DNA of 64,000 nucleotides from Gemmatimonadota bacterium (GTDB lineage: Bacteria; Gemmatimonadota; Gemmatimonadetes; Palauibacterales; KS3-K002), in the NCBI GenBank assembly GCA_039586755.1, contig JBDHJU010000011.1:14412-78411 (forward strand), written 5' to 3'. This document shows positions 1-64,000 of the stretch, in pieces. The notes beneath the pieces were generated by a model. It made no database searches, had not been told where the DNA came from, and worked only from the letters and a program-made list of their open reading frames with translations. Positions within the stretch are counted from its first letter, which is position 1; the number at the start of each line of letters is the position of its first letter. The position numbers and the translations under genes were made by a program.

Positions 1-733
1 TTTCGATTTCTTTCCCGTCGGAGGGCCGCTGGATCTTGCCCCCCGTGGGGCCGCCCACCGAGGCGAGGCGCTCCATCATCAGGTTGGTGATCACGTTCGG
101 GTATGTACCGAACCCCAGATTCTCGATCTGCTCGGCTGGGAACGGGTCCCAACCGGTCGCCCAGATCACAGCCTGAACGTCCAGCTCGATCGTCTCGGTC
201 CCCATATCGAGCTCGATTGCATCGTACGGACATGCCGGCACGCATTTCCCGCATTCGGCTCCCGGGCACACGCTACCGTCGATCGCGTACTGCAGCGGAT
301 GAGCCATCTCGAACGGCAGGTAGATTGCCTTGGTCACCGCCATCCCGAGGTTGAACTCATCAGCTCGCTCCACGGGGCAGGCCTCGACGCACTTGGCGCA
401 GGCCGTGCACTTGGCGTTCACAAAGCGTGGTGTTCGCTGGATGGTGGCTTTGTAGTTTCCGGGGCCGCCGGTGATCTTTTCGACCTGTGACAGCGTCAGG
501 CATCGAATGCGCGGGCTGGTCCTGAGGCGACGAAAGTGAATCTCCAGGCCGCAGGTCGGTGGGCAGAGCTTGGGAAAGTACAGGCTCATCTGAGCCACAC
601 GGCCGCCCAAGTGAGGGTTCTTCTCCACCAACACCACCTCGCAGCCTGCTTCGGATGCCTCGATCGCGGCGGCGATACCGCTTATGCCGCCGCCGATCAC
701 CAGGACCGTTCCCCGCTTCCCGTTTCCGCTCAT
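1..733 (-). CDS. qmoA: QmoA / HdrA-like FAD oxidoreductase, N-terminal part only (gene runs off the left window edge)
   Basis: Absent from the ORF track because it is open to the window edge. My reverse-strand translation from ATG at 733 reads MSGNGKRGTVLVIGGGISGIAAAIEASEAGCEVVLVEKNPHLGGRVAQMSLYFPKLCPPTCGLEIHF...CTACAKCVEACP...CGKCVPACPYDAIEL, with no stop down to base 1. It has a GGGISG dinucleotide-binding fold, an LCPPxCGLE motif and two ferredoxin-type Cys motifs, as in HdrA/QmoA. It lies downstream of aprBA as in aprBA-qmoABC loci. ATGA start/stop overlap with the upstream gene. Confidence 0.7.
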   Translation of the reverse strand, partial: MSGNGKRGTVLVIGGGISGIAAAIEASEAGCEVVLVEKNPHLGGRVAQMSLYFPKLCPPTCGLEIHFRRLRTSPRIRCLTLSQVEKITGGPGNYKATIQRTPRFVNAKCTACAKCVEACPVERADEFNLGMAVTKAIYLPFEMAHPLQYAIDGSVCPGAECGKCVPACPYDAIELDMGTETIELDVQAVIWATGWDPFPAEQIENLGFGTYPNVITNLMMERLASVGGPTGGKIQRPSDGKEIE

Positions 734-1626
734 GGTTTGTCCTCGTCGCGGGCCGTGGCCGGCTGACTGCTGAATACCTTCCTTTTGTCGAGGCTGCCCT
801 TGAAGGCATCGACTACTTCCGCCTTGGCCTTGACGGTCGGCTCGCCGAAGAGGCTGAACCGCAGCCAGAGGAACGCGAATCGTAGCAGCGCCTCGTCGTT
901 GTAGCGCATCTCTTCGACGAAGTCCTCATCCACATCGAACCGCTGCAGCAGCGTGCTGTCGAAAACGAACTCCCGGAACTTGTCCAGGTCGTAACAGGCG
1001 GTGAACAGCATGTGCATCTTCTGCGGCGAGAGGATCCCGCCATCCTCGAAGAACTTGTGGAGCGTCAGCTCCTTGTACGCCTCACCCCACTCGTCGTACT
1101 CGTCGATACCCTGGTCGTCGAGCCACTCGCGAACCGTCCACCGGTGCGACTCCGCGAATCCGCGGCAGCCCTCCTCCTGCAGGAGGAAGTAGAAGCGGTC
1201 ACCACGCCAGCCGTCCGGCGTGTCTTTTTGGGCCGCCAGCCCGAGTGGGTACATGCGGCAAGGCCATGGCCGGTCCGAGTAGACGCCGCAGCCGCCGTCC
1301 GTCAAGAACGGACAGGTCCGCACCTCGTCGTCGTTCATGCGGAGCATGACGACGGGGGTCTTCATGTCCTTCTGGACGGGCAGCAGTGCGTACTGGTCGA
1401 GGAAGTCGCTCGATGTCATCCCCAGGCGTCGCTTCAGGCGCAGGACATCGTACGGGGACAGGAAGATGTTCACGTCGCTGCAGCACTTATTGAAGCAGGA
1501 GACGCCGGGATGGCAGGCGAACTTGAAGGTGTCCTCGGGTCCGAGCCTGGCGTGATCGGTCAGGATTTTCTCCTCCAGGCGGCCATGGGGATCCTCAGAC
1601 GTCGGGGAACGTTGCTCGTCGGTCAT
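730..1626 (-). CDS. YkgJ/UPF0153-type cysteine-cluster protein (putative Fe-S or Zn protein)
   Basis: 298-aa ORF. N-terminal cluster ACHPGVSCFNKCC, then TCPFLTDGGCGVYSDRPWPCRMYP, which matches the C..FL...C.iY..RP..Cr.yP hallmark of the CxxCxxCC (YkgJ) family as I recall it. 4-nt overlaps with both neighbouring genes. Confidence 0.6.
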   Translation of the reverse strand: MTDEQRSPTSEDPHGRLEEKILTDHARLGPEDTFKFACHPGVSCFNKCCSDVNIFLSPYDVLRLKRRLGMTSSDFLDQYALLPVQKDMKTPVVMLRMNDDEVRTCPFLTDGGCGVYSDRPWPCRMYPLGLAAQKDTPDGWRGDRFYFLLQEEGCRGFAESHRWTVREWLDDQGIDEYDEWGEAYKELTLHKFFEDGGILSPQKMHMLFTACYDLDKFREFVFDSTLLQRFDVDEDFVEEMRYNDEALLRFAFLWLRFSLFGEPTVKAKAEVVDAFKGSLDKRKVFSSQPATARDEDKP

Positions 1627-1907
1627 TCATTTTCTCCTTCTTCGTTCTCCACGATCATCTCACGCGTCGCGGAGTCCGACCAGACCGGAATCATCGACGA
1701 GGCGCCAGTTGTGGGATTGACCATATATCGATACGACGCATGTTGACTAAACTGCTGTTCCATCCACTCCCAGCCCTCCCGGTAATACGAGCAGTCGTCG
1801 TTGAAGCAGACGTAGAGGAACTTCTCGGTCCACGTAGCGCCGTCCGGGACGATCCACTTCTTGAGACGCTGACCACAATGTGGACAGTCTCGGGAGATCT
1901 TGACCAT
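1623..1907 (-). CDS. Small zinc-ribbon-like protein of unknown function (94 aa from the internal ATG; the ORF is open to 1997)
   Basis: MVKISRDCPHCGQRLKKW...YVCFNDDCSYYREGWEWMEQQF gives CxxC plus Cx4C, four Cys in total. GAGGA lies 7-8 nt upstream of the ATG at 1907. Its stop overlaps the start of the YkgJ-like gene (ATGA). Confidence 0.5.
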   Translation of the reverse strand: MVKISRDCPHCGQRLKKWIVPDGATWTEKFLYVCFNDDCSYYREGWEWMEQQFSQHASYRYMVNPTTGASSMIPVWSDSATREMIVENEEGENE

Positions 1908-2080
1908 CGGTATCCTCGATCGATTACTGGTTGCCGTGGGGATCCGTGCGCAGTCGATCACCTTGCCGGTATGGCTCGAAGAAACAACGCCTGACATAGG
2001 ACAAGCCTGGGAGTGTGGAGCGGCCGGAACCTTCGAGCGTCGTGCCGTGACGCCCGAAGATCCCGGAGCTCGTGAACTAC

Positions 2081-3082
2081 CTAACTCGTGATGTACTTGA
2101 CGGGCTTCTTCATCATCGTCCAGTCGCCCGTGCCCCTGTCGTACTTGCAGTTGCAGAAGGCAAGCCAGTTCTTGTCGTCCATGCTCGGTTTGTCAGCGCG
2201 GAAGTAGTAGCCCGGCCAGCGGGTCTCCTCCCGGAACAAGATCGAGCGCATGTGGGCATCGGCCTGGTACATGCGGTGGACGTTCTCCCAGCAGCGCATC
2301 AGCTCGTGCAGGTTGGAGGCCGCCAGCTTCTCGGCATCTTCCTTCAGGAAGCTCAGCAGCTCCATGCCCTTTTCGAGCAGCTTGTCGCTGGTCTTGAACT
2401 GGCTGGACACACCACCCGCGTACTCGTCCATGATCTTCTGCAAGCGGTACATGAACTGCTGCGGGCGGATGTAGTTGGGGTTGATATCCGGGTCAGTGGT
2501 CATGCCACTGTACTCCTCGAACGTTGCCATGGGCCTGAGGATCTCTGCCGTCAGCGCGTCGACCTGGCCCTGATCCAGGTTGGGGGCCTGGTTGTTGTCG
2601 ACGATGTAGGAGATCGCGGCCTTGGCTGCGATACGACCCTCGGCATGTGAGCCGGAGGAGAACTTGTGGCTCGAGGCTCCTGAGGCGTCGCCGGCGGCGA
2701 ACATCCCGTTGACCGTGGTCATGTGCGGGTAACCCCAGAAGTAGTCGTCCTTCGTGTCGGCGGTCTGCAGATCCTCCGGACCGGAGACCCAGGCGCCGGA
2801 GGCGCCGGAGTGCGACCCGATGAAGTAGGGATCACAGGCCATGATCTCGGAAGCCTTCTTCTCGGGCTCGACGTTCGTGGCGGCCCAGAGGATCGCCTGC
2901 GAGATCGTCATGTCGAGGAAGTCCTCCCAAGCTTCGGCCTCGCGGGTGCCTCGTCGGCGATCTTCTTGATCGCGTCGGAGGTCTGCATGTAGATCGGGCT
3001 CTTGCCGTCCATCACGTCCAACATCATCAGCCAGTTGCGGATATTGGCAGGACGCGGCTTCACCTTGCCGTAGGGCTCCCAC
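2081..3082 (-). CDS. aprA: Adenylylsulfate (APS) reductase alpha subunit, C-terminal fragment (the real AprA sequence begins near AEAWEDFLDM)
   Basis: From EAEAWEDFLDMTISQAILWAATN...FAAGDASGASSHKFSSGSHAEGRIAAKAA...RWPGYYFRADKP the translation is typical AprA. The N-terminal 40 or so residues of this ORF are out-of-frame read-through. Confidence 0.9.
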   Translation of the reverse strand: MGALRQGEAASCQYPQLADDVGRDGRQEPDLHADLRRDQEDRRRGTREAEAWEDFLDMTISQAILWAATNVEPEKKASEIMACDPYFIGSHSGASGAWVSGPEDLQTADTKDDYFWGYPHMTTVNGMFAAGDASGASSHKFSSGSHAEGRIAAKAAISYIVDNNQAPNLDQGQVDALTAEILRPMATFEEYSGMTTDPDINPNYIRPQQFMYRLQKIMDEYAGGVSSQFKTSDKLLEKGMELLSFLKEDAEKLAASNLHELMRCWENVHRMYQADAHMRSILFREETRWPGYYFRADKPSMDDKNWLAFCNCKYDRGTGDWTMMKKPVKYITS

Positions 3083-3939
3083 TTGTCGAGCTCGGCGGCG
3101 TTTTCCTGCATATAGTTGCCGCCCTCGGCGTTCGTCGCGATCGACTTGAAGAGCAGGAACCAGGCACCCACCGGGCCGTACGCGTCCTTGAACCGTACGG
3201 GGATGAAGCGAACTTCCTGGCAGGTCATCTCGGCACCGCCGTAGATCGTGAAGAAGGCGCTGGCGCCGGAGTTGAACGGCGGGTACCAGGAGCGGCCGAA
3301 GCCCTCACCGGTCGAACGCGGCTTGAACACGTGCACCGCACCGCCCATGGCGACCAGCGTGGCCTTTGCCTTGAACACGTAGATCTTATTCTCTCTGACG
3401 CTGAAACCGATCGCGCCCACGCACTTGTCGCCGTCCATCAGCGGGTGCGTGATGAACACGCGCTCGAAGTACTCGCCGCCGGCCTCTGCCAGCGCGTTCT
3501 TTGCCGCCTCAGCAACGATGACCTTGTAGGACTCGCCGTTGATCATCAGCTGCCAACGACCCTCGTGGACGTAGTTGCCTTCCTTGTCCTTCCAAATCGG
3601 CAGGCCCCACTTCTCGAACAGGTGGACAGTCGAGTCTACGTGGCGCGCGATGCTGGCCACGAGGTCCTCGCGGGTGATGCCCATGAGGTCGTTGCGGACG
3701 TAGTCGATGTAGTCCTTAAGACTGTTGTTGCCGCTGTTAAGGTCCACGTACTGGTTAATGGCCGACAGGCCCATGGCCACCGCTCCCGAGCGGTCCATGG
3801 CCGCCTTGTCCACCACGGTGACCTTCAACCCGTTCTTCTTCGCCCAATAGGACGCTTCGACCGCCGCTCCGCATGCGGCCATACCGCCGCCGCAGATAAG
3901 CAGATCGGTCTCAACCGTTACGGTCTCAAAATCCGGCAT
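2908..3939 (-). CDS. aprA: Adenylylsulfate (APS) reductase alpha subunit, N-terminal fragment (frameshifted relative to 2081-3082)
   Basis: MPDFETVTVETDLLICGGGMAACGAAVEASYWAKK... has the FAD-binding fold. It looks AprA-like through IYMQTSDAIKKIADE, then 11 unrelated residues and a stop. Confidence 0.9.
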   Translation of the reverse strand: MPDFETVTVETDLLICGGGMAACGAAVEASYWAKKNGLKVTVVDKAAMDRSGAVAMGLSAINQYVDLNSGNNSLKDYIDYVRNDLMGITREDLVASIARHVDSTVHLFEKWGLPIWKDKEGNYVHEGRWQLMINGESYKVIVAEAAKNALAEAGGEYFERVFITHPLMDGDKCVGAIGFSVRENKIYVFKAKATLVAMGGAVHVFKPRSTGEGFGRSWYPPFNSGASAFFTIYGGAEMTCQEVRFIPVRFKDAYGPVGAWFLLFKSIATNAEGGNYMQENAAELDKWEPYGKVKPRPANIRNWLMMLDVMDGKSPIYMQTSDAIKKIADEAPARPKLGRTSST

Positions 3940-3989
3940 TTTTCGTTGTCTCCTTCTTTTCGTCGTCCGAAGAGATCAAGTGTCGCCGA

Positions 3990-4457
3990 CTAGAGCGTTG
4001 GGACCTTGTCCATCTTGACCGGGCCGCGCTCCGTGTTGAGGCCCTGCGGCTCGCACATCAGCGTCGCGCTCTTCAGGTCATCGTCGCCTGTCGGATAGTG
4101 ATCGAACGGCTGAGCCTTACCTTCCTCGACGCCCCTGCGGATCGGGAACTTGAAGCGTTTCGGCTTGATGTCCTTACTGCGGAACTGCAGGGTCCACATG
4201 ATGTCCTCGCTGCTACGCATCGCCGTGACGCTCGCCCCCAGCGGGACGAAGTCCTGGTAACCGCGGACCTCGATAGCCTGCGTCGGGCAGATCTTCACGC
4301 AGCTGTAGCATTCCCAGCACATCTGCGGATCCTGGTTGAAGGCCTTCATGCTATCCTTGTTCAGGACCATGAGATCGTTCGGACAGATGTGCTGGCAGGC
4401 GGTCTTATCGAGCGCCTTGCAACCGTCACACTTGTCCACAATCACGTAACTCGGCAT
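3990..4457 (-). CDS. aprB: Adenylylsulfate (APS) reductase beta subunit
   Basis: MPSYVIVDKCDGCKALDKTACQHICPNDLMVL...MCWECYSCVKICPTQAIEVRGY...DIMWTLQFR shows the characteristic AprB two-[4Fe-4S] ferredoxin domain plus tail. It lies directly upstream of aprA. Confidence 0.93.
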   Translation of the reverse strand: MPSYVIVDKCDGCKALDKTACQHICPNDLMVLNKDSMKAFNQDPQMCWECYSCVKICPTQAIEVRGYQDFVPLGASVTAMRSSEDIMWTLQFRSKDIKPKRFKFPIRRGVEEGKAQPFDHYPTGDDDLKSATLMCEPQGLNTERGPVKMDKVPTL

Positions 4458-4581
4458 CTCCGCGCCTCCTGGTTGAATTGTACGTACGCCTACATCTCTC
4501 CGGGGTGATCGCTAGCGAGTCGCCGAGGGGCTTCCGCGGGGGCGGGAAGCTGTATGTGACTGCTTAGGGTGGGGCTTGTGC

Positions 4582-4628
4582 GATTTTTTTCACGATTCTC
4601 GGCACTTACCGAGATTTTTGTCACGATT
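4582..4628 (-). promoter_or_regulatory. Candidate operator/promoter element upstream of aprBA: two 16-nt direct repeats flanking a small inverted repeat
   Basis: Plus strand gatttttttcacgatt (4582-4597) and gatttttgtcacgatt (4613-4628) match at 15 of 16 positions with a 31-bp period. CTCGG-N6-CCGAG lies between them (4598-4613). This AT-rich patch sits 125-170 nt upstream of the aprB start in an otherwise GC-rich intergenic region. Confidence 0.4.
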
Positions 4629-4772
4629 ACAATCTGGCAAGGTATTCCGCCCCGCGCAAGGAGGGCGAAGAAACATGATACCGTTGTGAGTTTTAGGCCG
4701 GAAACGACCCGCACGAAGCCTCTCTCGGGGCCTAGATCCGGGCCGGTGGGGGCGCTGCCTGGAGCAGGTCGC

Positions 4773-6965
4773 TCAGGAGCCGATTAGCGAGGGGAGGTGG
4801 TTCTCGATCCACTCCTCGACCTCGTCGACGGCGGCTGAGAAGTGGGGTTGGGAGCGCATGGCGTCTGCGAAACCGGCAACGGCCCGGTCGAGATCCTCGG
4901 CGGTCCAGAGTGATAGGCCGTTCGGCAAGTCGGTCGCGGGGATGGAGCCGAACGTGTTGAAGTCGATGACCCTGAGGGGCTCGGCGGTGAAATCGCGCAG
5001 ACCGCCCAGGGTTTTGGCATCGAAAAGGGGTTCTTGGCTGTCGACGCCGAAGTAGACGAAACCTGCATGGGCGATGGCGCGGGCGACGCCGGCCTCGGAG
5101 TACGACTGGACACGCAGGCGCTTCCCGTGGCCGACGGCACTGCGCAGCAGCTTGAGCTGGCCGTGGTGCCTCCTGTAGATCAGGGTCATCTGGCTCTGAG
5201 GTACGTCGAAGTGCTCGGACAGGGCGGAGAGGATCGAACGCGAAGTAGCCGATCCCCCGATGACGACGTGACGACACTCGTCCATGTGGGCGCCGTCGAC
5301 CTCCTGGACCCGTGCCAGGGCGGCCAGACAGAAGCTGGGGCTGAAACGACCCCATGCGGTCTCGGCTCGTACGTCGCGCGCGAGAGCCACGGCGTTTTTC
5401 ACCAGGCAGGTCGCTCGCGGACCTGCCGTGCCGGCGCGTTCGGCGGTCCGGCAGGCCGTCTGCAGCTGCGCCACCACGTCGGTGTCCCCGGGCAGGGCAC
5501 TATTCAGGCCGCAGGCGGTGCGCATCAGATGATGCCAGGCCTCGAAACCGAGCAGTGTGTTCACCTCTAGCCCTTCGGTCTCGGGACCGTACAGTCGGTC
5601 GCGGATCTGCTCGGCGACCCGCTTCCGCGCCGCGGGGTCGCCCGGATCGGCGAGCCAGCCGTAGAACTCGATCCGCTGACAGGTACTCCAGACGAACGCC
5701 TCGCTGATACCGGGCATCTCCCGCACCGAGTCGAGGAAGCCACGCACTTGTTTACGGGTCTTCCTAACCTTGCCGAAAACCCGGGGACGGCTGTACCGCA
5801 TGCGGGGACCGCGGCCGGAACGGACTCCGCCCTCGAACGAGGCGCCGATCATCACCAGCGACTCGGGCTCGCCGTCACAGAGTTCCAACTCCGGCTTCAG
5901 CCTCAGCAGCGGAACGGGCGCCGGCCGATCCGCCGTCACCGGACGCGGCCCCCTGAGCACCAGATTCCTGAGGGCTGCGACGAACGGCTCGGACGCGTTC
6001 AACCCAGGGCACAAGCTGAGTTGGCCGCCCCCCGACTCGAAGACCTCCCGGCATTCCACGTCGATCTCCCCCAGCGTCTCGAACCCGTCGATCGGCGCCG
6101 TGATCGCACTGACCAGCACCTTCTTCTCACCCGCGTCGGCGAGCTCGGCGAGCCTCTCGCTGATATGGGGGCGGAGCGAGCAGAGCGGCGCCGGGTGGGT
6201 CAGGAAGCCTAGCGAGGCCCTTTCCAGCGGCCAGCCCAGTCGGTCGGCGACCAGCCTGACCGTCCGTCTCACCTGACCCGTGTAGAGGGCCCCCCCCTGG
6301 CCCCGCGAGGCCGGCTGGCCGTGAGCGCAAAAGACCAGGTGCGCCTCATCCGGCCACAGGCCCTCCGACGCGGCATAGTCGGCGATAATTCGGGCCTGCG
6401 CTTTGACGTAACCCACGTCGTCATACCAGGTGGATCGAAGCGCCACATTGATGTGCTGCCCCCTGTGCCTCAGCACTCGGTGCAGCTCGCGAAGGATGGT
6501 GCCGGACGTGGCACGGTTGAACTGAGGGTACATCGGCACGACCACCAGATCGTCGATGCCGTCGGCTTCTACCTGGCTCATGACGTCGGCTATCTTCGGC
6601 TGGCCGTAGCGCATGGCCACGTAAACGGCCCAAGCCTCGGGCAGCGCCGCGGCGAGGGCCGAGGCCTGATCCGACATGAGGACCGCCTGCGGAGCTCCGC
6701 GCACGTCCCAGACTTTGCCGTACAGATCGGCTGAGGGGGCAGCCAGGCGCCCGGCCCGCATACGGCCGAGACCCCGCTGAAGCCAGTTCAGCCCCTGAGG
6801 CCACTTGACGAGCGAGGAGTCGGTGAATGACTCCGCCAGCAGCTTGCGCACCGATGGAACGTCGGGCCGATCGGGCGCTCCTAGACCGACCAGCAGGACG
6901 CCCCGGCGTCGCGAAGCCTGTGGTGGGCGATCCGCGCCCAATGACGGCTCTGTCTGGAGGTTCAC
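4773..6965 (-). CDS. Fusion protein: N-terminal ferrochelatase (HemH/class II chelatase) domain plus C-terminal glutamyl-tRNA reductase (HemA)-like domain
   Basis: 730 aa. N-terminal half: VLLVGLGAPD...VVVPMYPQFNRATSG...VFCAHGQPASRG...IDGFETLGEIDVE, a ferrochelatase pattern. C-terminal half: AFVWSTCQRIEFYG (the GluTR catalytic-Cys STCNR-E motif), ALPGDTDVVAQL, and a degenerate VVIGGSATSRSI nucleotide-binding site. Confidence 0.7.
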   Translation of the reverse strand: MNLQTEPSLGADRPPQASRRRGVLLVGLGAPDRPDVPSVRKLLAESFTDSSLVKWPQGLNWLQRGLGRMRAGRLAAPSADLYGKVWDVRGAPQAVLMSDQASALAAALPEAWAVYVAMRYGQPKIADVMSQVEADGIDDLVVVPMYPQFNRATSGTILRELHRVLRHRGQHINVALRSTWYDDVGYVKAQARIIADYAASEGLWPDEAHLVFCAHGQPASRGQGGALYTGQVRRTVRLVADRLGWPLERASLGFLTHPAPLCSLRPHISERLAELADAGEKKVLVSAITAPIDGFETLGEIDVECREVFESGGGQLSLCPGLNASEPFVAALRNLVLRGPRPVTADRPAPVPLLRLKPELELCDGEPESLVMIGASFEGGVRSGRGPRMRYSRPRVFGKVRKTRKQVRGFLDSVREMPGISEAFVWSTCQRIEFYGWLADPGDPAARKRVAEQIRDRLYGPETEGLEVNTLLGFEAWHHLMRTACGLNSALPGDTDVVAQLQTACRTAERAGTAGPRATCLVKNAVALARDVRAETAWGRFSPSFCLAALARVQEVDGAHMDECRHVVIGGSATSRSILSALSEHFDVPQSQMTLIYRRHHGQLKLLRSAVGHGKRLRVQSYSEAGVARAIAHAGFVYFGVDSQEPLFDAKTLGGLRDFTAEPLRVIDFNTFGSIPATDLPNGLSLWTAEDLDRAVAGFADAMRSQPHFSAAVDEVEEWIENHLPSLIGS

Positions 6966-7459
6966 GGCTGGGGTTTGAGCTTGCGATCCTGGCCGATGAG
7001 ATCGGTGATCTGGTCGCGTGTGCGTCTCGCCAGCGCCGGATCGCGTCCATCGGTGAAGACGGCGATCGTGACGTCCTCACTTTGCAGCAGAGCTCCAAAG
7101 ATTACCTGCGAGCGCTCGGCCGATGACGCGTCGCACGCCAGTGCGCCGTTCCGAACTGCAGCTTGGACGACGGCGGCGTTGCGGTCATCCTCATCCGTGG
7201 CGGCGACGGCGAGGAACTTGCTACCCATGTGCTCTTCGCGGAACGAGTCCTGTACCCAGCGGACGCGGCCGGCCTCGATCAGCTGGGCGAGCTCGTCTGT
7301 AACCTCGGGTGATACCACGGTAACGACGGCCCCGGCATGCGTGAGGGTGATGACTTTGCGAGTCCCGACATTTCCGCCACCCACGACCAGGCAGTCCTTG
7401 TTCCGGACGTCGAGTCCTAGCGGCAGAAAGCGTAGCCTGTCCGAGGGGTCGCTGGTCAT
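6962..7459 (-). CDS. sirC: Precorrin-2 dehydrogenase / sirohydrochlorin ferrochelatase-type protein (SirC / CysG N-terminal domain-like)
   Basis: LPLGLDVRNKDCLVVGGGNVGTRKVITLTHAGAVVTVVSPEV...LAVAATDEDDRNAAVVQAAVRNGALAC is the typical siroheme synthase N-terminal Rossmann domain. GTGA overlap with the downstream fusion gene. Confidence 0.75.
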   Translation of the reverse strand: MTSDPSDRLRFLPLGLDVRNKDCLVVGGGNVGTRKVITLTHAGAVVTVVSPEVTDELAQLIEAGRVRWVQDSFREEHMGSKFLAVAATDEDDRNAAVVQAAVRNGALACDASSAERSQVIFGALLQSEDVTIAVFTDGRDPALARRTRDQITDLIGQDRKLKPQP

Positions 7460-7488
7460 GTCCTCCGGGGCCTTCTTATAGTCTCGTT

Positions 7489-7941
7489 TCAGTGGCCGAC
7501 GCTCAATATACCGCTCGCCGCGAGTGTCAGGATGGCAGCCTCCAACAGGGCCATGACCACGTAGGGCGTATCTCGTTTCTTGATTAGCGTGGGGACGATT
7601 CCCAAGAAGCAGAAGATGGTCACTGCGGAAAGCACGGCGATCCCCAGAAAATTCAGATAGTCACCCTTTCCGATCACGGACAGCCAGGACCATCCGGATA
7701 TCGGGTGCTCATGGTGCAGGTGGTCGTGATTCGTCGCCTCCAGATAGTCGTGGACGTTCATCGTCCAGTACTCGGGGAGTTGTTCCACCGGAACGGCCGG
7801 CGCAACGATGCCGCTGGTGTAAAGGGCAAAGGTCACGAGTAGGAGGGCCAGCCCGAAGTACATGCCGGTCTGGAGGATCTTGGCGTAGAGGAGTTGTTCC
7901 TCGTCAGCGCCAGGGCAATCTACGTTGCCGTTCGTCTCCAT
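7489..7941 (-). CDS. Small polytopic membrane protein, possibly the DUF1634-type partner of TauE/DUF81 permeases
   Basis: 150 aa with about four hydrophobic helices and a His-rich loop (HDHLHHEH). It lies 15 nt downstream of the TauE-like gene. The family assignment is from memory of gene-neighbourhood patterns only. Confidence 0.4.
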   Translation of the reverse strand: METNGNVDCPGADEEQLLYAKILQTGMYFGLALLLVTFALYTSGIVAPAVPVEQLPEYWTMNVHDYLEATNHDHLHHEHPISGWSWLSVIGKGDYLNFLGIAVLSAVTIFCFLGIVPTLIKKRDTPYVVMALLEAAILTLAASGILSVGH

Positions 7942-7956
7942 GTTTACACTCGCTCC

Positions 7957-8910
7957 CTAAACGATGAACGGGAGGCCGAGTCCCTTGGTGATCGCCTTGG
8001 CCCCGGCGAAGAGCAGCAGGGCGATGACGACCCAGCGAACGAACCCCGGCCTCGCGATCCGCAGGATTCGTACGCCGATAAACGACCCCAGCATTATGCC
8101 TACCAGTGACGGCACTACCATCATTGGGATTACGGCGCCCTTGTTAACATAGATCCAGGCCGCCGACGTGTCAGTGATTGACAAAAGGAATTTGCTGGTC
8201 GCCACACTGACCTTGAGCGGCGCTCCCATCACCAGGTTCAGAACCGGGATGTTGGCCCAACCGGCGCCCAGTCCGAACATCCCCGCCATCACGCCTATAA
8301 CAATGAACAGTAGCAAGCCGGGCACAGTACGGTGAACCTTCCAGTTGATCGTCTGACCCATGCTCGCCTCTGTGTACACGCCACAGATCCGCAACGCCGA
8401 AGAGACACGGTCTGGCTCAGCGACCTCCGGGAACACCGATTTCTTCGCTGCGATCATTATCGCGACAATCCCCAGGATGGTCGCTCCGAGGGCTGTCTGG
8501 ACAATATTCGTCGGTAGAGCGAGGCCGATCATCGCTCCGACGATCGCACAAGTCGAGGCGATCAGGGCCACAGGCATCGCCAGGCGCAGGCTGGCCAGGT
8601 TCATCTTCAGGAAGCCCGGCCCGGCGGCGAGCGCGCCGCTTAGCGCCACCAGAAGCCCACAGCCGCGAACGAAGTCGAGGTGGAAGGGAAAGAACCCACT
8701 CACGATCGGAACGAACAGAACGCCTCCGCCCACACCGCCCAGAGCCGCGAGGATGCCCATGACGAACGTGAGCACGAACAGGATGAGCGGCCACACCCAC
8801 CATGCTGTCGTGCTGCTGGAGACCGCTGGCGCCGTCAGATCGCTCGCCTGGATGACGGTTGGGTAGAGCAGCAGGAAAAGGCAGAGAAGTGCGCCCGTAA
8901 GATACGGCAT
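7957..8910 (-). CDS. tauE: TauE/SafE (DUF81) family sulfite/organosulfonate anion exporter
   Basis: Polytopic and Gly-rich: LGGVGGGVLFVPIVSGFFPFHLDFVRGCGLLVAL...GLGAGWANIPVLNLVMGAPLKVSVATSKF. The likely start is MPYLTGALLCLF at 8910. The ORF is open to 8988, but that extension looks like a relic of another gene (see findings). Confidence 0.75.
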   Translation of the reverse strand: MPYLTGALLCLFLLLYPTVIQASDLTAPAVSSSTTAWWVWPLILFVLTFVMGILAALGGVGGGVLFVPIVSGFFPFHLDFVRGCGLLVALSGALAAGPGFLKMNLASLRLAMPVALIASTCAIVGAMIGLALPTNIVQTALGATILGIVAIMIAAKKSVFPEVAEPDRVSSALRICGVYTEASMGQTINWKVHRTVPGLLLFIVIGVMAGMFGLGAGWANIPVLNLVMGAPLKVSVATSKFLLSITDTSAAWIYVNKGAVIPMMVVPSLVGIMLGSFIGVRILRIARPGFVRWVVIALLLFAGAKAITKGLGLPFIV

Positions 8911-8965
8911 GAATCGTCGCGTTCCTAAGATGTTCACCTGGCCTCGACTCGGGGTTCCACGCGAC

Positions 8966-8984
8966 ATCGTGATAATCGCACGAT
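8966..8984. promoter_or_regulatory. Perfect 6-bp inverted repeat ATCGTG-N7-CACGAT upstream of tauE
   Basis: Plus strand atcgtg (8966-8971), ataatcg, cacgat (8979-8984). It lies 56-75 nt upstream of the probable tauE start and shares the AATCGTG core with the aprBA upstream repeats. Confidence 0.35.
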
Positions 8985-9183
8985 TCAACCTGATGCGAGA
9001 TATGCTCGGCGGCGCGCGGTGTCAAGCTGAGCGGAGTGTGGGCTGTCTCATCGCTGGAGAAAGGTCGAGCAATATGATATCTTGCGGTGGCCGCTTTTCT
9101 CGTGCGAGGCCTCGCGACGTATTGCGCCTCGCGAGTCCGAAGGCGCTCAGCATCCACGCGAGCCCACATGTGGGCCAGGAGTC

Positions 9184-9834
9184 ATGAGCACGACTGAAGA
9201 TCGGGAAGCGGCGTTTATAGGCAAGATAACCGCCGGCGCCACCCATGAGCTCCGCAACGTTCTGGCAATCGTAAAAGAATCTGCGGGCCTGATCGAAGAC
9301 ATCGTCAATTCCCCCGACAAACCTGGGACAGATAAAGCCGACAGGCTAATGCGGCCGATTGCGCGGATTCGGGACCAGGTCGAGCGCGGATCGGAGCTCC
9401 TCACGAGCCTGAATCGATTCGCCCACAGCATGGATCACGCAGAGGACGAGACCGACCTGAACGAGATGGCCGAGCTGCTCGCGTTCCTATGCCAGCGAGC
9501 GGCCAGAAGGGGGAGGCATCTGGTAGAAGCGCAGCCGGGGGACCAGGCCCTGACGGTAGTGGCCAACCTGCTTCGGCTGCAGATGGCTCTGCACGCAGCC
9601 GTCGAGTGCTGTCTTGAGCAGTTGCCCGAGCGTGGCAAGCTGACCCTCAAGGCGGTTCGGCACGGAGATCGACCGGCGCTCGAGTTCAATGGTGAGTCCG
9701 AGGGTGAGGCAGTTTCATTCGTGCCAAACGAGGCCGCAGCTTGGAGCCGGCTGGCGGCGGTCCTCGACGACCTGGATGCATCGGTGGAGAAAGCCGAAGC
9801 AGAGCAGGGTTTCCGGCTCGCCCTTTCGGGGTGA
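9184..9834 (+). CDS. Soluble histidine-kinase-like protein with an intact H-box but a degenerate ATP-binding domain
   Basis: MSTTEDREAAFIGKITAGATHELRNVLAIVKES contains the HisKA H-box. I could not recognise N, G1 or G2 boxes in the C-terminal half. CAGGAG lies upstream of the ATG at 9184; the ORF is open from 9082. Confidence 0.55.
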   Translation: MSTTEDREAAFIGKITAGATHELRNVLAIVKESAGLIEDIVNSPDKPGTDKADRLMRPIARIRDQVERGSELLTSLNRFAHSMDHAEDETDLNEMAELLAFLCQRAARRGRHLVEAQPGDQALTVVANLLRLQMALHAAVECCLEQLPERGKLTLKAVRHGDRPALEFNGESEGEAVSFVPNEAAAWSRLAAVLDDLDASVEKAEAEQGFRLALSG

Positions 9835-9858
9835 TGCGAGCTTGGCAGTGGGGAGGAT

Positions 9859-10785
9859 TTGATGAGCAAAATCAAGCTGCTCCTCGTCGATGACGAAGAA
9901 GCCTACGTAAAGACGCTGGCCGAGAGAATGGAGATGCGCGACGTCGGCAGTCGCGTGGCCTTGAGCGGCGAAGAGGCGCTGGAGATGCTCGAGGACGAGC
10001 CGCCCGACGTGATGGTTCTCGACCTCCGCATGCCGGGCATCGACGGGATGGAAGTGTTAGAGCGGGTCAAGCAGAAGCATCCCCACGTAGAAGTGATCAT
10101 TCTCACCGGGCACGGCTCGGACAGAGAGGAAAAGGAGGCGCGCAGGCTGGGGGCGTTCGAGTACCTGCAGAAGCCGGCGGATACGAGTCACCTCCTGAAT
10201 ACCGTTCGGGCGGCTTGGCGAAAGAGCTTGAAGGCCGCCGCCGAGTTCATCAAGGACTCGCAGGAAGAATTCGACAGGAGCATGGCTGCGGCAGCTTTCG
10301 CTGAGGCGGGCGCGCCGGAGATCGCCAGGGAGACGATGCAGGAGTCGACCCCGCGACCCGACGTGGACACCGATGAAGCCGGCGCCGCGGAGGCCGACGC
10401 CGCCACTCAGACGCTCAAGGTCCTGTTCGTTGATGACGAAGAGGACTTCGTGCGGACCATGGCCGAACGAATGGAGATGCGCGACGTGGGCAGCGAGGTG
10501 GCGCTGGATGGACAGCAGGCATTGGAGATGCTCGAGGACGAAGTACCGGACGTCATGGTTCTCGACCTGCGTATGCCGGGCATCGACGGCTTGGAGGTAT
10601 TGCGGCGCGTCAAGAGGACGTATCCAGAGATGGCAGTGATCATCATGACCGGCCATGGGTCGGAGGCGGACGAAGCAGAAGCTCGCCGCTTGGGGGCGTT
10701 TGATTACCTGACCAAGCCGGTCGACATCAATCAGCTCATGGATGTTATCCGCGAAGCGGGTCGCTCGCGTCGGAAAGCGGAGTAG
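9859..10785 (+). CDS. Tandem double-receiver (REC-REC) response regulator with no output domain
   Basis: Two CheY-like domains. Each has DD (LLVDDEE / LFVDDEE), a phospho-acceptor Asp (VMVLDLRMPGIDG in both), T (ILTGHG / IMTGHG) and K (YLQKP / YLTKP). An acidic or Ala-rich linker joins them. Confidence 0.85.
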   Translation: MMSKIKLLLVDDEEAYVKTLAERMEMRDVGSRVALSGEEALEMLEDEPPDVMVLDLRMPGIDGMEVLERVKQKHPHVEVIILTGHGSDREEKEARRLGAFEYLQKPADTSHLLNTVRAAWRKSLKAAAEFIKDSQEEFDRSMAAAAFAEAGAPEIARETMQESTPRPDVDTDEAGAAEADAATQTLKVLFVDDEEDFVRTMAERMEMRDVGSEVALDGQQALEMLEDEVPDVMVLDLRMPGIDGLEVLRRVKRTYPEMAVIIMTGHGSEADEAEARRLGAFDYLTKPVDINQLMDVIREAGRSRRKAE

Positions 10786-10809
10786 GGATGGGCGGTCGGG
10801 TTAACGAAG

Positions 10810-12573
10810 ATGATGGTGGAGACGGTAAGCCTGGTTGACGGAACGGGGGAAGATCAAGATCAACTGATCTCCCGACGGCGCTACAGGAAGATGATTCTCG
10901 TGGCGGTGCTTTCGGTATCGGCTGTAGCCGTCGCTCCGCTTCTCATCATGTCGAGTATTACCTACCACCAGTATCAGGAGGCGTTCCGAGCTGAGCTGAC
11001 CCGCCCCATGCTGCGGTTCGCCGTGGCCGGTAAGCAGGCGATCGAGTCCTACCTCTCGGAGCAGGTAGCGGCTCTCGCCATGGTGGCGCGCGAGACGTCG
11101 CTCAAGGAGCTTCGTGACCCGGGAAGGTTGAGCTCGTTGCTCACCAACATGAACCAGACCTTTGGCGGAGTGGTCGAGCTCAGCATGATCAACGAGGGGG
11201 GCGTGCAGGTCGCCTATGCCGGTCCGGGGGAGCCGCAGGCGGTCAGCTACGCGGACGATCGGTGGTTCCGAGAGGTCAGCGCCCGCGGCACGTACGTTAG
11301 CGACATGTTCCTGGGGCACCGAAACGACCCCCACATGGTTGTCGCGATCCAGCACGAAGACTCGGAAGGGAATCGGTACATCTTACGTGCGACGCTCGAT
11401 ACCGATCCATTCCACTGGCTAGTGCGCGCTCGTACGGCCCGCCGTCCGGAACTCAACCAGGTCTGTCGCAGATGCCATTCGCTGGGGGCCCAACAATTCA
11501 GCGACGCGTTCATCGTCAACCGCGAAGGTGTCCTGCAGAGTTCCTCGCGTCTTTATGGCGGCGTGTTGGAGCGCACCCCCTTACCGACTTTTCCGTACAG
11601 CAGTCAGGTGGAGCTTGTCGATGTAGTGGACGAGCAGGGAGAGCCGCTCATCGTATGTTACGCGCAGATCGATCGCTCGCCGTTTACGCTGGTGGTGTTG
11701 AGTCCTCGCATCGCTCTGCACGCGGGTTGGTTCCCGCTGCGCCGCGACCTGCTGGTATTTCCGGCGATCAGCGTCGCGCTGATTCTGGCAGTCGTCATCT
11801 GGGGTTCGATCTACGTGGTGAACCGCGTTCGCGAGGCGGATGCAAAGCGCGCGGCGCTCTACCACAAGATGGAGTACACCAACAAGATGGCCGCTATCGG
11901 GCGCCTGGGTGCCGGTGTGGCTCACGAGATCAACAACCCGCTGTCGATCATCACCCAGAACGCGGGACTGCTGAAGGATCTGATCACGCTGTCCGAGGAG
12001 TTACCCCCGAGGGATAAGCTGACCCATCTGGTGAATTCGGTTCTCAACGCCGCCGAGCGCTGTGGTGGGATTACCCACCGTCTCCTGGGTTTCGCCAGGC
12101 ACATGGAAGTGCAATGGGAGACTATCGATCTCGATGGGTTGCTCAGAGAAGTCCTGGAGTTCCTTGGGAAGGAAGCCAGCTACCGTGACATCCAGATCGA
12201 ATTCAAATACTCCGGTACGCCGCCTCCCATCGTCAGCGACAGGGGGCAGTTGCAGCAAGTGTTCCTGAACATCGTCAACAATGCTTTCGCCGCAGTCGAT
12301 GATGGTGGGCAGATCGAGATTGGGATTGAACAGCTTGGGGACGACGCCGTTGCGGTGACCATCGCCGACGATGGCGTAGGCATTCCTGAGGAACAGCTGG
12401 GGCAGATCTTCGATCCGTTCTTTACGACGAAGAAAGGTGCGGGGACGGGCCTGGGTCTCTCCATTACATATGGGATAGTGCAAAAACTGGGTGGGCAGAT
12501 CAGCGTCGAGAGCAAGGTGGGTGAAGGTACCTGCTTCACAGTCACACTGCCGATACGTCGGGCGCACGCCTAG
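10810..12573 (+). CDS. Membrane sensor histidine kinase with a periplasmic double-Cache-like domain
   Basis: TM1 near residue 30 and TM2 LLVFPAISVALILAVVIWGSIYVV. H-box AAIGRLGAGVAHEINNPLSII, N-box QVFLNIVNNAFAA, G-boxes DDGVGI and GTGLGLSI. The periplasmic segment contains CRRCH. Confidence 0.85.
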   Translation: MMVETVSLVDGTGEDQDQLISRRRYRKMILVAVLSVSAVAVAPLLIMSSITYHQYQEAFRAELTRPMLRFAVAGKQAIESYLSEQVAALAMVARETSLKELRDPGRLSSLLTNMNQTFGGVVELSMINEGGVQVAYAGPGEPQAVSYADDRWFREVSARGTYVSDMFLGHRNDPHMVVAIQHEDSEGNRYILRATLDTDPFHWLVRARTARRPELNQVCRRCHSLGAQQFSDAFIVNREGVLQSSSRLYGGVLERTPLPTFPYSSQVELVDVVDEQGEPLIVCYAQIDRSPFTLVVLSPRIALHAGWFPLRRDLLVFPAISVALILAVVIWGSIYVVNRVREADAKRAALYHKMEYTNKMAAIGRLGAGVAHEINNPLSIITQNAGLLKDLITLSEELPPRDKLTHLVNSVLNAAERCGGITHRLLGFARHMEVQWETIDLDGLLREVLEFLGKEASYRDIQIEFKYSGTPPPIVSDRGQLQQVFLNIVNNAFAAVDDGGQIEIGIEQLGDDAVAVTIADDGVGIPEEQLGQIFDPFFTTKKGAGTGLGLSITYGIVQKLGGQISVESKVGEGTCFTVTLPIRRAHA

Positions 12574-12582
12574 GAGCGGCAC

Positions 12583-12969
12583 ATGGACCCCTTACGTGTT
12601 CTGATCGTCGACGACGAAGCCGAGCTGGTCACCGCCCTGGAGGAGCGGCTCAACCTGCGGGGGTTCGAGGCCAGGGGTGTGACGACCGGCGCCGATGCGC
12701 TCGCGCTACTCGCCGAGCTGCCGTTCGATGTGGTGCTACTGGACTTGAAGATGCCGGGGCTCGGCGGGTTGGAAGTCATCAGGAGGATCAAGCAAGAGCA
12801 ACCGGGGCTAAAGGTAATCCTGTTAACAGGTTGGGGCTCCGAGGAAGACGCCGAAAAAGGGAAGGCACTCGGGGCCTACGACTACCTGATGAAGCCCGTG
12901 AAGATCAGCGACCTGGTGCGGGTCCTGCTCTCCGCCTGTGACCGGGAGGAGGAGGAAAGAGAAGAATGA
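12583..12969 (+). CDS. Single-domain response regulator (CheY-like receiver)
   Basis: VLIVDDEAE...VVLLDLKMPGLGG...LLTGWG...YLMKP, with an acidic C-terminal tail. Confidence 0.85.
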   Translation: MDPLRVLIVDDEAELVTALEERLNLRGFEARGVTTGADALALLAELPFDVVLLDLKMPGLGGLEVIRRIKQEQPGLKVILLTGWGSEEDAEKGKALGAYDYLMKPVKISDLVRVLLSACDREEEEREE

Positions 12970-13397
12970 ACGAGAGCACCGTGCTGCTCGTCGATGACGA
13001 GGAGGAGTTCGTCGAGGTCTTGGCGGAACGGTTGGAGACGCGCGGTCTCACGGTGGACACCGCGGGGGACGGCGAGCTGGCGTTGGAGAAGGCGGGGAAG
13101 CGGTCGTTCGATGCCATCGTCCTCGATATGGCCATGCCGGGCATGGACGGCATCGAAACTCTCAAGGGGCTGCTCCGGATCAACCCGGACCTGCAGGTCA
13201 TTCTACTGACCGGTCGCGCGACCCTGGGCCAGGCGGTGGAGGCGATGAAGCTGGGGGCGTTGGATTTTCTGGAGAAGCCGGTAGACATCGAAACGCTGGT
13301 GGCGAAGATCGAGGAGGCGGCGACGAAGAAATCGTCACTCAAAGAGAAACGCATCGCGGACAAACTGTCCGACATCATGCGAAAGAAGGGCTGGTGA
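12966..13397 (+). CDS. Single-domain response regulator (CheY-like receiver)
   Basis: VLLVDDEEE...AIVLDMAMPGMDG...LLTGRA...FLEKP. 4-nt overlap with the preceding receiver gene. Confidence 0.85.
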   Translation: MNESTVLLVDDEEEFVEVLAERLETRGLTVDTAGDGELALEKAGKRSFDAIVLDMAMPGMDGIETLKGLLRINPDLQVILLTGRATLGQAVEAMKLGALDFLEKPVDIETLVAKIEEAATKKSSLKEKRIADKLSDIMRKKGW

Positions 13398-13927
13398 CAG
13401 TGGAAGCCATGAGGCGCATCAAGGAAATCATGATTCCCGTGGAGCAGTACCCCTCGGTGCGGGACAACGCCACGCTACGGGAAGCGATTGTGAAGATCGA
13501 GGAAGCGCAGCTCGAGGTCGAACTGCGCAAATCTCTGCCTCGTGTGCTGTTGGTGTTCGATGAGATCGACGTGCTGGTCGGGACGGTTCGGCGCCGCGAC
13601 ATCATGAGAGGTTTGGAGCCGAAGTATCTGCTTAGCAAGCCACTGGAGTACAAGAAGAAGCTGTTTGATATAGCTGTAGATCCCAATCTAGCGGAGCTTT
13701 CCTACGATCGGGTCGTACGAGGGATCAGGGAGCAGTCGAATAGGCCGGTGAGCGATGTGATGCAACCGATTCCAGCGATCCTCGATGCCGAGGATCACGT
13801 CATGAAGGCAGTGCAGGCGATGGTCGCTCTCGACGTCAACCTGATTCCGGTGCTTCGGGAGGGGAAGCTCGTCGGTGTCGTGCGGTCGGTCGACGCGTTT
13901 CACGACCTGGCCCAACTGGTGAGATAG
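13394..13927 (+). CDS. CBS-pair domain protein
   Basis: IKEIMIPVEQYPSVRDNATLREAIVKI...LVGTVRRRDIM and VSDVMQPIPAILDAEDHVMKAVQAMVALDVNLIPVLREGKLVGVVRSVD are two CBS motifs. GTGA overlap with the upstream gene; an alternative ATG lies at 13409. Confidence 0.8.
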   Translation: MTVEAMRRIKEIMIPVEQYPSVRDNATLREAIVKIEEAQLEVELRKSLPRVLLVFDEIDVLVGTVRRRDIMRGLEPKYLLSKPLEYKKKLFDIAVDPNLAELSYDRVVRGIREQSNRPVSDVMQPIPAILDAEDHVMKAVQAMVALDVNLIPVLREGKLVGVVRSVDAFHDLAQLVR

Positions 13928-13968
13928 TAGCGGCCCTATTTGGGACCGCTCGCGAGGTCGTCGCTACC

Positions 13969-15498
13969 ATGACCGATGAGGCGTTGTCCGAGAGAGTGAC
14001 AGCCATACCCGGCGCCGGGGGAGTCGAGCTGGCTCGCCCGAAGGGCGCCGATGAGACCCAGGAGGCTGATTGGAAGAGGATTGTCTTCATCCTGCTGGGC
14101 TTGGTTCTCTTCGTTCTGGTTTACATCGCGCCCATGCCGGATCCAGCGGTGGACCCACAGGGCCAGGCCTTCCCGCTGACGCGGGAGGGTAAGGCGGCGC
14201 TGGCTCTGTTCTTCCTCGCGGCGACCTGGTGGGTTACCGAGGTGATCCCCATCGGGGTAACCAGCATCGCTATCGGCGTGTTCCAGGCGCTGTTCTTGAT
14301 TCGCCCCGCCCGTGTCGCCCTCACCGATTTCATGGATCCGTCGGTCTGGTTCATCTTCGGCTCGCTGGTCTTCGGGATGGTCTTTACCAAGACCGGTCTC
14401 ACACGGCGGCTGGCGTACAAGATGCTGTCGCTGGTTGGAGAGCGGACGAGCATGATCTATCTCGGCTGTTACGTGATGACGGCGTCGCTGACGCTGGTCA
14501 TGGCGCACACGGCTGTGGCCGCCACCGTCTTCCCGCTCTTCCTCGCCATCTACGCCCTGTATACCGAAGAGAGTGAGCCGACGCGATTCGGTAAGGGATT
14601 GTTCATGGGGATGGCCTTCGTCGCCGGCGCCGGCAGCATCATCACGTTGCTCGGCGCCGCTCGCGGCGCGGTGGCGATCGGTTTCTTCCGGGACATCTCG
14701 GGCCGGACGATCAGCTTCTTCGAGCTGAGCTACTACATGCTTCCGGTCGGCTTGGTGATGACGGCCCTCCTCTGGGCCTACTTCATGCTCTACTACCCGC
14801 CGGAGGAGAAGACGATTCCCGGACTGCGGCAACGAGTTCAGAGCCTGTACGCCAGGCTGGGCCCCATCAGCCGTAACGAGATCATGGCTGTAGTGATCGT
14901 CTTCTCGACGATAGTAGTACTGAGCCTCCGCTCTTTCATTCCCGCCCTGGAGCCGCTCGACAAAAGTGCGATAATCCTCGTCGCTACGGTCCTGTTCTTC
15001 GTGTTTAGGGTCGTGTCATTGGAGGACCTGGAGCACACCTCGTGGAACATCGTGTTGCTGTTCGGCGGCGCGATGAGCATCGGTTTCTGCCTGTGGCAGA
15101 CGGGTGCGGCGGAGTGGCTGGCGGTAAAATGGCTTGGCCTGCTGCACGGCACACATTGGCTGTTCTTCGTGATTGGTGTGGCGGCGTTCGTTCTCGTGAT
15201 GACCAACCTGATCATGAACGTCGCGGCTATAGCTATCACGGTGCCGGTGGCGTTGGTCATTGCTCCATATGTAGGAGTTGCCCCCGAGGTGATCCTCTTC
15301 GCGTCGCTCGTTGCCGCGGGGATGCCCTTCCTGCTGCTGGTCGGCGCAGCACCCAACGCCATCGCCTACGCAAGCAACCAGTTCACTACGGGAGAGTTCT
15401 TCCGGGCGGGGATCCCGGCCAGCCTGCTGCTGCTCGTGGTGCTGGCGCTGTTCGTCTGGGTGATATGGCCGGCGATGGGGATGCCGGTGCTGTTATAG
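13969..15498 (+). CDS. DASS/SLC13-type (ArsB/NhaD superfamily) anion:cation symporter, candidate sulfate transporter
   Basis: 509-aa polytopic protein: FLAATWWVTEVIPIGVTSIAIGVFQALF...GGAMSIGFCLWQTGAAEWLA...AAPNAIAYASNQF, the typical SLC13/DASS pattern. The sulfate substrate is inferred from context only. Confidence 0.7.
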   Translation: MTDEALSERVTAIPGAGGVELARPKGADETQEADWKRIVFILLGLVLFVLVYIAPMPDPAVDPQGQAFPLTREGKAALALFFLAATWWVTEVIPIGVTSIAIGVFQALFLIRPARVALTDFMDPSVWFIFGSLVFGMVFTKTGLTRRLAYKMLSLVGERTSMIYLGCYVMTASLTLVMAHTAVAATVFPLFLAIYALYTEESEPTRFGKGLFMGMAFVAGAGSIITLLGAARGAVAIGFFRDISGRTISFFELSYYMLPVGLVMTALLWAYFMLYYPPEEKTIPGLRQRVQSLYARLGPISRNEIMAVVIVFSTIVVLSLRSFIPALEPLDKSAIILVATVLFFVFRVVSLEDLEHTSWNIVLLFGGAMSIGFCLWQTGAAEWLAVKWLGLLHGTHWLFFVIGVAAFVLVMTNLIMNVAAIAITVPVALVIAPYVGVAPEVILFASLVAAGMPFLLLVGAAPNAIAYASNQFTTGEFFRAGIPASLLLLVVLALFVWVIWPAMGMPVLL

Positions 15499-15520
15499 GA
15501 GCGACTGCTGGCGTGAGGGA

Positions 15521-16339
15521 CTAGGGGTACGGGTCAAACCACTCGACGTTCAGGCGAACCTGATCTACGCCCGGTACCGAGCGGGCGATCTCCACGATCT
15601 CTTGCCCCATCCGGCCGGACTTGAGGGCCGGAGCGCTGCCGGATACCTCTATTACTCCGTCGTGCCCTTCGATCTGGAGATCGAGGACGCGAGTCTCGCG
15701 CGTGCTCGCCAGGGCGGCCTTGACCCGAGACGCCATACGGAAGTCCATGAGCTTTGCCTTCACTTCGGGGGTGACGGCGAAGTCCGGCTGCCTCACCGCC
15801 CGCGCCACGATATTGCAGGCGGCGGGCACCGACAGGGTCTGCAGGTTGATCACCATATCGTACAGTGCCGGATCCTCGATGTCCTCACCGTACATCATCT
15901 TGACCCAGCGGGCCCGCGCTGCGTCGACGTGCTGTATGTACTCTTCGGCTGAAGTCGGGGTCATTTCGTTACGCTCCAGCAGCGTAGACACTCGTGCGCC
16001 CATGGGAGCGATCAGGCGCACCCGCAAAACAGCTGGAAGTCCCGCGAGCAGCATTTGCCCAGCGCGACCGTGGTAGACCAGATCTCCGCCGACGGTGTGT
16101 TCGGCGAGGGCTGCCTGGATTGTCGCGATGTAAGCACGCCGTACCGACGCGTGCCGCTTCCACAATCTCGGGGCGCGCTCCATCGCGCGGCTCAGCTCCT
16201 GCTCTGAAATACCGAGCTCAGAGGCCGCATCCTGAAGGACCTCCCGCGCAACCAGCGGATACTGAAGTTCCTCAGCAAGGCATTCCGCCAGCGCCTGGCC
16301 GCCGCTTTGCGTGCCCCGACAAATACTTATAATAGCCAC
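15521..16339 (-). CDS. Cytidylate-kinase-like family (Cytidylate_kin2-type) protein with a C-terminal BON domain
   Basis: MAIISICRGTQSGGQALAECLAEEL is the family-typical N-terminus and lacks the Walker-A Lys. C-terminal part: VKAALAS...LQIEGHDGVIEVSGSAPALKSGRMGQEIVEIARSVPGVDQVRLNV, a BON-like pattern. Confidence 0.6.
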   Translation of the reverse strand: MAIISICRGTQSGGQALAECLAEELQYPLVAREVLQDAASELGISEQELSRAMERAPRLWKRHASVRRAYIATIQAALAEHTVGGDLVYHGRAGQMLLAGLPAVLRVRLIAPMGARVSTLLERNEMTPTSAEEYIQHVDAARARWVKMMYGEDIEDPALYDMVINLQTLSVPAACNIVARAVRQPDFAVTPEVKAKLMDFRMASRVKAALASTRETRVLDLQIEGHDGVIEVSGSAPALKSGRMGQEIVEIARSVPGVDQVRLNVEWFDPYP

Positions 16340-16342
16340 GTC

Positions 16343-16990
16343 TCAGCCTTCTCCCGCCTGTTGGAGCTGCTCGCGGCACTTGGCTGCAAAGGCTGCGAGC
16401 TTCTGCTTCACATCGTCGGTCATCTCGTACTGTGGCTGTGCCGCCGCTTCTGCGATGATCTCGCACGCCGTCTCGAGGGAGATCGACTGCAGGTTGATGG
16501 TTAGATCGTATAACGAAGGATCCTCGACATCCGCCCGGTACATCAGCTTCACCCAACGCCGGCGGTCTTCGTCCACGTCTTGAATGAACTCCTCGGCCGC
16601 CTTATGGGTCATGCGGTGGTGCGAGTCCATCAATGCCCGCATGCGCATCTCGAGCGGCGCGATGAGCCGGACAGCCAGTACGCCGGGAAGCTCACGCAGC
16701 AGGAATTGCCCGGCCAGTCCGTGGTAAACCACTTCACCGGTCGTACAGTGCTCGGCCAGGGCAGTCTGAACGGCGAGCAAATACGTCTTGCGCTCCTGGG
16801 TCAGTCGAGCCCAGCGAGATGGGGTCGCCTCGAGCTTGCCGCTCAGATCCTCCTCTGACGCTCCTAACTTCTTGGCGGCCTCCTGAAGGATCTCGCGCCC
16901 GACGCAGGGATAGTTGAGCGCGCGGGCGAGACACTCCGCCGTCGCGCGGCCTCCGCTAAGCGTTCCACGGGAAATCGTAATAATAGCCAC
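16343..16990 (-). CDS. Cytidylate-kinase-like family (Cytidylate_kin2-type) protein, paralog of 15521-16339
   Basis: MAIITISRGTLSGGRATAECLARALNYPCVGREILQEAAKKLG is colinear with its neighbour over about 200 aa (VYHG.AGQ.LL..LP.VL.VRLIAP...RRRWVK.MY..D.EDP.LYD..INLQ). There is a 3-nt gap to the next gene. Confidence 0.6.
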   Translation of the reverse strand: MAIITISRGTLSGGRATAECLARALNYPCVGREILQEAAKKLGASEEDLSGKLEATPSRWARLTQERKTYLLAVQTALAEHCTTGEVVYHGLAGQFLLRELPGVLAVRLIAPLEMRMRALMDSHHRMTHKAAEEFIQDVDEDRRRWVKLMYRADVEDPSLYDLTINLQSISLETACEIIAEAAAQPQYEMTDDVKQKLAAFAAKCREQLQQAGEG

Positions 16991-17190
16991 GATGCGGTCC
17001 TTTCAGGCGCGTCGTTGGCATCTTTGGAGGTTGGGGGGGCAAATCGTGCCCAAGAACAAGATAGGGTCAAAGCCCGGGGGCGGGAAACCGGTGGCCTGTA
17101 GCTGCCCGCTTGTGAGTTGTGGGAACCTCGGGCAGATTGTCCCGGCCAATCCGACCCGAGTTACCGCAGACCCGCACAGGAGGATACGCC

Positions 17191-17634
17191 TTGAGGAGCA
17201 GATATCTGGTAATCGTGTCACTGGCTTGCGCGGCCGCGTTCGCGGCGGGAGCACTCGCGCGCCAGCCCGCCGCGTCGGGTCAGGAGGCGTCGCCGGAGTC
17301 GTCGAAGCTCGCCGTGCTGTGGAGCAGCGGCGACCGGGACGTGGCGTTGAAGATGGTCTTCATGTACACGCTTAACGCCGAGCGACGTGCCTGGTTCGAC
17401 GAAGTCCAGCTCATCGTGTGGGGGCCCTCGTCGAAGCTTCTCTCGGTCGACGAGGAGTTGCAGGCCGCTATCCGGGAGATGGGTGAGGCCGGTGTGGAGC
17501 TCGTCGCCTGCAAAGCGTGCGCCGACAGTTACGGAGTGTCGGAAAAATTGGAGGAGCTAGGCGTCGAGGTGAAGTACATGGGCGTGCCGCTCACCGAGAT
17601 GCTCAAGAGAGACTGGGTGGTGGTGACGTTCTGA
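17191..17634 (+). CDS. DsrE/DsrF-like family protein with a predicted N-terminal signal peptide
   Basis: TTG at 17191 lies 6 nt after GGAGGA. LRSRYLVIVSLACAAAFAAGALA looks like a signal peptide. The mature part reads LAVLWSSGDRDVALKMVFMY...LIVWGPS...GVELVACKACADSYGV...VKYMG, DsrE-like. Confidence 0.6.
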   Translation: MRSRYLVIVSLACAAAFAAGALARQPAASGQEASPESSKLAVLWSSGDRDVALKMVFMYTLNAERRAWFDEVQLIVWGPSSKLLSVDEELQAAIREMGEAGVELVACKACADSYGVSEKLEELGVEVKYMGVPLTEMLKRDWVVVTF

Positions 17635-17761
17635 AGGTTAGCCGGGAGGCCGGTGCGTCGCTGCGCCTCGCGACGGGAAGCTGCTCTCGGCCACCGGCCC
17701 TCTATCGACATCTCCTACCGACACACCGGCCTCCCGGCGAACCTTCAGCGCTCGGAAGAAC

Positions 17762-18769
17762 CTACGGTTCGAACGGGAAGACTCGCTTCCAGTCGATCTT
17801 CATCGAGATCACGGTCCAGCCGCGCTCAGCTGCCTCGTCGAGCGCTTCGTCGAGGTGGCCAATCGACGAGTCGCGGTCGTAGGCCCACTCGCGCTCGGCG
17901 TCGTCATGATGCACCAAAGCCATGAGTCTGGGGCCCGCGCCGGCGGCCGTGTACTGCAGCATCTGTAAATCGCCGTCCGAGTTGCCGAACGCCGCTATCG
18001 GGCGCCGCCCGATGAAGCGGTTGATACCCACAGGCTTACCTTCCTTATCGTCGACGAACTCGATCTCGGGTTGCTTGACCAGGACCGGCTCGCCGGCGCG
18101 CCACTCGAACCGGGTCACACCGCTCGACCCTATGACCTGCTCGGGCTCGATCCCGTAGACGTCCTCGGTGAAGACGCGCATGAAGTCGATGCCGCCGCCC
18201 GAGACGATAAAAGTCTTGAACTCGTTCGCCCGCAGGTATTCGAGCAATTCCAGCATCGGCTGGTAGGCCATGCCGGTGAACGGCTGATCGAAGCGCGGAT
18301 GACGCGCCGTGGCCAGCCAGTCGGCGACGTAGTTGCCGAACTCGTCCACCGTCATGCCGGCATGGGTCGCCATGACGACTTGCACGATGTCGTGTTCCGA
18401 CATCCGGGCGAGCGCTTCGCGATCGTTCTCCAAGATCGCCCTGAACGGCCCCTGATCGCGCCACTCCGGATGCTCTGCGGCCATGGCCCGTACGCGGTCG
18501 AGGGCGAAGAGCAGTTGGAAGTACAGCGGCTGCTCAGCCCAAAGCGTGCCGTCGTTGTCGAACACGGCGATCCGCTCTTCCGGCTCGACATAGGCCGAGC
18601 TGTTGGGATCGGTCACCGTCGCGACGAAGCTCGTGATCGCCTGCTTCGCGGGCCCGTCGTTCCAGGAGGGTAGAGGGTCAGCGCTGGTACCTCTGAGCGG
18701 TTCCTCCGAGACACCGCATCCTCCCAACAAGGCGAGCCCAATCAGACCGAGGGCGAGAATACGGGACAT
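17762..18769 (-). CDS. HAD-IB family hydrolase/phosphatase lipoprotein
   Basis: Lipobox LALLGGCGV. HAD motif I AVFDNDGTLW, FIVSGGGIDFMR, and motif IV AFGNSDGDLQML. Confidence 0.7.
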   Translation of the reverse strand: MSRILALGLIGLALLGGCGVSEEPLRGTSADPLPSWNDGPAKQAITSFVATVTDPNSSAYVEPEERIAVFDNDGTLWAEQPLYFQLLFALDRVRAMAAEHPEWRDQGPFRAILENDREALARMSEHDIVQVVMATHAGMTVDEFGNYVADWLATARHPRFDQPFTGMAYQPMLELLEYLRANEFKTFIVSGGGIDFMRVFTEDVYGIEPEQVIGSSGVTRFEWRAGEPVLVKQPEIEFVDDKEGKPVGINRFIGRRPIAAFGNSDGDLQMLQYTAAGAGPRLMALVHHDDAEREWAYDRDSSIGHLDEALDEAAERGWTVISMKIDWKRVFPFEP

Positions 18770-18863
18770 AGTGAACCTCAGCGGTTAGTGGCTGGTGACG
18801 CTTGACCGGGCGGGCGCCTGAAGCGCGCGCCCACCCGGTTTCTCTTGCAGCTTCGTGACAGTG

Positions 18864-20447
18864 TTAGTGTGCGCCTCCGCTGCTCTGCAGCATCTCCATC
18901 ACCTGGTCGAGGCTGAAGCTCGCCGGCCTTTGGCGCGGCGGGTACTCCCGGAACGTCGCCAGGAAACTACCCACGTACGACTGCGCCGGCACCAGCAGGT
19001 AGGCGCGGTCGAGCAGCCAATCGAAGTAGGTGTTCGAAGTGATGGGCGCCCGCTCGTACGGATCGCGCCGCAGGTTGAGGATGAGCGGGACCCGCAGCGG
19101 TACGAAGGGCTCCATCCAGACCCGGAAGGTGCCCGGCGACTTTTGCTCCATGAAGATGAGCTTCCAGTCGTCGTAGCGCAGCGCCGTGAGGTCGCCGTCG
19201 TCCGAGAAATAGAAGATCTCGTGGCGGCCGCTGCTCTCGGACTCGCCGATCAGATGCGGCAAGATGTTGTAGCCGTCGAGGTGGATCTGGTAGTTACGGC
19301 CCAGGGCGCGGGAGCGCCACCCGTCCAACAGGTCTTCCTTGACGTCGTCCTTGCCGGCGGCCGCGCTGAAGGTCGGGAGCCAATCCATGTGGTGGACGAT
19401 CTCGTTGGAGACCGAGCCGGCCTCGATATGACCAGGCCAGCGCACCAGCGCCGGTACGCGCCAGCCGCCCTCCCAGTTGGTGTTCTTTTCGCCGCGGAAC
19501 GGCGTGGCGGCGGCGTCGGGCCACGTGTTGTAGTGTGGGCCGTTGTCCGTGCTGTAGAAGACGATCGTGTTGTCGGCGATGCCGAGCTCGTCGAGCAGGT
19601 CGAGGAACCGCCCGATGTGCATGTCGTGCTCGACCATACCGTCGGCGTACTCGTCCTGGCCCGAGATGCCCCGTAGCTCTTCTTTGACGTGGGTGCGGAA
19701 GTGCATCCGCGTGCCGCTCCACCAGACGAAGAACGGTGTACCCTGGGCGTGTGCGTCCCGGATGAAGCGCATGGCAGCTTCCGAGGTCTCGTCATCGACC
19801 GTTTCCATCCGCTCTTTGGTCAGGGGCCCCGTGTCCTCGATGCGTCCGTCGGCCCAGCTGTGCATCACGCCCCGCGGGCCGAACGCCTCGCGGAAGGTGC
19901 GACCGTCAGCCATCACCACGTCGCCCGGGTAGTCCTCGTTCTCCGGCTCCTCCTCGGCGTTCAGGTGGTAGAGGTTGCCGAAGAACTCGTCGAACCCGTG
20001 GTTCGTCGGCAAAAACTCGTCGCGGTCACCCAGGTGGTTCTTACCGAACTGACCTGTGGCGTAGCCCAGCTCCTTCAGGACCACCGCGATCGTCGGATCC
20101 TCCTCACGCAGGCCCAGGTCGGCGCCTGGTAGCCCCACCTTACTGAGGCCGGTGCGGAACACGCTCTGGCCTGTGATGAACGAGGATCGTCCCGCCGTGC
20201 AACTCTGTTCACCGTAGTAGTCGGTGAAGATCATCCCCTCGTTGGCGATCCGATCGATGTTGGGTGTGCGGTAGCCCACCATGCCCATGGTATAGGCGCT
20301 GATGTTGGATTGGCCGACGTCGTCGCCCCAGACGACCAGGATGTTGGGTCGGTCCTGGGCGCCAGCCGGCGGCGCCGTCCAGGCGAGCAGGGCGACGGCG
20401 GCCACAGCAGCCACGGCGAAGCGCGTTAGGGTCTTGCAGTGAATCAC
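18864..20447 (-). CDS. Arylsulfatase (type I sulfatase family), secreted
   Basis: Signal peptide, then RPNILVVWGDDVGQSNISAY...YRTPNIDRIANEGMIFTDYYGEQSCTAGRSSFITGQ, which carries the formylglycine motif in its CxAxR variant. Also FGKNHLGD. Confidence 0.85.
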   Translation of the reverse strand: MIHCKTLTRFAVAAVAAVALLAWTAPPAGAQDRPNILVVWGDDVGQSNISAYTMGMVGYRTPNIDRIANEGMIFTDYYGEQSCTAGRSSFITGQSVFRTGLSKVGLPGADLGLREEDPTIAVVLKELGYATGQFGKNHLGDRDEFLPTNHGFDEFFGNLYHLNAEEEPENEDYPGDVVMADGRTFREAFGPRGVMHSWADGRIEDTGPLTKERMETVDDETSEAAMRFIRDAHAQGTPFFVWWSGTRMHFRTHVKEELRGISGQDEYADGMVEHDMHIGRFLDLLDELGIADNTIVFYSTDNGPHYNTWPDAAATPFRGEKNTNWEGGWRVPALVRWPGHIEAGSVSNEIVHHMDWLPTFSAAAGKDDVKEDLLDGWRSRALGRNYQIHLDGYNILPHLIGESESSGRHEIFYFSDDGDLTALRYDDWKLIFMEQKSPGTFRVWMEPFVPLRVPLILNLRRDPYERAPITSNTYFDWLLDRAYLLVPAQSYVGSFLATFREYPPRQRPASFSLDQVMEMLQSSGGAH

Positions 20448-20584
20448 GTTTTCCTCCCGGTTCTTGGTTCAGCTGTTGTTGGTTAGGTATCAGACATTCT
20501 CGTCAAGAGACAACGCCAAGGCAACCGGGGGTTCCGGCAGCTCCATGGCGAAGAGAAGCGACGCGGGCGCCCGCTCGGCACTCA

Positions 20585-22894
20585 TCAGTCGATCAACCGG
20601 AAAACGACCCTGTCCAACTCCCCGGTGAAAGGGAAGGCGCCGGTGTATTGCAATGACACCTGGGTGCCGTTGTCACGTCCGACGTCGAACGGTTCCGAGA
20701 GCGAGAACGTGGAGATGTGCGTTCTCGGCATGTCCACCTCGTCGACCTTCTCGCCGTTGACGAACAGCTCGCCATAGCCGGCGAAGTTGCCGGTGTTGGT
20801 GTACTTGAAGCTAAGCGTCGTCGGGCCGGTGGGTAGAGGTGGCGAAGTCAGCGTCCAGAACTCGCCGTCGAGGAAGTTATAATCGTAGTACAGGCGACCG
20901 TCCTTGATGAACATCGTGTAGCCGCCAGTGAACCCTCCGCAGGCGACGATCACGCCTTCCTCGTCGCCCTGCAGATCGATTGTGGTTTCGATGGTGTGAG
21001 AGCGGCCCTTAATGGGCGGTGACGCCTTCTCGGCGATTCGTACGGCCCCTGGATAGTAGAACGTGAACTCGGTCTGATCCCCGAACTGTCGGTCCTGCTG
21101 ACGACTGAGGCGCATGATCATGTCATCGTACAGCGGGTATACGTTGTACTTCCAGGCTTCCTGGTCGAACAGTTCGATCATCTCCTGCAGCTTCTCTGGG
21201 TACTGATCGGCGAGGTTCGTGCTCTCCGAGAAGTCCTCGTTCGTGTTATAGAGCTCCCACTCATCTAGCGCGAAATCCAGGGTGACGTTGAGGTCCCAGG
21301 GCATACGGCCCGCGTGCAACGTGACGGCCTTCCAGCCGTCGGCCCAGATCGCCCGGTTGCCGAACATCTCGTAGTACTGGACCTGCTTGGCGTTGGGTGC
21401 GTCGGCATCGTCGAAAGAATAACTCATGCTTACGCCGTCCATCGGCCGTTGGGGTATCCCGTCGATCTCGTCCGGCAATTCCAGTCCGGCCACGTCGAGC
21501 AGCGTGGGTGCGATGTCCGAGATATGGTGGTACTGGTTGCGGATCTCGCCTCTGGCCTGGATGCCAGCCGGCCAGTGGATGACGAGTGGGTCGTGAATAC
21601 CGCCGCGGTGCACCGACTGCTTGAAGTACTTGAAGGGCGTGTTCCCAGCCATCGCCCAGCCTGCGTGATAGTGCGGATAGGTGGACGGGTCACCCCACGT
21701 CTCGAGGCGCCGCATGTTGGCCTCGAACGCGGTCTGCAGGCCGTTGAGCACGTAGGTCTCGTTGAACGTTCCGGCCAGGCCTCCCTCGCCGCTGGCACCG
21801 TTGTCGGATGTCACTAGTATGATCGTGTTCTCCAATTCACCGACTCGCTCGATCGCTTCGATCATGCGACCGATTTCCATGTCGGTGTGCTCCATCATTC
21901 CGGCGAAGACCTCCATCTGTACCGCGTAGAGGCGCTTCTCCTCTTCAGACAGTGAGTCCCAGGCCGGGATGTCGTCGACCCTCGCGCTCAACTGTGTGTT
22001 CTCCGGCACGATGCCGAGCTCCTTCTGGCGGGCGAGGATCTGCTCGCGGACCTCGTCCCAGCCCACGTCGAACGCGCCCTGGTACTTGTCGATATACTCC
22101 TGCCAGACCTGGTGCGGCGAGTGCATGGCTCCGGGCGCCCAGAACACCATCCAGGGCCGGTCCGGCGCGGTGGACTCGTGTCCGGTAATGAGCTCAATGG
22201 CTCTGTCGGCCAGGTCGGTAGTGAGGTGGTAGTCCTCTTGATCCAACCACGGTTCGACGGGGTGGTGGTCGGCAAACAGCACGGTGCGGTACTGGTCCGC
22301 ATCTGCGGCCATGAAGCCATAGAAGTGATCGAACCCCTCGCCACTCGGCCACCGGGTGAACGGACCGGTCTGGGACACCTCGTTCAGTGGCGTGTGGTCC
22401 CACTTGCCGAGGGCGTAGTTCACGTAGCCGTTACCCTGCAAGACCTTGGCGACCGACTTGGCGTCCTCGGGGACGATGGCGTTGTAGCCGGGGAAGCCCA
22501 TGGCGGTGAGCGAGTGCGAGCCCAGGCCGATGGAGTGCGGGTTGCGCCCGGCCATGATCGAGGCACGGGACGGCGAGCAGAGCGCTGTGGTGTGGAAGTT
22601 GTTGTAGCGTAAACCGTTCGCCGCCAAGCGGTCGATGTTGGGCGTCTCGATCAAACCACCGAAGCTGCCGATCTGTGCGAAGCCAACGTCATCCAGCAGG
22701 ATGAGCAGCACGTTGGGTGCGCCCTCGGGTGCCGGTGTAAACGTCTCCGGCCACCACTCCTCGCTCTCATCATAAGAGCGGCCAATCGTGCCCTCGAACT
22801 CCTGCGCCCCATGCTGAGTGCTCGTCGTCTCGCATCCGGCCAGCAGGGCCAGAAAAGCGAGACCGGCGAACGCTCTGGGCCTGCTCCATCGCAT
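20585..22894 (-). CDS. Large arylsulfatase lipoprotein with a C-terminal extension domain
   Basis: Lipobox LALLAGCET. PNVLLILLDDVGFAQIGSFGG...TPNIDRLAANGLRYNNFHTTALCSPSRASIMAGRNPH has the canonical CSPSR motif. Also VTSDNGAS. Confidence 0.85.
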   Translation of the reverse strand: MRWSRPRAFAGLAFLALLAGCETTSTQHGAQEFEGTIGRSYDESEEWWPETFTPAPEGAPNVLLILLDDVGFAQIGSFGGLIETPNIDRLAANGLRYNNFHTTALCSPSRASIMAGRNPHSIGLGSHSLTAMGFPGYNAIVPEDAKSVAKVLQGNGYVNYALGKWDHTPLNEVSQTGPFTRWPSGEGFDHFYGFMAADADQYRTVLFADHHPVEPWLDQEDYHLTTDLADRAIELITGHESTAPDRPWMVFWAPGAMHSPHQVWQEYIDKYQGAFDVGWDEVREQILARQKELGIVPENTQLSARVDDIPAWDSLSEEEKRLYAVQMEVFAGMMEHTDMEIGRMIEAIERVGELENTIILVTSDNGASGEGGLAGTFNETYVLNGLQTAFEANMRRLETWGDPSTYPHYHAGWAMAGNTPFKYFKQSVHRGGIHDPLVIHWPAGIQARGEIRNQYHHISDIAPTLLDVAGLELPDEIDGIPQRPMDGVSMSYSFDDADAPNAKQVQYYEMFGNRAIWADGWKAVTLHAGRMPWDLNVTLDFALDEWELYNTNEDFSESTNLADQYPEKLQEMIELFDQEAWKYNVYPLYDDMIMRLSRQQDRQFGDQTEFTFYYPGAVRIAEKASPPIKGRSHTIETTIDLQGDEEGVIVACGGFTGGYTMFIKDGRLYYDYNFLDGEFWTLTSPPLPTGPTTLSFKYTNTGNFAGYGELFVNGEKVDEVDMPRTHISTFSLSEPFDVGRDNGTQVSLQYTGAFPFTGELDRVVFRLID

Positions 22895-23028
22895 ACGACA
22901 CCTCCCGGAAGGTTCAGGTCGAAATCATCGTGGTGGTCCTCGGGTTCCCGGTCTGACGCGACCGAGGAGCTATCCCGGATCCTTACGGCAATGTCCTTCT
23001 ACTGTGTGCGGTTCCATGGGCTCACCGC

Positions 23029-24051
23029 TTATGGCTTACCGGCCCGCCAGGTACGGCCGGAGCGCAGCAGGTCGTTTAGGTCGCCGCAGCAGGCGGCATC
23101 GAGGCGCGACTCGACCTGGTCCTCGTAGGCCGGCGCCGGGTCGCAGTAGATGACGCCCAGCGCCACCGGGAGCTCCGGCGGCTCCATGGCGACGAGCAGC
23201 TGGGCGAGCCCGCGGTCCTTCTCGTCGTGGACCAGGATGTCGTCCTCGGTCACACCATCCTCGCCGATCGTCACGGCTTCGAGCTGCAGGGTGCCGGGCT
23301 TGAGCCGCAGGCCCTTCTCCCTGTCCTTGCCGAACAGCAAGGGCTGCCCGTGCTCGACGTGGACCTGGCGGTCGGAGGCGATACTCTTTTCGGTGAAGTC
23401 AGAGAACGCCTTGTCGTTGAAGACGATGCAGTTCTGGAAGATCTCTGTGAACGAGGCGCCGTGATTCTCGTGGGCGCGCTTCAGTACCTCTATCAGGTGC
23501 TTCTGCATCGTGTCGACGGAGCGGGCGACGAAGCGGGCGCCGGCGCCGAGTGCGAAGGAGCAGGCCGACAGCGGCTGCTCGAGCGAGCCGCGCGGGCTGG
23601 ACGGTGAGGTCGTACCCTGGCGCGAGGTCGGCGAGTACTGCCCCTTGGTGAGCCCGTAGATCTCGTTGTTGAAGAGGCAGATCTGCAGGTTCACGTTGCG
23701 GCGTAGGGTGTGGAGCGTGTGGTTGCCGCCGATGCTCAGGCCATCGCCGTCGCCGGTGACGACCCAGACGTCGAGCTCGGGGTTGGCCAGCTTGATACCG
23801 GTGGCGAACGCTGGAGCGCGCCCGTGAATCGTGTGGAAGCCATAGCTCGACATATAGTAGGGGAACCGCGCGGCGCAGCCGATCCCCGAGACGAAGACCG
23901 TGTCCTCGCGCTTCACGCCCAGCTCGGCCAGCGTTTTCTGGATGGCCTTGATGATCGCGTAGTCGCCACAGCCGGGGCACCAGCGGACCTCCTGGTCCGA
24001 GGCGAAGTCGCCGGGCTTCAGCTGATCGATATCCTTCATCGTTGTGCTCAT
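23029..24051 (-). CDS. korB: 2-oxoacid:ferredoxin oxidoreductase beta subunit (TPP-binding)
   Basis: QEVRWCPGCGDYAIIKA...SGIGCAARFPYYM...HGRAPAFATGIKLANPELDVWVVTGDGDGLSIGGNH. Confidence 0.88.
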   Translation of the reverse strand: MSTTMKDIDQLKPGDFASDQEVRWCPGCGDYAIIKAIQKTLAELGVKREDTVFVSGIGCAARFPYYMSSYGFHTIHGRAPAFATGIKLANPELDVWVVTGDGDGLSIGGNHTLHTLRRNVNLQICLFNNEIYGLTKGQYSPTSRQGTTSPSSPRGSLEQPLSACSFALGAGARFVARSVDTMQKHLIEVLKRAHENHGASFTEIFQNCIVFNDKAFSDFTEKSIASDRQVHVEHGQPLLFGKDREKGLRLKPGTLQLEAVTIGEDGVTEDDILVHDEKDRGLAQLLVAMEPPELPVALGVIYCDPAPAYEDQVESRLDAACCGDLNDLLRSGRTWRAGKP

Positions 24052-24052
24052 G

Positions 24053-26011
<1,959 letters not shown>

Positions 26012-26277
26012 TACTATCAGAATCGTCGTTCCCCGCTAGGCGCTGGTAATCTCGAAGAATCGCCCGAATTCCTCCTTCTGGTAACAGGCATTGGGCGAGC
26101 CCCTGACCGTGTTCAGCCCCTGGGTGTGAAACGGCCGAAATACGAATCCGTGTTCCCGATAACAAGAATCGAGGGGGCCCTGGCTCCCTCCGGCTATGGG
26201 CATTTGACAGCTACTGAGGTGGGTCCGCAACGTAGGGCGCGGCCCCTCTGCCATCAAACCTCTGACGGATCCGGCTC

Positions 26278-27201
26278 ATGCAGGAGACCATTCGGAGAAC
26301 CGTGCGGCTCGCCGCCCTCGGCGTCGCCCTGGCGCTGGCGGGCGCCGGCTGCGCTGGCGACCGGCTCAAGGCGCTGGGCGAACGTATCGAGGGACGTATC
26401 GCAGATAGCGGTGCCGAGGTCGTCGGCGTCTACTTCAAGGATCTGCTGAACGACGACTCGCTGCTGATCGCGGCGGACGTTCGAGTTCATGCGGCGAGCA
26501 TGATAAAGGTTGCGGTGATGATCCAGCTGTTCCGCGATCACGCGGCGGGGCTATCGAGCCTGGACGATAGCCTGACCATCACCAGGACCTTCGAATCGAT
26601 CGTCGACGGCTCGCCCTACGAGCTGGGCGCCCCGGACGACAGTGACACGACGCTCTATCGCCGGGTCGGCGAGCGTGAGAGCGTGCGGCGGCTGACGGAG
26701 CTGATGGTCACCGTCTCCAGCAACCTGGCGACCAACATGCTGATCGAGCACGTGGGCGCCGATCGAGTGACGGCGACGATGCGTTGGCTGGGGGCGGACT
26801 CGATCGAGGTTCTGCGTGGGGTGGAGGACGGCAAGGCATACCGCGCGGGCCTTAGCAACACTACTACGGCCCGAGATCTTGGAGTAATCTTCAGCGCTAT
26901 CGCCGAAGGTCGGGCGGCGGCCGGCGCAGCGGGCCGGGAGATGATCGAGATCCTCCTGCGTCAGGAGTTCAACACAAAGATCCCCGCCGGCCTCCCAGCG
27001 GGCGCGCGGGCGGCGCACAAGACGGGTTGGATACCCGACTACGTCAGCCACGATGGCGGCATCGTCTATCCCGACGGCGGGGATGTGTACGTGCTGGTGG
27101 TGCTGACCAAGGGCGGGGAAGGTCACGACGATTACGCCGAAGAGTTAATCGCCGACATCTCGCGCATGGTCTACGACGCGGTTCGAGACGGCCGGGGTTG
27201 A
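26278..27201 (+). CDS. Class A beta-lactamase-like serine hydrolase, secreted
   Basis: Signal or lipoprotein-like N-terminus (LALAGAGCAG). SxxK in HAASMIKVAVM, SxN in VSSNLATN, and KTG in AHKTGWI. Confidence 0.7.
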   Translation: MQETIRRTVRLAALGVALALAGAGCAGDRLKALGERIEGRIADSGAEVVGVYFKDLLNDDSLLIAADVRVHAASMIKVAVMIQLFRDHAAGLSSLDDSLTITRTFESIVDGSPYELGAPDDSDTTLYRRVGERESVRRLTELMVTVSSNLATNMLIEHVGADRVTATMRWLGADSIEVLRGVEDGKAYRAGLSNTTTARDLGVIFSAIAEGRAAAGAAGREMIEILLRQEFNTKIPAGLPAGARAAHKTGWIPDYVSHDGGIVYPDGGDVYVLVVLTKGGEGHDDYAEELIADISRMVYDAVRDGRG

Positions 27202-27212
27202 GCGACGACCTG

Positions 27213-28040
27213 TCAGGCGAGGCCGACGAGCAATGCGGCCAAGACCAGGACGTTGCTCGCAACCAGCGACCAGCCCAAGCGCCGCAGGTTGCGTGGATGA
27301 ACGCCCAGCAGGCCGAAGACGAGTGCGGCCAACGCCGTTGGCACGATGGCCACGGCGGCGAGAACCGGGACGTCACTGCCAAGGGCGAGGGCGATGGCTA
27401 GGGCGATGGCAACGGCGCAGAGCAGGGGGGCCAGGTGAACGGCTCGGCTCGGGTCCGCCGTCTTCTTTGCCCGTGCGATGATGGCCCGCACCGTTATTGT
27501 GCCGAGTTGGAAGACGACCGCCCAGACGACGAAGGCGACTACGGTCTCGCGAACGCCGGCGCCTCCGGCGAGCGCCACCGGGATCATGGTGCTCGAAAGG
27601 GTGACCGAAACGAGCAACTCGCCGATAAGTGTTTTTTCCTGACGCTTGAGGGTCAGGGGAGCGAGCAGCGTGCCCAGTGCTAGAGGGACGACGGCTGAGT
27701 AGCGCGCGGTCGGTGTCGCCAACCACAGCCCTGCGGCCCCGGCAATCGCAGCGACGGCCAACACCATGGCGCTGAGCCTGCGTGCCCGATCACCCTGCTC
27801 GCGCTTCGCACGACCCCCGCGTCCGCCACTCAAGACCATGACCGGCTCGTGGACCAAGAAGACGGCGATGATGCCGACGACTAGCAGTAGAGGAGCGAAG
27901 CCCGGGTCGCCGAGCGCCAGCGCCGTCACCAGCGGGAAGCCCAGCTGGGCATAGGCGCCGTGTTCCCGCGGCAGAAGCGACGGCCCGTGGCCGGCACGCC
28001 CTTCCGTCACCGGTTCAGCCCCCGCCTCTCGTAGTAACAC
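27213..28040 (-). CDS. YwiC-like polytopic membrane protein
   Basis: [23 protein letters not shown] is followed by about 8 hydrophobic helices; the family is recalled from the PxEHGAW N-terminal pattern. The start is uncertain because the listed start overlaps msrA by 34 nt. Confidence 0.45.
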
Positions 28041-28468
28041 TGGTGGTAGTCCTCGGCCGGGTAGAATTCGGCCGACGGCACGATCTCCGTCACGATCGAA
28101 TGGCTGAAGTGACCGCTCGCCTCGAGCCTTTCCTTTGAGGCGAGTGCCGCCGCCTCCTGCTCAGGCGAGTGGAAGAAAACAGCCGAGCGGTACTGCGACC
28201 CCACATCGGGACCCTGCCGGTTCGGCGTGGTCGGGTCGTGGATGTTCCAAAAGATCTCGAGCAGTTGCTCATAGGAGATCCTCGACGGGTCGTACTCGAC
28301 TTCAACCGCCTCCGCGTGCCCCGTCGTGCCCGAGCACACGTCGTCATAGCTGGGGTCCTCGGCGTGTCCTCCGGTGTACCCCACGAGTGTCGATTCAACT
28401 CCTTCGACCTTGCGAAAGGCGGCCTCGATTCCCCAGAAGCAGCCTGCAGCGAACGTGGCCTTCTCCAT
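28007..28468 (-). CDS. msrA: Peptide-methionine (S)-S-oxide reductase
   Basis: [35 protein letters not shown]...[23 protein letters not shown]...[16 protein letters not shown]. Confidence 0.93.
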
Positions 28469-28741
28469 CGCGTTACCGCTCTCCTTGTTCGTCCCGTGAC
28501 CATCAGCGCGCCGCGCTGTCTAGGAAACCGCTCCAGGCCGTCCTGAGTTCGCGCCAAATAAAGTGGGCACTCGATTGGGCGCAAGCTGAGGGCGGATCCC
28601 GGGTGGCAGCCGGAGGATGATTGGACCCGGGGCCGTTGGCTGGATTCCGTAAGCTTAACGGGGGATCGTGCTAGACTTACGCAGGTCGGCTTAGCCATCC
28701 TATCCGACTGTAATTGCCATCCAACCAGCGGGCGGGAGGGA

Positions 28742-29530
28742 ATGAAACTCTGGAGCGAGCTGCGTAAGCGCCATGTTTTTGGGTTCTTAGGCGCCTAGAT
28801 CGCGGCCGGATTTCTCGTACTCGAGGGCGTTGACCAGGCGGTAGGGAACGGGCTCCTACCGGTGCTGGCGCACAAGCTCGTTCTGGTCTTCTACCTGTTT
28901 GGTTCCACGGCGAGAGGGGGACGCAGAAGCCGACCGCAGTGGAGATCTGGCTGCAAGCGCTTCTCCTGGTGGCGGGTTCGGGCTCTGGAAGTGGTCTCGA
29001 GGAACGGCGTGCGGCCCTTCCGTGGGAGCATGTTATCGGAGGACAGCATCGCCCGGGCTCTGGAGGTGGGTAGCCTGATCGCCGGGAGCGTTGAGGAAGT
29101 CAGGGATCGGATTCGTGTGACCACCCGTTTGGTGGATGGCGTCAGCGGCGCGGACTTCCAGCGCGAGGACTTCGAGCTGCCGGCGGGTGCAGAGCTCGAG
29201 TTGAGCGACTCGCTGGCGCAGGAGGTGTCGCGGTTCCTGCGCGAGCGCCTGGGCGAGGAGGTACGGGTTCGCGAGCGACGGTTGGCGACCTCCAGCACCG
29301 ACGCGTGGTCGTTGGTGGAGCGGGCCGAACGACTTCGTAAGGATGCGCTCGAGCTGGCAAACGACGATCCGGCCGCGGCGTTCGAAGCGCTGCAGAGGGC
29401 AGATTCCATTGCGCGAGCAGCGGAAGCTGCGGATCCCGATTGGGTTGATCCGGTCGTCTTGCGCGCTCGGATCTCTTATGAAAGAGCGCGCCCCGGAGCA
29501 GTAGCTCCGGGAGCCTTCTCATTTGTGTGA
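28742..29530 (+). pseudogene. Remnant of a membrane-anchored TolB-like/TPR-type regulator gene, interrupted by an in-frame TAG
   Basis: ATG at 28742 gives MKLWSELRKRHVFGFLGA, then TAG (28796-28798). The same frame continues IAAGFLVLEGVDQAVGNGLLPVLAHKLVLVFYLFG and runs into the listed ORF 28862-29530. The N-terminus resembles the ELRRRNVFRVAAAYLVVAW anchor of that protein class, with the stop where Tyr is expected. The sequence downstream is short and Arg-rich. Confidence 0.45.
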
Positions 29531-29545
29531 ACTGGCGCCCGCGCT

Positions 29546-30172
29546 TCAGCTACCGAGCGTCATTATGTAAGCGGCTGAGAAGTACCAGGTGCGGGTCTTG
29601 ATCGATTCGATCGCGTCGGTCCTCTCGCTGATGTCGGTGAGACCGTAGTTGTACCATATATCGCCGGTCAGCATGCCGGGACCGAAGTCGAAGCCCAGGC
29701 CGGCGCCGAAGATGATGCCCGAGTCGGCGCCCTTGGTGCGCGGCGCTCCTTCCCTTGCATCCTCGCAGTTCTGCTTTTCTCCCTCGAACGTCACTTCGCA
29801 GCCGGACTCGAGGCCCAGCACGGGGCCGGAGAAGAGTCGCGGCGACAGGGGTAGCCCGAGCTTGACCACCGCCAGGACGGGGATCTCGATGTACGTCAAG
29901 TCGAGGGCTACACTGCCGGCGCCTTCCGAGAAGCCCTTCTTGGAATACCAGACCTCGGTCTGCAGTGCGAACCAGTTGGAGATGTCCACCGACCCGATCA
30001 AACCCAAGTGGTAGCCGGTCTGGGAGCCGGTTTCCCCGTTGAAGGTGGTTCCCTTGGTCTCGGCGTCGGCAACATTGACACCGCCCCTCAGGCCGAAGTG
30101 CAGCCGCTGGGCCTGGGCCGGTGCGGCGAACCAGAGAGACGCCGCGAGTATGGCAAGTGTGAGTCGCTTCAT
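29546..30172 (-). CDS. Small outer-membrane beta-barrel protein (OmpA-like barrel / porin family)
   Basis: The internal start at 30172 gives MKRLTLAILAASLWFAAPAQAQ as a signal peptide. Alternating hydrophobic strands follow, e.g. YHLGLIGSVDISNWFALQTEVWYSKKGF and SGIIFGAGLGFDFGP. Confidence 0.7.
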   Translation of the reverse strand: MKRLTLAILAASLWFAAPAQAQRLHFGLRGGVNVADAETKGTTFNGETGSQTGYHLGLIGSVDISNWFALQTEVWYSKKGFSEGAGSVALDLTYIEIPVLAVVKLGLPLSPRLFSGPVLGLESGCEVTFEGEKQNCEDAREGAPRTKGADSGIIFGAGLGFDFGPGMLTGDIWYNYGLTDISERTDAIESIKTRTWYFSAAYIMTLGS

Positions 30173-30453
30173 CGGAATCGCTGCTCCTATCCGTATGGTC
30201 ACCTCGGCCGGATGTATATCGTCCTGGTATCGAGGCGGTGGTCTTAATAAGGGGCGCGCAGGTGGAGCGCAAGCGCTTCTCCCGCCAGCCTTAACACCTG
30301 ACATGACTGCATCGCTGGAGCGTGGGCCATCCCCACAATCCTTACGAGGCCGGGGGTGAGGAGTTTCGGGTCCCGAACGGCAAGAAAAGGGGCCCTGCCG
30401 GCGTGCGCCCGGCAGGGCCCTCGGTGGAGCCGGCAGGTCGGATCGCTGCAGTG

Positions 30454-32145
30454 CTAGACCTCCCAGCCGCCGACCAGGCGCCGCAGGTCCTCGGCGGCGG
30501 CGACGAGCTGGGTCACCGATGCGCTGATCTGCTGAGTCGTCGCCGACTGTTCCTGCACCGCGGCGCTCACGTCCTGGCTGCGAGAGGCGTGCGCCGTCGC
30601 CGTGGCCGTAACCGACTCGACGTGCCCGGCCACCTGCTCGAGCAAAGTCCTGCTGCGCTCCACGGTGGCCAGCGCCTGATCGGAAGCCTGAGCGACCTTC
30701 GCCAGGCCGGCGGCGATTGCGTCGAGGGCATCCTCAGCGCCACGCGCCACGCCCTCGACCTGGACGACCTGGCCTTCGCCCTGCTCCATCTTGAGGACCG
30801 CGGCGCCAACCCGCTCGCGTAGCTTGGCGACGACCTCCTCCACCTCGGTCGCCGCCCCATCGGCCTCCGCGGCCAGCTTGCCGACCTCGTCGGCGACGAC
30901 GGCGAAGCCACGCCCCTCGTGACCGGCGTGTGCGGCCTCGATGGCCGCGTTCAGCGAGAGTAGATGCGTCTGTTCGGCGATCGAGGCGATCCGCCTGACG
31001 AAGCCGGTGATACGGTCGGTGGCGTCCTGCAGCCCCTCGAATTCCAGGGCCGAGTCGTGCACGTACCCTTTGAGGCTCAGCAGAAGGGAGACAGCCTGGC
31101 GAACCGAGTCTTGGCTCTGACCGGTTTGCTCCTGGATCGAGTGACTCAGTTGGCGGTTGCGGTTGGCTTCCGATTCGATCTTAAGCGCTCCGTCCCGTAG
31201 CTCGACCACCGCGGCGGCAGTCTCGCTTAACGAGTCGGCCTGTCTGTCGGCCCCTTCCGATATCTCGCCCATCGCCAGCGCGACCTCATGGGTCGAGGAG
31301 GCGACTTGCTCCGAGATCGATGAAAAGTCGGCTGCCGAAGACGAGATCTGGGAAGCGGTCGAGACCACCTGCCCGGCGACATCGGTCATGCTCGAGGCCA
31401 TCGCGTTGAACGAGAAGCCGAGATCTGCGAATTCCTTTGGCATGCCAGATGTCCCGACCCGGGTACGCAGCTGGCCTTCCCCGAACCGCCTGGCCGCGCC
31501 GACCAGCTCGGCGAGCGGGCGATCGAGGGAGCGGACGGCCAAGTAGGCCAGGCCTCCGCCGATCAGGAGGGCGATGAGCAGGATGCCGAATACGTACCTC
31601 GAACGCTCCAGGGCGCGTTGTTGGAAGGCGGCGGTGGAGTTTGCCAGAACCAGCGACTGTCGCTCGCCGAGCGCCGAAATCAAACCCGCTACCTGTCGTG
31701 CCAGAGGCTGCAGCTCGTCGGCCAGCTGCCGTGCCTGCGTGCGCCGGCCGATGTCGTACAGCGCGTGAGCACGCGCGAACTCGACTTCGAGGGTGGTGAG
31801 TGCCGCGGTCAGTTGCTCGACGAGCAGGACGTCTTCCGCCGAGAGGCCCTCCAAGTCCCGGTAGCGGTTGGCCACATCCTGAGTGCGGCCGGCGAGCTGG
31901 GTAAATTGTCCCTTCTGGTCACGATCGCCGGTGGCCAGATACCCTTCGGCGGCGAAGATCAGATCGAGAACGTCGGCCTGAAGACCGCTACCCCACTCGG
32001 CGACGCGTGTCACCTGATCTATCCCGGCATCGTACTCGTCGGCCAGCCCGTTGAGCGAGCTAATGCCGATCAGCCCACTGGCCAGCAAGCCGATGAGCAG
32101 GGCGAGGAAGGCGCCGGCCTGTCGAGCTTTAATAGTCTGAATCAC
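30454..32145 (-). CDS. Methyl-accepting chemotaxis protein (two TM helices, periplasmic helical domain, HAMP, MA domain)
   Basis: The highly conserved signalling hairpin [40 protein letters not shown] is present. TM helices are [16 protein letters not shown] and [23 protein letters not shown] start in a GTGA overlap with the upstream binding-protein gene. Confidence 0.9.
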
Positions 32146-33281
32146 GAGCCACCCTCTACGCTCACGAATTCGATTGCATCTCCGGAAACACGTCCTACCG
32201 CGAAGCTCTTGCCGATCGGATCGCCATTTTCGTCAAAAGCGATACGCCCGCTCACGCCGGCAAAGGCCTCGCGTTCAGCACCGACCTGCTCGAGGTGTGC
32301 GCGAATGCTCGTTCGGTCGAAGCCGGCCTCGCTGACCGCCCGTGCCAGCAGCATCAAGGCGTCATAGCCCAGGGCCGCGAAGTGATCGGGCGGATCCCCG
32401 TGCCGGGCCGTGTAGGCGTCGACGAACTCGCGGCCGCCGCCACCCGGAGCGTTGGGGTGGTAGAGCAAGCCGATGTAGGTCCCCTCGAAGGCCGCTCCCT
32501 GGCCCGCGAGGCCCAGGATCCCGTCTCCACCCACGAACGGTGCGTCGATTCCCATCTCGCGCGCCTGGCGGATCACGGGTGCGGCGCCGACGTCGGTGCT
32601 GCCGATGAATATCAGGTCCGGTCGTGCAGCGCGGACTCCCATCAGATAGGCTTCGAAGTCCGTAGTGCTCCCCTCGATAAATGGGTACTCCTCAACCAGG
32701 ACACCGCCGCCGGCCGCGTAGGTCCTGCCGAACGCATCTCTGAGACCGCGGCCGTACGGGTCGTTGGCGTAGATGATCGCCGCCTGCGTGCCCAACTCGC
32801 GCAGCGCGAACTCGGCCAAACCGGCGGCGTTGACCACGTCGCTCGAGCAAACGCGGAAGATCCACTCGCCGGCATCGCTGATCTCAGGGCTCGTGGCGGC
32901 GGGCGATACGGTGGGAAGGCCGCGGTTGTAGATCGGAGCCGCGGCGAGCGTGGCGCCCGAATTGACGTGCCCGACCACCGCTAGCACCGTGGCGTCATTG
33001 TATAGCCGGTCAGCCACCGTCACCGCCTGGCGCGTGCTGGCGCTGTCGGTCAGTGCTACGAGCTCGACCGTTCGCCCTTCGATTCCGCCCGCCAGGTTGA
33101 GCTGGTCTCGGGCCAACTCGGCGCCGCGGAGCGTGTGTGAACCGATGAACTGCTCGAGAGGCGCCGCGACGCCGAAACGCACGGTGTCGGCGGGGCCTTC
33201 TCCGCCGCAGGCGGTGGCGGCGAGGCTGAGGGTTGCCAGCCCTAGGAGCGACGCGCGTATCCGCGAGTATCGCATGAGCAT
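32142..33281 (-). CDS. Periplasmic solute-binding lipoprotein, Leu/Ile/Val-binding (type I PBP, LivK-like) family
   Basis: Lipobox [54 protein letters not shown]...VGHVNSG is the typical Peripla_BP_6 pattern. Confidence 0.75.
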
Positions 33282-33486
33282 GGTCGGAATGGGGTATGGG
33301 GAAGCGGGTGGGGGAGACGGGGTAAACTACAATAATCGAATGGGTTACGTGCCGTCAAGGACGCGGCTTGCTGTCGCACTCCGGCGCTGAGAGAGTCCCC
33401 GACACATCGGAGGTGCTCGTCTCGTACGGAAGGGCGGGGCTCCCGGCCCTGCGGGCACAACTCCGAAGATCCGACAAGGAGGCAAA

Positions 33487-33663
33487 ATGGGCGGTATCGG
33501 CGGCCTTTTCGGCCTTATCGTGCTGATCGCCGATATCTGGGCTCTCCTCAACATCTGGGAGTCCGGTGAGTCCACGGGCAGCAAGCTTCTGTGGACCGTG
33601 GCGGTTCTCGTATTCCCGGTTGCCGGGTTCATCGCCTGGCTCCTCTTTGGACCGAAAAAGTAG
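33487..33663 (+). CDS. Small two-helix membrane protein, PLD-nuclease-N-terminal (PLDc_N) type
   Basis: 58 aa, so below the ORF-track cutoff: MGGIGGLFGLIVLIADIWALLNIWESGESTGSKLLWTVAVLVFPVAGFIAWLLFGPKK. AAGGAGG lies 6 nt upstream of the ATG. The pattern ...W.....KLLW...VL.FP..G...Y...G matches the family as I recall it. Confidence 0.6.
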   Translation: MGGIGGLFGLIVLIADIWALLNIWESGESTGSKLLWTVAVLVFPVAGFIAWLLFGPKK

Positions 33664-33704
33664 CGGGGCTCAGCCGGCGCCGTTCGTTGGGTTGGCCGGC
33701 GGGC

Positions 33705-35156
33705 TCAACTTTCCGCCGGTCCGACCCGCTGAGCGGAAGTGAACTCGGCGACGGCGGCCTCAGGGGTCTTTACGATCAGGAAGTAGGCGAACAGCAAGCT
33801 GGGCCACAGGTGGAGTGCTAGTCGGTGCCTCGACGTGCCCATGTGCCAGGCGAGATCGTACGGCGTCACGACGTATACAAACAGATAGGCCGCGAGGACC
33901 AGGCTCAGCGTGACCAGCATGGTGACCACACTCTCTCGCTCTATACTCTTTCTTCGCCAGCCAACGGCCAGCAGGTAGAGCGCCAGCACGAGCGGCGCCG
34001 CCACCAGCCAGCCGCTGAGGTTCAGAAAGCGCTCTCCGAACGACACGAGCACGAACCAGATTCGGCCGGGATCCGTCAACCGTTCGATGATGTCGGCGAG
34101 GCGCAGTGAAGCGAGTAAATCGTTGGGGGGCGCGACCGTCCACCTGAACACCACGATCAGAGTCAGCAACGGGGCCAGCCCCAGTAACAAGGTGCCCTGA
34201 CTGCGAAGGGCCCGGCCCCAACCTCGCAGGTGTGCGACGACCAGCAGTCGGCCAACCAGCAGAGCGAGTACGAAGATCAGACCCTCATTCTTTGTCCAGG
34301 CGGCAAGGCCCGCGGTCAGTCCTGCCAGGGCGATGAACCCTCCGCCTCCGTCCTCGACCGTGTCGGCGAGGGCCAGCACAACGAAGGTCGCCAGTATGAA
34401 GAATGCCAAAGGGACGTCGGCGTACTGATTCGCCGCCTGGTAGACCAGCGTGTTACAAGAGAGCACTAAGATGCCGGCCAGCAGGCCCTGGCCAGAGCTC
34501 CGCAACGAGGTGAGGGCCCCCAGCAGCAGGAAGGCCGTGGCGAGGGCGAAGAGCAGGCCCAGCAGAATCGGCACGATCTGCGGCTCGGACCCGATGAAGC
34601 TCCAGGCGCGTGCGGTTGCCCCCGGTACCAGTAGAGGATAGTCGGCGTGGGTCCAGGTCCCCAGCAGATTGGAAAAGGCATCCCTCCAATGGTCAGCTCC
34701 ACGGAACAGGAATCGGGCACGCAGGTTCCAGATGCTTGCGGCGTCCCAGCCACCGTGTGGGTAGGTTGCCGAACGGTAACCGAAGCTGAGGGCTGCTGCG
34801 ATGAGCGAGACGGCGAACCCCGGAACCAGCAACCAGGAGACGAACGGTGACGCGCTCGGGCGATCGACGGGCCTGCGGCTAGCGGTCAGCGCTCCGCTCC
34901 GCGCCCGGCGCAGGGCGAAGCCGATCAGCAGCGCCAGGCCCGCGACCTCCATCACGAAATACACTTTCGCGGAGCCGAGTCCGACCAGCCCGACAAAGAA
35001 ACCCGCTGAAGACAGACCCAGCCCCAGACCGACCCCCAGCGCCAGCATTGTTGGCATTTCTGTCATCGACACACGCGCCCGCGGCCAGAACGCGAAGAGA
35101 AACAGAGCGCCTCCGATGACGGAGAGGATAATTGCGAGGAGCAGCTCCGAAGTCAT
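33705..35156 (-). CDS. Polytopic membrane protein, candidate GT-C (ArnT/PMT, GT39-like) glycosyltransferase
   Basis: 483 aa with at least 10 predicted helices and overall topology resembling ArnT-type enzymes. No catalytic motif was verified by eye. Confidence 0.4.
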   Translation of the reverse strand: MTSELLLAIILSVIGGALFLFAFWPRARVSMTEMPTMLALGVGLGLGLSSAGFFVGLVGLGSAKVYFVMEVAGLALLIGFALRRARSGALTASRRPVDRPSASPFVSWLLVPGFAVSLIAAALSFGYRSATYPHGGWDAASIWNLRARFLFRGADHWRDAFSNLLGTWTHADYPLLVPGATARAWSFIGSEPQIVPILLGLLFALATAFLLLGALTSLRSSGQGLLAGILVLSCNTLVYQAANQYADVPLAFFILATFVVLALADTVEDGGGGFIALAGLTAGLAAWTKNEGLIFVLALLVGRLLVVAHLRGWGRALRSQGTLLLGLAPLLTLIVVFRWTVAPPNDLLASLRLADIIERLTDPGRIWFVLVSFGERFLNLSGWLVAAPLVLALYLLAVGWRRKSIERESVVTMLVTLSLVLAAYLFVYVVTPYDLAWHMGTSRHRLALHLWPSLLFAYFLIVKTPEAAVAEFTSAQRVGPAES

Positions 35157-35713
35157 CGCTCCTCTCGTTCGAGCACTAGGAGACCGTCACCCAGATCGCG
35201 CCGCACGATCAGTCCCTCGGGGTACTTCCTGTCGAAACCCGGCTCACCGGTCGAGTCGGCGGGGTAGTTGCCGACTACGATCGGGAGATCGGTGTCTCTG
35301 AGGACGATGAGCGGCGCCAGCGAGTACTGGGTGAGGAAATAGTCCCGCATCGCCTCCGCGCTGGTGAACGAGCCGCCGCTCAAGCCGTCGCTGGCGTAGC
35401 CCACGATTCCGCGTGGCGGCAGATGCTCCCGCAATCGCCGCAACCGCTCGTCTTGCTCGCCTGTCCGCTGATCGCCGGCCGGGGCCGCGAACCGCGAGTC
35501 GCGATGTAGCTCGACGGTTTGGTGGAGCGCTTCCACGCTTCCGGCCAGCGCCAGGAAGACGGTAGTTGCCAAGGCGGCTCGGGCCAGCAGAGGTCGGTGG
35601 GTTCGCATACCCGCCAAGATACCGGTCATGCCTCGTTTCAGCCACGAAAGGGGGCGCGCCATGGAACCCGGAACCGGGGCGCGGGCGTTGACTTCGGGCA
35701 GGCCAGGCTGCAT
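35153..35713 (-). CDS. Hypothetical membrane-anchored or secreted protein coupled to the GT-C-like gene
   Basis: 4-nt overlap with the downstream gene. The hydrophobic anchor LLARAALATTVFLALAG suggests the real start is Met36 at 35608. I recognise no family. Confidence 0.35.
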   Translation of the reverse strand: MQPGLPEVNARAPVPGSMARPLSWLKRGMTGILAGMRTHRPLLARAALATTVFLALAGSVEALHQTVELHRDSRFAAPAGDQRTGEQDERLRRLREHLPPRGIVGYASDGLSGGSFTSAEAMRDYFLTQYSLAPLIVLRDTDLPIVVGNYPADSTGEPGFDRKYPEGLIVRRDLGDGLLVLEREER

Positions 35714-35750
35714 GCTCAGCCAGTTGTGGCCAATTCGCGGAGGGATTCCA

Positions 35751-36758
35751 ATGCTAGCTCGGAGTTTGCCATGGAAGCGGCGCGCCGTTCAGCCGGCGCG
35801 GAGGTTGGCTCGGTGGCGCTGCCTCGGCCTGCTTGCGGTCCTCCCCGTCCTCGTCAGCGTCCCGCAGGACGGCTTCGGCCAGTACGAGAATATCGTCCTG
35901 CCCGTCGACACGATCGAGTACCTGTTCCGCTACGAGGAGTTCCGGATAGCGCAAATGAGGGACACGCGCTTCGAGGGGGACAGGACGCAGGTCGTCGTGC
36001 TGGCGTTTCCCGGCTACATGCCGCTACGCATCAAATGGGCGGCGGCTCCCAGGGGCGCCGACTCGTTCAACAACAAGCCCCGTTTCGAGATAGGGGTCTA
36101 CGAGCTGCAGAAGCTGTTCTTGGATGAGGAGGACTACGTTGTTCCTCCGACCGTGCTCCGCAGCATGACGTTGGATGAGTATCCTCGGTCGGATGCCGTG
36201 ATCACGACCTTCCGAGGCATCGATGCTGTGCTTGTTCTCATGCAGTACTGGCTGAGCCAGGTCACCGACGAAGACGTCTACGACGAGGACAGAATCGAGG
36301 ACGATTCGCTGTACGCCCGGCACCTGGCCGACATGAACATCCTGACCTATCTGGTCAGGCACGCGGACGCCAACCCGGGCAACATGCTGATCTCGACGGC
36401 CGGTAACGCCAGGGTCTTCGCCGTGGATAACGGCGTCTCGTTCGGCGACATCAGCGATCGGCCCGACGACTGGCGGAAGATGCGCACCGAGCGTCTGCCG
36501 CAGGGCACGGTGGAGAGGCTGCGGGGCATTAGCGAGGAAGATCTGCACCAGACGCTGGGCGTGTTGGCCCAGTTCGAGGTCCGAGGCGGCCGACTGGTGC
36601 AGGTCGAGCCCACCGAGAACCTGGACCCGGGGAACGGCGTGCGTCGCAAGGACGATGTCGTTCAGTTGGGGCTGACCAGACGTGAGATCGGGAGAGTCTT
36701 TGGACGCCTGGAGGATCTGCTGAAGGACATAGACGAAGGGAAGTACGATATTTTCTGA
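35751..36758 (+). CDS. Secreted atypical kinase-like protein (PI3/4-kinase-like catalytic signature), paralog 1
   Basis: ATG at 35751 lies 6 nt after GGAGGG; the ORF is open from 35628. Signal-like N-terminus RWRCLGLLAVLPVLVSV. Candidate Lys in PLRIKWAAAP, catalytic-loop-like VRHADANPGNMLI, and DFG-like VFAVDNGVSFG. 335 aa. Confidence 0.5.
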   Translation: MLARSLPWKRRAVQPARRLARWRCLGLLAVLPVLVSVPQDGFGQYENIVLPVDTIEYLFRYEEFRIAQMRDTRFEGDRTQVVVLAFPGYMPLRIKWAAAPRGADSFNNKPRFEIGVYELQKLFLDEEDYVVPPTVLRSMTLDEYPRSDAVITTFRGIDAVLVLMQYWLSQVTDEDVYDEDRIEDDSLYARHLADMNILTYLVRHADANPGNMLISTAGNARVFAVDNGVSFGDISDRPDDWRKMRTERLPQGTVERLRGISEEDLHQTLGVLAQFEVRGGRLVQVEPTENLDPGNGVRRKDDVVQLGLTRREIGRVFGRLEDLLKDIDEGKYDIF

Positions 36759-36765
36759 GCAGGGT

Positions 36766-37773
36766 ATGGAGCCCGCAGGGATCGCAGTGTTGTATCGGGT
36801 CGCACCGGGGAGGCGGCAGCTGGGCGCACGGAACGGTCTGCTGTTGTCACTTTGCGTCCTGGCTGTCCTGGGTCGTCCGCTCGACGTCTTCGGCCAGTAC
36901 GAGAACTTCATTCTGCAGGTCGACACGCTCGAGATGCTATTGCGTGACCGTGAATTTTGGATCGCGCAATTCGCCGACAACCGTATCGTTGGAGACCGGA
37001 CACAGCGCGCGGTCCTGGTGTTTGAAGATTTTCCGCCCATAAACGTCAAGTGGGCGGCGGCGCCCAGGGGCGCCGACTCGTTCAACAACCGCCCGCGCTT
37101 CGAGATGGCGGTCTACGAGCTGCAGAAGCTGTTCCTGGACGTAGAGGACTACGTCGTGCCGCCGACGGTGGTCCGTGCGATGCCGCTGGACGAGTACCCG
37201 CGGAAGAACGCCGTGCAGACGACGTTTCGCGGCATAGACGTCGTCTTGGTTCTCTTGCAGTACTGGCTGAGACAGGTCACCGACGAAGACGTCTACGACA
37301 GGGACCGCATAAGGGAAGATTCGCTGTACGCCCGGCACCTGGCCGACATGAACATCCTGACGTATCTGGTCAGGCACGCGGACGCCAACCCGGGGAACAT
37401 GCTGATCTCGACGGCCGGCAATGCCAGGGTCTTCGCGGTGGATAACGGCGTCTCGTTCGGCGACATCAGCGATCGGCCCGACGCCTGGCGGAAGATGCGC
37501 ACCGAGCGTCTGCCGCAGGGCACGGTGGAGAGGCTGCGAGGCATTAGCGAGGAAGATCTGCTCCAGGCGCTGGGCGTTTTGGCTCAGTTCGAGGTGAGAG
37601 GTGATCAACTGGTCCAGGTAGAGCCGACCGAGAACCTGGACCCGGGGAACGGTGTGCGTCGCAAGGACGATGTGGTTCAGTTGGGGCTGACGACCCGTGA
37701 GATCGGGAGAGTCTTTGGACGCCTGCAGGATCTGCTGGAGGATATAGACGAGGGGAAGTACGAAATCTTTTGA
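36766..37773 (+). CDS. Secreted atypical kinase-like protein (PI3/4-kinase-like catalytic signature), paralog 2
   Basis: 335 aa, colinear with paralog 1. The VRHADANPGNMLI and VFAVDNGVSFG motifs are identical, and the N-terminus LLLSLCVLAVLG is hydrophobic. Confidence 0.5.
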   Translation: MEPAGIAVLYRVAPGRRQLGARNGLLLSLCVLAVLGRPLDVFGQYENFILQVDTLEMLLRDREFWIAQFADNRIVGDRTQRAVLVFEDFPPINVKWAAAPRGADSFNNRPRFEMAVYELQKLFLDVEDYVVPPTVVRAMPLDEYPRKNAVQTTFRGIDVVLVLLQYWLRQVTDEDVYDRDRIREDSLYARHLADMNILTYLVRHADANPGNMLISTAGNARVFAVDNGVSFGDISDRPDAWRKMRTERLPQGTVERLRGISEEDLLQALGVLAQFEVRGDQLVQVEPTENLDPGNGVRRKDDVVQLGLTTREIGRVFGRLQDLLEDIDEGKYEIF

Positions 37774-37784
37774 GTGGGAGACGT

Positions 37785-39095
37785 ATGAGGCGAAGGGGCT
37801 TGACGGCAATCGGCATCGCCGCGTTGGCCGTCCCGTTGCTGGCGGCCGCTGGGTCGGCGGTCATTCTCGATTGCGGGCCGGCGCGGTCCGCTCCCCAGGA
37901 GGAAGCCGGGCGGTCCAAGATCCGTGTCGACGGCGAGTACGGCCTCTGGGTGCGGGAGATCGGTGACTCGTTGCAGATGCGCTGGTTTACACGGGAACAC
38001 GGTGTGGGGTACCTGGAAGTGGTCGTCGACGGCGGAGCGGTCTACGGGGTCGAGACCGAGCCCAGCACGGCCCACGCCGCGTCGTTTCCTAAGCCGGCCG
38101 CACCCGAGCTGACGCTGCGCTACGGTGGTCGCGGGGATCCGCAGGACGCGCACGAGACGGTCATCTACTTCGACCTGCCGCAACGCCCGATCGAGACAGA
38201 GTTCGAGGGCGTCGACACGCTCTTCGTCGTCGGTGATGTCCACGGTCAGTACGACACGCTCACCGCGCTGTTTCGCAACGCCGGCCTCATCGACGGCGAC
38301 GATCGCTGGACCGGCGGCCACAAATGGATCGTGCTGCTCGGCGACCTGGTCGATCGCGGGCCCGATGTCCACAAGGTCTTGTGGTTTCTGTACGAGCTGG
38401 AGCGCGACGCGACGCGACAGGGCGGCCGCGTCCAGGTCCTGTTGGGCAATCACGAGATCATGGCGATGAGCGACGACCCCCGGTACGTGTCGGCGAAAGA
38501 GAGGCTGATCGCCCAGAATCACGGCGTCGCATACTGGCAGCTGTTCGACCCGCGAAGCTCGATTCTCGGGAAGTGGCTTGCATCGAAACCGGCGCTGATC
38601 AGAATCGACAGGGTGGTACTAGCGCACGGTGGTGTCGGTCCCGAGTACATGGCCTACTCGATCCCCGAGTTCGACGACTCGCTGGGGCTGTTCATGAGCG
38701 AGGAGTGGTTCTACCGCATGGCCGACAGCACAGCTGCTTACACCCCACTGGACTCGGTGACGCTCTTCCGTCGCATCGACTTCTTCTTCGACGAAAACAG
38801 CGTCTTCTGGTATCGGGGCTACATGCATACCGATACCCTCTATACCGATAGCCTCGCGTCAGTACTCCAGCAGGTTCTCGAGCGGCACGACAGCGACCTC
38901 CACGTGGTCGGCCACACGGCGGTCGATTCGATCCAGACAATGTACGATGGATCTTTGGTCGCTGTGGACCTGAAGGAAGCGGCAACGGAGATGCTCCTCC
39001 TGGTACGCAGTCCCGAGAGTTACGAGCGGTATCGCTATACTTTGTCGGGGCCGCCGCAGCCGCTCGAGATCCCCGTCGCCGCCGGCGGCGGGTAG
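37785..39095 (+). CDS. PPP-family metallophosphatase, Shewanella-like phosphatase (SLP) type, with an N-terminal signal-like segment and an extra N-terminal domain
   Basis: LFVVGDVHGQYDTL, LLGDLVDRGPD, LLGNHEIMAMSDDPRYV and LAHGG are the PPP motifs GDxHG / GDxxDRG / GNHE. N-terminus MRRRGLTAIGIAALAVPLLAAAG. The ORF is open from 37770, overlapping the upstream stop; GGGAG precedes the ATG at 37785. Confidence 0.75.
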   Translation: MRRRGLTAIGIAALAVPLLAAAGSAVILDCGPARSAPQEEAGRSKIRVDGEYGLWVREIGDSLQMRWFTREHGVGYLEVVVDGGAVYGVETEPSTAHAASFPKPAAPELTLRYGGRGDPQDAHETVIYFDLPQRPIETEFEGVDTLFVVGDVHGQYDTLTALFRNAGLIDGDDRWTGGHKWIVLLGDLVDRGPDVHKVLWFLYELERDATRQGGRVQVLLGNHEIMAMSDDPRYVSAKERLIAQNHGVAYWQLFDPRSSILGKWLASKPALIRIDRVVLAHGGVGPEYMAYSIPEFDDSLGLFMSEEWFYRMADSTAAYTPLDSVTLFRRIDFFFDENSVFWYRGYMHTDTLYTDSLASVLQQVLERHDSDLHVVGHTAVDSIQTMYDGSLVAVDLKEAATEMLLLVRSPESYERYRYTLSGPPQPLEIPVAAGGG

Positions 39096-39245
39096 CTCTT
39101 CCACCAGACCCACCGGACTCACGTTGGTCGAGGTATAGGCGCAGCCGAACGAACCACGAAACCGCCCATGGCGTCGGGTCGTAGAGGGCCCTAAGGTTCA
39201 CACCCGGGAGCCCCACCCATCTCAGTGCCTTTCGGTTGAGGTGAT

Positions 39246-41417
39246 ATGTACCCTTCTGCGGTGGGGCGCGTTCTTCTACTCCTGTCACTGGCGAGCGGGG
39301 CGATCACCCCGGCACAGACCCAGGAGCCGCTTCGTCCCCTGCGCACCGATGATCCGCCGGTGATCGATGGCGACCTGGCAGACCCGGTGTGGCAGGAGGC
39401 CCCCCAGCTTTCCGAGTTCATGACGTGGGCGCCGGACTACGGCAAAGAGATGCTCGGCGCGACAACGGTATACATGGCTCACGATGCGTCGAACCTCTAC
39501 TTCGCCTTTCGCTCCTTCGACGCCGAGCCCGAGAAGATCAAGACGTCGATCACCAGCCGGGACAACATATGGCGGGAAGATTGGGTCGCCATCAACCTCG
39601 ACTCGTTCAACGATCAGCAATCGCTCTACGCGCTTTACATCAATCCGCACGGCATCCAGGCGGACAGCCGCTATGCCGCAGGCCACGAGGACCGCAGCTT
39701 CGATCTGGTCTGGTACAGTGCCGGCCGAGTGGACGAGGCCGGGTACACCGTCGAGGTGCAGATACCGCTCAAGAGCATCCGCTACGCCGAGGGAGACTCG
39801 GTCAGCATGGGGGTCATCTTCGAGCGCCACATCAGCCGCCGCTCGGAGTATGGCAGTTGCCCGCCACTCGATCCGAATCAGCAGGAGTGGCTCACTCAGA
39901 TGGCGCCGATGGTCTTCCACGACCTCGAGCGCTCGAAGCTGTTGGAAGTGATTCCGGCCGCGACTTACGCGTACAGCGAGGCGCTGGAGGAGGGCGGGCT
40001 GGCCACTGACGAGCGGCAGGGCGAGCTCAGCCTGACCGCCAAATACGGCGTCACCTCGGACCTGATCTTGGACGGTACCTACAATCCCGACTTCAGCCAG
40101 GTCGAAGCCGATGCCGGGCAGGTAGATGTCAACCTGCGCTACCAACTCTACTTTCCCGAGAAGCGGCCGTTCTTTCTCGAGGCGCGCGAGAACTTCACCG
40201 TCGCCGCCACCGCATCATCGGAGAGGGATCCCGTTCAGTCGATCGTCTACACCAGGACGATCGTCGATCCCGTCGCCGGGTTCAGGCTGTCGGGCAAGCT
40301 CGGTGCCAAGAACACCGTGGCCTCGATCTACGCGGCTGACCAGCTGCCGGAACCCGAGCCTGCGTCGGGCGCCGGTTACGCCCACTTCCCCATACTGCGG
40401 TACAAGCGGACGCTAAACGAGGACAGCTACGTCGGGGGTATCATCGCCGGCCGTGAACTGCGGCATCAATACAACCGTTTGGCAGGAGTCGACGGTCAGC
40501 TGCGTGTCAGCGATTCCAGCATGCTCGGGTTTCACGGCCTCTTCTCTTGGGCCCGGCAGAGTCTCGCGACCCTGGCGGTAGAGGGACGGTCCCTCAGTGC
40601 ACAGTACTCGCACGGGACCCGCGACCTCGACTACGGCCTGGCCGTGAACGACGTCTCAGAGGATTTCCGTGCCGAGATGGGTTACGTGATCCGTACGGGG
40701 ATACTCCAGTTCAGTGGCCTGCTCAAACCGAAGATCTACCCGAACTCGAACGTCCTGCGACGGATCGACATCGAGCTTTTCTCGGCTCAGACCGAGGACA
40801 GGTTCAGCGGGCTATGGGAGACGTTCAATCACGTCTCGATGCTGAACCGCCTTTGGGGAAGCCTGACCCTCAAGCTGAAATACTCGTATTCGACTGAGAT
40901 CTTCCTCGGTCAGCGATTCCGGACCGGTGGGTTCCACGTATTCGGCGGCGGCCAGTTTACCCGGCAGCTCTATTTGGGAGTCCTCTACAGGAACGTCGGG
41001 TCGATCTTCTACTCGGAAGACCCGTATCAGGGTCGCAGCAACGTGTTGCGGGCCGACCTCGTCTATCAGCCGTCGGACAAACTGCGTTCCGAGCTGAGCT
41101 TCACTTACAGTGACTTCTATCGGGAGTCGGACGGACAGAAGATCTATAACTACCCGATCGTTTGGGGAAAACTGACTTACCAGTTCAACAAGTATCTCTT
41201 CCTGCGCGGGATCCTCGAGTACAACGACTTCCGGGATGAGATGCTCACCGACCTCTTGGTTTCCTTTACCTACATTCCGGGCACCGTGATCCACATCGGC
41301 TATGGCGCTCTCTTGGACAAGATCGAATGGAGGAACGGCGAATACGTGGAGGGTGACAGGTTCCGCCAGACCCGGAGGCGATTCTTCTTCAAGGCGTCGT
41401 ATCTCTGGCGGATCTAG
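39246..41417 (+). CDS. CBM9-like plus DUF5916-type large secreted/outer-membrane protein
   Basis: Signal peptide VLLLLSLASGAITPAQTQ. DDPPVIDGDLADPVWQEAPQLSEF...NLYFAFRSFD is a CBM9-like N-terminal domain. A long beta-rich region follows, including GTYNPDFSQVEADAGQVDVN, which the second copy shares as NPDFGQVEADPAVVN. Confidence 0.6.
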   Translation: MYPSAVGRVLLLLSLASGAITPAQTQEPLRPLRTDDPPVIDGDLADPVWQEAPQLSEFMTWAPDYGKEMLGATTVYMAHDASNLYFAFRSFDAEPEKIKTSITSRDNIWREDWVAINLDSFNDQQSLYALYINPHGIQADSRYAAGHEDRSFDLVWYSAGRVDEAGYTVEVQIPLKSIRYAEGDSVSMGVIFERHISRRSEYGSCPPLDPNQQEWLTQMAPMVFHDLERSKLLEVIPAATYAYSEALEEGGLATDERQGELSLTAKYGVTSDLILDGTYNPDFSQVEADAGQVDVNLRYQLYFPEKRPFFLEARENFTVAATASSERDPVQSIVYTRTIVDPVAGFRLSGKLGAKNTVASIYAADQLPEPEPASGAGYAHFPILRYKRTLNEDSYVGGIIAGRELRHQYNRLAGVDGQLRVSDSSMLGFHGLFSWARQSLATLAVEGRSLSAQYSHGTRDLDYGLAVNDVSEDFRAEMGYVIRTGILQFSGLLKPKIYPNSNVLRRIDIELFSAQTEDRFSGLWETFNHVSMLNRLWGSLTLKLKYSYSTEIFLGQRFRTGGFHVFGGGQFTRQLYLGVLYRNVGSIFYSEDPYQGRSNVLRADLVYQPSDKLRSELSFTYSDFYRESDGQKIYNYPIVWGKLTYQFNKYLFLRGILEYNDFRDEMLTDLLVSFTYIPGTVIHIGYGALLDKIEWRNGEYVEGDRFRQTRRRFFFKASYLWRI

Positions 41418-41628
41418 CCGCCAACCCTGGCCTCCGATGGACTGTCCAACTGTGGCGAAGGGCCGGGTGAGGGCCTGGCTGTGGCGGCCAGGGCGTTGCT
41501 TGACCCACCGAACCAGGTGTCCGATTATGGGACTGGCCGATCCCACAGGCAGACACCCGGCGGCAGCTCCGGGGCCCGGATATCCTGGAATCTGTTGGGC
41601 TTCAGGCGTGCCGGGACGGTGCGGGCCT

Positions 41629-41643
41629 TGGCACGGATCTTCC
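41629..41643 (+). promoter_or_regulatory. Candidate sigma-54 (-24/-12) promoter upstream of the macA-like gene
   Basis: TTGGCACGGATCTTCC compared with the consensus TGGCAC-N5-TTGC: the -24 element and spacing are perfect, and the -12 element reads TTCC (one mismatch). It lies about 77 nt upstream of the TTG start at 41720. A sigma-54-dependent activator is encoded two genes downstream. Confidence 0.4.
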
Positions 41644-41719
41644 CCCTACGAATCCGCACGAGGGTTAGATCCGTATGAGAGACTGAAGGTATGGGTTTCA
41701 CCTCACAGGGGTGACTTAA

Positions 41720-42964
41720 TTGGATATCAAGCGGGAACCGCGGCCGAAGACAAAGCGCTGGGTTTACCTTGGCGTTGGGATCGTCGCGGTCGTCGTGATC
41801 ACGGTGGCCCTGGGTCGGTTGGGGCCTGCCGCCCCCGGCGTCGACCGGTCGAGTGTTTGGACCGACGTGGTAAAGCGGGGCGAGATGGTGCGGCAGGTCC
41901 GTGGCCCGGGGAACCTGGTCTCGGAGCAGGTGCGCTACATCGCGGCGCTGACGGCCGGGCGCGTCGAGCGTAGGTTTGTGGAGCCCGGGGCCGTGGTGGA
42001 TAGTGCGACGGTGCTGCTGGTGCTCAGCAATCCCGACGTCGAGATCCAGGCGCTGGACGCGCAGCGTCAGCTGACCGCGGAAGAAGCCCGCCTCGTGGAT
42101 CTGCGGACGCGGCTGGAGAACCAGCGGCTGAGCCAGGAAGGGTTGGTGGCGACGGTCCACGCCCAGTACCAGGAGTCGATGCGAAACGTCGCCCGGGACG
42201 AAGAGCTCGCGGGAAGAGGCCTGCTCTCGGATATCGACCTGCAGACCTCCCGCGACAGGGCGGAGGAACTGGAGAAGCGGTGGGACATCGAACAGCAGCG
42301 GTTGGCCGTGATGACTGACGCGGTGGAGACCCAACTTTCGGCGCAACGGGCCCAGGTCGAGTGGCTGCGCTCGATCGCCGTGTTCAAGGAAAACCTTGTA
42401 AGCTCGATGATAGTGGTGGCCGGTGTGTCGGGTGTGCTGGCCGACCTGCAGTGGGAACCAGGCCAGTGGGTGAGGCCGGGGGACGAGCTGGCGCGGATCG
42501 TACAGCCCGGCCGGCTGAGGGCGGAGGTGCGGATCCCCGAGACCCAGGCACGCGACGTGGCGATCGGGCAGCTGGCGCTGATCGACACGCGCCCCGACAC
42601 GGTTATGGGGCGAGTGATGCGGATCGATCCCGCGGTTGCGGGCGGCAGCGTGACCGTCGATGTGCGGCTCGAGGGCGAGTTGCCGAAGGAAGCGCGTCCG
42701 GATCTAAGCATCGACGGAACCATCGAGATCGAGCGCCTGACCGATGTCCTCTACGTGTCGCGGCCGACGTACGGGCAGCCGAACAGCTTGGTCGGGCTGT
42801 TCAAGGTCGTCGAAGACGGGAACGCCGCCGTGCGGGTCAGGGTGCGACTGGGCCGCGCATCGGTCAATACGATAGAGATCATTGAAGGCTTGATTGAGGG
42901 TGACGAGGTTATCGTGAGTGACATGTCGACCTGGGACGAGTACGACCGGGTACGACTGCGGTAG
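41720..42964 (+). CDS. HlyD/MacA-family periplasmic adaptor (membrane fusion protein)
   Basis: N-terminal anchor WVYLGVGIVAVVVITVA, a long coiled-coil segment, and beta-barrel/lipoyl-like parts (GEMVRQVRGPGNLVSEQVRYIAA...VLSNPD...V). TTG start. Confidence 0.75.
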   Translation: MDIKREPRPKTKRWVYLGVGIVAVVVITVALGRLGPAAPGVDRSSVWTDVVKRGEMVRQVRGPGNLVSEQVRYIAALTAGRVERRFVEPGAVVDSATVLLVLSNPDVEIQALDAQRQLTAEEARLVDLRTRLENQRLSQEGLVATVHAQYQESMRNVARDEELAGRGLLSDIDLQTSRDRAEELEKRWDIEQQRLAVMTDAVETQLSAQRAQVEWLRSIAVFKENLVSSMIVVAGVSGVLADLQWEPGQWVRPGDELARIVQPGRLRAEVRIPETQARDVAIGQLALIDTRPDTVMGRVMRIDPAVAGGSVTVDVRLEGELPKEARPDLSIDGTIEIERLTDVLYVSRPTYGQPNSLVGLFKVVEDGNAAVRVRVRLGRASVNTIEIIEGLIEGDEVIVSDMSTWDEYDRVRLR

Positions 42965-42994
42965 TGAACTCGAAACGAGAGCGAAGACAGAACA

Positions 42995-43732
<738 letters not shown>

Positions 43733-43807
43733 AGAGATCCCCTTTCTAGGCACGCTGCTCCACTAGGTGGATTCGTGTGCCCGGAGGGACCGTAGGAAGG
43801 CATCCGC

Positions 43808-45181
43808 GTGAGCCAACCGTCCGCTTGCTACCGCGTACTCATCGCCGATGACCAGCCCGACGTGCTGCAGGCTCTTCGCCTGCTGCTGAAGGGCGAGGGC
43901 TTCGAGATCGAGACCGCCACTTCACCGGCCGGCGTCCTGTCGGCAGTCGAGGCGCAGGACTTCGATGCCGTCCTCCTCGACCTCAATTACAGCCGCGATA
44001 CGACCTCGGGCCGCGAAGGCCTCGATCTGCTGGCCACGGTTCAGGTGCTCGACGACACGCTGCCCGTCATCGTGATGACCGCTTGGGCTAGCGTGGAAAC
44101 GGCGGTGGAGGCGATGCGGCGCGGCGCCCGCGACTACGTACAGAAACCGTGGGACAACGCGCGCCTGCTCACCACCTTGAGCACCCAGGTCGAGCTGGGA
44201 CGGGCGCTGCGCAAGGGTCAACGGCTAGAGCACGAGAACCTGCGACTGAGAAGGCAGGAGCTGCCCGGACTGATCGCCGAATCGCGCGCGATGCAACCGG
44301 TGCTCGAAATCATGGAGCGGGTCGCCGCATCGGATGCCAACGTCCTGATCAGCGGTGAGCACGGGACCGGCAAGGACGTGGTGGCAAGGTGGCTGCACGT
44401 GGCCTCCGATCGGGCGGCCAAGCCACTCGTTACGATAAACGCTGGCGGCATCTCCGAGACGCTGTTTGCCAGTGAACTGTTCGGGCATGTGAAGGGCGCG
44501 TTCACCGACGCCAAGTCCGACCGCATCGGCTGCTTCGAGCTGGCACATAGCGGAACACTCTTTCTGGATGAAATTGCCAACGTCCCCATCCAGCAGCAGG
44601 CCAAGCTGTTGCGTGTGCTCGAGACCGGCGAACTACAACGCGTCGGTTCATCGAAGACACGTCAGGTAGATGTCCGACTCCTATCGGCCACCAACGCGAA
44701 CATCTTCGAAGAGGTCGCCGAGGGGCGGTTCCGCGAGGACCTTCTATATCGGCTCAATACGGTTGAGATCGAGCTTCCTCCGCTGCGCGATCGGCGCGAG
44801 GATATTTCCCTACTGGCCAACAACTTCCTCCTGCGGATGGCCGAGCGGTATCGCAAGCCAGTTGAGCGCTTCGAGGCCGACGCGATGCAGGCGTTGCTGG
44901 AGCACACGTGGCCGGGCAACGTGCGTGAGCTCGAGCACGTGATCGAGCGCGCCGTCTTGATGGCGCGTGGAGCGGCGATCCGAGCCTCCGATTTGGGGCT
45001 GCGTTCGAGAAGCGACGGGGCCGCGCAGCTCGAGGAGATGAAACTGGAGGAGGCGGAGCGTTATCTTATCCAGAGGGCGCTCGAGCGGCATGGCGGCAAT
45101 GTGAGCCAGGCGGCTGCGGCGCTCGGCCTCAGCCGCAGCGCCCTATACCGGCGCCTCCAGCGCTACGACCTTCCACATTAG
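43808..45181 (+). CDS. Sigma-54-dependent NtrC-family response regulator (REC + AAA+ + Fis-type HTH)
   Basis: REC domain (LIADDQPD...AVLLDLNY); AAA+ domain with GEHGTGKDV and a GAFTDA variant of the GAFTGA loop; FLDEI; GNVRELEHVIERA; C-terminal HTH GNVSQAAAALGLSRSALYRRLQRY. Confidence 0.9.
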   Translation: MSQPSACYRVLIADDQPDVLQALRLLLKGEGFEIETATSPAGVLSAVEAQDFDAVLLDLNYSRDTTSGREGLDLLATVQVLDDTLPVIVMTAWASVETAVEAMRRGARDYVQKPWDNARLLTTLSTQVELGRALRKGQRLEHENLRLRRQELPGLIAESRAMQPVLEIMERVAASDANVLISGEHGTGKDVVARWLHVASDRAAKPLVTINAGGISETLFASELFGHVKGAFTDAKSDRIGCFELAHSGTLFLDEIANVPIQQQAKLLRVLETGELQRVGSSKTRQVDVRLLSATNANIFEEVAEGRFREDLLYRLNTVEIELPPLRDRREDISLLANNFLLRMAERYRKPVERFEADAMQALLEHTWPGNVRELEHVIERAVLMARGAAIRASDLGLRSRSDGAAQLEEMKLEEAERYLIQRALERHGGNVSQAAAALGLSRSALYRRLQRYDLPH

Positions 45182-45195
45182 AGCAGAAACGGCGG

Positions 45196-46512
45196 ATGAT
45201 AAGATTGCGCCACGAACAGCGCATACTCGTTATGACGCTGATCGCCGGGCTACCGGGTACGCTCGTGGCGACGATCTTGCTCTGGATAGGAGATTTCTCG
45301 ACCAAAGTCCAATGGACCTTCACGCTGTTGGTCGCCTCCATCTGGTTGGGGTACGCGTTCGCGGTGAGGGAGCGCGTCATCCGTCCTCTGCAGACACTCT
45401 CGAACATGCTCGCCGGTTTACGCGAGGGCGACTATTCCATCAGGGCAAGGCGCAGTAGTCCGAGAGGCCCGCTGGGACTCGCCATGCTGGAGGCGAACAT
45501 CCTCGGCGAAACGCTTCGCGAGCAGCGGCTCGGGGCCCTGGAGGCGACGGCGCTCTTGCGTCGCGTGATGGAAGAAATCGATGTGGCGGTCTTCGCGTTC
45601 GATGCGGAAGGCCGACTGCGGCTCGCCAATCGAGCTGCCGAGCGCCTGCTGGATCAGCCGCTGGAAAGGCTGATCGGCCGCGATGCGGGTTCGCTGGGCC
45701 TCTCCCGACCGCTGGAGGAAAATCCCGGGACCATGGACCTGACCTTCCAGGGCCGCCTGGGTCGCTGGGACGTGCGGCAGACGACGTTCCGTCAGGGCGG
45801 CGTGCCCCACCGGTTGTTAGTGCTGGCCGACCTCAGCCAGGCGCTGCGGCAGGAGGAGCGCCAGGCCTGGAAGCGCCTCATCCGTGTGTTGAGCCATGAG
45901 ATCAATAACTCGCTGGCCCCGATCAAGTCGACGGCGGAGAGCCTACTGAGCCTGACGCGTCGTGAGCCGAAGCCCGCCGACCTGGACGAGGACGTGGAGC
46001 AGGGGCTCAAAGTGATCGCCGGCCGCTCAGAGGCGCTGAGCCGCTTCATGGCCTCGTACGCCGACCTGGCGCGGCTGCCGCCGCCGGAGCTCGGTCCGGT
46101 CGAGGTCGGGGCCTGGGTTCGACGGATCGCCGAGCTCGAGACGCGCCTGCCGGTCACCGTCCGTGACGGGCCCGAACTGACGATCCTCGCCGATGGAGAC
46201 CAGCTCGACCAGCTGCTCATCAACCTGGTCAGGAACGGCGTGGATGCGGCGCTGGAAACGGGCGGCGCCGTGGAGGTTGGCTGGCGACGTAACGGGGGTA
46301 CGCTGGAAGTGTGGGTGCGGGATGAGGGTCCCGGGCTGTCCGAGACCAAGAATCTGTTTGTCCCCTTCTACAGCACCCGGCAGGGCGGTTCGGGGATCGG
46401 CCTCGTCCTCAGCCGCCAGATCGCCGAGGGCCACGGCGGGACCCTCGAGTTGCATAATCGGAGGGACCGTAGCGGCTGCGTTGCCATGCTGACGTTGCCG
46501 GAGGGTAGCTAG
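45196..46512 (+). CDS. Sensor histidine kinase (two TM helices, HAMP, PAS-like, HisKA, HATPase)
   Basis: H-box RVLSHEINNSLAPIKS, N-box LLINLVRNGVDA, and G-boxes RDEGPGL and GSGIGLVLS. It lies immediately downstream of the NtrC-type regulator. Confidence 0.85.
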   Translation: MIRLRHEQRILVMTLIAGLPGTLVATILLWIGDFSTKVQWTFTLLVASIWLGYAFAVRERVIRPLQTLSNMLAGLREGDYSIRARRSSPRGPLGLAMLEANILGETLREQRLGALEATALLRRVMEEIDVAVFAFDAEGRLRLANRAAERLLDQPLERLIGRDAGSLGLSRPLEENPGTMDLTFQGRLGRWDVRQTTFRQGGVPHRLLVLADLSQALRQEERQAWKRLIRVLSHEINNSLAPIKSTAESLLSLTRREPKPADLDEDVEQGLKVIAGRSEALSRFMASYADLARLPPPELGPVEVGAWVRRIAELETRLPVTVRDGPELTILADGDQLDQLLINLVRNGVDAALETGGAVEVGWRRNGGTLEVWVRDEGPGLSETKNLFVPFYSTRQGGSGIGLVLSRQIAEGHGGTLELHNRRDRSGCVAMLTLPEGS

Positions 46513-47726
46513 CCCGTCAGCACTTCCTCTCCATCCAGCCGCGCCACGATTACCGAGCCGCAAGAATCACTGAGCACGTTAACCGTGGTGCGGAACATGT
46601 CGAGGACTCGGTCAACCGCCAGAATTATCCCCACACCTTCGAGCGGCAATCCCACGGCGGCAAGTATGATCGACATCATCACCAGACCCGACATGGGCAC
46701 ACTGGCTGCGCCGATCGACGCGAGCAGCGCCGTGACGACGATGATCAGCTGCTGGTCGAAGGAGAGCGCAAAGCCGTAGACCTGTGCGATGAAGATCACG
46801 GCGACGCATTCGTAGAGCGCCGTACCATCCATGTTGACTGTCGCGCCGATCGGGAGCACGAACGAGGCGATCTTTTCTGACACTTTCGAGTTGTCGGTCA
46901 CCGCCTCCATCGTGAGCGGCAGCGTCACTATGGTGGAACAGGTAGAGAAGGCGGTCACCAAGGGCGGTGGCATCCCTTTGTAGTGTCGCCAGGGATTCTT
47001 GCGCGTCACGAGATAAACGAGCAATGGCAGCGTCACGCTGGCATGGATGAAGAGCCCGATTAGAACGACGACGAAGTAGAAGCCCAACGACCGAAACGCC
47101 TCGAAGCCCGTCGTCGCCACGATCGTGGCGTTTATTCCGAAGACGCCCAGCGGCGCCGACCAGATCACCAGTCGCGTCATCTTCATCATCGCCTGGAATG
47201 CCGCCTGAAACAAATCCCCCAACTGCGTTCGCTGCGGTTCCTTCAGCTGCGTGATGAAGTAGCCGAACAGGATGCAGAAGAATATCACCGGAAGAACATC
47301 GCCTTCGGCCAGCGACTGGAACGGGTTCTCCGGGATGATCCGTAGTATGAGGTCCTTGACACTCTGTTGTGCGGCCGGGATCTCGGTGACGGCTTCAGTG
47401 AGCTGGATGGCCGACCCGGCGCCGGGCCTGAAGATGTTCACCAGGATCTGGCCGGTCAGTATCGCCAGCAGGCTGCTAGTGACGTAGTATGCGAAGGTCT
47501 GCGCGCCCAGCAGGCCCAGGTTCTTCCGCTCGCCGACGCTGACGACCGCCGCGGTCAGAGATGTGATGATCAGCGGCATGATCGCCATGCGGAGGAGCCT
47601 GAGAAACACGTCGGACAAAGGCTCGGCTACCGGTACGATCGCTTCGCCGAACAGCTTACCGGCGAGCATACCGGCGAAGAGGCCGACGAATATCCAGAAT
47701 GTCAGCGATCTATAGGGGATCCTCAT
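46509..47726 (-). CDS. Dicarboxylate/amino acid:cation symporter (DAACS; DctA/GltP family)
   Basis: RMAIMPLIITSL..., FFCILFGYF, PIGATVNMDGTALYECVAVIFIAQ and ASIGAASVPMSGLVMM are hallmark DAACS segments. Confidence 0.88.
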   Translation of the reverse strand: MRIPYRSLTFWIFVGLFAGMLAGKLFGEAIVPVAEPLSDVFLRLLRMAIMPLIITSLTAAVVSVGERKNLGLLGAQTFAYYVTSSLLAILTGQILVNIFRPGAGSAIQLTEAVTEIPAAQQSVKDLILRIIPENPFQSLAEGDVLPVIFFCILFGYFITQLKEPQRTQLGDLFQAAFQAMMKMTRLVIWSAPLGVFGINATIVATTGFEAFRSLGFYFVVVLIGLFIHASVTLPLLVYLVTRKNPWRHYKGMPPPLVTAFSTCSTIVTLPLTMEAVTDNSKVSEKIASFVLPIGATVNMDGTALYECVAVIFIAQVYGFALSFDQQLIIVVTALLASIGAASVPMSGLVMMSIILAAVGLPLEGVGIILAVDRVLDMFRTTVNVLSDSCGSVIVARLDGEEVLTG

Positions 47727-47797
47727 AGCCGCGTAATCTGCAGCGCCGTGGCCTGTTAGGAAACCACCGGCGCTCTAGCCCCACCGGGAGGTCAGCC

Positions 47798-49495
47798 ATG
47801 CGCGACGCAGTCACAGCATTCGCCTCGGTCCTGATCGCCTGGGCCGCCATTGGGGCGGCTCCGGGCTTTGCGCAGCAGGCGGAACTAGATAGTGGCGCAA
47901 TCACGCCGCGCGTCGACAGCGTCTTCGCCGAGTACGACCGAACCGATTCGCCGGGCTGCGCGCTGGGCGTGATCCGGGACGGCGAGCTGATCTACGCGCG
48001 CGGCTACGGGATGGCGAACCTCGATCTCGGCGTCGCGATAACGCCGGCCAGTGTCTTCCGCATTGGGTCGACGTCGAAGCAGTTCACGGCTGCGGCCGTC
48101 GTGCTGGCGGCGCAGAACGGAGAACTATCGCTCGAAGACGATATCCGGAAGCATCTGCCCGAGATGCCCGACTACGGTAGGACGATCACGATCCGTGACC
48201 TGCTGCATCACACGAGCGGCATTCGCGACTACATTGGACTTATGTATTTGTCGGGTCTCCGCGAAGACGACTGGTTCACCGACGGTGAAGTCGTGGCGAT
48301 GGTGGCGCGGCAGCAGGCGACCAACTTCGAACCGGGCTCGGAGCATCTGTACAGCAACTCCGGCTACTTCCTGATATCGCAGATAGTCAAGCGAGCCACC
48401 GGGATGTCGCTTCGCGAGTACGCGCAGGAGCACATCTTCCGGCCGCTGGGGATGACCCACACACACTTCCACGACGACCACAAAGAGATCGTCGCGGAGC
48501 GCGCCAGCGGCTACGCGCCGGCACGTGGCGGCGGCTTCCGTATCAGCATGACGACCCTCGACATGGTGGGCGACGGCGGCGTTTTCACGACGGTCGAGGA
48601 CTTGCTACTCTGGGACGGTAACTTCTACGAGCCGCGCGTGGGTGGCGACGAGTTGGTGCAGACGATGCTCCAACGTGGCGTCCTCACGGGCGGCGACACG
48701 CTGAGCTACGCGCTGGGGCTGGGGCACGCGATGTATCGAGGATTGCCCACTGTGCGACACGGGGGAGCGTGGGTGGGGTTCCGGGCGCAGATGATTCGCT
48801 TCCCGGAGCAGCGCTTCTCGGTTATCTGCCTGTGCAATCTGGCCGCGGCGAACCCGACGGAGCTGGCTGAGCAGGTGGCCGACGTCTACTTGGCTGACCT
48901 GCTGGAGCCCGAGCAGGCGGGCCCAGCCACGGCGGCCACATCGCCCGACGATCCGCCCATCGAGCTGGCTCGGGATGAGCTGGCCCGCTGGGTAGGCCTG
49001 TACAGGCGACTCGATGGCGACAGCTATCTGCAGTTGGAGATGCGTGAGGACAAGCTGACGTTGGCCGCAGATGCCGGCTACGAGCTCGTGCCACTGGCCG
49101 AGGATCGTTTCCGACTCGCCGGCATCCCGGTTCAGATCCACTTCGCCGTAACCGAAGACGGGTCCCGCATGACGGTGGTCCAGCGGGGCGGCAGGCGTGC
49201 CTACGATCTCGTGGAAGCGGCGAAGTACAGTGCGGCGGAGCTCGCTGCGTTTGCCGGTACGTTTCACAGCGAGGAGCTCGACTCGAGCTATCGGATCTAT
49301 ATAGCGGAAGGTGAGCTCAAGGTGCTGCGGGGCCGAGGCGACCCGGAAACGCTCCGACCCACGGTGGCGGATGAGTTCATGCTGGCAGGTGCTCGCGTGA
49401 CGTTCGAGCGCGACGTTCGCGGCCGGGCTGGAAGCTTCGTCCTCAACGCGGGTCGTGTCAGAGGCATCCGTTTCGTGCGGATTGACGGGGAGTGA
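47798..49495 (+). CDS. Serine hydrolase of the class C beta-lactamase / PBP4* family with a C-terminal extension domain
   Basis: Signal peptide, SxxK in FRIGSTSKQFTAAAV, YxN in LYSNSGYFL, and HGG in VRHGGAWVGF. Confidence 0.75.
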   Translation: MRDAVTAFASVLIAWAAIGAAPGFAQQAELDSGAITPRVDSVFAEYDRTDSPGCALGVIRDGELIYARGYGMANLDLGVAITPASVFRIGSTSKQFTAAAVVLAAQNGELSLEDDIRKHLPEMPDYGRTITIRDLLHHTSGIRDYIGLMYLSGLREDDWFTDGEVVAMVARQQATNFEPGSEHLYSNSGYFLISQIVKRATGMSLREYAQEHIFRPLGMTHTHFHDDHKEIVAERASGYAPARGGGFRISMTTLDMVGDGGVFTTVEDLLLWDGNFYEPRVGGDELVQTMLQRGVLTGGDTLSYALGLGHAMYRGLPTVRHGGAWVGFRAQMIRFPEQRFSVICLCNLAAANPTELAEQVADVYLADLLEPEQAGPATAATSPDDPPIELARDELARWVGLYRRLDGDSYLQLEMREDKLTLAADAGYELVPLAEDRFRLAGIPVQIHFAVTEDGSRMTVVQRGGRRAYDLVEAAKYSAAELAAFAGTFHSEELDSSYRIYIAEGELKVLRGRGDPETLRPTVADEFMLAGARVTFERDVRGRAGSFVLNAGRVRGIRFVRIDGE

Positions 49496-49577
49496 GGTTG
49501 TGGCGGGTACTATCGGCTGTCAGGAGCCTCTCGACTGTCGCGCCTAAGGTGCACTGTCGAAATTCGGAGGAAGCCCC

Positions 49578-50588
49578 ATGTCCCGTCGGAGAATCGACGG
49601 CATAGAGTGGTACGTGGATGGAAAGGCTGAGGAACGCGGTGAGCCCGGCATCTACCACTCTTACATGGCGAGCCTGGCGACGGCCATCAACCACGTCGCC
49701 GGATCGCTCGACCCTGCGTGGCTGATGGGGAGCAGCGGCTTCGCGTTTAGGAGCTTCGTGAACGAGGTCTTCTGTCCCAGCGCGATGAGCATCTTCAAAT
49801 GGGCGGACGTCCTGCCGGAGGCGATGGAGCAGGCGGGCTATGAGTGCAGATACATAAGTCGTATGTGGGATGACGGCCAGGTGGAGGAGCAGAGGAGGGA
49901 GGAGGCTCACGCCGCGATAGTCGAGGGGGTCGGCCGGGGCGTTCCCGCTATCGTCTGGGACGTCGCCGACGTGGAGTGGGGACTGATAGTCGGGTACGAC
50001 GACGACGGCGAGTCGTACGATGTGCTTTCGTATGTGGGCAAGCCGTCATCGCTTCCCTATGCCAGGTTGGGGAAGAACGGCATCGATGTTCTCTCGGTGG
50101 CTATCCCGGTAGACCCGAATCGCAGGAGTCGCGAAGAGGTCGTACTCAACTCGCTAAGGGTCGCCATCGCCCACGCCGACGGGGAGGAATGGACCGAGCG
50201 GCCCAAGTACCAGAACGGTTTCGCCGGACTCGACCTGTGGGCGACGATCTACAACCGCTGGGCATTACTGGTCGGCGCCGGCAAAGGCGAGAAGCTATCT
50301 CTGGACCTGGTCGACTGGGCCGCTTACTACGCCGGGCATCACTATTCGGCCCGCTGCTACGCCCGGGATTACCTGGAGGCCGTCGCCGGTGAGAGCGAGC
50401 CTTTGCGGCAGGCGTCGTCGTCGTTCGCGGCGGTCGCTTGCCACCTGCGGCCGGTCTGGGAACACGCCTGCGAGAAGCGCCCCCCCGAAAGCGTCGTTCT
50501 GTCTTCCCTGGCGGATCATATAAGAGACGCGCTGCTCTCCGAGGTGCGGGCGATCGATTACATCAGGGAGCACGTGGAAGATCGCTAG
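49578..50588 (+). CDS. Hypothetical protein
   Basis: 336-aa ORF with coherent codon usage and no signal peptide. It vaguely resembles BtrH-N/DUF4872-type proteins, but I cannot support that assignment from motifs. Confidence 0.35.
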   Translation: MSRRRIDGIEWYVDGKAEERGEPGIYHSYMASLATAINHVAGSLDPAWLMGSSGFAFRSFVNEVFCPSAMSIFKWADVLPEAMEQAGYECRYISRMWDDGQVEEQRREEAHAAIVEGVGRGVPAIVWDVADVEWGLIVGYDDDGESYDVLSYVGKPSSLPYARLGKNGIDVLSVAIPVDPNRRSREEVVLNSLRVAIAHADGEEWTERPKYQNGFAGLDLWATIYNRWALLVGAGKGEKLSLDLVDWAAYYAGHHYSARCYARDYLEAVAGESEPLRQASSSFAAVACHLRPVWEHACEKRPPESVVLSSLADHIRDALLSEVRAIDYIREHVEDR

Positions 50589-53287
50589 AGGCTCAGCCAG
50601 TAGTTGACCTTCACCAGGACCGTGTTCTGGGCCGGATCGTCGAACAGCCTGTCGAACTCCTTCAGGCCCCGGAACGTGGGGTCACTCAACCAATTGAAGC
50701 GGTCGTGGTTCCAGACCAGGAAGAGCGTCGAGCCGGGCATGTACTCCCAACGCAGTACCAGGTTGGTGCGAAGCGAACGGGTGGAGAAATCCGGGTTGAA
50801 GAAGGTAAACGGCTCGGCCGGACCGTCGCCGTCCGGGTCCACCGTGTAGGTGTTGGATTCGTCGTCCAACGAGATCATCGAGCCACCATCCACCCCGTAG
50901 ACAAGGTGGTTGAACGTACCGGGCTCGGCCAGCTCCTTGAAGCCCATGTAGTCGCCGCTGGCGATGAACGGTTGTGCCCAGAGCTGCAGCGACAGGTTGG
51001 GCGTGACCGCCAAGTCCATCCGCACGGTAAGGTCGAAACTGGTCTGAACGAGCTCGCTAAACACGTAACGCCCGCCGAACGTTGCCGTAGCGAGAGAATC
51101 CTGTCGCTGCGTGACGTAGAAGCCCATCGAATGTGACTTTTCGAAGCCGGGCGAAAGGGTGAGGTTGAGCGATCCGGTCGGCCGGATCCGGATGGTTACG
51201 CCGCTACCGAGGCCCCAGCCGCCGTATTCGTTTCCGGCGTAGTACGTGAAGAGGCCGAGCGAAACGGGTTTGCGACTGTCGGTACTGACGAAGACTTCGC
51301 CGTTCCAAACCTGCGGCCTCTCCCTCAGTGGACCGCCTCGGGTCGCTTTGTCGTCCTGCGCTCTGAAGCTGTAGCTAGCCCCGACGTTGAAGTCCCAGTA
51401 GTTGAGGAACTGCCCCCCGACGCCGATGTACGGCGTGCGGCCCAGAGCTGCACCGCCGAAGTTCCACGATTGCGCGAAGGTCGCATTTATGCGAAAGTTG
51501 CGGAAGACTTTCCCGGGATCGAGCCAGCGTCGCTGCAGACGCAATCCCCAGAAGACACGGTCGACGACGCTTTCGAACCCGGCATCGTTGATCTCGAATC
51601 CCGGCGAGTAGGCGAAGAAGTCCGTCGCGTAGGTCCAGTTGCCGCTTACCTTGCCCGCCTGCAGCGAGGTGGCGTAACCCGACAGGCCCGTTGCCGTCGT
51701 GTCGACCGAGACGTAGTCCTGGTCGGGCCGCTGGTAATAGCGAGCCGACGAGCGCTGCGTGCCAGTAATCGCCAGCTGGTCACCCCGGATGTGCGACGCG
51801 GCAAACGAGCCATTCACCACGAACTGGTCGTTGCTGAAGCGGTGGAAGAAGTCGACCCCGCCCGAAAAGGCAGAGGAGCGCAGGTAGTTGAAGTCGGGGT
51901 CGTTGATATCGCGCAGCACGCTCGTACCGAGCAGACCGATACCGCTGGCGCCGTCGCGAAAATCCCTCCTGAGGCTGAGTACGGCATAGTTGGCCAGCGG
52001 TTCGACCTGGGTGGAGCTTCGGGTCCCGTCCTCGGCGAAAAGCTGCGCGTATTCCCGCGAGGTCAGCGCGTCCATCGCGCCGATCGACCAACGGCCCGTC
52101 TTACCCGAAACTTTGGCTGCTCCGATGACTTTGGTGGCAGTCGGGTAATCGACGTACCCTCCCGGCTCGAAAACTGCGCGGGTGGGACTGCGGCCGACGC
52201 GGCGCGAGTAGAACAGCTGTGGCGCTCCAAAGACGAAGCCGCCGCTGCCGGCGCCGAACTGGAAGAGGTCCGCCCCCTCGACGAAGAAGGGTCGACGCTC
52301 CTGGAAGTAAGTCTCGAAGGCGCTCAGGTTGACGACCGCCGGGTCCGCCTCGACCTGACCGAAGTCGGGGTTGACCGTGGCATCGAGCGTTAGGCCGCTG
52401 GTGACGCCGTACTTCAGGTCGAAGCCGGCGGAGAGGTCGTAATTGCCGCCCTGGGTGAAGGGGTTGTCCGGATCGATGCCTTCCTTGTAGTCGGCCGTGC
52501 CGACGGTGTACGGCAACAGCTCCAGCCGGCGCGGCGCCGGGATATCCCGCAGTCCGACAAGATGCCCGAAGTTGGACGCGTAGCCCTGCTCGGTGTTGGG
52601 TACCCAGCTCCAGCGGACTCTCTCGTTCTTGCGGAAGATCCTCCGCGCGATGTTGATTCCCCATACCTGCTCTTCGCCGCCTGGGAAACGGAGCTGTGAG
52701 AAGGGAATCTGCATCTCCACGACCCAGCCCAACGAATCCACCTGCGCCGCCACGGCCCACACCGGCTCCCAGGAATCATCGCCGTGCATATCGTCGTTCG
52801 TGGCCACTTCATCGTTCCGCACGCCGGCCGGGTTGACCGAGAAGCGAAAGGCTGTGCGGTGATCATGATACGAGTCGATGATGACCCAAAACTCATCACT
52901 CGACGTGTGGGTGTCGCGCCTGCCGAGGCGTCGGACGATCGCCTCGGGCGCGCTGTCGTACAGCCGGGCACCGATGTAGAGAGCGCTCCCGTCGTAGACG
53001 ATGCAGACTTCGGTGCGCTCGCTCGGCGCCGTCCCGTCCTCCGGCTCGACCTGGGTGAAGTCCGAGACGATCATGGCGCCCTGCCACGCCGCGTCGTCCA
53101 GCCGCCCGTCCAGGTCGGGCGCCTGGTCCACGTAGGTTGCGGTGATCTGCGGCGGCACACGCCCGTCCCCGTGCGTCAGCATCGACGCCAGGGCCTGGCT
53201 GGTGGTCTCGGTCTGTGGTGCTGCCGCCTGAATAGCGAGCGCGAAAGCGAGTATGATCATGGTGCACGGTGTGTAGGGTGCCACCAA
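50585..53287 (-). CDS. CBM9-like plus DUF5916-type large secreted/outer-membrane protein (distant paralog of 39246-41417)
   Basis: YVDQAPDLDGRLDDAAWQGAMIVSDFTQVEPEDG...ALYIGARLYD, NPDFGQVEADPAVVNLSAFETYFQERRPFF, and a long beta-rich C-terminus ending VKVNYWLSL. The probable start is Met10 at 53260 (MIILAFALAIQAAAPQ). Confidence 0.6.
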   Translation of the reverse strand: MVAPYTPCTMIILAFALAIQAAAPQTETTSQALASMLTHGDGRVPPQITATYVDQAPDLDGRLDDAAWQGAMIVSDFTQVEPEDGTAPSERTEVCIVYDGSALYIGARLYDSAPEAIVRRLGRRDTHTSSDEFWVIIDSYHDHRTAFRFSVNPAGVRNDEVATNDDMHGDDSWEPVWAVAAQVDSLGWVVEMQIPFSQLRFPGGEEQVWGINIARRIFRKNERVRWSWVPNTEQGYASNFGHLVGLRDIPAPRRLELLPYTVGTADYKEGIDPDNPFTQGGNYDLSAGFDLKYGVTSGLTLDATVNPDFGQVEADPAVVNLSAFETYFQERRPFFVEGADLFQFGAGSGGFVFGAPQLFYSRRVGRSPTRAVFEPGGYVDYPTATKVIGAAKVSGKTGRWSIGAMDALTSREYAQLFAEDGTRSSTQVEPLANYAVLSLRRDFRDGASGIGLLGTSVLRDINDPDFNYLRSSAFSGGVDFFHRFSNDQFVVNGSFAASHIRGDQLAITGTQRSSARYYQRPDQDYVSVDTTATGLSGYATSLQAGKVSGNWTYATDFFAYSPGFEINDAGFESVVDRVFWGLRLQRRWLDPGKVFRNFRINATFAQSWNFGGAALGRTPYIGVGGQFLNYWDFNVGASYSFRAQDDKATRGGPLRERPQVWNGEVFVSTDSRKPVSLGLFTYYAGNEYGGWGLGSGVTIRIRPTGSLNLTLSPGFEKSHSMGFYVTQRQDSLATATFGGRYVFSELVQTSFDLTVRMDLAVTPNLSLQLWAQPFIASGDYMGFKELAEPGTFNHLVYGVDGGSMISLDDESNTYTVDPDGDGPAEPFTFFNPDFSTRSLRTNLVLRWEYMPGSTLFLVWNHDRFNWLSDPTFRGLKEFDRLFDDPAQNTVLVKVNYWLSL

Positions 53288-53452
53288 ACCTTAGATGCCA
53301 GTTGCCTTCAGATGGTTGCGGGCGGAAACCACTGCCGCGACCGGCGAGCGTCATCGTATTAGATGTACGATGAGTGACGAAGGTTGCCGGAGGTCTTTTC
53401 GACATCGAGCAGCCCACAGCCGACCGCCGATTGTCGGCTTCTCTTCAACGAC

Positions 53453-53509
53453 CGACGAACGACGACCCACCCTCGACGTCGAACGTCGCGAGTGGGGCGT
53501 CGTTCGTCG
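53453..53509. repeat. Extended GC-rich inverted repeat in the 276-nt intergenic region
   Basis: CGACGAACGACGACCC (53453-53468) pairs with GGGGCGTCGTTCGTCG (53494-53509): 12 perfect bp, then 3 more after one mismatch. The 25-nt loop is itself partly self-complementary (CGACGTCG). Confidence 0.6.
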
Positions 53510-53563
53510 AAAACCGGCTGAAGAATCGGCTGTCGAATGTCGGTTTTCTTACTGTACCCGCAA

Positions 53564-55231
53564 CTAGTAAGTCGCCTGTGCCAGAAGTTCCATCGAGTTG
53601 ACCGCCTCGACCAACCTGACGAACTCGGCTCTGTAGCCTTGCGAATCGTCGCCGGTCGCGGCGCGGGCCACTTCAAGGACATCGGCCAGCGTCCAATCGT
53701 CGCCGCAGTACTCGGACTCTCTGAGGATCATCCCGAACCCGGCCACCGCGGCGGCGAAACGCATATCGACGGACGGGTCGTCGGACGAGTCGAGCACCGG
53801 ATGGTGGATGAGCCGGCTCTCGTCTCCGTCGGGCTCCTTGTAGCGGAGCTTGACGAACATGAGCTCGGGCGAGTCCGAGGTCGAAGTCGTCGCAGCCGGC
53901 GTCTGGTAGCGCAGCGAATCGACGCCGCGGATCCCGTACGGACTGTCGATGCCGACTGGGATCAACTCGTAGAGGGCGGTCACCGAGTGACCGGCGCCCA
54001 GCTCGCCGGCGTCCTTCGTGTCGTCGTTGAAATCCTCGTTCGCCAGCAGACGGTTTTCGTAGCCGATCAGGCGGTAGGCCGCCACCCGGCTCGGGTTGAA
54101 CTCGACCTGGATCTTCACGTCTTTGGCGATTGTGAGCAGCGTGCCGCCCATCTCGGTCACCAGCACCTTACGAGCTTCCATCAGGTTGTCGATGTAGGCG
54201 AAGTTGCCATTCCCGTGATCTGCCAGCTGCTCCATCTTCGAGTCCTTCAGGTTGCCCGTACCGAAGCCGAGCACGGTGAGGAAGGTACCCTGCTCGCGCT
54301 TCTCCTCGATGAGACGGACCATCGCGGCGTCGCTCGAAGCGCCCACGTTGAAGTCGCCGTCTGTCGCCAGGATTACGCGGTTGTTTCCACCGTCGATGTG
54401 GTTCTCGTGCGCGATCCTGTAGGCGAGGATGATCCCCTCGCCGCCTGCGGTCGAGCCGCCGGCCTCGAGCGCCTCGATGGCGCTGAGGATCGTGTCCTTC
54501 TCATCGCCTGGCGTCGACGGGAGCACGAGGCCGGCGGCGCCGGCGTAGACCACTATGGCGACCCGGTCCTCAGGACGAAGCTCGTTCACCAGCATCCGGA
54601 ACGATGCCTTCAACAGCGGCAGTTTGTCCGGCGATTGCATCGAGCCCGAAACGTCGAGCAGGAAGACGAGGTTGCTGGGCGGCAGGTTTTCCGTATCGAC
54701 CCTCTCTCCCTGAATGCCTATGCGCACCAGCTTGTGAAGCGGGTTCCAGGGCGCGTCCGTCAGCTCGGTGGTGATCGAGAACGGGTGCTCGCCGTCGGGG
54801 TCGGGGTAGTCGTAGTGGAAGTAATTGATCAGCTCTTCGATGCGCACGGCGTCGATGGGCGGCCGCTGACCGTGGTTGATGAACCGCCGCACGTTGCTGT
54901 ACGACGCTCGGTCGACGTCGATGGAGAAGGTCGACAGCGGGTTGACCGCCGCGCTGAGAAACATGTTCTCGACGATCCGAGCGTACGACTCGGTATTGAA
55001 GTTGGGGTCGTAGCGGCCCTGTAGCTCGTAGCTCACGCCGCCTACTGCGTCGGCGGCGGCCTTGCCGCGCTCCCTCAACTCGGTGGCCGAGATCGGCACG
55101 GCCTGCGGCGTGACAACTGCGGGATCCTGCTCGCCCTCATCCGTCCGCGCCTCTTGCTTGAGGGCGGTCGCCGTGCAGGCGTATACGCCCAGTACGAAAA
55201 GGGCAATCAGTGTGGTCGGTCGGTGGTTCAT
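53564..55231 (-). CDS. von Willebrand factor A domain protein, YfbK-like (vWA + DUF3520 architecture), secreted
   Basis: The internal start at 55231 gives MNHRPTTLIALFVLGVYACTA. NPLSTFSIDVDRASYSNVRRFINHGQRPPIDAVRIEELINYF, and vWA MIDAS in NLVFLLDVSGSM...ATDGDFNVG. The listed ORF extends to 55741, but the upstream 170 codons look non-coding. Confidence 0.75.
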   Translation of the reverse strand: MNHRPTTLIALFVLGVYACTATALKQEARTDEGEQDPAVVTPQAVPISATELRERGKAAADAVGGVSYELQGRYDPNFNTESYARIVENMFLSAAVNPLSTFSIDVDRASYSNVRRFINHGQRPPIDAVRIEELINYFHYDYPDPDGEHPFSITTELTDAPWNPLHKLVRIGIQGERVDTENLPPSNLVFLLDVSGSMQSPDKLPLLKASFRMLVNELRPEDRVAIVVYAGAAGLVLPSTPGDEKDTILSAIEALEAGGSTAGGEGIILAYRIAHENHIDGGNNRVILATDGDFNVGASSDAAMVRLIEEKREQGTFLTVLGFGTGNLKDSKMEQLADHGNGNFAYIDNLMEARKVLVTEMGGTLLTIAKDVKIQVEFNPSRVAAYRLIGYENRLLANEDFNDDTKDAGELGAGHSVTALYELIPVGIDSPYGIRGVDSLRYQTPAATTSTSDSPELMFVKLRYKEPDGDESRLIHHPVLDSSDDPSVDMRFAAAVAGFGMILRESEYCGDDWTLADVLEVARAATGDDSQGYRAEFVRLVEAVNSMELLAQATY

Positions 55232-55417
55232 GATTATCGCTCCCTCTCTAGCCCGGGCCGGGCCCGGTGCAATTTGGCTCAGGTCCTCCTTCCAAGAAGG
55301 GAGACGATCTAGGCCCCGGGGCTTGCACACCTCAGCCCCGGCCCCTCTGGTTCGTGAATCGGTGGGCCCGCATACTGCGTAGTGTATCCCATAGCCAAAT
55401 ACCGTCCGGAGGGCGTT

Positions 55418-56608
55418 ATGAAACGACCACCCGAATCTCAGGAGCGGGAGATCAGTCGCAGGGACTTCGTGCGCCTGTCGGCTATGGTGGTGGGGAGCGC
55501 CGCGGTGGGGGGGTGCGGAGGCACCCCCAGCTCGCAGGGGCCGACCACACCGGATCCAGAGATCCCGGTGGAGCCGACGGCGAGCGTGGCGGCGGCTCGT
55601 GGCACCGACCTTTACAGCATGACCCGTGAGGTGCTGGAGCGGGTCGGCGGGATCGAAAGCGTCGTCCACGAAGGCGAGACGGTGTTCATCAAGCCCAACA
55701 TGGTGACCTTCCCCTGGGCATCGAATGGCAGTGTCTTCCACAACGGAGAATGCACGAAACCGGAGATCCTCATCGCCACGGCCGAGGAGTGCCTGAGGGT
55801 GGGTGCGTCCGAGGTCGTCATCGGCGACGGCTCACAAATAGCGTCTTTCGACTGGGAAGAGGCGACGACCCTGGACGGCTCGACGAACCTGGTCGCCGAG
55901 GCGGCGCGCTTGAGCTCGGAGTACGCCGGTAACTGCAGGGTGGCATGCCTCGAAGTCGATTCGCCGGAGTGGGACGAGGTCCCCTCTAGCACTTACCTGG
56001 GGACGATCGCGACGTCCAGCCTCGTAACCCGAGCCGATCGCGTAATCACGGTACCCGTCGCCAAGACTCATTGTTGGGCCCAGCTGACTCTGGGGCTGAA
56101 GAATTTCGTCGGCGTCACGTCGCTGGCGCGCTACGCGGGAACCGCCAACGATCGCGGTGTTGTGTTCGATCACAGCAGCACTCGGTCGATCGCCGAGATC
56201 TATCTCGATGTCGTGCGCGGTGCGCAGGTAGACCTCTCGATCATCGACTTCTCCATCGGGGTCGAGGGCGATGGCCCGACCACGGGCCATGGCGGCCGGA
56301 CGGTGGACATGAGGAACCGGCTCGGTTCATGGCTCTTGCTCGCCAGTACCGATGTGGTGGCGGCCGACGCGATGGCGGCCCAGGTCATGAACCACAACCC
56401 CCACTCGATAACGCAGCTGCCCATGGCGAGGTCGCTGGGTTTGGGCGAGTATCGTCCGGACTACATCGAGCTCGTCGGCGCGGACCTCGACGATCTGCGC
56501 GTCACCTGGGCGCCGGCCGTACTCAGGAACCGGATCGCCAGTTGTCCCTTCTCGGGCCCGCACTTCGCGGCCCGGCCTCGCAACAGAACCACTGGGCACG
56601 CGGTCTAG
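55418..56608 (+). CDS. DUF362-domain protein with a Tat-type signal and lipobox
   Basis: MKRPPESQEREISRRDFVRLSAMVVGSAAVGGCGG has a twin-arginine-like signal. ETVFIKPNMV and AKTHCWAQLTLGLKNFVG match the DUF362 pattern as recalled. Confidence 0.6.
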   Translation: MKRPPESQEREISRRDFVRLSAMVVGSAAVGGCGGTPSSQGPTTPDPEIPVEPTASVAAARGTDLYSMTREVLERVGGIESVVHEGETVFIKPNMVTFPWASNGSVFHNGECTKPEILIATAEECLRVGASEVVIGDGSQIASFDWEEATTLDGSTNLVAEAARLSSEYAGNCRVACLEVDSPEWDEVPSSTYLGTIATSSLVTRADRVITVPVAKTHCWAQLTLGLKNFVGVTSLARYAGTANDRGVVFDHSSTRSIAEIYLDVVRGAQVDLSIIDFSIGVEGDGPTTGHGGRTVDMRNRLGSWLLLASTDVVAADAMAAQVMNHNPHSITQLPMARSLGLGEYRPDYIELVGADLDDLRVTWAPAVLRNRIASCPFSGPHFAARPRNRTTGHAV

Positions 56609-56644
56609 GGTGACCGCGTGCCAGTGCCAGATCGGAGGACGCAG

Positions 56645-58120
56645 ATGATTCGCAAGTCTCTCGTAGGTCTCATTCTCACTCTCCTTTCAGCTCAAACCGC
56701 GCAGGCGCAGCAGCCTGGGGAAATCAGCTATCACGATGAGTCGGTGATGCCCACCGGGCTCATCGGCGAAAGGATAAGCTCGGTTATCAGCACCTTGAAC
56801 GCCGGCGATCCGGCCGCTGTACGCAGTTTCATAGAGGAGGAGTGCAGCGAGCGGTTCGCGAACTTCGCGCCGATGGAGGAGCATGTCAGCGTATTCCTCG
56901 GCATACGGCGCCAGACGGGCGGTGTGGACTTTCACAGCATTCGCACCTACGTGCCGGAACGAGTCGGTGAGACGGTCGTCATCCTCAAGGACCGCAACTT
57001 CGGCGCCTGGCGCGCTTTCACCCTGAGGCTCGACGACGCCGGCCGCGTGGCCGGACTCGGCTTCAACAATGCCCGTACTCCCTCGAACGTCGATGAGCCA
57101 CCGCTCGGCGAGTCGCAGGTCGTCGAGATAATCGAGGAAACGGTCGAGCGAATCTGCGCAAATGATGTGTTCTCCGGCACGGTGCTGCTCGCCAAGGATG
57201 ATGAAATCCTCTTCTCGCACGCCTGCGGCGAGGCCAGCAAGCGTTTTCACGCACCGAACAACATCGACACGAGGTTCAACATCGGATCGATGAACAAGAT
57301 GTTCACGGCGACGGCGATAGCGCAGCTGGTCGAGCGCGGCGAACTGTCGTACGACGAAACCATCGATAAGTACGTCGACGAATCGTGGCTACCTCGGGAA
57401 ATCACGAGCAAGATCACGATTCACCATCTGCTGTCCCACACCTCGGGGCTCGGCAACTATTTCAACGAGACCTACGCGACCGGATCTCGGCAGTTGTACC
57501 GGAGCGTGGACGATTTCAAGCCGCTAGTGCAGGGTGACGAACCGGCGTTCGAGCCTGGCGAACGGTACCGCTACAGCAACACGGGGATGTTGCTACTGGG
57601 TGTCGTGATCGAGAGCGCCACCGGCGGCAGCTACTTCGATTACATCCGCCAGCACATCTACGAACCCGCCGGCATGGAGGGCTCCGACAGTTACGAGATG
57701 GACTACCCCGTCGAGAACTTGGCGATCGGGTACGATCCGAATCCTGGGGGCGAGTACGGCTGGAAGAACAACCTCTACATGCACGTCATCAAAGGTGGCC
57801 CGGCGGGCGGCGGGTTCTCGACCGTCGGGGACTTGCACCGCTTCGCCCGGGCGCTGGTGACGGGCAAGCTCGTTTCGCAGGGCTCGTTGGACGTCATGTG
57901 GACCGCCAAGTCGGATGCGGGATACGGCTACGGGTTCGGCACTCGGGTGGGGCCGAAGGGTAGGGTCGTCGGACACGGTGGTGGCTTTGCCGGAATTAAC
58001 GGCGATCTCGAGATCTTCGTCGACGCCGGATATGTCGTCGCCGTCCTCTCCAACTACAGCAACGGGGCCAGCCCGCTATCCGGGAGGATCCAAGATCTCA
58101 TCGGACGGGTGCAGCCGTGA
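56645..58120 (+). CDS. Serine hydrolase of the class C beta-lactamase family with an N-terminal extra domain
   Basis: GGAGGA precedes the ATG at 56645. Signal peptide LILTLLSAQTAQAQ, SxxK in FNIGSMNKMFTATAI, YxN in YSNTGMLL, and HGG in VGHGGGFAGI. Confidence 0.75.
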   Translation: MIRKSLVGLILTLLSAQTAQAQQPGEISYHDESVMPTGLIGERISSVISTLNAGDPAAVRSFIEEECSERFANFAPMEEHVSVFLGIRRQTGGVDFHSIRTYVPERVGETVVILKDRNFGAWRAFTLRLDDAGRVAGLGFNNARTPSNVDEPPLGESQVVEIIEETVERICANDVFSGTVLLAKDDEILFSHACGEASKRFHAPNNIDTRFNIGSMNKMFTATAIAQLVERGELSYDETIDKYVDESWLPREITSKITIHHLLSHTSGLGNYFNETYATGSRQLYRSVDDFKPLVQGDEPAFEPGERYRYSNTGMLLLGVVIESATGGSYFDYIRQHIYEPAGMEGSDSYEMDYPVENLAIGYDPNPGGEYGWKNNLYMHVIKGGPAGGGFSTVGDLHRFARALVTGKLVSQGSLDVMWTAKSDAGYGYGFGTRVGPKGRVVGHGGGFAGINGDLEIFVDAGYVVAVLSNYSNGASPLSGRIQDLIGRVQP

Positions 58121-58147
58121 GTGTGGTAAGCTAGGGCGCGGCGGCGG

Positions 58148-59542
58148 ATGTCAAGAGCTGAGACCGGTGGGGGCGGCACAGCTGCCGAGCCGGCTCTTCC
58201 AGGCCGGTGGGGGCCCGTCTCCGCTGAGGAGCGGATCGTCACTCTGGACGTGCTGCGCGGGGTCGCGATCTGCGGCATGCTGTTGGCCAACATCGTCATC
58301 TTTGCATTCCCAGCCAGTTCCAGAAACATGATGGGCGGAGCGGCCACCGCTGCCGAGGTTGCGGTGGCTACCGTCCTCGCGCTACTCGTCGAGGGCAAGT
58401 TCTACACGCTCTTCTCCATCCTCTTTGGGATGGGTCTGGCGCTTCAAAGCTGGCGGGCCGACGAGCGTGGTAGGCCGTTCATTGGCGTCTACGTCCGCCG
58501 CATGATCGTGCTGCTTGTCATCGGCGTCGCCCACGGCCTGCTCTTTTCCGCCGTCGACATCCTGGCCTTTTACGCTCTGATTGCTCTCATTGCTCTCCCT
58601 TTTCGGAGACTCGAGGCGCGGTCACTTCTCGTGACCGCCGTCGCGCTGTATCTCGGCAGTATTGTCGCGCTCGGTGTGTACGCTCAACGCGCGCTCGGCG
58701 GTGCGCTACCGGGCGAGCCGAACTGGCAGCAACTGCTTGACGAACGAGCTGGGGCGTCTGGGGATGCCCTTCGTGCGGGCGGCGCGAGCGCGTCGGGGAT
58801 CGCGACGGGGGTGACGTTCATACCTCTGGTCACGAAGGTCTTCAAGGTATCCGAGCGCGAGCTTTTTGAGTTCATGGCGGACGAGGAGCGCATCTTCAGC
58901 GAGGGCACGTGGGCGGAGCAGGTCCGGCATCGGGCCGTGAGCTACCTCGCCGTGGTGATGCCCCTCAGGCTCGTGTTTCTGAGCTGGCGTGTGCTCGCCC
59001 TGTTCATCCTCGGTATGTACTTCGTCAAGCGCTCGCTCTTCCTCGAGCGCGATCGAAATCTCGGGCACTACAGAACGATCGTCTTCTCGGGTCTGGTACT
59101 TGGACTGCTGCTCGAGCTGACGGGGGGAGCGGCGCAGCAGCTGAGCGGCGAGTACGTGGCGGCGATCTGGGTCTTATTGATAGGCTTCAACATGGGGATT
59201 CCGGCGCTGAGCCTAAGCTATGCCGGCGCGGTGGCGCTGGCCTGCGCGAGAAACGCCGGGTCGAGCGTCGTCCGCTCGCTCGCCGCGCTAGGTCGCACGG
59301 CGCTGACGAACTACGTGGGCCAGTCCGTCATCTGCGGCCTCATCTTCTACTCCTACGGATTGGGGCTATTCGGAGAATTGAGCGGCATCGAGGCGCTGCT
59401 GCTCGCCGTGCCGATCTTGGCCGCTCAGCTGGTTGTGAGCGTGGTCTGGCTGAAGTTCTTCCGCTTCGGCCCGCTCGAGTGGGCCTGGCGATCCCTGAGC
59501 TATTGGCAGATTCAGCCGCTGCGTCGGCAGGAAGCGCTATGA
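58148..59542 (+). CDS. DUF418 / YeiB-like polytopic membrane protein (acyltransferase-3-like)
   Basis: RIVTLDVLRGVAICGMLLANIVIF...FYTLFSILFGMGLAL...RTALTNYVGQSVICGLIFYSYGLGLFG...GPLEWAWRSLSY. Confidence 0.7.
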   Translation: MSRAETGGGGTAAEPALPGRWGPVSAEERIVTLDVLRGVAICGMLLANIVIFAFPASSRNMMGGAATAAEVAVATVLALLVEGKFYTLFSILFGMGLALQSWRADERGRPFIGVYVRRMIVLLVIGVAHGLLFSAVDILAFYALIALIALPFRRLEARSLLVTAVALYLGSIVALGVYAQRALGGALPGEPNWQQLLDERAGASGDALRAGGASASGIATGVTFIPLVTKVFKVSERELFEFMADEERIFSEGTWAEQVRHRAVSYLAVVMPLRLVFLSWRVLALFILGMYFVKRSLFLERDRNLGHYRTIVFSGLVLGLLLELTGGAAQQLSGEYVAAIWVLLIGFNMGIPALSLSYAGAVALACARNAGSSVVRSLAALGRTALTNYVGQSVICGLIFYSYGLGLFGELSGIEALLLAVPILAAQLVVSVVWLKFFRFGPLEWAWRSLSYWQIQPLRRQEAL

Positions 59543-59680
59543 ATCGGCGTGCGGCCCGACATCGTAAGGTGTGGTAGAGCTTCAGGATCGCCGGCTTGAT
59601 GCGGACAACCGTACGGCGGCCGGGCCCGTCCAAATGATGGGAGAGGGTGTTCCGGCAGCCTAACCGGTTCAATCGTTGGT

Positions 59681-60340
59681 TTGCACTGGAGGGCGCCCGT
59701 GAAGGCGATCTGGGTCTGGGCGCAAGGAAGGTCCAGGTTCGAGGTCCTGGTGGCATCGGCCGTGGTGCTGGTAGGTGTCGCTGCGGGTCTGGTCGCGCTG
59801 GAGGCCGTGACGGTTGCCCGTCTGGGGGACTCGACCCTGAGGGCCCCGACAAGGATATACGCACGTCCCCTCGTACTTCACCTTGGCATGCAACCGAGCC
59901 GCTCGTTGGTCGAGGACGAGCTCGAGCGGTTGGCCTACGTGGGTGCCTCGGGCCGCGATGTCGGGATCGGCGAGTACCACCTCCAGTCACGAACTTGGAC
60001 GATCGGTCGTCGGCCTTTCCGCCACCACGAGAGGATCAGCCCGGGCGGCACCGCCATCATCCGCTTCGACTACAGAGGGCGCATCGCGAGAATCGATGAC
60101 GCCAGCGGTGAACGGCTGACCCATGTCACGCTGGAGCCGCAGCTGATCGGCACTTTCCAGGGCACATCGCACAAGGATCGCGTTCCGGTACAGATGGCCG
60201 ATGTGCCGAAGCATGCGACGCATCGTTGCCGCGTCCATTGCCAACCTCCGGGCCGGACAGGTCAGGCAGGGCGCCAGCACTCTCACCCAGCAGCTTGCCA
60301 AGAATCTGTTCCTGAATCCGCGACGCACGATAATCCGTAA
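59681..60340 (+). pseudogene. mrcB: Class A penicillin-binding protein (PBP1B-like), N-terminal fragment: TM anchor and UB2H-like region
   Basis: Anchor VLVASAVVLVGVAAGLVAL, then APTRIYARPLVLHLGMQPSRSLVEDELERLAY...LEPQLIGTF...DRVPVQMADVPKH. The frame then degenerates into Arg/Pro-rich text and a stop. Confidence 0.7.
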
Positions 60341-62048
60341 AGTGCGCGAGGCCGCCATAGCGGTAGTTCTCGAGCGACGCTACAGCAAGGAACAGATCCT
60401 CGAGGCCTACCTGAACGAGGTCTACCTCGGGCAAGACGGTGGGCTCGCGATCCACGGTGTGGGTCGGGCGGCACAGTACTACTTCGGCAAGGATGTGAGC
60501 GCGCTCGACCTCGGCGAAGCGGCGACCCTCGCCGGCTTGATACGCGGCCCGGGCCTCTACAACCCGTTCCGGCGACTGGAAGCAGCGAGGATGCGTCGCG
60601 ACCTGGTGTTGCGACGGATGGAAGAAGTGGGGGTCATCGACCAGGAGGCCCATCAGGCAGCGGTGAACTCGCCACTTGTCATACGCGTGGAGCCCCAGCC
60701 GACGCGCAGTGCCCGCTACTTCATCGATTTCGTGAGAGAGCAGTTGAGGTCCGATGGCCAGGATGACCTCGCCGGCGAAGGCCTCGCGGTCTTCACTACG
60801 CTGGACACACGGCTTCAGCGCGCCGCTGAGCGGGCCTTGGGCCAGGGCCTACTCCAGCTCGAGTCACAGTACCCGCACCTGGCGCGCGATGATTCGCCGA
60901 TCCAGGCGGCGCTGGTCGCTCTCGACCCGCAGACCGGCGATGTCCTCGCCATGGTGGGAGGTCGCGATTATGGTGCCTCGCAGTTCAATCGCGCGGTGCA
61001 TGCGCGCCGGCAGCCGGGCAGCGCCTTCAAGCCCGTCGTAGCGCTTGCCGCGTTGTCGCGCCGCGGTGATGACAGCGACGCAGAGGATCAGCCGACCCTC
61101 GCGACGATCCTGAACGACGAGCGGTTCGTCGTGCAGACGCGACAAGGACCTTGGGAGCCGGTCAACTACGATCGGCGTTTTCGCGGGCCGATAAGGTTGC
61201 GCGAGGCGCTCGAGAAATCGCTGAATGTGCCATTCGCCAGGCTCGGCATGATGGTGGGGCCGGAACGAATCGTCGAGACCGCTCGCGACCTGGGAATCGA
61301 GGGCCGACTCATCGCCGTGCCCAGCATAGCCCTCGGCTCGAACGAGGTGACCCCGCTGGAACTGACCCGCGCCTACGGGGTGCTGGCGGCGGGTGGATAT
61401 CGCGCGGAGACGCGGGCGGTGTTCGGCGTGCTCGATCGTGAGGGCGAACTGACAGCCCGCAACGACAGGACCGGTGAGCAGGTCTACGAGCTGGCCGAGA
61501 CATATCTCGTCACCTCGGCGCTGCGCGGGGCGGTCGAGCGCGGCACCGGTCGCGGGCTGCGATCGCTGGGCTACCGCGGTGATGTGGCGGCAAAATCCGG
61601 CACGACGAACGACTTCCGCGATGGGTGGTTCATCGGCTACACGCCCTCGCTGACCGTCGGCGTTTGGGTCGGATTCGATGATGGGCAGAGCATCGACTTG
61701 CCCGGCGCCAGAGTAGCGCTGCCGATCTTCACTCGCTTTCTGGTCGAGGCCGTCGGTTCCTACGGCGATCGAGGCCCCTACGGTGGCGACCGCTTCAGCA
61801 TACCGCCGGGGATCGAGGTGGTGGAGGTCGATCCGCGCACCGGCCTGCGCGCCGGCCTGGGCTGCCGCGGCGAACGCGAGCTCTTCCTGCGCGGCACAGC
61901 TCCACGCCGCAGCTGCTCGCCCTACGCGGTCGTGCGCTGGCTGCGCGATGGCGAGGAGTGGGTGAGCGAGCAAGCTGATCGCCTACGTCTCGAGCTACAG
62001 CGACTGTTGGAGCAGGACGCCCGTCGCAGGCGCGGCGGAGGTCGCTAG
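60201..62048 (+). pseudogene. mrcB: Class A penicillin-binding protein (PBP1B-like), C-terminal fragment: remainder of the GT51 domain plus the transpeptidase domain
   Basis: RRIVAASIANLRAGQVRQGASTLTQQLAKNLFLNPRRT...YSKEQILEAYLNEVYLGQDG are GT51 motifs 2-3. SxxK in RQPGSAFKP, SxN in EKSLNVP, and KTG in AKSGTTND. The ED..F..H.G catalytic motif that should precede it is absent. Confidence 0.75.
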
Positions 62049-62196
62049 CGCCTATACCGTCACCAACACGACACGGCAATCGTCTTCGTCGGCCCTCTCG
62101 AGTTTGCCTACTCCAGGACGCGATACGTTTGACTCGCTATGCGGATGGTCGTAGCGTGAAGGGGCCAATTCGTTCCCTGTAACCGAAGAGCGGGAC

Positions 62197-62637
62197 ATGT
62201 CGCTGACGACGAAGGAAAAGCAATTGGTTTCTGTGGGCGCGTCGCTGGCCTCCGGGTGCAAGCTTTGCGCCGACTACCACTTCGAGAAGGTGCGCAAGGT
62301 CGGCGCTACGGATGAGGAGATCGAGCAAGTCATGAACGTCGCCATTGCAGTGCGCGACGAAGCCAGGAAGATAATGGAGTGGCATGGGCTAAAGCTCCTG
62401 GGGCGCAAGTTGCTCGGGCAGGAAAGTGAGCCGCCCGTCAGCGGTGGTGACACGACACGTATGACAGAGCTTGTGTCTATCGCCTCCGCTTTCGCGGTCA
62501 ATTGCACCTCGAGCTTGGAGAAGCACATCGAGGCGGCCCGCAGCCTGGATGTTTCTGATGACGACGTACAGGCGGCCGTTGACATAGGCAGGTTCATCAA
62601 GGGAAAGGCAGACTCTTACTGCTGTAAGGTCATATAG
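62197..62637 (+). CDS. Carboxymuconolactone decarboxylase (AhpD-like) family protein with two half-domains
   Basis: LVSVGASLASGCKLCADYHFEKVRKVGATDEEIEQVMNVAIAV and LVSIASAFAVNCTSSLEKHIEAARSLDVSDDDVQAAVDIG. The first half keeps the CxxC..H redox motif. Confidence 0.65.
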   Translation: MSLTTKEKQLVSVGASLASGCKLCADYHFEKVRKVGATDEEIEQVMNVAIAVRDEARKIMEWHGLKLLGRKLLGQESEPPVSGGDTTRMTELVSIASAFAVNCTSSLEKHIEAARSLDVSDDDVQAAVDIGRFIKGKADSYCCKVI

Positions 62638-62663
62638 CTACACCCATCAGGAGGAATCTGAGG

Positions 62664-63185
62664 ATGGTTTCCCCCGCGGACTGCATTCTCGTCAAGCCCA
62701 GTTTTGGACGCTTTGTCTACTACAAGCTCCTCACTGCGGTCCCAGTCGCCGCTGCCTTAATCGCTATCATTCGGTACTCCGATGCACCCTACTGGCCTTT
62801 CGTATACATCGGACTCTGCCTGCTGCACGCCGGCATCATGTACACGATCAAGTGTCCCCATTGCGCTTACTATAAGATGGGCGGAAAGACGCACCACTGT
62901 TTCATGATCTGGGGCACCCCCAAGATATGGAAACCTAGATCGACGCCGGAGAGCCGGATCGTTGGAATTTACGCTCCAATCGGCATGCTGGTCCTTACGG
63001 CCTTTCCCGTATACTGGCTGCTATCGCAATGGGAGTTGCTGCTCGTCTACGTTCTCTCCATCGCGGCCCTCGTCATGTCGTTCGGACTGAACGATTGTCC
63101 ACGGTGCCTCAACTTCGAGTGTGGGCACAATACGGTACCCGAGGAAGTGAAGAGGGCGTACTTGGAATCGATCGTAGTGGACTGA
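62664..63185 (+). CDS. Hypothetical polytopic membrane protein with two Cys/His clusters
   Basis: 173 aa with about four helices. Clusters KCPHCAYYKMGGKTHHC and NDCPRCLNFECGHN. It starts 27 nt downstream of the AhpD-like gene. I recognise no family. Confidence 0.4.
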   Translation: MVSPADCILVKPSFGRFVYYKLLTAVPVAAALIAIIRYSDAPYWPFVYIGLCLLHAGIMYTIKCPHCAYYKMGGKTHHCFMIWGTPKIWKPRSTPESRIVGIYAPIGMLVLTAFPVYWLLSQWELLLVYVLSIAALVMSFGLNDCPRCLNFECGHNTVPEEVKRAYLESIVVD

Positions 63186-64000
63186 TCTCGACCCTGGGGG
63201 CGTGGCGGGGATGAGTGTCTCGCAGGACACCTGACCCTCCGCTGCGCGTGTCCGCCTGGACACGAAACCACCGTGCGGCGCCGAGCCGGGTCTGGCCCCC
63301 GGCCTGCCTCTCTGATTCCGTGAAGGCCCCGCGATGGGCGGGGTGCGGAACCAGGAGGAGGCTACGCGTGATGGCGCTCAAAGTCCGAACCGGGGTGGTG
63401 CAGACAGCGGTGGCCGTCGCCCTCTGGGTGCTGCTGACCCTCCTCCTGGCCTAGCATAAGGTCGGTCGAACCTGAAGCTCCACTGCAGCGCCTAACGGAG
63501 CCGTACCAACACGGCGCCCCTCTCCGAATTCCGCACTGCGAGGAAGCATCGCTTGACAAGCGCTTGACGGCTGAACCCTCAGGTCGCTATTCCCCTGGTT
63601 CGCATCACGAAACTAGAAGTCTGCCGCGGCGACCAGGCGTGCGCGCGAGCGGTTGCGAACAACGCACCGGGCAGGTTGCTGATGGGCATCCTTCTGGGTG
63701 CCACCGCCGGAGTCGTCGGCGAAGGGGTAGGCTCGGCCCTCACCTTGAAGGAGGCCGAGCTTGGTGAGGCGGCGGCCCAGGGGGCTCTCTACGGTGCGGC
63801 GCTCGGCGCTGACGCAGAAAGAGGAAGGGAGGGCGAAGGGCTGTGGCAAGAAGTGACGGTCGGACAACTGCGGCAGGAACTGGCGGCGGCCTCTCCTTCA
63901 AAGCGGTGATCTGACCCTGTTCGACACCTTCCGCCGCAAACCCTCGTAGGGCTATAGGGGACGGACCTGTCCCCAGCCGATAGCCCCAATCCAGCCCCTC

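Follow-up and report, generated by a model that had tools for sequence, protein, structure and literature searches.

By what route APS reductase receives or gives up its electrons has long been an open question in dissimilatory sulfur metabolism, and to our knowledge neither the energetics nor the full set of partners is yet settled. QmoABC is its accepted partner (Ramos et al. 2012, PMC3333476). The locus described here, in the window (the whole 64,000-nucleotide stretch of Gemmatimonadota DNA that was analysed), carries two further genes at the junction of apr and qmo, one for a zinc-ribbon protein and one for a YkgJ-type cysteine-cluster protein; the question is whether this pair belongs to the APS reductase system and, if so, what it might do there.

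Gene order at the apr-qmo junction

All of the genes concerned are on the minus strand, and the list of open reading frames and the sequence both give the order aprB, aprA, zinc ribbon, YkgJ, qmoA, confirming the placement of two cysteine-rich genes between aprA and qmoA in the first-pass annotation. The aprB gene (3990-4457) encodes the APS reductase beta subunit with its two [4Fe-4S] clusters and scores 181.5 bits against TIGR02060 (cutoff 135.65) and 90.1 bits against PF12139 APS-reductase_C. The aprA gene for the alpha subunit (2081-3939) is matched by TIGR02061 in two pieces, since 34 bp are missing between 2943 and 2942, a deletion that is considered at the end of this report. It is followed by the genes for the 94-aa zinc-ribbon protein (1623-1907) and the 298-aa YkgJ-type protein (730-1626), and then by qmoA (1-733), of which only the N-terminal 244 amino acids are present, the window ending on the left before the gene is complete; this HdrA-like flavoprotein was recognised by Pfam FAD and 4Fe-4S domains and by NCBIfam HdrA-type models. 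The stop codon of the zinc-ribbon gene overlaps the YkgJ start, and that of YkgJ overlaps the qmoA ATG at 731-733, so that the ATGA overlaps previously reported at 1623-1626 and 730-733 are both present. The qmoA fragment is 82-83% identical to the QmoA of the closest relatives, loci L008 and L108, in each of which qmoB, qmoC and sat come after qmoA (L108 also has dsrC, and L008 ends within sat); qmoB and qmoC may likewise lie beyond the left edge of the window, which itself contains only the 244 amino acids of qmoA.

Between aprA and the zinc-ribbon gene there is a 173-nt spacer containing a GC-rich RNA stem-loop (2018-2071, minus strand), predicted by RNA folding to have an 18-bp core stem and a 7-nt loop and starting 10 nt past the aprA stop codon. 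The fold of 1900-2095 has an energy of -73.8 kcal/mol (z -2.67). An equivalent hairpin is predicted at the same place in relatives, where the spacer is about 150-175 nt across loci and 56 of 63 spacers give z < -2; Rfam and tRNA scans of the window gave no matches. Upstream of aprB, the region at 4575-4632 (minus strand) is putatively promoter-like. It has a sigma-70-like match at 4624-4595 and a direct repeat, AATCGTGA[C/A]AAAAATC, at 4628-4613 and 4597-4582 around a short hairpin, some ~120-170 nt from the aprB ATG, and the k-mers of the repeat are common to 15-21 of 51 upstream regions of related loci.

The catalytic and electron-donor genes, and their order, are those of the canonical aprBA-qmoABC loci of Desulfovibrio, Thermodesulfovibrio and Chlorobaculum, and the AprA of relatives of the window scores 762 bits against that of A. 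fulgidus (1JNR) and 628 bits against that of D. gigas (3GYX). In the canonical loci, however, qmoA comes immediately after aprA, whereas the window adds two coupled genes and a conserved stem-loop. Direct adjacency of aprA and qmoA is found in Thermodesulfovibrio and equally in Desulfovibrio and Chlorobaculum; since these well-studied sulfate reducers and sulfur oxidisers have that arrangement, AprBA-Qmo can work without the pair.

Two conserved cysteine-rich proteins

The 94-aa protein matches PF04606 Ogr_Delta at 32.4 bits (cutoff 26.3) over profile positions 2-44 of 47. Its cysteines, at positions 8, 11, 34 and 39, have the spacing CX2C-X22-CX4C, which is that of phage P2 Ogr, and all four are invariant in homologs from 203 clusters, most of them 94 aa long, in keeping with its original description as a cysteine-rich zinc ribbon. 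A mechanical reading frame gives 124 aa from an ATG at 1997; the start at 1907, which gives 94 aa, is the correct one, because most homologs are of that length, conservation sets in at this Met, and GAGGA lies ahead of it as a Shine-Dalgarno sequence. The C-terminal beta/alpha part of the protein is also conserved and is accompanied by an acidic tail, and it is outside the zinc finger that conservation is strongest. The AF2 model (pLDDT 82.5) had no fold match in the PDB, DNA-binding proteins included, and none in the viral fold library BFVD at E <= 0.001; PHROG gave no family at E <= 0.01 and NCBIfam none. There are no phage genes in the locus neighbourhood, and a phage-derived Ogr regulator cassette was rejected on the lack of phage context and of any phage family or fold match. 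Chance open reading frames were likewise rejected, as conserved homologs of both proteins number from hundreds to thousands.

The 298-aa protein matches PF03692 CxxCxxCC at 32.1 bits (cutoff 23) over residues 40-129. The same domain is assigned in precomputed annotation to all of its listed homologs, named by NCBI 'YkgJ family cysteine cluster protein', and its earlier assignment to this family is well founded. It consists of an N-terminal metal-binding domain, with a CX5CX3CC motif and four more cysteines, and a C-terminal all-helical domain. Among 62 diverse homologs C38, C44, C48, C49, C105, C113 and C123 are each kept in 61-62, and C154 in 60, down to 35% identity; in an alignment of 96 sequences all eight are invariant. 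Furthermore, H39, D60, R63, R119 and R124 are invariant or nearly so. E. coli YkgJ / UPF0153 (COG0727) has the PF03692 domain in common with these proteins; it is only about 110 aa long, whereas the apr-linked proteins are of 255-300 aa and have the extra C-terminal domain, a conserved helical region of ~130 aa for which there is no Pfam match.

The spacing of the first four cysteines, CX5CX3CC (CHPGVSCFNKCC), is not a literal CxxCxxCC and is nearer to the CX4CX3CC of FliB. This enzyme, a flagellin lysine methyltransferase, is alone among biochemically characterised proteins in having a PF03692-like cysteine motif, through which it binds one redox-active, oxygen-sensitive [4Fe-4S] cluster (PMC8598068). 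FliB resembles the YkgJ-type protein in the type of its N-terminal motif and in having eight conserved cysteines, but its context is flagellar rather than sulfur metabolism, and the YkgJ-type protein gave no NCBIfam match at E <= 0.1, the FliB family model included, and no SAM-binding motif or fold relative. Nor was there a match to the PF02754 CCG domain at E <= 0.1, or a fold relative in the PDB, and in Pfam, NCBIfam and the PDB neither member of the pair resembles the assembly factors known for Fe-S clusters or flavin. One informative fusion was seen among the long homologs, joining a radical-SAM domain to YkgJ (P0219); the N-terminal extensions of the others carry no Pfam domain. Of the homologs unlinked to apr, one in the cultured sulfate reducer Desulfofundulus has electron-input genes of NuoE-like and NuoF-like type just upstream of it, and one in locus L120 is near a radical-SAM gene.

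Linkage of the pair to aprBA in other genomes

The first-pass annotation had named conserved apr/qmo linkage in other genomes as the test by which the finding would stand or fall, and the linkage found is very strong. Across loci from 71 GTDB species, aprA is directly upstream of the pair in 54 of the 55 that are testable and qmoA directly downstream in 57 of 65. Distant YkgJ homologs from other phyla, at 38-56% identity, are apr-linked in 21 of 27 loci, where AprA is 50-75% identical, and apr or qmo genes are present in 24 of the 27. The pair is not an insertion of one clade; a YkgJ-type gene goes with aprBA through many AprA clades (50-95% identity) under more than 10 phylum-level labels. 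The carriers, which number in the thousands and are for the most part uncultured sulfur-cycling bacteria, include Gemmatimonadota, Planctomycetota, Latescibacterota, Zixibacteria, Ignavibacteria/Kapabacteria, Omnitrophota and Chloroflexota, among others, and within the close family AprA is 84-95% identical under different phylum labels. Look-ups of the homolog clusters returned the apr-linked form under MAG labels only, with no cultured carrier; the Desulfofundulus homologs, among them Desku_1529 of Desulfofundulus kuznetsovii, are unlinked. In some apr-linked clades the zinc ribbon is absent and there is either a YkgJ gene alone or two YkgJ paralogs.

The junctions themselves are conserved. 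Zinc ribbon and YkgJ overlap by 4 nt in 51 of 65 loci, and YkgJ and qmoA by 4 nt in 35 of 60 and by 1 nt in 10 more. Median identities to L008 are 73.6% for YkgJ, 72.9% for QmoA and 74.3% for QmoB; on this comparison of sequences the constraint on YkgJ equals that on the Qmo subunits.

The gene that follows the pair is not always qmoA. Where qmoAB sits elsewhere the pair stays behind aprA, and next comes QmoC alone, a DsrMK-like module or TauE: qmoC follows in L132 and L144 with qmoAB upstream, TauE and a QmoC-like gene in L018, and DsrM-like and DsrK-like genes in L035 and in L159 from Zixibacteria (the DsrK-like neighbour has a CCG domain in both), and L002 has no qmo gene after the pair. 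Ignavibacteria/Kapabacteria-type loci read sat-aprBA, zinc ribbon, YkgJ, qmoC. Thus, of the translational coupling to qmoA originally proposed, the start/stop overlaps are conserved, but since the pair remains with aprBA when qmoAB is elsewhere the description 'coupled to qmoA' fits one architecture only.

The sole prior mention that we found of two genes at this position is a gene order written 'sat-aprBA-hyp-hyp-qmoC' for Thermonerobacter, where two hypothetical genes were noted without family, distribution or function (Thiel et al. 2019, PMC6338057). As in the window, two conserved hypothetical genes separate aprA, which they directly follow, from a qmo gene, and the gene order matches the Ignavibacteria/Kapabacteria-type loci; the likeness is one of gene order, and qmoC alone follows there, whereas the window has qmoA (qmoABC-sat in relatives). 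YkgJ, CxxCxxCC or Ogr is unmentioned in connection with apr or qmo in Neukirchen 2023, Diao 2023, Anantharaman 2018 and Meyer & Kuever 2008, in the Gemmatimonadota 2024, cable-bacteria 2026 and Dissulfuribacter 2026 papers, and in the Thermodesulfovibrio and Ca. Sulfobium papers. This literature search, like the earlier reading, found no described role in APS reduction for either family. The pair occupies the junction of Apr and Qmo across apr lineages that form a very large set, dominant in the environment, from marine and groundwater Gemmatimonadota to Planctomycetota, Zixibacteria, Ignavibacteria and others, and it offers a convenient marker by which a major kind of non-canonical apr operon can be recognised. 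This distribution suggests that the enzyme complex of most uncultured sulfate reducers and sulfite oxidisers may not be captured by models derived from Desulfovibrio and Archaeoglobus.

Possible roles of the pair

The reading that we prefer, a plausible one though short of probable, is that the zinc ribbon and the YkgJ-type protein are dedicated accessory parts forming a soluble Fe-S/Zn adaptor between AprBA and the membrane redox module. Through its eight invariant cysteines the YkgJ-type protein would carry one Fe-S cluster or two, and CX5CX3CC at the N-terminus is, by analogy with FliB, a candidate [4Fe-4S] site; with the zinc ribbon, for which the second YkgJ paralog may stand in in some clades, it would form a soluble cytoplasmic metalloprotein pair. 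The pair would dock AprBA to whichever membrane-linked module the organism has, be it QmoABC, QmoC or a DsrMK-like complex, and would pass or gate electrons between that module and AprB. Translational coupling would keep its synthesis in step with the downstream module, and the conserved stem-loop past aprA would separate it from the more highly expressed aprBA. Linkage in near and distant genomes, the swaps of downstream module, the coupling, the sequence constraint, the cysteines, the FliB analogy and the Desulfofundulus neighbours are all consistent with such an adaptor, and the pair is a strong candidate, concrete enough to be tested, for a further component of the APS reductase system. 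The lack of the zinc ribbon in some apr-linked clades, and the well-studied organisms in which aprA and qmoA adjoin, count against the adaptor. Between a subunit, an assembly factor and a relay, however, these sequence data do not favour any one decisively.

Lineage-specific extra genes in apr and qmo operons are known. AprM is a membrane-integral anchor co-transcribed with aprBA in the sulfur-oxidiser Apr lineage I (PMC2211403), and QmoD/DVU0851, going by the title of Zane et al. 2010 as cited, is a hypothetical gene after qmoC in Desulfovibrio; both have been proposed to tie AprBA to electron transport. By their descriptions they differ from the present pair in operon position, and AprM is a membrane protein whereas only soluble metal-binding Pfam domains are found here.

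The main rival, possible but in our estimate rather unlikely, is that the pair is a private maturation factor of AprBA or Apr-Qmo, which brings Fe-S or FAD to apo-AprB or AprA, or holds them, and then leaves. Taken by analogy, the operon position would fit a private chaperone equally well. NarJ, the private chaperone of narGHJI, is encoded between narH and narI, the same position between catalytic subunits and membrane module; it is not Cys-rich, is without a metal site and has no sequence or fold similarity to the pair. A maturation role would also agree with the pair staying with aprBA whatever membrane module comes next, with the capacity of Cys-rich proteins to carry transient clusters, and with its lack in canonical organisms, as is common for lineage-specific chaperones. 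Yet the coupling runs to the downstream redox module and not to aprBA, from which the pair is split by the hairpin and the spacer; eight invariant cysteines and a conserved 130-aa helical domain exceed what is typical of cluster carriers; and the pair has no relatives among the known assembly factors.

The adaptor reading can be taken further, to a form that we hold to be speculative and unlikely: YkgJ with the zinc ribbon or second paralog could be an unrecognised redox subunit of APS reductase electron input in most uncultured apr lineages, the 'missing partner' through which AprBA exchanges electrons with QmoABC, QmoC and DsrMK-like modules. It might play that part by offering a further site at which electrons enter or leave, as confurcation or bifurcation at the HdrA-like Qmo flavoproteins would need.

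Alternatively, the YkgJ-type protein could be a [4Fe-4S]-dependent enzyme, possibly SAM-dependent like FliB or thiol/disulfide-active like HdrB or DsrK, that modifies AprBA or Qmo, or whose substrate is an intermediate or carrier of sulfur in the APS/sulfite step, with the zinc ribbon as partner or substrate adaptor; we regard this as doubtful. The P0219 fusion and FliB enzymology do point to catalysis over simple electron transfer, FliB performing [4Fe-4S]-dependent methyl transfer with a closely similar cysteine motif, and the radical-SAM gene in L120, the conserved H39, D60, R63, R119 and R124, and the DsrMK-like module after the pair in some loci (DsrK being a thiol/disulfide catalyst) are compatible with it. 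Against this, the fusion is a single case, the protein matches neither the NCBIfam FliB model nor the Pfam CCG domain and shows no sign of SAM binding, and we know of no post-translational modification of AprBA.

It is improbable that the pair is regulatory, with the Ogr/Delta-type zinc finger activating the sulfur operon and the Fe-S protein sensing redox state or oxygen, or with the pair as an allosteric modulator of AprBA, like DsrD for DsrAB. The Ogr_Delta match is above the gathering score and has the CX2C-X22-CX4C spacing, the conserved direct repeat upstream of aprB could be an operator, and oxygen-labile Fe-S proteins are common as sensors; but the searches for a PHROG family and for viral or PDB DNA-binding folds returned no match, the conservation peak of the zinc-ribbon protein is outside the finger, a transcription factor would seldom be so tightly coupled to structural genes or as constrained in sequence as the Qmo subunits, and clades that lack the zinc ribbon keep the YkgJ gene. 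That the two genes are unrelated passengers co-inherited with a mobile apr-qmo cassette is highly improbable, for although the 84-95% AprA identity of the close family under different phylum labels suggests block transfer, the linkage outlasts deep divergence (AprA 50-75%, YkgJ 38-56%) and repeated rearrangement around the pair, and the invariant cysteines, strong constraint and conserved start/stop overlaps do not fit mere passengers.

A separate observation, absent from the earlier reading of the window, concerns aprA itself, whose reading frame is not intact. The deletion at 2943/2942 splits the gene into open reading frames of 343 and 333 aa, and its translation falls in two frames by tblastn. 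Because the gene is split, each half is under the whole-protein TIGR02061 cutoff (457.5 and 408.5 bits against 641.75). The gap, which may be either a real mutation or an assembly error, measures 34 nt in blastn comparison with each of L008, L108, L010 and L005, and the relatives carry an intact AprA of 630 aa.

Two cysteine-rich genes between aprA and qmoA

The claim of the first-pass annotation that two Cys-rich genes lie between aprA and qmoA was borne out by the ORFs, the sequence and the family matches. At the left end of the window, on the minus strand, aprB (3990-4457; TIGR02060, 181.5 bits against a cutoff of 135.65, and a PF12139 match) and aprA (2081-3939; TIGR02061, matched in two pieces) are followed by a zinc-ribbon gene (1623-1907; PF04606, Ogr/Delta-like zinc finger, 32.4 bits), a gene for a 298-aa YkgJ-type protein (730-1626; PF03692, 32.1 bits over residues 40-129) and the first 244 codons of the HdrA-like qmoA (1-733). 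The ATGA start/stop overlaps previously described, at 1623-1626 and 730-733, are both exactly there. The mechanical ORF of the zinc-ribbon gene is 124 aa; several features point to a start at 1907 and a 94-aa product, since homologs are mostly 94 aa, conservation starts at that Met and a GAGGA Shine-Dalgarno lies upstream.

The gene order of the earlier account stands, but a broken aprA had been overlooked. Relative to four close relatives, a 34-bp deletion between 2943 and 2942 shifts the frame and yields two overlapping ORFs of 343 and 333 aa (2908-3939 and 2081-3082). The missing bases, ACGAGAAGTCAGCGAAGAAGAAGCTGAAGGAGCT in L008, are present in 4/4 close relatives compared, and the gap is flanked by short CGAG-type microhomology; it may reflect an error of assembly, or else a genuine pseudogene or strain variant. 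The closest loci are the Gemmatimonadota MAGs L008, L009 and L108, whose YkgJ-type protein is 94-95% identical.

Pfam describes PF03692 (CxxCxxCC) as a “putative zinc- or iron-chelating domain”; the first Cys motif here is CX5CX3CC and not literally CxxCxxCC. Seven of the YkgJ cysteines (C38, C44, C48, C49, C105, C113, C123) are retained in 61-62 of 62 homologs, down to 35% identity, and the eighth, C154, in 60 of these 62; an alignment of 96 sequences shows no variation at any of the eight. Conservation extends to H39, D60, R63, R119, P120 and R124 and to a group of aromatic residues in the C-terminal half. A Cys motif like the first one here has been studied biochemically in one protein, FliB, where CX4CX3CC, as against CX5CX3CC, binds a single oxygen-sensitive [4Fe-4S] cluster according to EPR, Mössbauer spectroscopy and mutagenesis (PMC8598068). 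In the AlphaFold2 model of the YkgJ-type protein (pLDDT 83.7, pTM 0.78), strands and coil make up the N-terminal half, and the C-terminal domain (residues ~165-286), for which Pfam has no matching family, is entirely helical.

The cysteines of the zinc-ribbon protein lie at positions 8, 11, 34 and 39 of the 94-aa form (CX2C-X22-CX4C), and in its model (pLDDT 82.5) the zinc ribbon is accompanied by one helix and a beta hairpin, and the acidic tail is disordered. Neither protein had a solved structural relative in sequence or fold searches. Beyond the zinc-finger motif, identification of the zinc ribbon as an Ogr/Delta transcription activator was set aside, because it has no phage family match, viral fold match or solved relative. 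In the 37 loci that are complete, identity to L008 has a median of 73.6% for YkgJ and of 68.1% for the zinc ribbon, beside 72.9% for QmoA, 74.3% for QmoB, 58.9% for QmoC and 87.4% for AprA; by this measure the constraint on the pair is high. Both genes are real, strongly constrained and invariant in their cysteines.

Linkage of the pair to aprBA

For the 298-aa protein, 2514 homolog clusters pass E ≤ 0.001, of which the best 120 are all 73-86% identical. Taking one genome per GTDB species gave 71 loci, labelled by the MAG depositors as Gemmatimonadota, Planctomycetota (Pirellulaceae, Phycisphaerae), Latescibacterota, Spirochaetales, “delta proteobacterium”, Desulfobacteraceae UBA2156, Chitinivibrionia and others. 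Linkage of both genes to apr/qmo in other genomes, on which the first-pass annotation had made its finding depend, is strong: where the upstream sequence is long enough, 54 of 55 species loci have aprA no more than 1.5 kb upstream, and 57 of 65 have qmoA no more than 600 nt downstream. The sole aprA exception, L009 (CP070812.1, Gemmatimonadota bin1194 “chromosome”), is a near-identical relative of the window with a 100-N scaffold gap (5550-5649) where the end of aprA is expected and no aprBA detected upstream of it; the assembly seems to be at fault here, in the locus where the window has its aprA deletion. The zinc ribbon-YkgJ junction is a 4-nt overlap in 51/65 loci and the YkgJ-qmoA junction in 35/60, with a 1-nt overlap in 10 more; the pair is translationally chained to the downstream module. 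After qmoA, relatives carry qmoB-qmoC-sat, and L005, L006 and L108 then also dsrC.

A whole-library search of 50%-identity representatives returned 1973 clusters at E ≤ 0.001, with 193 reaching E ≤ 1e-30; full-length relatives of 35-52% identity are numerous. Metagenome contigs were searched with an alignment of distant relatives, and apr, qmo and sat were then placed by tblastn. For homologs below 60% identity, 27 loci have upstream sequence extending for 2.5 kb or more; aprA is directly upstream on the same strand in 21 of them, and apr or qmo is somewhere in the locus in 24.

The architectures vary (percentages refer to AprA). YkgJ without a zinc ribbon joins aprBA (~70%) to qmoABC under the label Chloroflexota, and two YkgJ genes do so (~50-55%) under the labels Thermodesulfovibrionales and “Methanobacteriota”. 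Loci labelled Ignavibacteriaceae and BMS3Abin03 have (qmoAB)-sat-aprBA (~75%)-zinc ribbon-YkgJ-qmoC; another type is aprBA (~70%)-zinc ribbon-YkgJ-qmoABC, and a divergent type, labelled Thermodesulfobacteriota, combines two YkgJ paralogs with a zinc ribbon. Profile matches gave sat-aprBA-Ogr (92 aa)-YkgJ (275 aa)-DsrM-like-DsrK-like in Zixibacteria and aprBA-Ogr (106 aa)-YkgJ-qmoABC in Omnitrophota. Where qmoAB does not follow the pair, the next genes encode TauE (L018 6912-7943, overlapping the YkgJ stop codon by 4 nt) and a QmoC-like protein, a second YkgJ paralog and a DsrMK-like pair (L035), or unrelated proteins (L002). What stays constant is aprBA followed by a spacer and YkgJ, with a zinc ribbon optionally ahead of YkgJ. 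A membrane-linked redox module of variable type usually comes next, and the tie between the pair and aprBA holds through deep divergence and repeated rearrangement.

DsrM-like (NarI-type) and DsrK-like (Fer4 + CCG) genes stand in place of qmoABC at L035 6959-10403, at L159 8859-11397 and in L027 (Zixibacteria and others), preceded in L035 and L027 by a second YkgJ paralog (53-54% identity); this module may be an alternative membrane partner of AprBA. Among unlinked homologs, that of L120 (1149-2093) has a radical-SAM gene two genes upstream, and that of the cultured Gram-positive sulfate reducers Desulfofundulus spp. (L117 2523-5845; Desku_1529, 38% identity, annotated “UPF0153”) is directly downstream of NuoE-like ([2Fe-2S]) and NuoF-like (FMN/NADH) genes.

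The Apr-Qmo module itself is well known, and two conserved, unstudied components are here added to it. The sole earlier mention found, Thiel et al. 2019 (PMC6338057), noted “hyp-hyp” genes without family, distribution or function, in a gene order matching the Ignavibacteria/Kapabacteria-type architecture among our loci. The large comparative Dsr/Apr/Qmo studies found in the open-access literature do not mention these genes, no paper there links YkgJ, CxxCxxCC or PF03692 to sulfur metabolism and, as the first-pass annotation had supposed, no role of either family in APS reduction was found there; the breadth of their distribution has apparently not been described before. Direct experiments are limited, since the homolog clusters looked up included no cultured carrier of the apr-linked form.

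Possible roles of the pair

Our tentative proposal, drawn from context and conservation, is that the YkgJ-type protein is an Fe-S protein which, with the zinc ribbon or a paralog, would form a soluble pair at the interface of AprBA and the quinone-linked module, where it would act as an electron-transfer adaptor. Two minor points fit a redox role: the NuoE/NuoF-like neighbours of the Desulfofundulus homolog, and the membrane redox subunit gene that usually comes next after the pair.

Alternatively, the pair could be a private maturation factor for AprBA, as its operon position, like that of NarJ in narGHJI, and the fact that canonical organisms manage without it would suggest; but the translational coupling goes to the downstream genes and not to aprBA, and we consider this doubtful. 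In Thermodesulfovibrio and related Nitrospirota aprA immediately adjoins qmoA, an arrangement shared by Desulfovibrio and Chlorobaculum, and this canonical adjacency counts against an essential universal role. A catalytic role, for which the chemistry of FliB and a single homolog fused to an N-terminal radical-SAM domain (P0219, 690 aa, JGI metagenome) might speak, is unlikely, and a regulatory one, suggested by the Ogr-type finger and by a conserved direct repeat upstream of aprB, is quite improbable. That the genes are mere hitch-hikers is very hard to credit, because of their deep conservation.

The spacer and surroundings of the apr locus

Between aprA and the zinc-ribbon gene there is no coupling but a spacer of ~150-175 nt. 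In the window it holds a GC-rich stem-loop (2018-2071, minus strand) with an 18-bp core stem, whose first base is 10 nt past the aprA stop codon; the predicted fold of the 196-nt region 1900-2095 is -73.8 kcal/mol (z -2.67). Relatives (L008-L078) have a comparable predicted hairpin at the same position, with stems of 15-18 bp and z < -2 in 56/63 spacers, and stem sequences differ while the predicted pairing is retained; Rfam gave no family match. The hairpin probably serves as a partial terminator, or as an element for processing or stabilising the mRNA, and so sets the ratio of aprBA to downstream expression; it would keep aprBA transcripts abundant, with zinc ribbon, YkgJ and qmo co-produced at a lower level.

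Further upstream, two copies of the direct repeat AATCGTGA[C/A]AAAAATC, 31 nt apart, surround a short hairpin (4575-4632, minus strand) and overlap a sigma-70-like promoter match ~120-170 nt upstream of aprB. Related loci have k-mers of this repeat in 15-21 of 51 upstream regions, and the element may represent a conserved promoter or operator. L001 has a Rex-like gene just upstream of aprB.

The apr locus lies in a sulfur-metabolism island. A 730-aa fusion of ferrochelatase to a glutamyl-tRNA reductase N-terminal domain (GlutR_N), then a sirohaem-synthase-like NAD-binding protein, occupy 4773-7459 (minus strand) and occur also in L005-L007; their conservation directly upstream of aprB in Gemmatimonadota loci suggests that tetrapyrrole (sirohaem or haem) supply is tied to the sulfur genes. 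Repeatedly found beside these apr loci are a permease of the TauE/SafE family and a membrane protein of 150 aa (7489-8988, minus strand; the latter matches AF_1016 weakly in relatives), and TauE hints at a link to sulfite or sulfate transport. Adjoining the island at 9859-15498 are a two-component system (double-receiver response regulator and histidine kinase) and a DASS-family Na+/sulfate symporter; the same set, as response regulators, a CBS protein and Na_sulph_symp, is found upstream of sat-aprBA in L002.

Follow-up and report, generated by a model that had tools for sequence, protein, structure and literature searches.

What is the role of a single protein that joins a ferrochelatase (HemH) to a relative of glutamyl-tRNA reductase (GluTR)? 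Tetrapyrrole synthesis is controlled mainly at GluTR and has ferrochelatase as its exit, and the fusion joins both. The gene lies in a stretch of 64,000 nucleotides from a KS3-K002 member of Gemmatimonadota, here called the window. The initial sequence-only reading of the window knew of no description of such a fusion. It is apparently undescribed, as full-text literature searches aimed at the HemH-GluTR fusion found no mention of it. The best explanation, which we hold with moderate confidence, is a two-module protein of tetrapyrrole synthesis, composed of a divergent working GluTR and an ancestrally fused ferrochelatase.

Architecture and Distribution of the Fusion Gene

The fusion ORF starts with GTG, encodes 730 aa and contains zero internal stops (Table 1). 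The uninterrupted ORF and its Pfam matches bear out the initial view that one polypeptide carries a ferrochelatase domain and a GluTR-related domain. The motifs quoted in that reading are all at the expected residues: PMYPQFNRATSG (aa 144-155), FCAHGQP (aa 212-218), and FETLGEID (aa 295-302) in the ferrochelatase half, and STCQRIEFYG (aa 427-436) and VIGGSATS (aa 568-575) in the GluTR half. The AlphaFold2 model of the 730-aa fusion has a mean pLDDT of 85.9, with values below 50 at residues 357-365 of the linker.

Table 1. Features of the fusion gene and its neighbours in the window.
Feature	Position (nt)	Strand	Basis
Whole ORF: HemH domain, linker, and variant GluTR	4773..6965 (including stop codon)	-	ORF call, Pfam, NCBIfam
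Ferrochelatase domain (HemH, class II chelatase), aa 21-338	5952..6905	-	PF00762, Foldseek
His215 codon, equivalent of human ferrochelatase catalytic His263	6321..6323	-	Alignment to 2pnj/1hrk
Glu296 codon, equivalent of human ferrochelatase Glu343	6078..6080	-	Alignment to 2pnj/1hrk
Interdomain linker, aa 339-367	5865..5951	-	Free of stops and frameshifts in the ORF
GluTR catalytic (N-terminal) domain, aa 368-540, with STCQRIE and HHLMRTACGLNSALPGD motifs	5346..5864	-	PF05201, family profile
Cys429 codon, predicted thioester-forming nucleophile	5679..5681	-	Aligned to TCNR motif of 4n7r
Rossmann-type dinucleotide-binding domain, variant type, aa 541-688	4902..5345	-	Aligned to 1gpj and 4n7r NADPH domains
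GGSATS loop, aa 570-575, at the place of canonical GAGxMG	5241..5258	-	Family alignment
Short C-terminal helical tail, aa 689-730, without GluTR dimerisation domain	4776..4901	-	AlphaFold2 model
SirC/CysG-N-like precorrin-2 dehydrogenase, short, 165 aa	6962..7459	-	PF13241 85 bits, cysG_Nterm TIGR01470 97.5 bits
AF_1016/DUF1634-like membrane protein	7489-7941	-	Pfam; conserved upstream neighbour
TauE/SafE-type transporter	7957-8988	-	Pfam; conserved upstream neighbour
aprB	3990-4457	-	Pfam; downstream of fusion, same strand
aprA	2081-3939	-	Pfam; downstream of fusion, same strand

The same architecture was found elsewhere, in 110 protein clusters (36-100% identity, from independent assemblies) and 69 genome loci. 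These sequences form a distinct, previously unnamed family present in Phycisphaerae/Planctomycetota and in sulfur-metabolising Gemmatimonadota. The family is a separate clade on a long tree branch, and its scores (at least ~110 bits) are set apart by a gap from those of canonical GluTRs (at most 78 bits).

The junction near positions 5850-5960 had been suspected of hiding a stop or a frameshift. There is none in the ORF, and the linker residues are conserved among family members. A stand-alone GluTR-like homologue (L048) begins exactly at the interdomain linker. An assembly or sequencing error that merged separate hemH and hemA-like genes is extremely improbable and was rejected, since the continuous two-domain ORF is conserved across many independent assemblies; an indel-type lesion does lie close by in the window, where aprA is disrupted by a 34-bp frameshifting deletion at 2942/2943 relative to three close homologues, and one long-read contig (L077) has both halves as separate adjacent genes, but this contig also has split hemC and hemD and is therefore probably error-bearing itself.

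The GluTR-Like Half

The relationship of the C-terminal half to GluTR, on which the initial reading depended, was supported by profile search. The family profile matches the GluTR structures 1gpj (E 6e-15) and 4n7r (E 1.3e-14), and the homology spans both GluTR domains. In the window protein, GlutR_N (PF05201) matches aa 398-536 with 74.9 bits. The NCBIfam hemA model TIGR01035 scores 74 bits, which is about one third of the equivalog cut-off of 209.55 and misses it.

STCQRIE (aa 427-433) aligns to sTCNRmE of 4n7r. Cys429 is present in 106/106 proteins and in all 78 gene copies (loci and window), and T428, R431, E433, R482, G486, L487, S489, and P492 are likewise invariant in the 106 family members. 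The window protein contains the substrate-site motif H-L-x-R-V-x-x-G-L-x-S-x-x-x-G-E-x-(E/Q)-I-x-x-Q, and its HHLMRTACGLNSALPGDTDVVAQ aligns to RHLFRVASGLESMMVGEQEILRQ of 1gpj. Within this site, R482, G486, and S489 are found in all 106 members, Q500 in 105, and H479 in 104. Roles of the GluTR substrate-site residues in glutamate binding were reportedly worked out by Moser et al. in 2001. The Phycisphaerae group has 51 conserved positions in this half, of which the window clade keeps 97% and the group with a degenerate HemH 95%. This conservation suggests that the GluTR half is the invariant, indispensable working part of the fusion.

The dinucleotide site was initially considered degenerate. 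This reading was rejected because GGS(T/A)TS is a family-wide motif, conserved in 103-106 of the 106 members, with S572 and T574 in all 78 gene copies. The loop of the window protein has serines at two of the three dinucleotide-loop glycine positions. Its counterparts in the alignment are GAGEMG in 1gpj and GAGKMG in 4n7r; "YR" aligns to "NR" after beta-2. In the AlphaFold2 model it sits between a predicted strand (566-569) and a helix (573-584). Foldseek matched 5yjl, a GluTR with NADPH (E 1.9e-16), and PF01488 was not detected in the window protein by Pfam search. The invariance of this variant loop argues for ligand binding, without proving it.

About 40 residues follow the Rossmann domain, modelled as two short helices (689-704 and 709-722). 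The Pfam search of the window protein gave zero matches to the PF00745 dimerisation domain, which gives canonical GluTR its V-shaped dimer.

The Ferrochelatase Half

The N-terminal half of the window protein matches PF00762 at aa 21-337 with 202 bits and passes the NCBIfam hemH model TIGR00109 (166.2 bits, cut-off 124.6). Foldseek aligned it to human ferrochelatase with a TM score of 0.78 (E 3.5e-19). The YPQ motif is present. A search with PF01903 (CbiX/SirB) at E<=0.01 gave no match to this protein. Of the 106 family members, 76 carry the catalytic His, including all members of the window clade. The equivalent of Glu296 is conserved in 72/106 and is replaced by Thr in one window-clade lineage (L011/P0012).

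The HemH half has diverged to different degrees in different lineages. Phycisphaerae have a canonical form. Most Gemmatimonadota have a truncated one that is predicted to be catalytically dead, and several have none, the domain having been deleted. PF00762 scores are 300-332 bits in Phycisphaerae, 202-226 bits in the window clade, and 49-153 bits in the degenerate group. Mean pairwise identities of the HemH and GluTR halves are 0.59 and 0.49 in Phycisphaerae, 0.77 and 0.77 in the window clade, and 0.40 and 0.60 in the degenerate group. L048, which shares its SirC/aprBA surroundings with the window gene, is a 388-aa stand-alone GluTR-like gene from which HemH was deleted, and L066, L070, L071, L073, and L074 also have no HemH domain. 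Because such stand-alone genes occur, the HemH module is dispensable. The pattern suggests that remodelling, decay and loss affect the HemH half.

The HemH half of the window protein keeps 45 of 69 near-universal ferrochelatase positions, defined as those conserved in at least 90% of 96 stand-alone ferrochelatases, and has lost 24; a Phycisphaerae member keeps 63. Among the losses are the GDPY motif and the counterparts of human R115, S130, Q302, S303, W310, and F337; these six human residues contact the porphyrin. The window clade has fixed R74L, S91A, D226A/S, P227L, W263S, and F290A/S at sites that are invariant in the 96 stand-alone ferrochelatases. The dN/dS ratio in this clade is 0.23 for the HemH half and 0.18 for the GluTR half, so the HemH half is under purifying selection.

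Gene Context

The stop codon of the SirC-like gene overlaps the GTG start of the fusion gene, which verifies the GTGA coupling reported from the sequence alone, and aprBA adjoins the fusion as was also reported. Scans for promoters and terminators gave nothing beyond chance, except that the gap separating the fusion from aprB has one weak promoter-like site. Most Gemmatimonadota loci have a SirC-like gene directly upstream of the fusion, and their usual order is dsrAB-dsrN-(tauE-x)-sirC-fusion-cbiX-cobA/hemD. In Gemmatimonadota, the fusion gene is part of a sirohaem-supply module tied to dsrAB, dsrN, and aprBA. Genes hemB, hemC, and hemL were observed once in this phylum.

In 35 Phycisphaerae/Planctomycetota loci, hemN directly follows the fusion. 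It is followed by hemE, hemY, and hemB wherever the contig reaches, and by hemC and hemL on the opposite strand where the contig extends further. The neighbours are well recognised (hemN TIGR00538, 466 bits; hemY TIGR00562, 267 bits). These hem clusters of Phycisphaerae are of the complete protoporphyrin type except for hemA and hemH. HemH, the GluTR-like domain and HemN are also found as a triple fusion in one protein. With a canonical GluTR (P0111) and the window protein as tblastn probes, canonical GluTR was absent within +/-10 kb of every locus and in the window. Within this distance, the 35 Phycisphaerae/Planctomycetota loci and L025 have the fusion in the hemA slot, beside hem genes and without another GluTR. 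In one locus (L005), hemL starts 2 nt past the fusion stop. The window itself contains no other hem gene, and for the KS3-K002 organism a connection with hemL and the rest of the hem genes rests on its relatives.

A strict complementarity, in which an intact HemH would go with the absence of an adjacent CbiX, was rejected. The catalytic His is gone from loci L023, L025, L032, and L061, yet these have no adjacent CbiX, and in P0013 CbiX adjoins a fusion whose HemH domain is canonical.

Three minor observations concern neighbouring or separate genes. A small ORF upstream of the fusion in Phycisphaerae has no NCBIfam match, is poorly conserved and resembles a membrane protein. A stand-alone Gemmatimonadota HemH (P0334) comes from a different assembly than the fusion-bearing genome. 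Another sequence considered for co-occurrence of a stand-alone HemH (P0265) lies in a gapped scaffold.

Proposed Function and Alternatives

The general mechanism of GluTR includes a Cys thioester, NADPH, and channelling to GSA aminomutase (PMC7242693). Domain identity, conservation, gene context and selection were observed directly, whereas the enzymatic activity, cofactor and substrate of the fusion are predicted as follows. The C-terminal module (aa ~355-730) would be a divergent but working GluTR, of a subclass without the canonical C-terminal dimerisation domain. Cys429 would attack Glu-tRNA(Glu), giving a thioester. The Rossmann domain with its GGS(T/A)TS loop would hold a reduced dinucleotide, probably NAD(P)H, which would reduce the thioester to glutamate-1-semialdehyde, and this product would pass to HemL. 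The module would supply precursor for haem in Phycisphaerae, and for both sirohaem and haem in dsr/apr-carrying Gemmatimonadota, including the window organism. The hemA score far below its cut-off, the missing PF01488 and PF00745 matches and the two serines in the loop speak against a working GluTR.

The N-terminal module would be a protoporphyrin-type ferrochelatase, fused ancestrally, that performs the hemH step in Phycisphaerae. In most Gemmatimonadota the first ~90 residues and the catalytic residues are gone, or the module has been deleted outright. In the window clade it is full length, retains the catalytic His and Glu, and evolves under purifying selection. We therefore take the HemH module of the window clade to be still tetrapyrrole-binding and probably still a metal chelatase, with protoporphyrin or SirC-made sirohydrochlorin as candidate substrates. 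The chelatase claim is weakened because 24 of the 69 positions are lost and L011/P0012 has no catalytic Glu.

It is possible, although we consider it the less probable reading, that the ferrochelatase-derived domain was exapted, either as a new HemH-type sirohydrochlorin ferrochelatase in the window clade or as a catalytically silent tetrapyrrole sensor, and that the GluTR half is a new GGS(T/A)TS subclass. If so, this subclass might use a different reductant or a different binding mode.

One form of exaptation would make the HemH domain of the window clade non-enzymatic. As a tetrapyrrole-binding sensor or scaffold, the domain would tune GluTR by end-product feedback or replace the dimerisation domain. 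The 24 lost positions agree with this, as do a PF00762 score ~100 bits below that of Phycisphaerae, the absence of the dimerisation domain from the family, and the member that has no catalytic Glu while its domain remains conserved. Sister clades also retain a truncated, clearly dead HemH remnant in dozens of species without deleting it. Against this, at dS values up to ~1 every member of the window clade retains His215, and a single lineage departs from Glu296, unlike in the degenerate clade, which loses His and Glu quickly. The stand-alone GluTR-like forms indicate that the HemH domain is not structurally required, and haem or sirohaem binding by this domain is only putative. A sensor or scaffold role is thus rather doubtful. 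If it were true, the HemH domain would give a GluTR without a dimerisation domain direct end-product feedback.

Another form keeps the GluTR half catalytic and has the HemH domain of the window clade switched to a sirohydrochlorin ferrochelatase, replacing the CbiX of sister clades. CbiX-CobA/HemD is missing downstream only in the window clade, where aprBA stands instead. The clade-fixed changes from W/F to small residues could widen the pocket for a bulkier isobacteriochlorin, and the retained His and Glu and the low dN/dS fit a working enzyme. However, the correlation comes from a single evolutionary event (n=1), and a cbiX, sirB or cysG gene could sit elsewhere in the genome, the view being +/-10 kb. 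The Thr at the catalytic Glu in L011/P0012 and the absence of the HemH domain from L048 in the same context also speak against the switch. The loss of Arg and Ser, presumably carboxylate-binding residues, would be an odd adaptation to sirohydrochlorin with its eight carboxylates. We regard this replacement of CbiX as unlikely.

The sequence-only reading went further: it proposed that HemH works as a sirohydrochlorin ferrochelatase with SirC, while the GluTR half is non-catalytic and serves regulation or sensing. The overlap of the fusion start with the SirC stop fits this proposal. CbiX is absent within 10 kb in the window and in the group-A loci, while cbiX lies directly downstream of the fusion in most other Gemmatimonadota, and the HemH half of the window clade has lost near-universal ferrochelatase residues yet remains under purifying selection. 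The GluTR half has neither the canonical GxGxxG loop nor the dimerisation domain. The comparisons nevertheless point in the opposite direction. No part of the family is more conserved than the GluTR half, whose catalytic and substrate-site residues are invariant. It persists alone after deletion of HemH in the same SirC/aprBA context (L048), where a regulatory domain would be left without a target, and it fills the hemA slot near hemL, hemN, and hemE in Phycisphaerae. The fusion protein has no PF01903 signal, and the presence of both a canonical HemH and CbiX in P0013 implies that the fused HemH was originally not a sirohaem chelatase. The proposal of a regulatory GluTR half is therefore improbable.

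Comparison with Known Systems

The preferred reading, a working GluTR with an ancestrally fused ferrochelatase, can be compared with several characterised systems. Canonical GluTRs (1GPJ from M. kandleri; 4N7R and 5YJL from A. thaliana) share two motifs with the fusion family, T-C-x-R-x-E at the nucleophile and H..R...GL.S..(G)(D/E) at the substrate site. In both, a Rossmann domain of the same fold comes next. The relatives of the fusion are also genomically associated with hemL, hemB, hemC, hemD, and hemE. In contrast to canonical GluTRs, the family has GGS(T/A)TS in place of GxGxxG, no detected PF01488, and no C-terminal dimerisation domain, and is usually joined to HemH. A minimal GluTR of this kind, with an altered nucleotide loop, would challenge current views of what the enzyme needs.

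Fusion genes of this family are presently annotated only as "ferrochelatase", and current equivalog models would miss or mis-call this GluTR family. As a consequence of the annotation, hemA may seem to be missing from MAGs of Phycisphaerae and of dsr/apr-bearing Gemmatimonadota.

With protoporphyrin ferrochelatase (HemH/PpfC; human FECH, 1HRK), the window protein shares the class II chelatase fold, the His and Glu, and the YPQ motif; it differs in its lost positions, GDPY among them, and in its fusion to GluTR. In Cutibacterium acnes, ferrochelatase is naturally joined to a different enzyme of haem synthesis, and this HemH-HemQ (CpfC-ChdC) fusion revealed the role of the partner (PMC8529089, PMC13564367). 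The partner in C. acnes catalyses the next step, whereas the partner in HemH-GluTR would catalyse the first committed step, at the opposite end of the pathway. The HemH-GluTR family also differs in that its HemH half later became dispensable. The lineages in which the HemH half is stripped of catalysis are a natural experiment on the coupling between pathway influx and end product.

The logic of joined tetrapyrrole enzymes is shared with CysG, with CobA-HemD fusions and with SirC plus SirB/CbiX. The fusion has such sirohaem enzymes as neighbours, with SirC upstream and, in sister loci, CbiX and CobA-HemD downstream. The fusion protein does not belong to the SirB/CbiX family; a separate small CbiX adjoins the gene in sister clades. 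Compared with CysG, the SirC proteins of the fusion loci are short (154-165 aa), and the one in the window covers positions 1-146 of the 205 in TIGR01470.

Structure of the fusion protein

The fusion gene of the window is a single ORF without internal stops. This agrees with the sequence-only reading, and each of the motifs quoted there lies at the predicted residues of the protein. Its placement of the gene also holds: the start codon overlaps the TGA stop of a SirC/CysG-N-like gene in the shared sequence GTGA, and aprB and aprA lie downstream.

Pfam recognized a domain in each half, and detected neither the Shikimate_DH/NADPH domain nor the GlutR_dimer domain on the fusion protein. The N-terminal half scores 166 bits against the NCBIfam hemH equivalog, above the cut-off of 124.6. 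The C-terminal half scores 74 bits against the hemA equivalog, far below the cut-off of 209.55. One GluTR model of NCBIfam aligns across aa 403-670. The AlphaFold2 model, built from a family alignment of 49 sequences, has a mean pLDDT of 85.9 and shows aa 357-365 as a disordered linker. Its N-terminal half matches human ferrochelatase (TM 0.78, E 3.5e-19), and its C-terminal half matches NADPH-bound Arabidopsis GluTR (5yjl, E 1.9e-16) and also M. kandleri GluTR.

Coordinates of the fusion, its domains and associated features (L, genome loci; P, proteins from searches)
Feature	Location	Coordinates (strand)	Remark
Fusion gene	window	4773-6965 (-)	730 aa, GTG start
Ferrochelatase domain	fusion	aa 21-337	Pfam, 202 bits
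GlutR_N domain	fusion	aa 398-536	Pfam, 74.9 bits
aprB, aprA	window		downstream of fusion
aprA	window	2081-3939 (-)	two overlapping ORFs
SirC-like gene	window	6962-7459 (-)	165 aa
SirC-like gene	L002	9531-9995	
SirC-like gene	L006	9194-9583	129 aa as called
TauE-type transporter and AF_1016/DUF1634-like membrane protein	window	7489-8988 (-)	upstream of fusion
Adjacent paralogous ORFs	window	15521-16990 (-)	two ORFs
TauE-type transporter group with Cytidylate_kin2-like gene pair	L080	2018-5162	upstream of tauE
TauE-type transporter group with Cytidylate_kin2-like gene pair	L006	6301-9060	upstream of tauE
Separate HemH and variant GluTR	L077	8001-10302	348 aa and 392 aa
Apparent triple fusion, P0074	L007	9332-13141	1269 aa
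Fusion paralogues	L047 (CP070685.1)	60-1772 (-); 10001-12127 (+)	~8 kb apart
Small upstream ORF	L003	9320-9859	
Small upstream ORF	L005	9439-9876	
Small upstream ORF	L007	8557-9087	

Conservation of the GluTR half

In an alignment of 106 full-length family members, T428, C429, R431, E433, R482, G486, L487, S489, and P492 in the GluTR-like half are invariant. The loop G570-G571-S572-x-T574-S575 is kept in 103-106 of the 106 and is followed by the conserved Y597-R598-x-H600. C429, S572, and T574 are present in 78 of 78 gene copies (loci and window). The loop had been read as a degenerate NADPH site; it is a conserved motif of the family instead. The relatedness to GluTR, claimed from the sequence, is confirmed by the C-half profile, which matches two GluTR structures (E 6e-15 and 1.3e-14) over both the catalytic and NADPH domains. 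In these alignments GGS(T)TS stands opposite GAGEMG/GAGKMG, and "YR" of the family stands opposite "NR(T/S)" after beta-2.

The phmmer search with the C-half against 1.84 billion representatives returned 66 proteins at E<=1e-30, followed by a score drop to canonical GluTRs (<=78 bits), and 4391 proteins at E<=1e-3. Canonical GluTRs have the dimerisation domain and score above the equivalog cut-off, whereas the family is without that domain and the fusion protein falls below the cut-off. In place of the GxGxxG loop of PF01488 stands GGS(T/A)TS, a variant that may still bind a dinucleotide; PF01488 itself was not detected. Because of the missing dimerisation domain and the equivalog score, the family is filed as a divergent subclass that would work like a GluTR, not as a canonical member.

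Distribution of the fusion family

The sequence-only reading had suggested looking for the same architecture elsewhere, and it is found in 110 protein clusters and 69 genome loci. The clusters, from a search of 5.8 billion proteins, have both Pfam domains, at 36-100% identity. Those with a named source belong to Gemmatimonadota or Planctomycetota/Phycisphaerae and bear the label "ferrochelatase" or "protoheme ferro-lyase/glutamyl-tRNA reductase". The loci, from a scan of species-representative genomes, are all in MAGs; most are assigned to the same taxa and a few are unclassified. Complete MAG chromosomes with a family member include CP070812.1, CP070666.1, and CP070792.1 (Gemmatimonadota) and CP070691.1, CP070685.1, and CP070744.1 (Phycisphaerales). 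HemH-HemQ of C. acnes is the sole ferrochelatase fusion mentioned in PMC8529089 and PMC13564367. The HemH-GluTR fusion, apparently undescribed, has no mention in the literature searched, including work on Dsr and sulfur metabolism.

A merged gene or frameshift at the junction is ruled out, as the junction is a conserved linker and the architecture recurs in these clusters and loci. In L077, whose hem cluster is typical in other respects, the two halves are called as separate neighbours. Since hemC and hemD are split on this contig too, it probably carries indel errors; true fission is possible. P0074, in a Phycisphaerae-type hem cluster, is an apparent fusion of HemH, GluTR-like and HemN (radical SAM) parts. 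The fusion stop and the hemN start overlap in L003, so a single indel could create such a triple fusion.

Fate of the HemH half

Subdivisions of the fusion family
Group	Taxa	Length (aa)	PF00762 (bits)	Catalytic His/Glu	First ~90 HemH residues	Mean pairwise identity, HemH half / GluTR half
A (window clade)	Gemmatimonadota	about 730	202-226	intact, Glu excepted in one lineage	present	0.77 / 0.77
B	Phycisphaerae/Planctomycetota	735-817	300-332	intact	present	0.59 / 0.49
C	most Gemmatimonadota	620-710	49-153	mostly lost	missing	0.40 / 0.60

The catalytic His and Glu of the HemH half (H263 and E343 in human) are found in 76/106 and 72/106 members. Group A retains only 72%, and group C only 49%, of the 75 HemH positions that are conserved in group B; for 51 such positions of the GluTR half, the values are 97% and 95%. 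The HemH domain is wholly absent in several species (L048, and similarly L066, L070, L071, L073, and L074). L048 encodes a stand-alone 388-aa protein beginning at the linker, with the GTGA overlap with SirC kept and aprBA following it.

The family is monophyletic in a rough neighbour-joining tree, which has no support values. Fused forms occupy its deepest branches, Gemmatimonadota members form a clade within Planctomycetota-type sequences, and stand-alone forms occur at scattered places. HemH domains are strong in the deepest members (302-313 bits). Taken with the tree shape, these scores suggest that the fusion is ancestral and that HemH decayed or was lost repeatedly afterwards.

The window HemH domain keeps 45 of 69 positions conserved at >=90% in 96 stand-alone ferrochelatases; a group B member keeps 63 and a group C member 26. 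The lost positions include, as human equivalents, R115, S130, S261, D274/P275 (GDPY motif), Q302/S303, G306, W310, F337, and H341, several of which presumably contact porphyrin. These substitutions are fixed within group A. Among seven group A members, dN/dS (Nei-Gojobori) comes to 0.23 in the HemH half, compared with 0.18 in the GluTR half. The former value indicates that the domain is maintained by selection, not decaying. In the lineage of L011/P0012, Thr replaces the catalytic Glu. Such a domain may be an unusual yet active ferrochelatase. A substrate switch fits as well, with sirohydrochlorin as the obvious candidate given the coupling to SirC. A binding role without catalysis would also fit.

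Gene context in relatives

In group B, hemN (TIGR00538, 466 bits) directly follows the fusion gene in 35 loci. Further on are hemE, hemY (protoporphyrinogen oxidase; TIGR00562, 267 bits), and hemB wherever the contig extends, and hemC and hemL are on the opposite strand in loci reaching far enough. Only a few loci gave a match to hemD. The cluster is a complete protoporphyrin-dependent haem set in which only the hemA and hemH steps have no separate gene; the fusion holds a domain for each of the two. In L005, hemL begins 2 nt past the fusion stop. No canonical GluTR was found within +/-10 kb of any fusion locus.

The usual order in group C is dsrA-dsrB-...-dsrN-(tauE-x)-sirC-fusion-cbiX-cobA/hemD; in L025 hemB, hemC, and hemL adjoin the fusion gene. 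The order in group A is tauE-x-sirC-fusion-aprB-aprA. The HemH half of P0013 looks canonical (291 bits), and the gene order there is sirC-fusion-cbiX-cobA/hemD. The presence of cbiX beside such a half indicates that the fused HemH was not originally the sirohaem chelatase.

L047 (Phycisphaerales) has two paralogous fusions, one beside cbiX and cobA/hemD (sirohaem-type) and the other within a hemN-hemE cluster, with an aprB-like fragment between them. Most Phycisphaerae loci have a small ORF directly upstream of the fusion (145-179 aa, poorly conserved, hydrophobic). It matched no NCBIfam family and is probably a membrane protein.

Proposed function

From conservation, gene contexts and selection, we infer activity, cofactor, and substrate as follows. 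The C-terminal module is judged to work as a GluTR and to represent a new subclass. Following the general GluTR mechanism (PMC7242693), Cys429 would form a thioester with Glu-tRNA, a dinucleotide bound in the GGS(T/A)TS Rossmann domain would donate hydride to it, and GSA would pass to HemL. Haem, and the sirohaem required by Dsr-type enzymes, would draw their tetrapyrrole precursor from this module. The first and last haem enzymes would once have been in one polypeptide, with the HemH part later remodelled (window clade), degraded or deleted in Gemmatimonadota.

Neighbourhood of the window fusion gene

The TauE-type transporter and the AF_1016/DUF1634-like membrane protein accompany sirC-fusion across Gemmatimonadota; together these genes may form a conserved sulfite/sirohaem module. 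The SirC-like gene is short throughout (154-165 aa). Its match to the 205-position CysG N-terminal model is confined to positions 1-146; it thus lacks the C-terminal part of SirC/Met8p/CysG-B and may not be a complete precorrin-2 dehydrogenase. The paralogous ORFs in the window may be counterparts of the Cytidylate_kin2-like pair.

Compared with three close homologues (L008, L009, and L015), the window aprA is split by a 34-bp deletion at junction 2942/2943, which makes it a true pseudogene unless the assembly is in error. An 85%-identical relative, CP070812.1 (L001/L012), has an aprB of only 115 aa, which is truncated, and no aprA. The apr locus of this lineage may therefore be in decay.

Follow-up and report, generated by a model that had tools for sequence, protein, structure and literature searches.

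A seven-gene Gemmatimonadota operon in which a multi-receiver phosphorelay may gate a DASS-family anion permease

The operon lies at positions 9184–15498 of a 64,000-nucleotide stretch of DNA (the window) from a Gemmatimonadota bacterium, and comprises seven plus-strand ORFs, g1 to g7. These encode a predicted Spo0B/ChpT-like histidine phosphotransferase (g1, 9184–9834, 216 aa), a tandem receiver of the form REC-linker-REC (g2, from 9859 or 9862 to 10785, 307–308 aa), a membrane sensor histidine kinase (g3, 10810–12573, 587 aa), two single-domain receivers (g4, 12583–12969, 128 aa; g5, 12966–13397, 143 aa), a CBS-pair protein (g6, 13394–13927, 177 aa) and a DASS/SLC13-family anion permease (g7, 13969–15498, 509 aa). 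The recomputed junctions measure, in order, 24, 24, 9, −4, −4 and 41 nt, in exact agreement with an earlier sequence-only reading that described gaps of 41 nt or less and two 4-nt overlaps. The domain order proposed there also agrees with our ORFs and domain searches, with an amendment for g1, and its description of a multi-receiver relay without a transcriptional output domain is supported by domain content: no DNA-binding or enzymatic domain was found in the seven proteins by domain search.

A consensus scan gave no sigma-70-like promoter inside the operon block, for which no sigma-54 site or Rfam match was found either. The single terminator-like match (14274–14292) falls inside the g7 coding sequence, and this count is below shuffle expectation. 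A conserved element, AATATGATATCTTGCGGTG, is located at 9071–9089 on the plus strand, approximately 95–113 nt 5′ of the g1 start, and an element of the ATGATATCTTGC type is found at a similar distance 5′ of g1 in eight other loci. The consensus scan made no sigma-70 promoter call there; the element may be a −10 region, or an operator, for the operon. In the 41-nt spacer between g6 and g7, RNAfold predicts a GC-rich hairpin without a T-tract (13929–13950, plus strand). Hairpins directly 3′ of the CBS stop codon are likewise predicted in six other loci, with stems that differ in sequence between loci, and are absent from L038, L039 and L046. This may be an intercistronic RNA stability or attenuation element.

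Upstream of the operon are sirohaem-branch genes, aprBA and, divergent from the operon on the minus strand, Pfam-assigned genes for a TauE/SafE (TSUP) family permease (7957–8910) and an AF_1016-like small protein (7489–7941). The APS reductase genes, aprB (3990–4457) and aprA (approximately 2047–3939), lie on the opposite strand to the operon; they had been described as adjacent, and are indeed nearby, but five genes separate them from it. TauE/SafE and AF_1016-like genes accompany the module in 13 Gemmatimonadota loci, in differing relative orientations, and this linkage is specific to the Gemmatimonadota. Convergent with g7 is a minus-strand gene for a 272-aa Cytidylate_kin2-BON protein (15521–16339), paired with a gene for a second Cytidylate_kin2 protein of 215 aa (16343–16990, minus strand), both assigned by Pfam. 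The position of the Cytidylate_kin2-BON gene is variable in the Gemmatimonadota, always adjoining the module. At Myxococcota, Phycisphaerae and Pseudomonadota loci the operon opens with this gene, in the form of a receiver fusion. The second Cytidylate_kin2 gene co-occurs with it in 12 loci.

Two HisKA proteins had been proposed for the operon. For g3 this is confirmed, with Pfam matches to HisKA (E = 1.8e-8) and HATPase_c (E = 5e-29) that follow an extracytoplasmic Cache-like domain of approximately 260 aa, set between transmembrane helices at around residues 27–50 and 312–340 (hydropathy peaks). The dCache_1 match of g3 itself is sub-threshold (22 bits; cutoff 45), and the dCache assignment derives from full-length homology to kinases with dCache_1 matches, such as that of the related L054 module, which is 31% identical to g3 over its full length and has such a match in its gene call. 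Within the sensor domain is a 17-codon insertion (11428–11478, plus strand) that ends in C219-R-R-C-H223. The insertion is found in 26 Gemmatimonadota orthologues, with both Cys residues and the His invariant and the inner residues variable, and is absent from L017, L030, L033, L035, L037 and L038 and from every orthologue outside the Gemmatimonadota. This CxxCH is a c-type haem attachment motif, and g3 may bind haem.

The other supposed HisKA protein, g1, was rejected as a second kinase. Its only Pfam match is a weak one to HisKA (E = 8e-4), with none to HATPase_c, and the N, G1 and G2 ATP-binding boxes are missing from its degenerate CA-like alpha/beta domain. The H-box, T-H21-E-L-R-N, lies on a DHp hairpin, with His21, E22 and N25 invariant in 32 homologues, and the g1 profile aligns with the DHp and N-box region of ThkA, with a conserved E-C-C in place of the N-box Asn. 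A Foldseek search with the AF2 model of g1 (pLDDT 90) matched HK853 and DivL, and gave its top TM-scores (0.51–0.53) to ChpT (4fmt/4fpp). From profile and model, g1 is predicted to be a Spo0B/ChpT-like histidine phosphotransferase, combining a DHp hairpin with a degenerate CA domain, which would make the system a His-Asp-His-Asp relay.

All four receiver domains were said to retain the DD, D, T and K residues of phosphorylation, and a residue-by-residue check bears this out (D11, D12, D55, T83 and K105 in the first receiver of g2; D192, D193, D236, T264 and K286 in the second; D10, D11, D54, T82 and K104 in both g4 and g5). The two Response_reg domains of g2 (E = 4e-57) share 67% identity and are joined by a linker, with no output domain. 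g4 (Response_reg, E = 3e-29), whose phosphorylation residues are conserved in 39 orthologues, is encoded immediately 3′ of the kinase gene, a Spo0F-like position. g5 (Response_reg, E = 4e-30) carries a C-terminal helix of about 25 aa ending in Gly-Trp, a dipeptide that is at least 95% conserved; in 40 loci its gene immediately precedes that of the CBS protein, and its stop codon lies within a 4-nt overlap with the start of g6.

The CBS-pair protein g6 matches Pfam CBS in two stretches (E = 3.6e-12), with a long insert separating the CBS motifs, and has conserved Arg-rich motifs at residues 63–69 (G-x-V-R-R-R-D) and 161–167 (G-V-V-R-S-V-D). Of its 1295 homologues, the top 120 each share 65% identity or more with it, and the L054 module encodes a homologous CBS protein (26%, E = 3e-16). 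Nucleotide binding by g6 is uncertain, since Arg replaces the usual Ser/Thr of the ribose-phosphate motif and the AF2 model has a pLDDT of only 46; APS, AMP or ATP are candidate ligands. g7 matches Na_sulph_symp and the TIGR00785 'dass' model (222.9 bits against a cutoff of 198.6), and aligns to VcINDY across residues 79–500. It is 60–93% identical across phyla, and in a 50%-identity representative library its orthologous group extends down to approximately 43% identity, below which the next matches are at 34% or less. The tip of its first hairpin bears an invariant Arg (G-A-A-R-G-A). The SNT motifs of VcINDY appear in g7 as A-H-T and M-N-V, conserved in 38 orthologues; as these canonical Na+/substrate motifs are replaced, the sequence identifies neither substrate nor coupling ion.

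Conservation was assessed in 48 non-redundant species-level loci anchored on the CBS gene. A same-strand DASS gene lies 3′ of the CBS gene in 40 of the 42 loci with room for one, and a receiver gene immediately 5′ of it in 41 of 45. Among the 32 loci having more than 4.5 kb upstream, 28 have a g3-type kinase and 29 a g1-type protein. The relatives span at least five phyla, with loci in the Gemmatimonadota, Myxococcota, Phycisphaerae, Ignavibacteria, Pseudomonadota and others. Gene order is thus kept in relatives, a check that the sequence-only reading had put forward, and the arrangement is far beyond chance. Outside the Gemmatimonadota the order is Cytidylate_kin2-BON-REC, kinase, receiver, g1, receiver, CBS, DASS, which places g4 beside the kinase and g5 beside both g1 and the CBS gene.

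Natural fusions connect the receivers to their possible targets. For REC-DASS permeases of approximately 680–700 aa, with D-D, D, T and K intact, 1854 homologues were found at E ≤ 1e-10; each of the 120 listed among them contains both PF00072 and PF00939. In the L056 cluster, a REC-CBS fusion is collinear with g5 plus g6 (N-terminal half against g5, 41% identity, E = 1e-24; C-terminal half against g6, 27%, E = 1e-10). A paralogous module of dCache-HK, CBS, REC-DASS and REC genes has each component homologous to its operon counterpart. For the receivers of four of five REC-DASS and REC-CBS fusions, g5 is the best match in the window, by small margins over g2, and we propose g5 as the terminal receiver acting on the CBS and DASS proteins. 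These fusions lend independent support to control of the permease at the protein level, as had been suggested in preference to transcriptional control. The CBS protein and the transporter had also been named as the only plausible effectors. They are the most plausible local ones, but the Cytidylate_kin2 pair belongs to the conserved set and is receiver-fused elsewhere. The Cytidylate_kin2-BON-REC fusions found in other phyla carry a g2-type receiver, with both halves of g2 as its nearest match in the window (55–62% identity), which ties g2 to the two convergent downstream genes; the Cytidylate_kin2-BON protein is a probable partner or output of such a receiver.

The reading we favour, at a probability of roughly 0.55, is a signalling-plus-transport operon gated by a relay from g3 through g4, g1 and g5 to g6 and g7. 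g3 would detect an extracytoplasmic signal through its Cache-type domain, to which a c-type haem site would have been added in this lineage, and would autophosphorylate; phosphate would then pass to Spo0F-like g4, to g1, which would not bind ATP, and on to g5, an order proposed from gene adjacency alone. g5, having no output domain, would act by contact on g6 and/or g7, with both of which it would share a translationally coupled transcript. The permease would be physically gated, its activity set by the external or redox signal of the relay and by an internal CBS ligand, either an adenine nucleotide or an anion. In a side branch, g2 would be the connection between the relay and the membrane-associating Cytidylate_kin2-BON proteins encoded downstream, and g7 would import sulfate for dissimilatory reduction. 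Such a relay would be built like that of Bacillus sporulation, with a kinase, a Spo0F-like g4, a Spo0B-like g1 and a terminal receiver.

Control could be purely transcriptional, if the relay ended on a distant DNA-binding regulator that sets operon expression, or if the receivers only buffered phosphate, with the DASS and CBS proteins as mere co-transcribed cargo and the latter acting independently. Clusters of the Desulfobacteraceae have been read in this way, as SHK/WalR-type response regulator systems driving transporter synthesis (PMC11887813), and the element at 9071–9089 could be an operator. A HisKA_3 kinase and a REC-GerE regulator beside Cache-HK/DASS genes in the L055, L056, L058, L039 and L040 clusters further suggest that a transcriptional layer may coexist. 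We nonetheless judge the purely transcriptional account unlikely: the four receivers are without a DNA-binding domain across approximately 40 species, neither the operon nor the DNA directly flanking it encodes a DNA-binding regulator, and fusion of receivers to permease and CBS, as in paralogous modules, is what typically marks an output domain. Less likely again, in our view, is that the DASS and CBS proteins inform the kinase and relay of substrate flux or of the energy state of the cell, in the manner of DctA/DcuB with DcuS and PstSCAB-PhoU with PhoR, and that the true output lies elsewhere, for example in some remote target or in the Cytidylate_kin2-BON proteins. The CBS-HisKA-HATPase kinase of L058 shows that CBS can be a kinase input domain, and the conserved, elsewhere receiver-fused Cytidylate_kin2-BON protein, from a family whose matches are structural-genomics entries only, would suit such an output. 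Against this, the receiver is N-terminal to the permease in REC-DASS fusions, the orientation of a regulated output, and g3 has its own large extracytoplasmic sensor domain. This co-sensor model and the relay-gated permease are not mutually exclusive.

Sulfate is the most likely substrate of g7. The same module might carry another anion (di- or tricarboxylate, thiosulfate, sulfite, phosphate, selenate or molybdate), making the link to APS reductase a lineage-specific coincidence, and we regard this as a lesser but appreciable possibility. The nearest solved relatives, VcINDY and NaCT, transport dicarboxylates and citrate, the SNT motifs differ from the canonical ones, and according to Marietou et al. 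DASS phylogeny alone cannot assign function. Within 10 kb of the module, sulfur-metabolism genes were confined to the closest Gemmatimonadota and a single Zixibacteria locus, with none at the orthologous loci of Myxococcota, Phycisphaerae, Ignavibacteria and Pseudomonadota. Sulfate is favoured by the surroundings of the operon, with aprBA, TauE/TSUP, sirohaem-branch genes, a DsrE-like gene and sulfatases, and by the Zixibacteria genome, where the paralogous module adjoins dsrC and dsrMK-like genes. In addition, CBS-adjacent DASS proteins of the Desulfobacteraceae are abundant, constitutive and assigned as sulfate transporters (PMC11887813, PMC5840216), and the DASS genes of D. autotrophicum respond to sulfate level. 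DsrAB, Sat, AprAB and QmoABC are reported from Bohai Sea Gemmatimonadota of the host's clade (PMC11316326), and the host, a marine sediment Gemmatimonadota, is probably a sulfate reducer.

The architecture had been thought not to match a described system, a claim that does not stand. A cluster combining a DASS-type sulfate transporter with many two-component systems, CBS proteins and RR-CBS fusions was published in 2025 for Desulfosarcina and 26 sulfate-reducing species, with regulators described as WalR-type and with the same speculation about APS/ATP sensing (PMC11887813). Our operon is like the Desulfobacteraceae clusters, as described there, in its DASS, two-component and CBS content. What is new here is the assignment of g1 as a predicted phosphotransferase, the natural fusions that link the components, and the lineage-conserved CxxCH in the g3 sensor. 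The operon is an informative variant of related, mechanistically uncharacterised clusters, and not a new kind of system.

The operon comprises seven plus-strand ORFs at window positions 9184-15498, with junctions of 24, 24, 9, -4, -4 and 41 nt, as the sequence-only reading had it. In Pfam and NCBIfam the first gene, g1 (9184-9834), matches HisKA weakly (E 8e-4) and shows no ATPase domain, and the second, g2, encodes two Pfam receiver domains. The product of g3 carries HisKA (E 1.8e-8) and HATPase_c (E 5e-29) domains together with a sub-threshold dCache_1 match; g4 and g5 (the latter at 12966-13397) encode one Pfam receiver domain each; g6 encodes a CBS pair (PF00571, E 3.6e-12, in two stretches); and g7 encodes a DASS permease, which scores 222.9 bits against TIGR00785 (trusted cutoff 198.6) and matches PF00939 at E 6e-49. 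The DD / D / T / K set of phosphorylation residues is intact in all four receiver domains, again as proposed. Of the two HisKA proteins named in the same reading, g3 is a kinase, whereas g1 has no ATP-binding motifs and does not supply a second one. The seven-gene feature itself is confirmed as real, conserved and correctly described.

No sigma-70-like promoter was found inside the operon by a consensus scan, and no sigma-54 -24/-12 site was found upstream of it, the match count being below chance expectation. A terminator scan gave a single terminator-like match, which lies inside the g7 coding sequence, and this count is also below chance expectation. Rfam searches returned no riboswitch or known RNA in window positions 7800-17200. 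About 100 nt 5' of g1, at window positions 9071-9089, we see the element AATATGATATCTTGCGGTG, whose ATGATATCTTGC core is kept in related Gemmatimonadota loci; it is probably a -10 region or an operator, and was not called by the consensus promoter scan. TCGCGA-type repeats in the g1 leader were rejected as a candidate operator in favour of the ATGATATCTTGC element because they are not conserved beyond the nearest relatives. Directly 3' of the CBS stop codon, at 13929-13950, there is a GC-rich hairpin without a T-tract, retained with differing stem sequences in several Gemmatimonadota relatives, which may set the ratio of regulator to transporter expression.

A profile of the CBS protein recovered 47 species-level loci in GTDB representative genomes, and the window proteins were placed on loci by tblastn, giving 48 non-redundant loci with one window-identical contig included; the motif patterns used in that genome scan picked up no Desulfobacterales. 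The DASS gene lies 3' of the CBS gene on the same strand in 40 of the 42 loci with room for it, the CBS gene being frame-broken in the 41st, and a receiver gene lies directly 5' of the CBS gene in 41/45. Among the 32 loci with enough upstream sequence, 28 have a g3-type kinase and 29 have g1. Gene order, on which the sequence-only reading had chiefly staked itself, is kept in relatives: g1-g2-g3-g4-g5-g6-g7 is maintained across Gemmatimonadota, and loci labelled Myxococcota, 'Deltaproteobacteria', Phycisphaeraceae and Pseudomonadota show the order [Cytidylate_kin2-BON-REC] - kinase - REC(g4) - g1 - REC(g5) - CBS - DASS. An unclassified bacterium follows this second order, but with a stand-alone receiver as its first gene. 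Across these phyla the g7-type DASS protein is 60-93% identical; in a 50%-identity representative library, the g7 group extends to ~43% identity, and the next matches stand at 34% or less. The receiver pocket residues are retained in 39 orthologues. Proteins identical to those of the window occur on contigs of several NCBI MAGs (e.g. GCA_039586265.1), and homologues carry the names Gemmatimonadota or Gemmatimonadales.

The g1 family numbers 380 homologues of ~216-220 aa, nearly all without a Pfam domain on record. Its H-box, T-H-E-x-R/N-N, is invariant in the family and reads T-H-E-L-R-N in the window, with His21 as the phospho-accepting residue. In an alignment with Thermotoga ThkA, the family profile covers the DHp and N-box region, and a conserved E-C-C takes the place of the N-box Asn; the G1/G2 boxes are absent and HATPase_c is unmatched. 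An AF2 model (pLDDT 90) has a long helical hairpin and an alpha/beta domain, and Foldseek matches it to the class-I kinase cores HK853 and DivL, with top TM-scores of 0.51-0.53 for Caulobacter ChpT (4fmt/4fpp). A second kinase is ruled out because ATP-binding motifs are missing, and the invariance of both the phospho-accepting His and the E-x-x-N motif makes a DivL-type pseudokinase the less likely reading. From these motifs and the modelled fold, g1 is predicted to be a Spo0B/ChpT-like histidine phosphotransferase. Its DHp sequence resembles that of g3, which suggests that g1 descended from a duplicated kinase.

Each part of a His-Asp-His-Asp relay has a counterpart in the operon. The g3 protein aligns over the full kinase cores of AtoS/ZraS, the four receivers have an intact acidic pocket with phospho-Asp, Thr and Lys, and g1 combines a conserved His, a DHp protomer and a CA-like domain without ATP-binding motifs. 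Because the non-Gemmatimonadota loci place g4 after the kinase and g5 after g1, there is a weak indication that the phosphoryl group would pass from g3 to g4, then to g1 and finally to g5. A non-hybrid kinase with stand-alone receivers matches the layout of the Bacillus KinA-Spo0F-Spo0B-Spo0A relay, and with the Spo0 and CckA-ChpT relays the operon shares a kinase, stand-alone receivers and a dimeric DHp protein of ~200 aa with a CA-like domain unable to bind ATP. ChpT serves both CtrA and CpdR, and the branched output proposed here would likewise reach more than one receiver; like CpdR, the terminal receiver has no output domain and is proposed to work by protein contact. By sequence, g1 belongs to neither the Spo0B nor the ChpT family and resembles a degenerate copy of the kinase core of g3. 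Its partner kinase is not hybrid, and the proposed target is a secondary transporter, in place of the transcription factor or protease adaptor of those systems.

The extracytoplasmic domain of g3 spans ~260 residues between hydrophobic segments at ~27-50 and 312-340. Within it, a 17-residue insertion (window 11428-11478; g3 residues 207-223) ends in C219-x-x-C-H223, which places a conserved CxxCH between the two transmembrane helices. Across 26 Gemmatimonadota orthologues that have the insertion, the C, C and H are invariant (26/26) and the two inner residues vary; it is missing from six other orthologues, from Gemmatimonadota or unclassified bacteria, and from all orthologues outside Gemmatimonadota. 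The insertion is a probable c-type haem site, which would add redox sensing to the kinase. Haem-c sensor domains are known from DcrA of Desulfovibrio vulgaris and from the GSU0582/GSU0935 chemoreceptors of Geobacter. There too, CxxCH lies within an extracytoplasmic PAS/Cache-like domain of a transmembrane signalling protein, and their hosts are anaerobic and sulfur- or metal-respiring, as that of the window probably is. Those proteins are chemoreceptors, whereas g3 is a histidine kinase with a predicted haem site in a 17-residue insertion, and the g3 motif is confined to part of one phylum.

For the CBS protein g6, which is conserved to an unusual degree, we obtained 1295 homologues, the best 120 of which are all at least 65% identical. 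It contains two tandem CBS motifs, and solved CBS pairs, MJ1225 and MJ0100 among them, match its profile. The ribose-phosphate motifs read G-T-V-R-R-R-D and G-V-V-R-S-V-D, with Arg where G-h-h-S/T-x-x-D has S/T. An AF2 model built on a 15-sequence alignment reached a pLDDT of 46, which is unusable for fold search or pocket analysis. The permease g7, a DASS/SLC13 (TC 2.A.47) protein by its profile matches, aligns to VcINDY across residues 79-500. Two Ser-Asn-Thr motifs form the Na+/substrate sites of Na+-coupled DASS members; in g7 these positions read A-H-T and M-N-V, and the tip of the first hairpin reads G-A-A-R-G-A against G-S-P-P-N-A in the VcINDY alignment. A-H-T, M-N-V and the hairpin-tip Arg are invariant in 38 orthologues. 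With the motifs replaced, the substrate and coupling ion of g7 cannot be read from its sequence.

Ligand-sensing cytoplasmic regulators of transporters include the CBS domains of MgtE, CorC, OpuA and ClC, and the PII-like protein SbtB, which acts on the SbtA bicarbonate transporter. As in these cases, a small nucleotide- or ion-sensing module is proposed here to gate a membrane transporter post-translationally, and g6, like SbtB, is a separate protein encoded beside its transporter; in most known CBS cases the domain is instead fused to the transporter. None of these regulators is known to be coupled to a receiver domain or phosphorelay.

Natural fusions join several of these components. In three compared loci (L021, L039 and L042) a second DASS gene adjoins the module, encoding a protein 25-28% identical to g7 with an N-terminal receiver. 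Such REC-DASS fusions, of ~680-700 aa, are found at L039:16633-18723, L021:14493-16622, L054:10001-12034 and L056:10001-12088. A search gave 1854 homologues at E<=1e-10; the 120 of these that were listed are at least 60% identical and 616-744 aa long, with PF00072 and PF00939 in 120/120, and the taxa among the matches listed are Latescibacterota, Zixibacteria, 'Deltaproteobacteria' and Pseudomonadota. The fused receivers retain their phosphorylation residues, and the paralogue also has Arg at the first hairpin tip. There is an additional hydrophobic segment between receiver and transporter core, and the members of this large multi-phylum family bear no annotation beyond 'SLC13 family permease' or 'anion permease'. 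We found nothing on receiver-fused DASS permeases in the searchable literature. The N-terminally extended DASS representatives of 558-881 aa in the 50%-identity library lack receivers and are thus not related to the REC-DASS fusions.

The REC-DASS genes sit in a paralogous module of the form dCache kinase / CBS / REC-DASS / REC. In L054, on the Zixibacteria chromosome CP070796, the kinase is 31% identical to g3 and the CBS protein 26% identical to g6, both over full length, and the receiver at the end of the module shares 39% identity with g5. At L054:3935-6398, only a few genes upstream, lie dsrC and dsrM-/dsrK-like genes, which independently link this type of module to dissimilatory sulfur metabolism.

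Beside a DASS gene in L056, a 294-aa REC-CBS protein is encoded. Residues 2-131 of g5 align with its residues 7-138 (41% identity, E 1e-24) and residues 7-173 of g6 with its residues 135-287 (27% identity, E 1e-10); the fusion is therefore collinear with the overlapping g5-g6 gene pair. In 4/5 comparisons the receivers of REC-DASS and REC-CBS fusions are closest to g5, by small margins. The L058 locus encodes a CBS-HisKA-HATPase kinase. The first gene of the non-Gemmatimonadota operons encodes a Cytidylate_kin2(-BON)-REC fusion (as at L041:5441-6715 and L052:3410-4855), whose receiver best matches both halves of g2 (55-62% identity, versus 43-45% for g4 and g5); Gemmatimonadota carry Cytidylate_kin2-BON and Cytidylate_kin2 as unfused genes, next to the module in varying position and orientation. 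As a set, the fusions speak for receiver, CBS pair and permease working through direct contact, and for a link between g2 and the Cytidylate_kin2-BON proteins. The C-terminus of g5 is a ~25-residue helix ending in Gly-Trp, at least 95% conserved across phyla, and is a candidate for docking onto the CBS protein or onto the permease. The P-loops of the Cytidylate_kin2 pair (window 15521-16990, minus strand) are degenerate, reading S-I-C-R-G-T-Q-S-G-G against G-x-x-G-x-G-K-S/T. PDB and NCBIfam searches with the Cytidylate_kin2-BON protein returned only the uncharacterised structural-genomics entries 3fdi and 3hdt and sub-threshold similarity to CMP kinases.

Upstream of the operon, on the opposite strand, are genes for a TauE/TSUP permease, an AF_1016-like protein, a sirohaem-type NAD-binding protein, a ferrochelatase/GluTR fusion, and aprB and aprA. 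On the 3' side, two Cytidylate_kin2 genes, of which one includes a BON domain, converge on the operon, and beyond them come genes for a DsrE-like protein, a HAD hydrolase and a pair of sulfatases. The frame of aprA (window 2047-3939, minus strand) is broken near 2941-2944, where a stop after ~343 codons is followed by another frame, giving ORF pieces at 2908-3939 and 2081-3082. At the position of the break, the intact gene of the relative L016 contains an additional stretch, ..DEKSAKKKLKELEA.., and the aprA gene call on record for the same species runs to 630 aa; the broken frame reflects either a deletion in the assembly or a genuine pseudogene. The 730-aa ORF at 4773-6965 (minus strand) joins a ferrochelatase domain to the N-terminal domain of glutamyl-tRNA reductase, a fusion present in at least nine related loci, and next to it, between aprB and the operon, lies the sirohaem-synthase-type NAD-binding protein (6962-7459). 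The sulfatase genes (527 and 769 aa) and HAD hydrolase just past the module, at 18864-22894 (minus strand), suggest organosulfate esters as a local source of sulfate. Among the window ORFs scanned, no dsrAB, sat or qmo was seen; a marine Gemmatimonadota clade from Bohai Sea sediment has been reported with DsrAB, Sat, AprAB and QmoABC (PMC11316326).

The sequence-only reading had called the system undescribed, and this does not hold. According to the accessible text of a 2025 paper in Science Advances (PMC11887813), DASS sulfate transporters of Desulfobacteraceae are encoded in a cluster with numerous two-component systems, CBS proteins, RR-CBS fusions and universal stress proteins, and related clusters occur in 26 sulfate-reducing species. 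In Desulfobacula toluolica, the response regulator TOL2_C19430, the CBS protein C19460 and the adjoining sodium/sulfate symporter C19470 are described there as constitutively abundant. Its authors propose a sensing of external sulfate by the Cache kinases and a coupling of APS, ATP or sulfate levels to uptake by the CBS proteins, which, as far as that text goes, is essentially the earlier idea of a relay-gated permease; theirs is the only description of such clusters, and it is comparative and assumes mainly transcriptional control. The kind of cluster is thus already known, though mechanistically uncharacterised, and the window's operon is a variant of it.

The likeness to those clusters, as they appear in the accessible text, is close. 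Here too the DASS gene adjoins a CBS gene, with receiver and Cache-kinase genes alongside; in Desulfosarcina variabilis (Dvar_38230-38460) and D. toluolica the CBS gene likewise directly precedes the DASS gene with a response regulator near, and Cache-domain sensor kinases and RR-CBS fusions are common to both settings. In an earlier survey, TOL2_19470 belongs to a DASS group 'highly conserved' across phyla and TOL2_19410 to a divergent group reaching 691 aa, with 27% mutual identity (Marietou et al. 2018, PMC5840216). This pairing of clades Ci and Cii resembles that of the g7 type with REC-DASS (25-28% identical, ~680-700 aa), and from the two-paralogue pattern in these published descriptions we infer orthology of the window module to the Desulfobacteraceae genes. 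Their hosts have a dissimilatory sulfate pathway, which the window's host probably shares, going by the literature on its clade (PMC11316326). Unlike the 30-kb cluster described for Desulfobacteraceae in the text at hand, the arrangement in Gemmatimonadota is a compact seven-gene operon. All receivers here are without an output domain, whereas the regulators in the portion of PMC11887813 consulted are called WalR-type; the Spo0B/ChpT-like phosphotransferase, the Cytidylate_kin2-BON genes and the sensor haem-c motif found here go unmentioned in this context in that portion.

We favour, with a probability of about 0.55, a scheme in which the Cache kinase g3, with its probable haem c, would feed a Spo0-like relay; the terminal receiver g5 would, with the CBS pair g6, exert protein-level control over DASS permease activity; g2 would form a side branch to Cytidylate_kin2-BON proteins; and the permease substrate would probably be sulfate. 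The sequence-only reading is partly supported in this respect, protein-level control being favoured by the fusions. A purely transcriptional circuit, ending on a distant regulator, could draw on the REC-GerE regulators of some related clusters, but ~40 species show no DNA-binding receiver and the fusions also speak against it, so that we consider it improbable.

It is more doubtful still that the permease and CBS protein serve as co-sensors, with the relay having its true output at some other target. Partnerships between transporter and kinase are familiar from DctA or DcuB with DcuS, PstSCAB-PhoU with PhoR, and BceAB with BceS, which resemble the operon in that transporter and two-component system are co-encoded and communicate, or are proposed to, by contact. 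In those systems information runs from transporter to kinase and the output is transcription, whereas the fusions seen here set the receiver upstream of the permease. That the substrate is something other than sulfate would be compatible with the same mechanism, and draws support from the confinement of sulfur genes within 10 kb to the closest Gemmatimonadota and L054; we think this rather unlikely. As for the favoured scheme of relay and CBS control, we suggest more tentatively, at somewhat less than even odds, that the window holds one version of a large and uncharacterised class of secondary anion transporters switched directly by two-component phosphorylation, with the receiver either fused to the DASS protein (>1800 homologues, many phyla) or, as in this operon, acting via a Spo0B/ChpT-like relay and a CBS adaptor.

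Dissimilatory sulfate reduction oxidises a large share of the organic carbon in marine sediments, and sulfate uptake is its least understood step. If the window does hold such a directly switched transporter, entry of sulfate, which is the pathway's first committed step, would be under the protein-level control of a His-Asp relay, and this relay would integrate an extracellular or redox signal, received by the haem-c Cache domain, with an intracellular adenylate or anion signal. The system is extended here to Gemmatimonadota and several other phyla, and the operon and its natural fusions give a testable wiring from kinase to receiver, phosphotransferase, second receiver and CBS/permease. Among characterised systems we found none in which a receiver domain gates a secondary transporter; should phosphorylation of the receiver prove to gate transport, this would be a new output class for two-component signalling. 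The family of the human SLC13 citrate and sulfate carriers may hold members regulated by phosphorylation of an attached domain.
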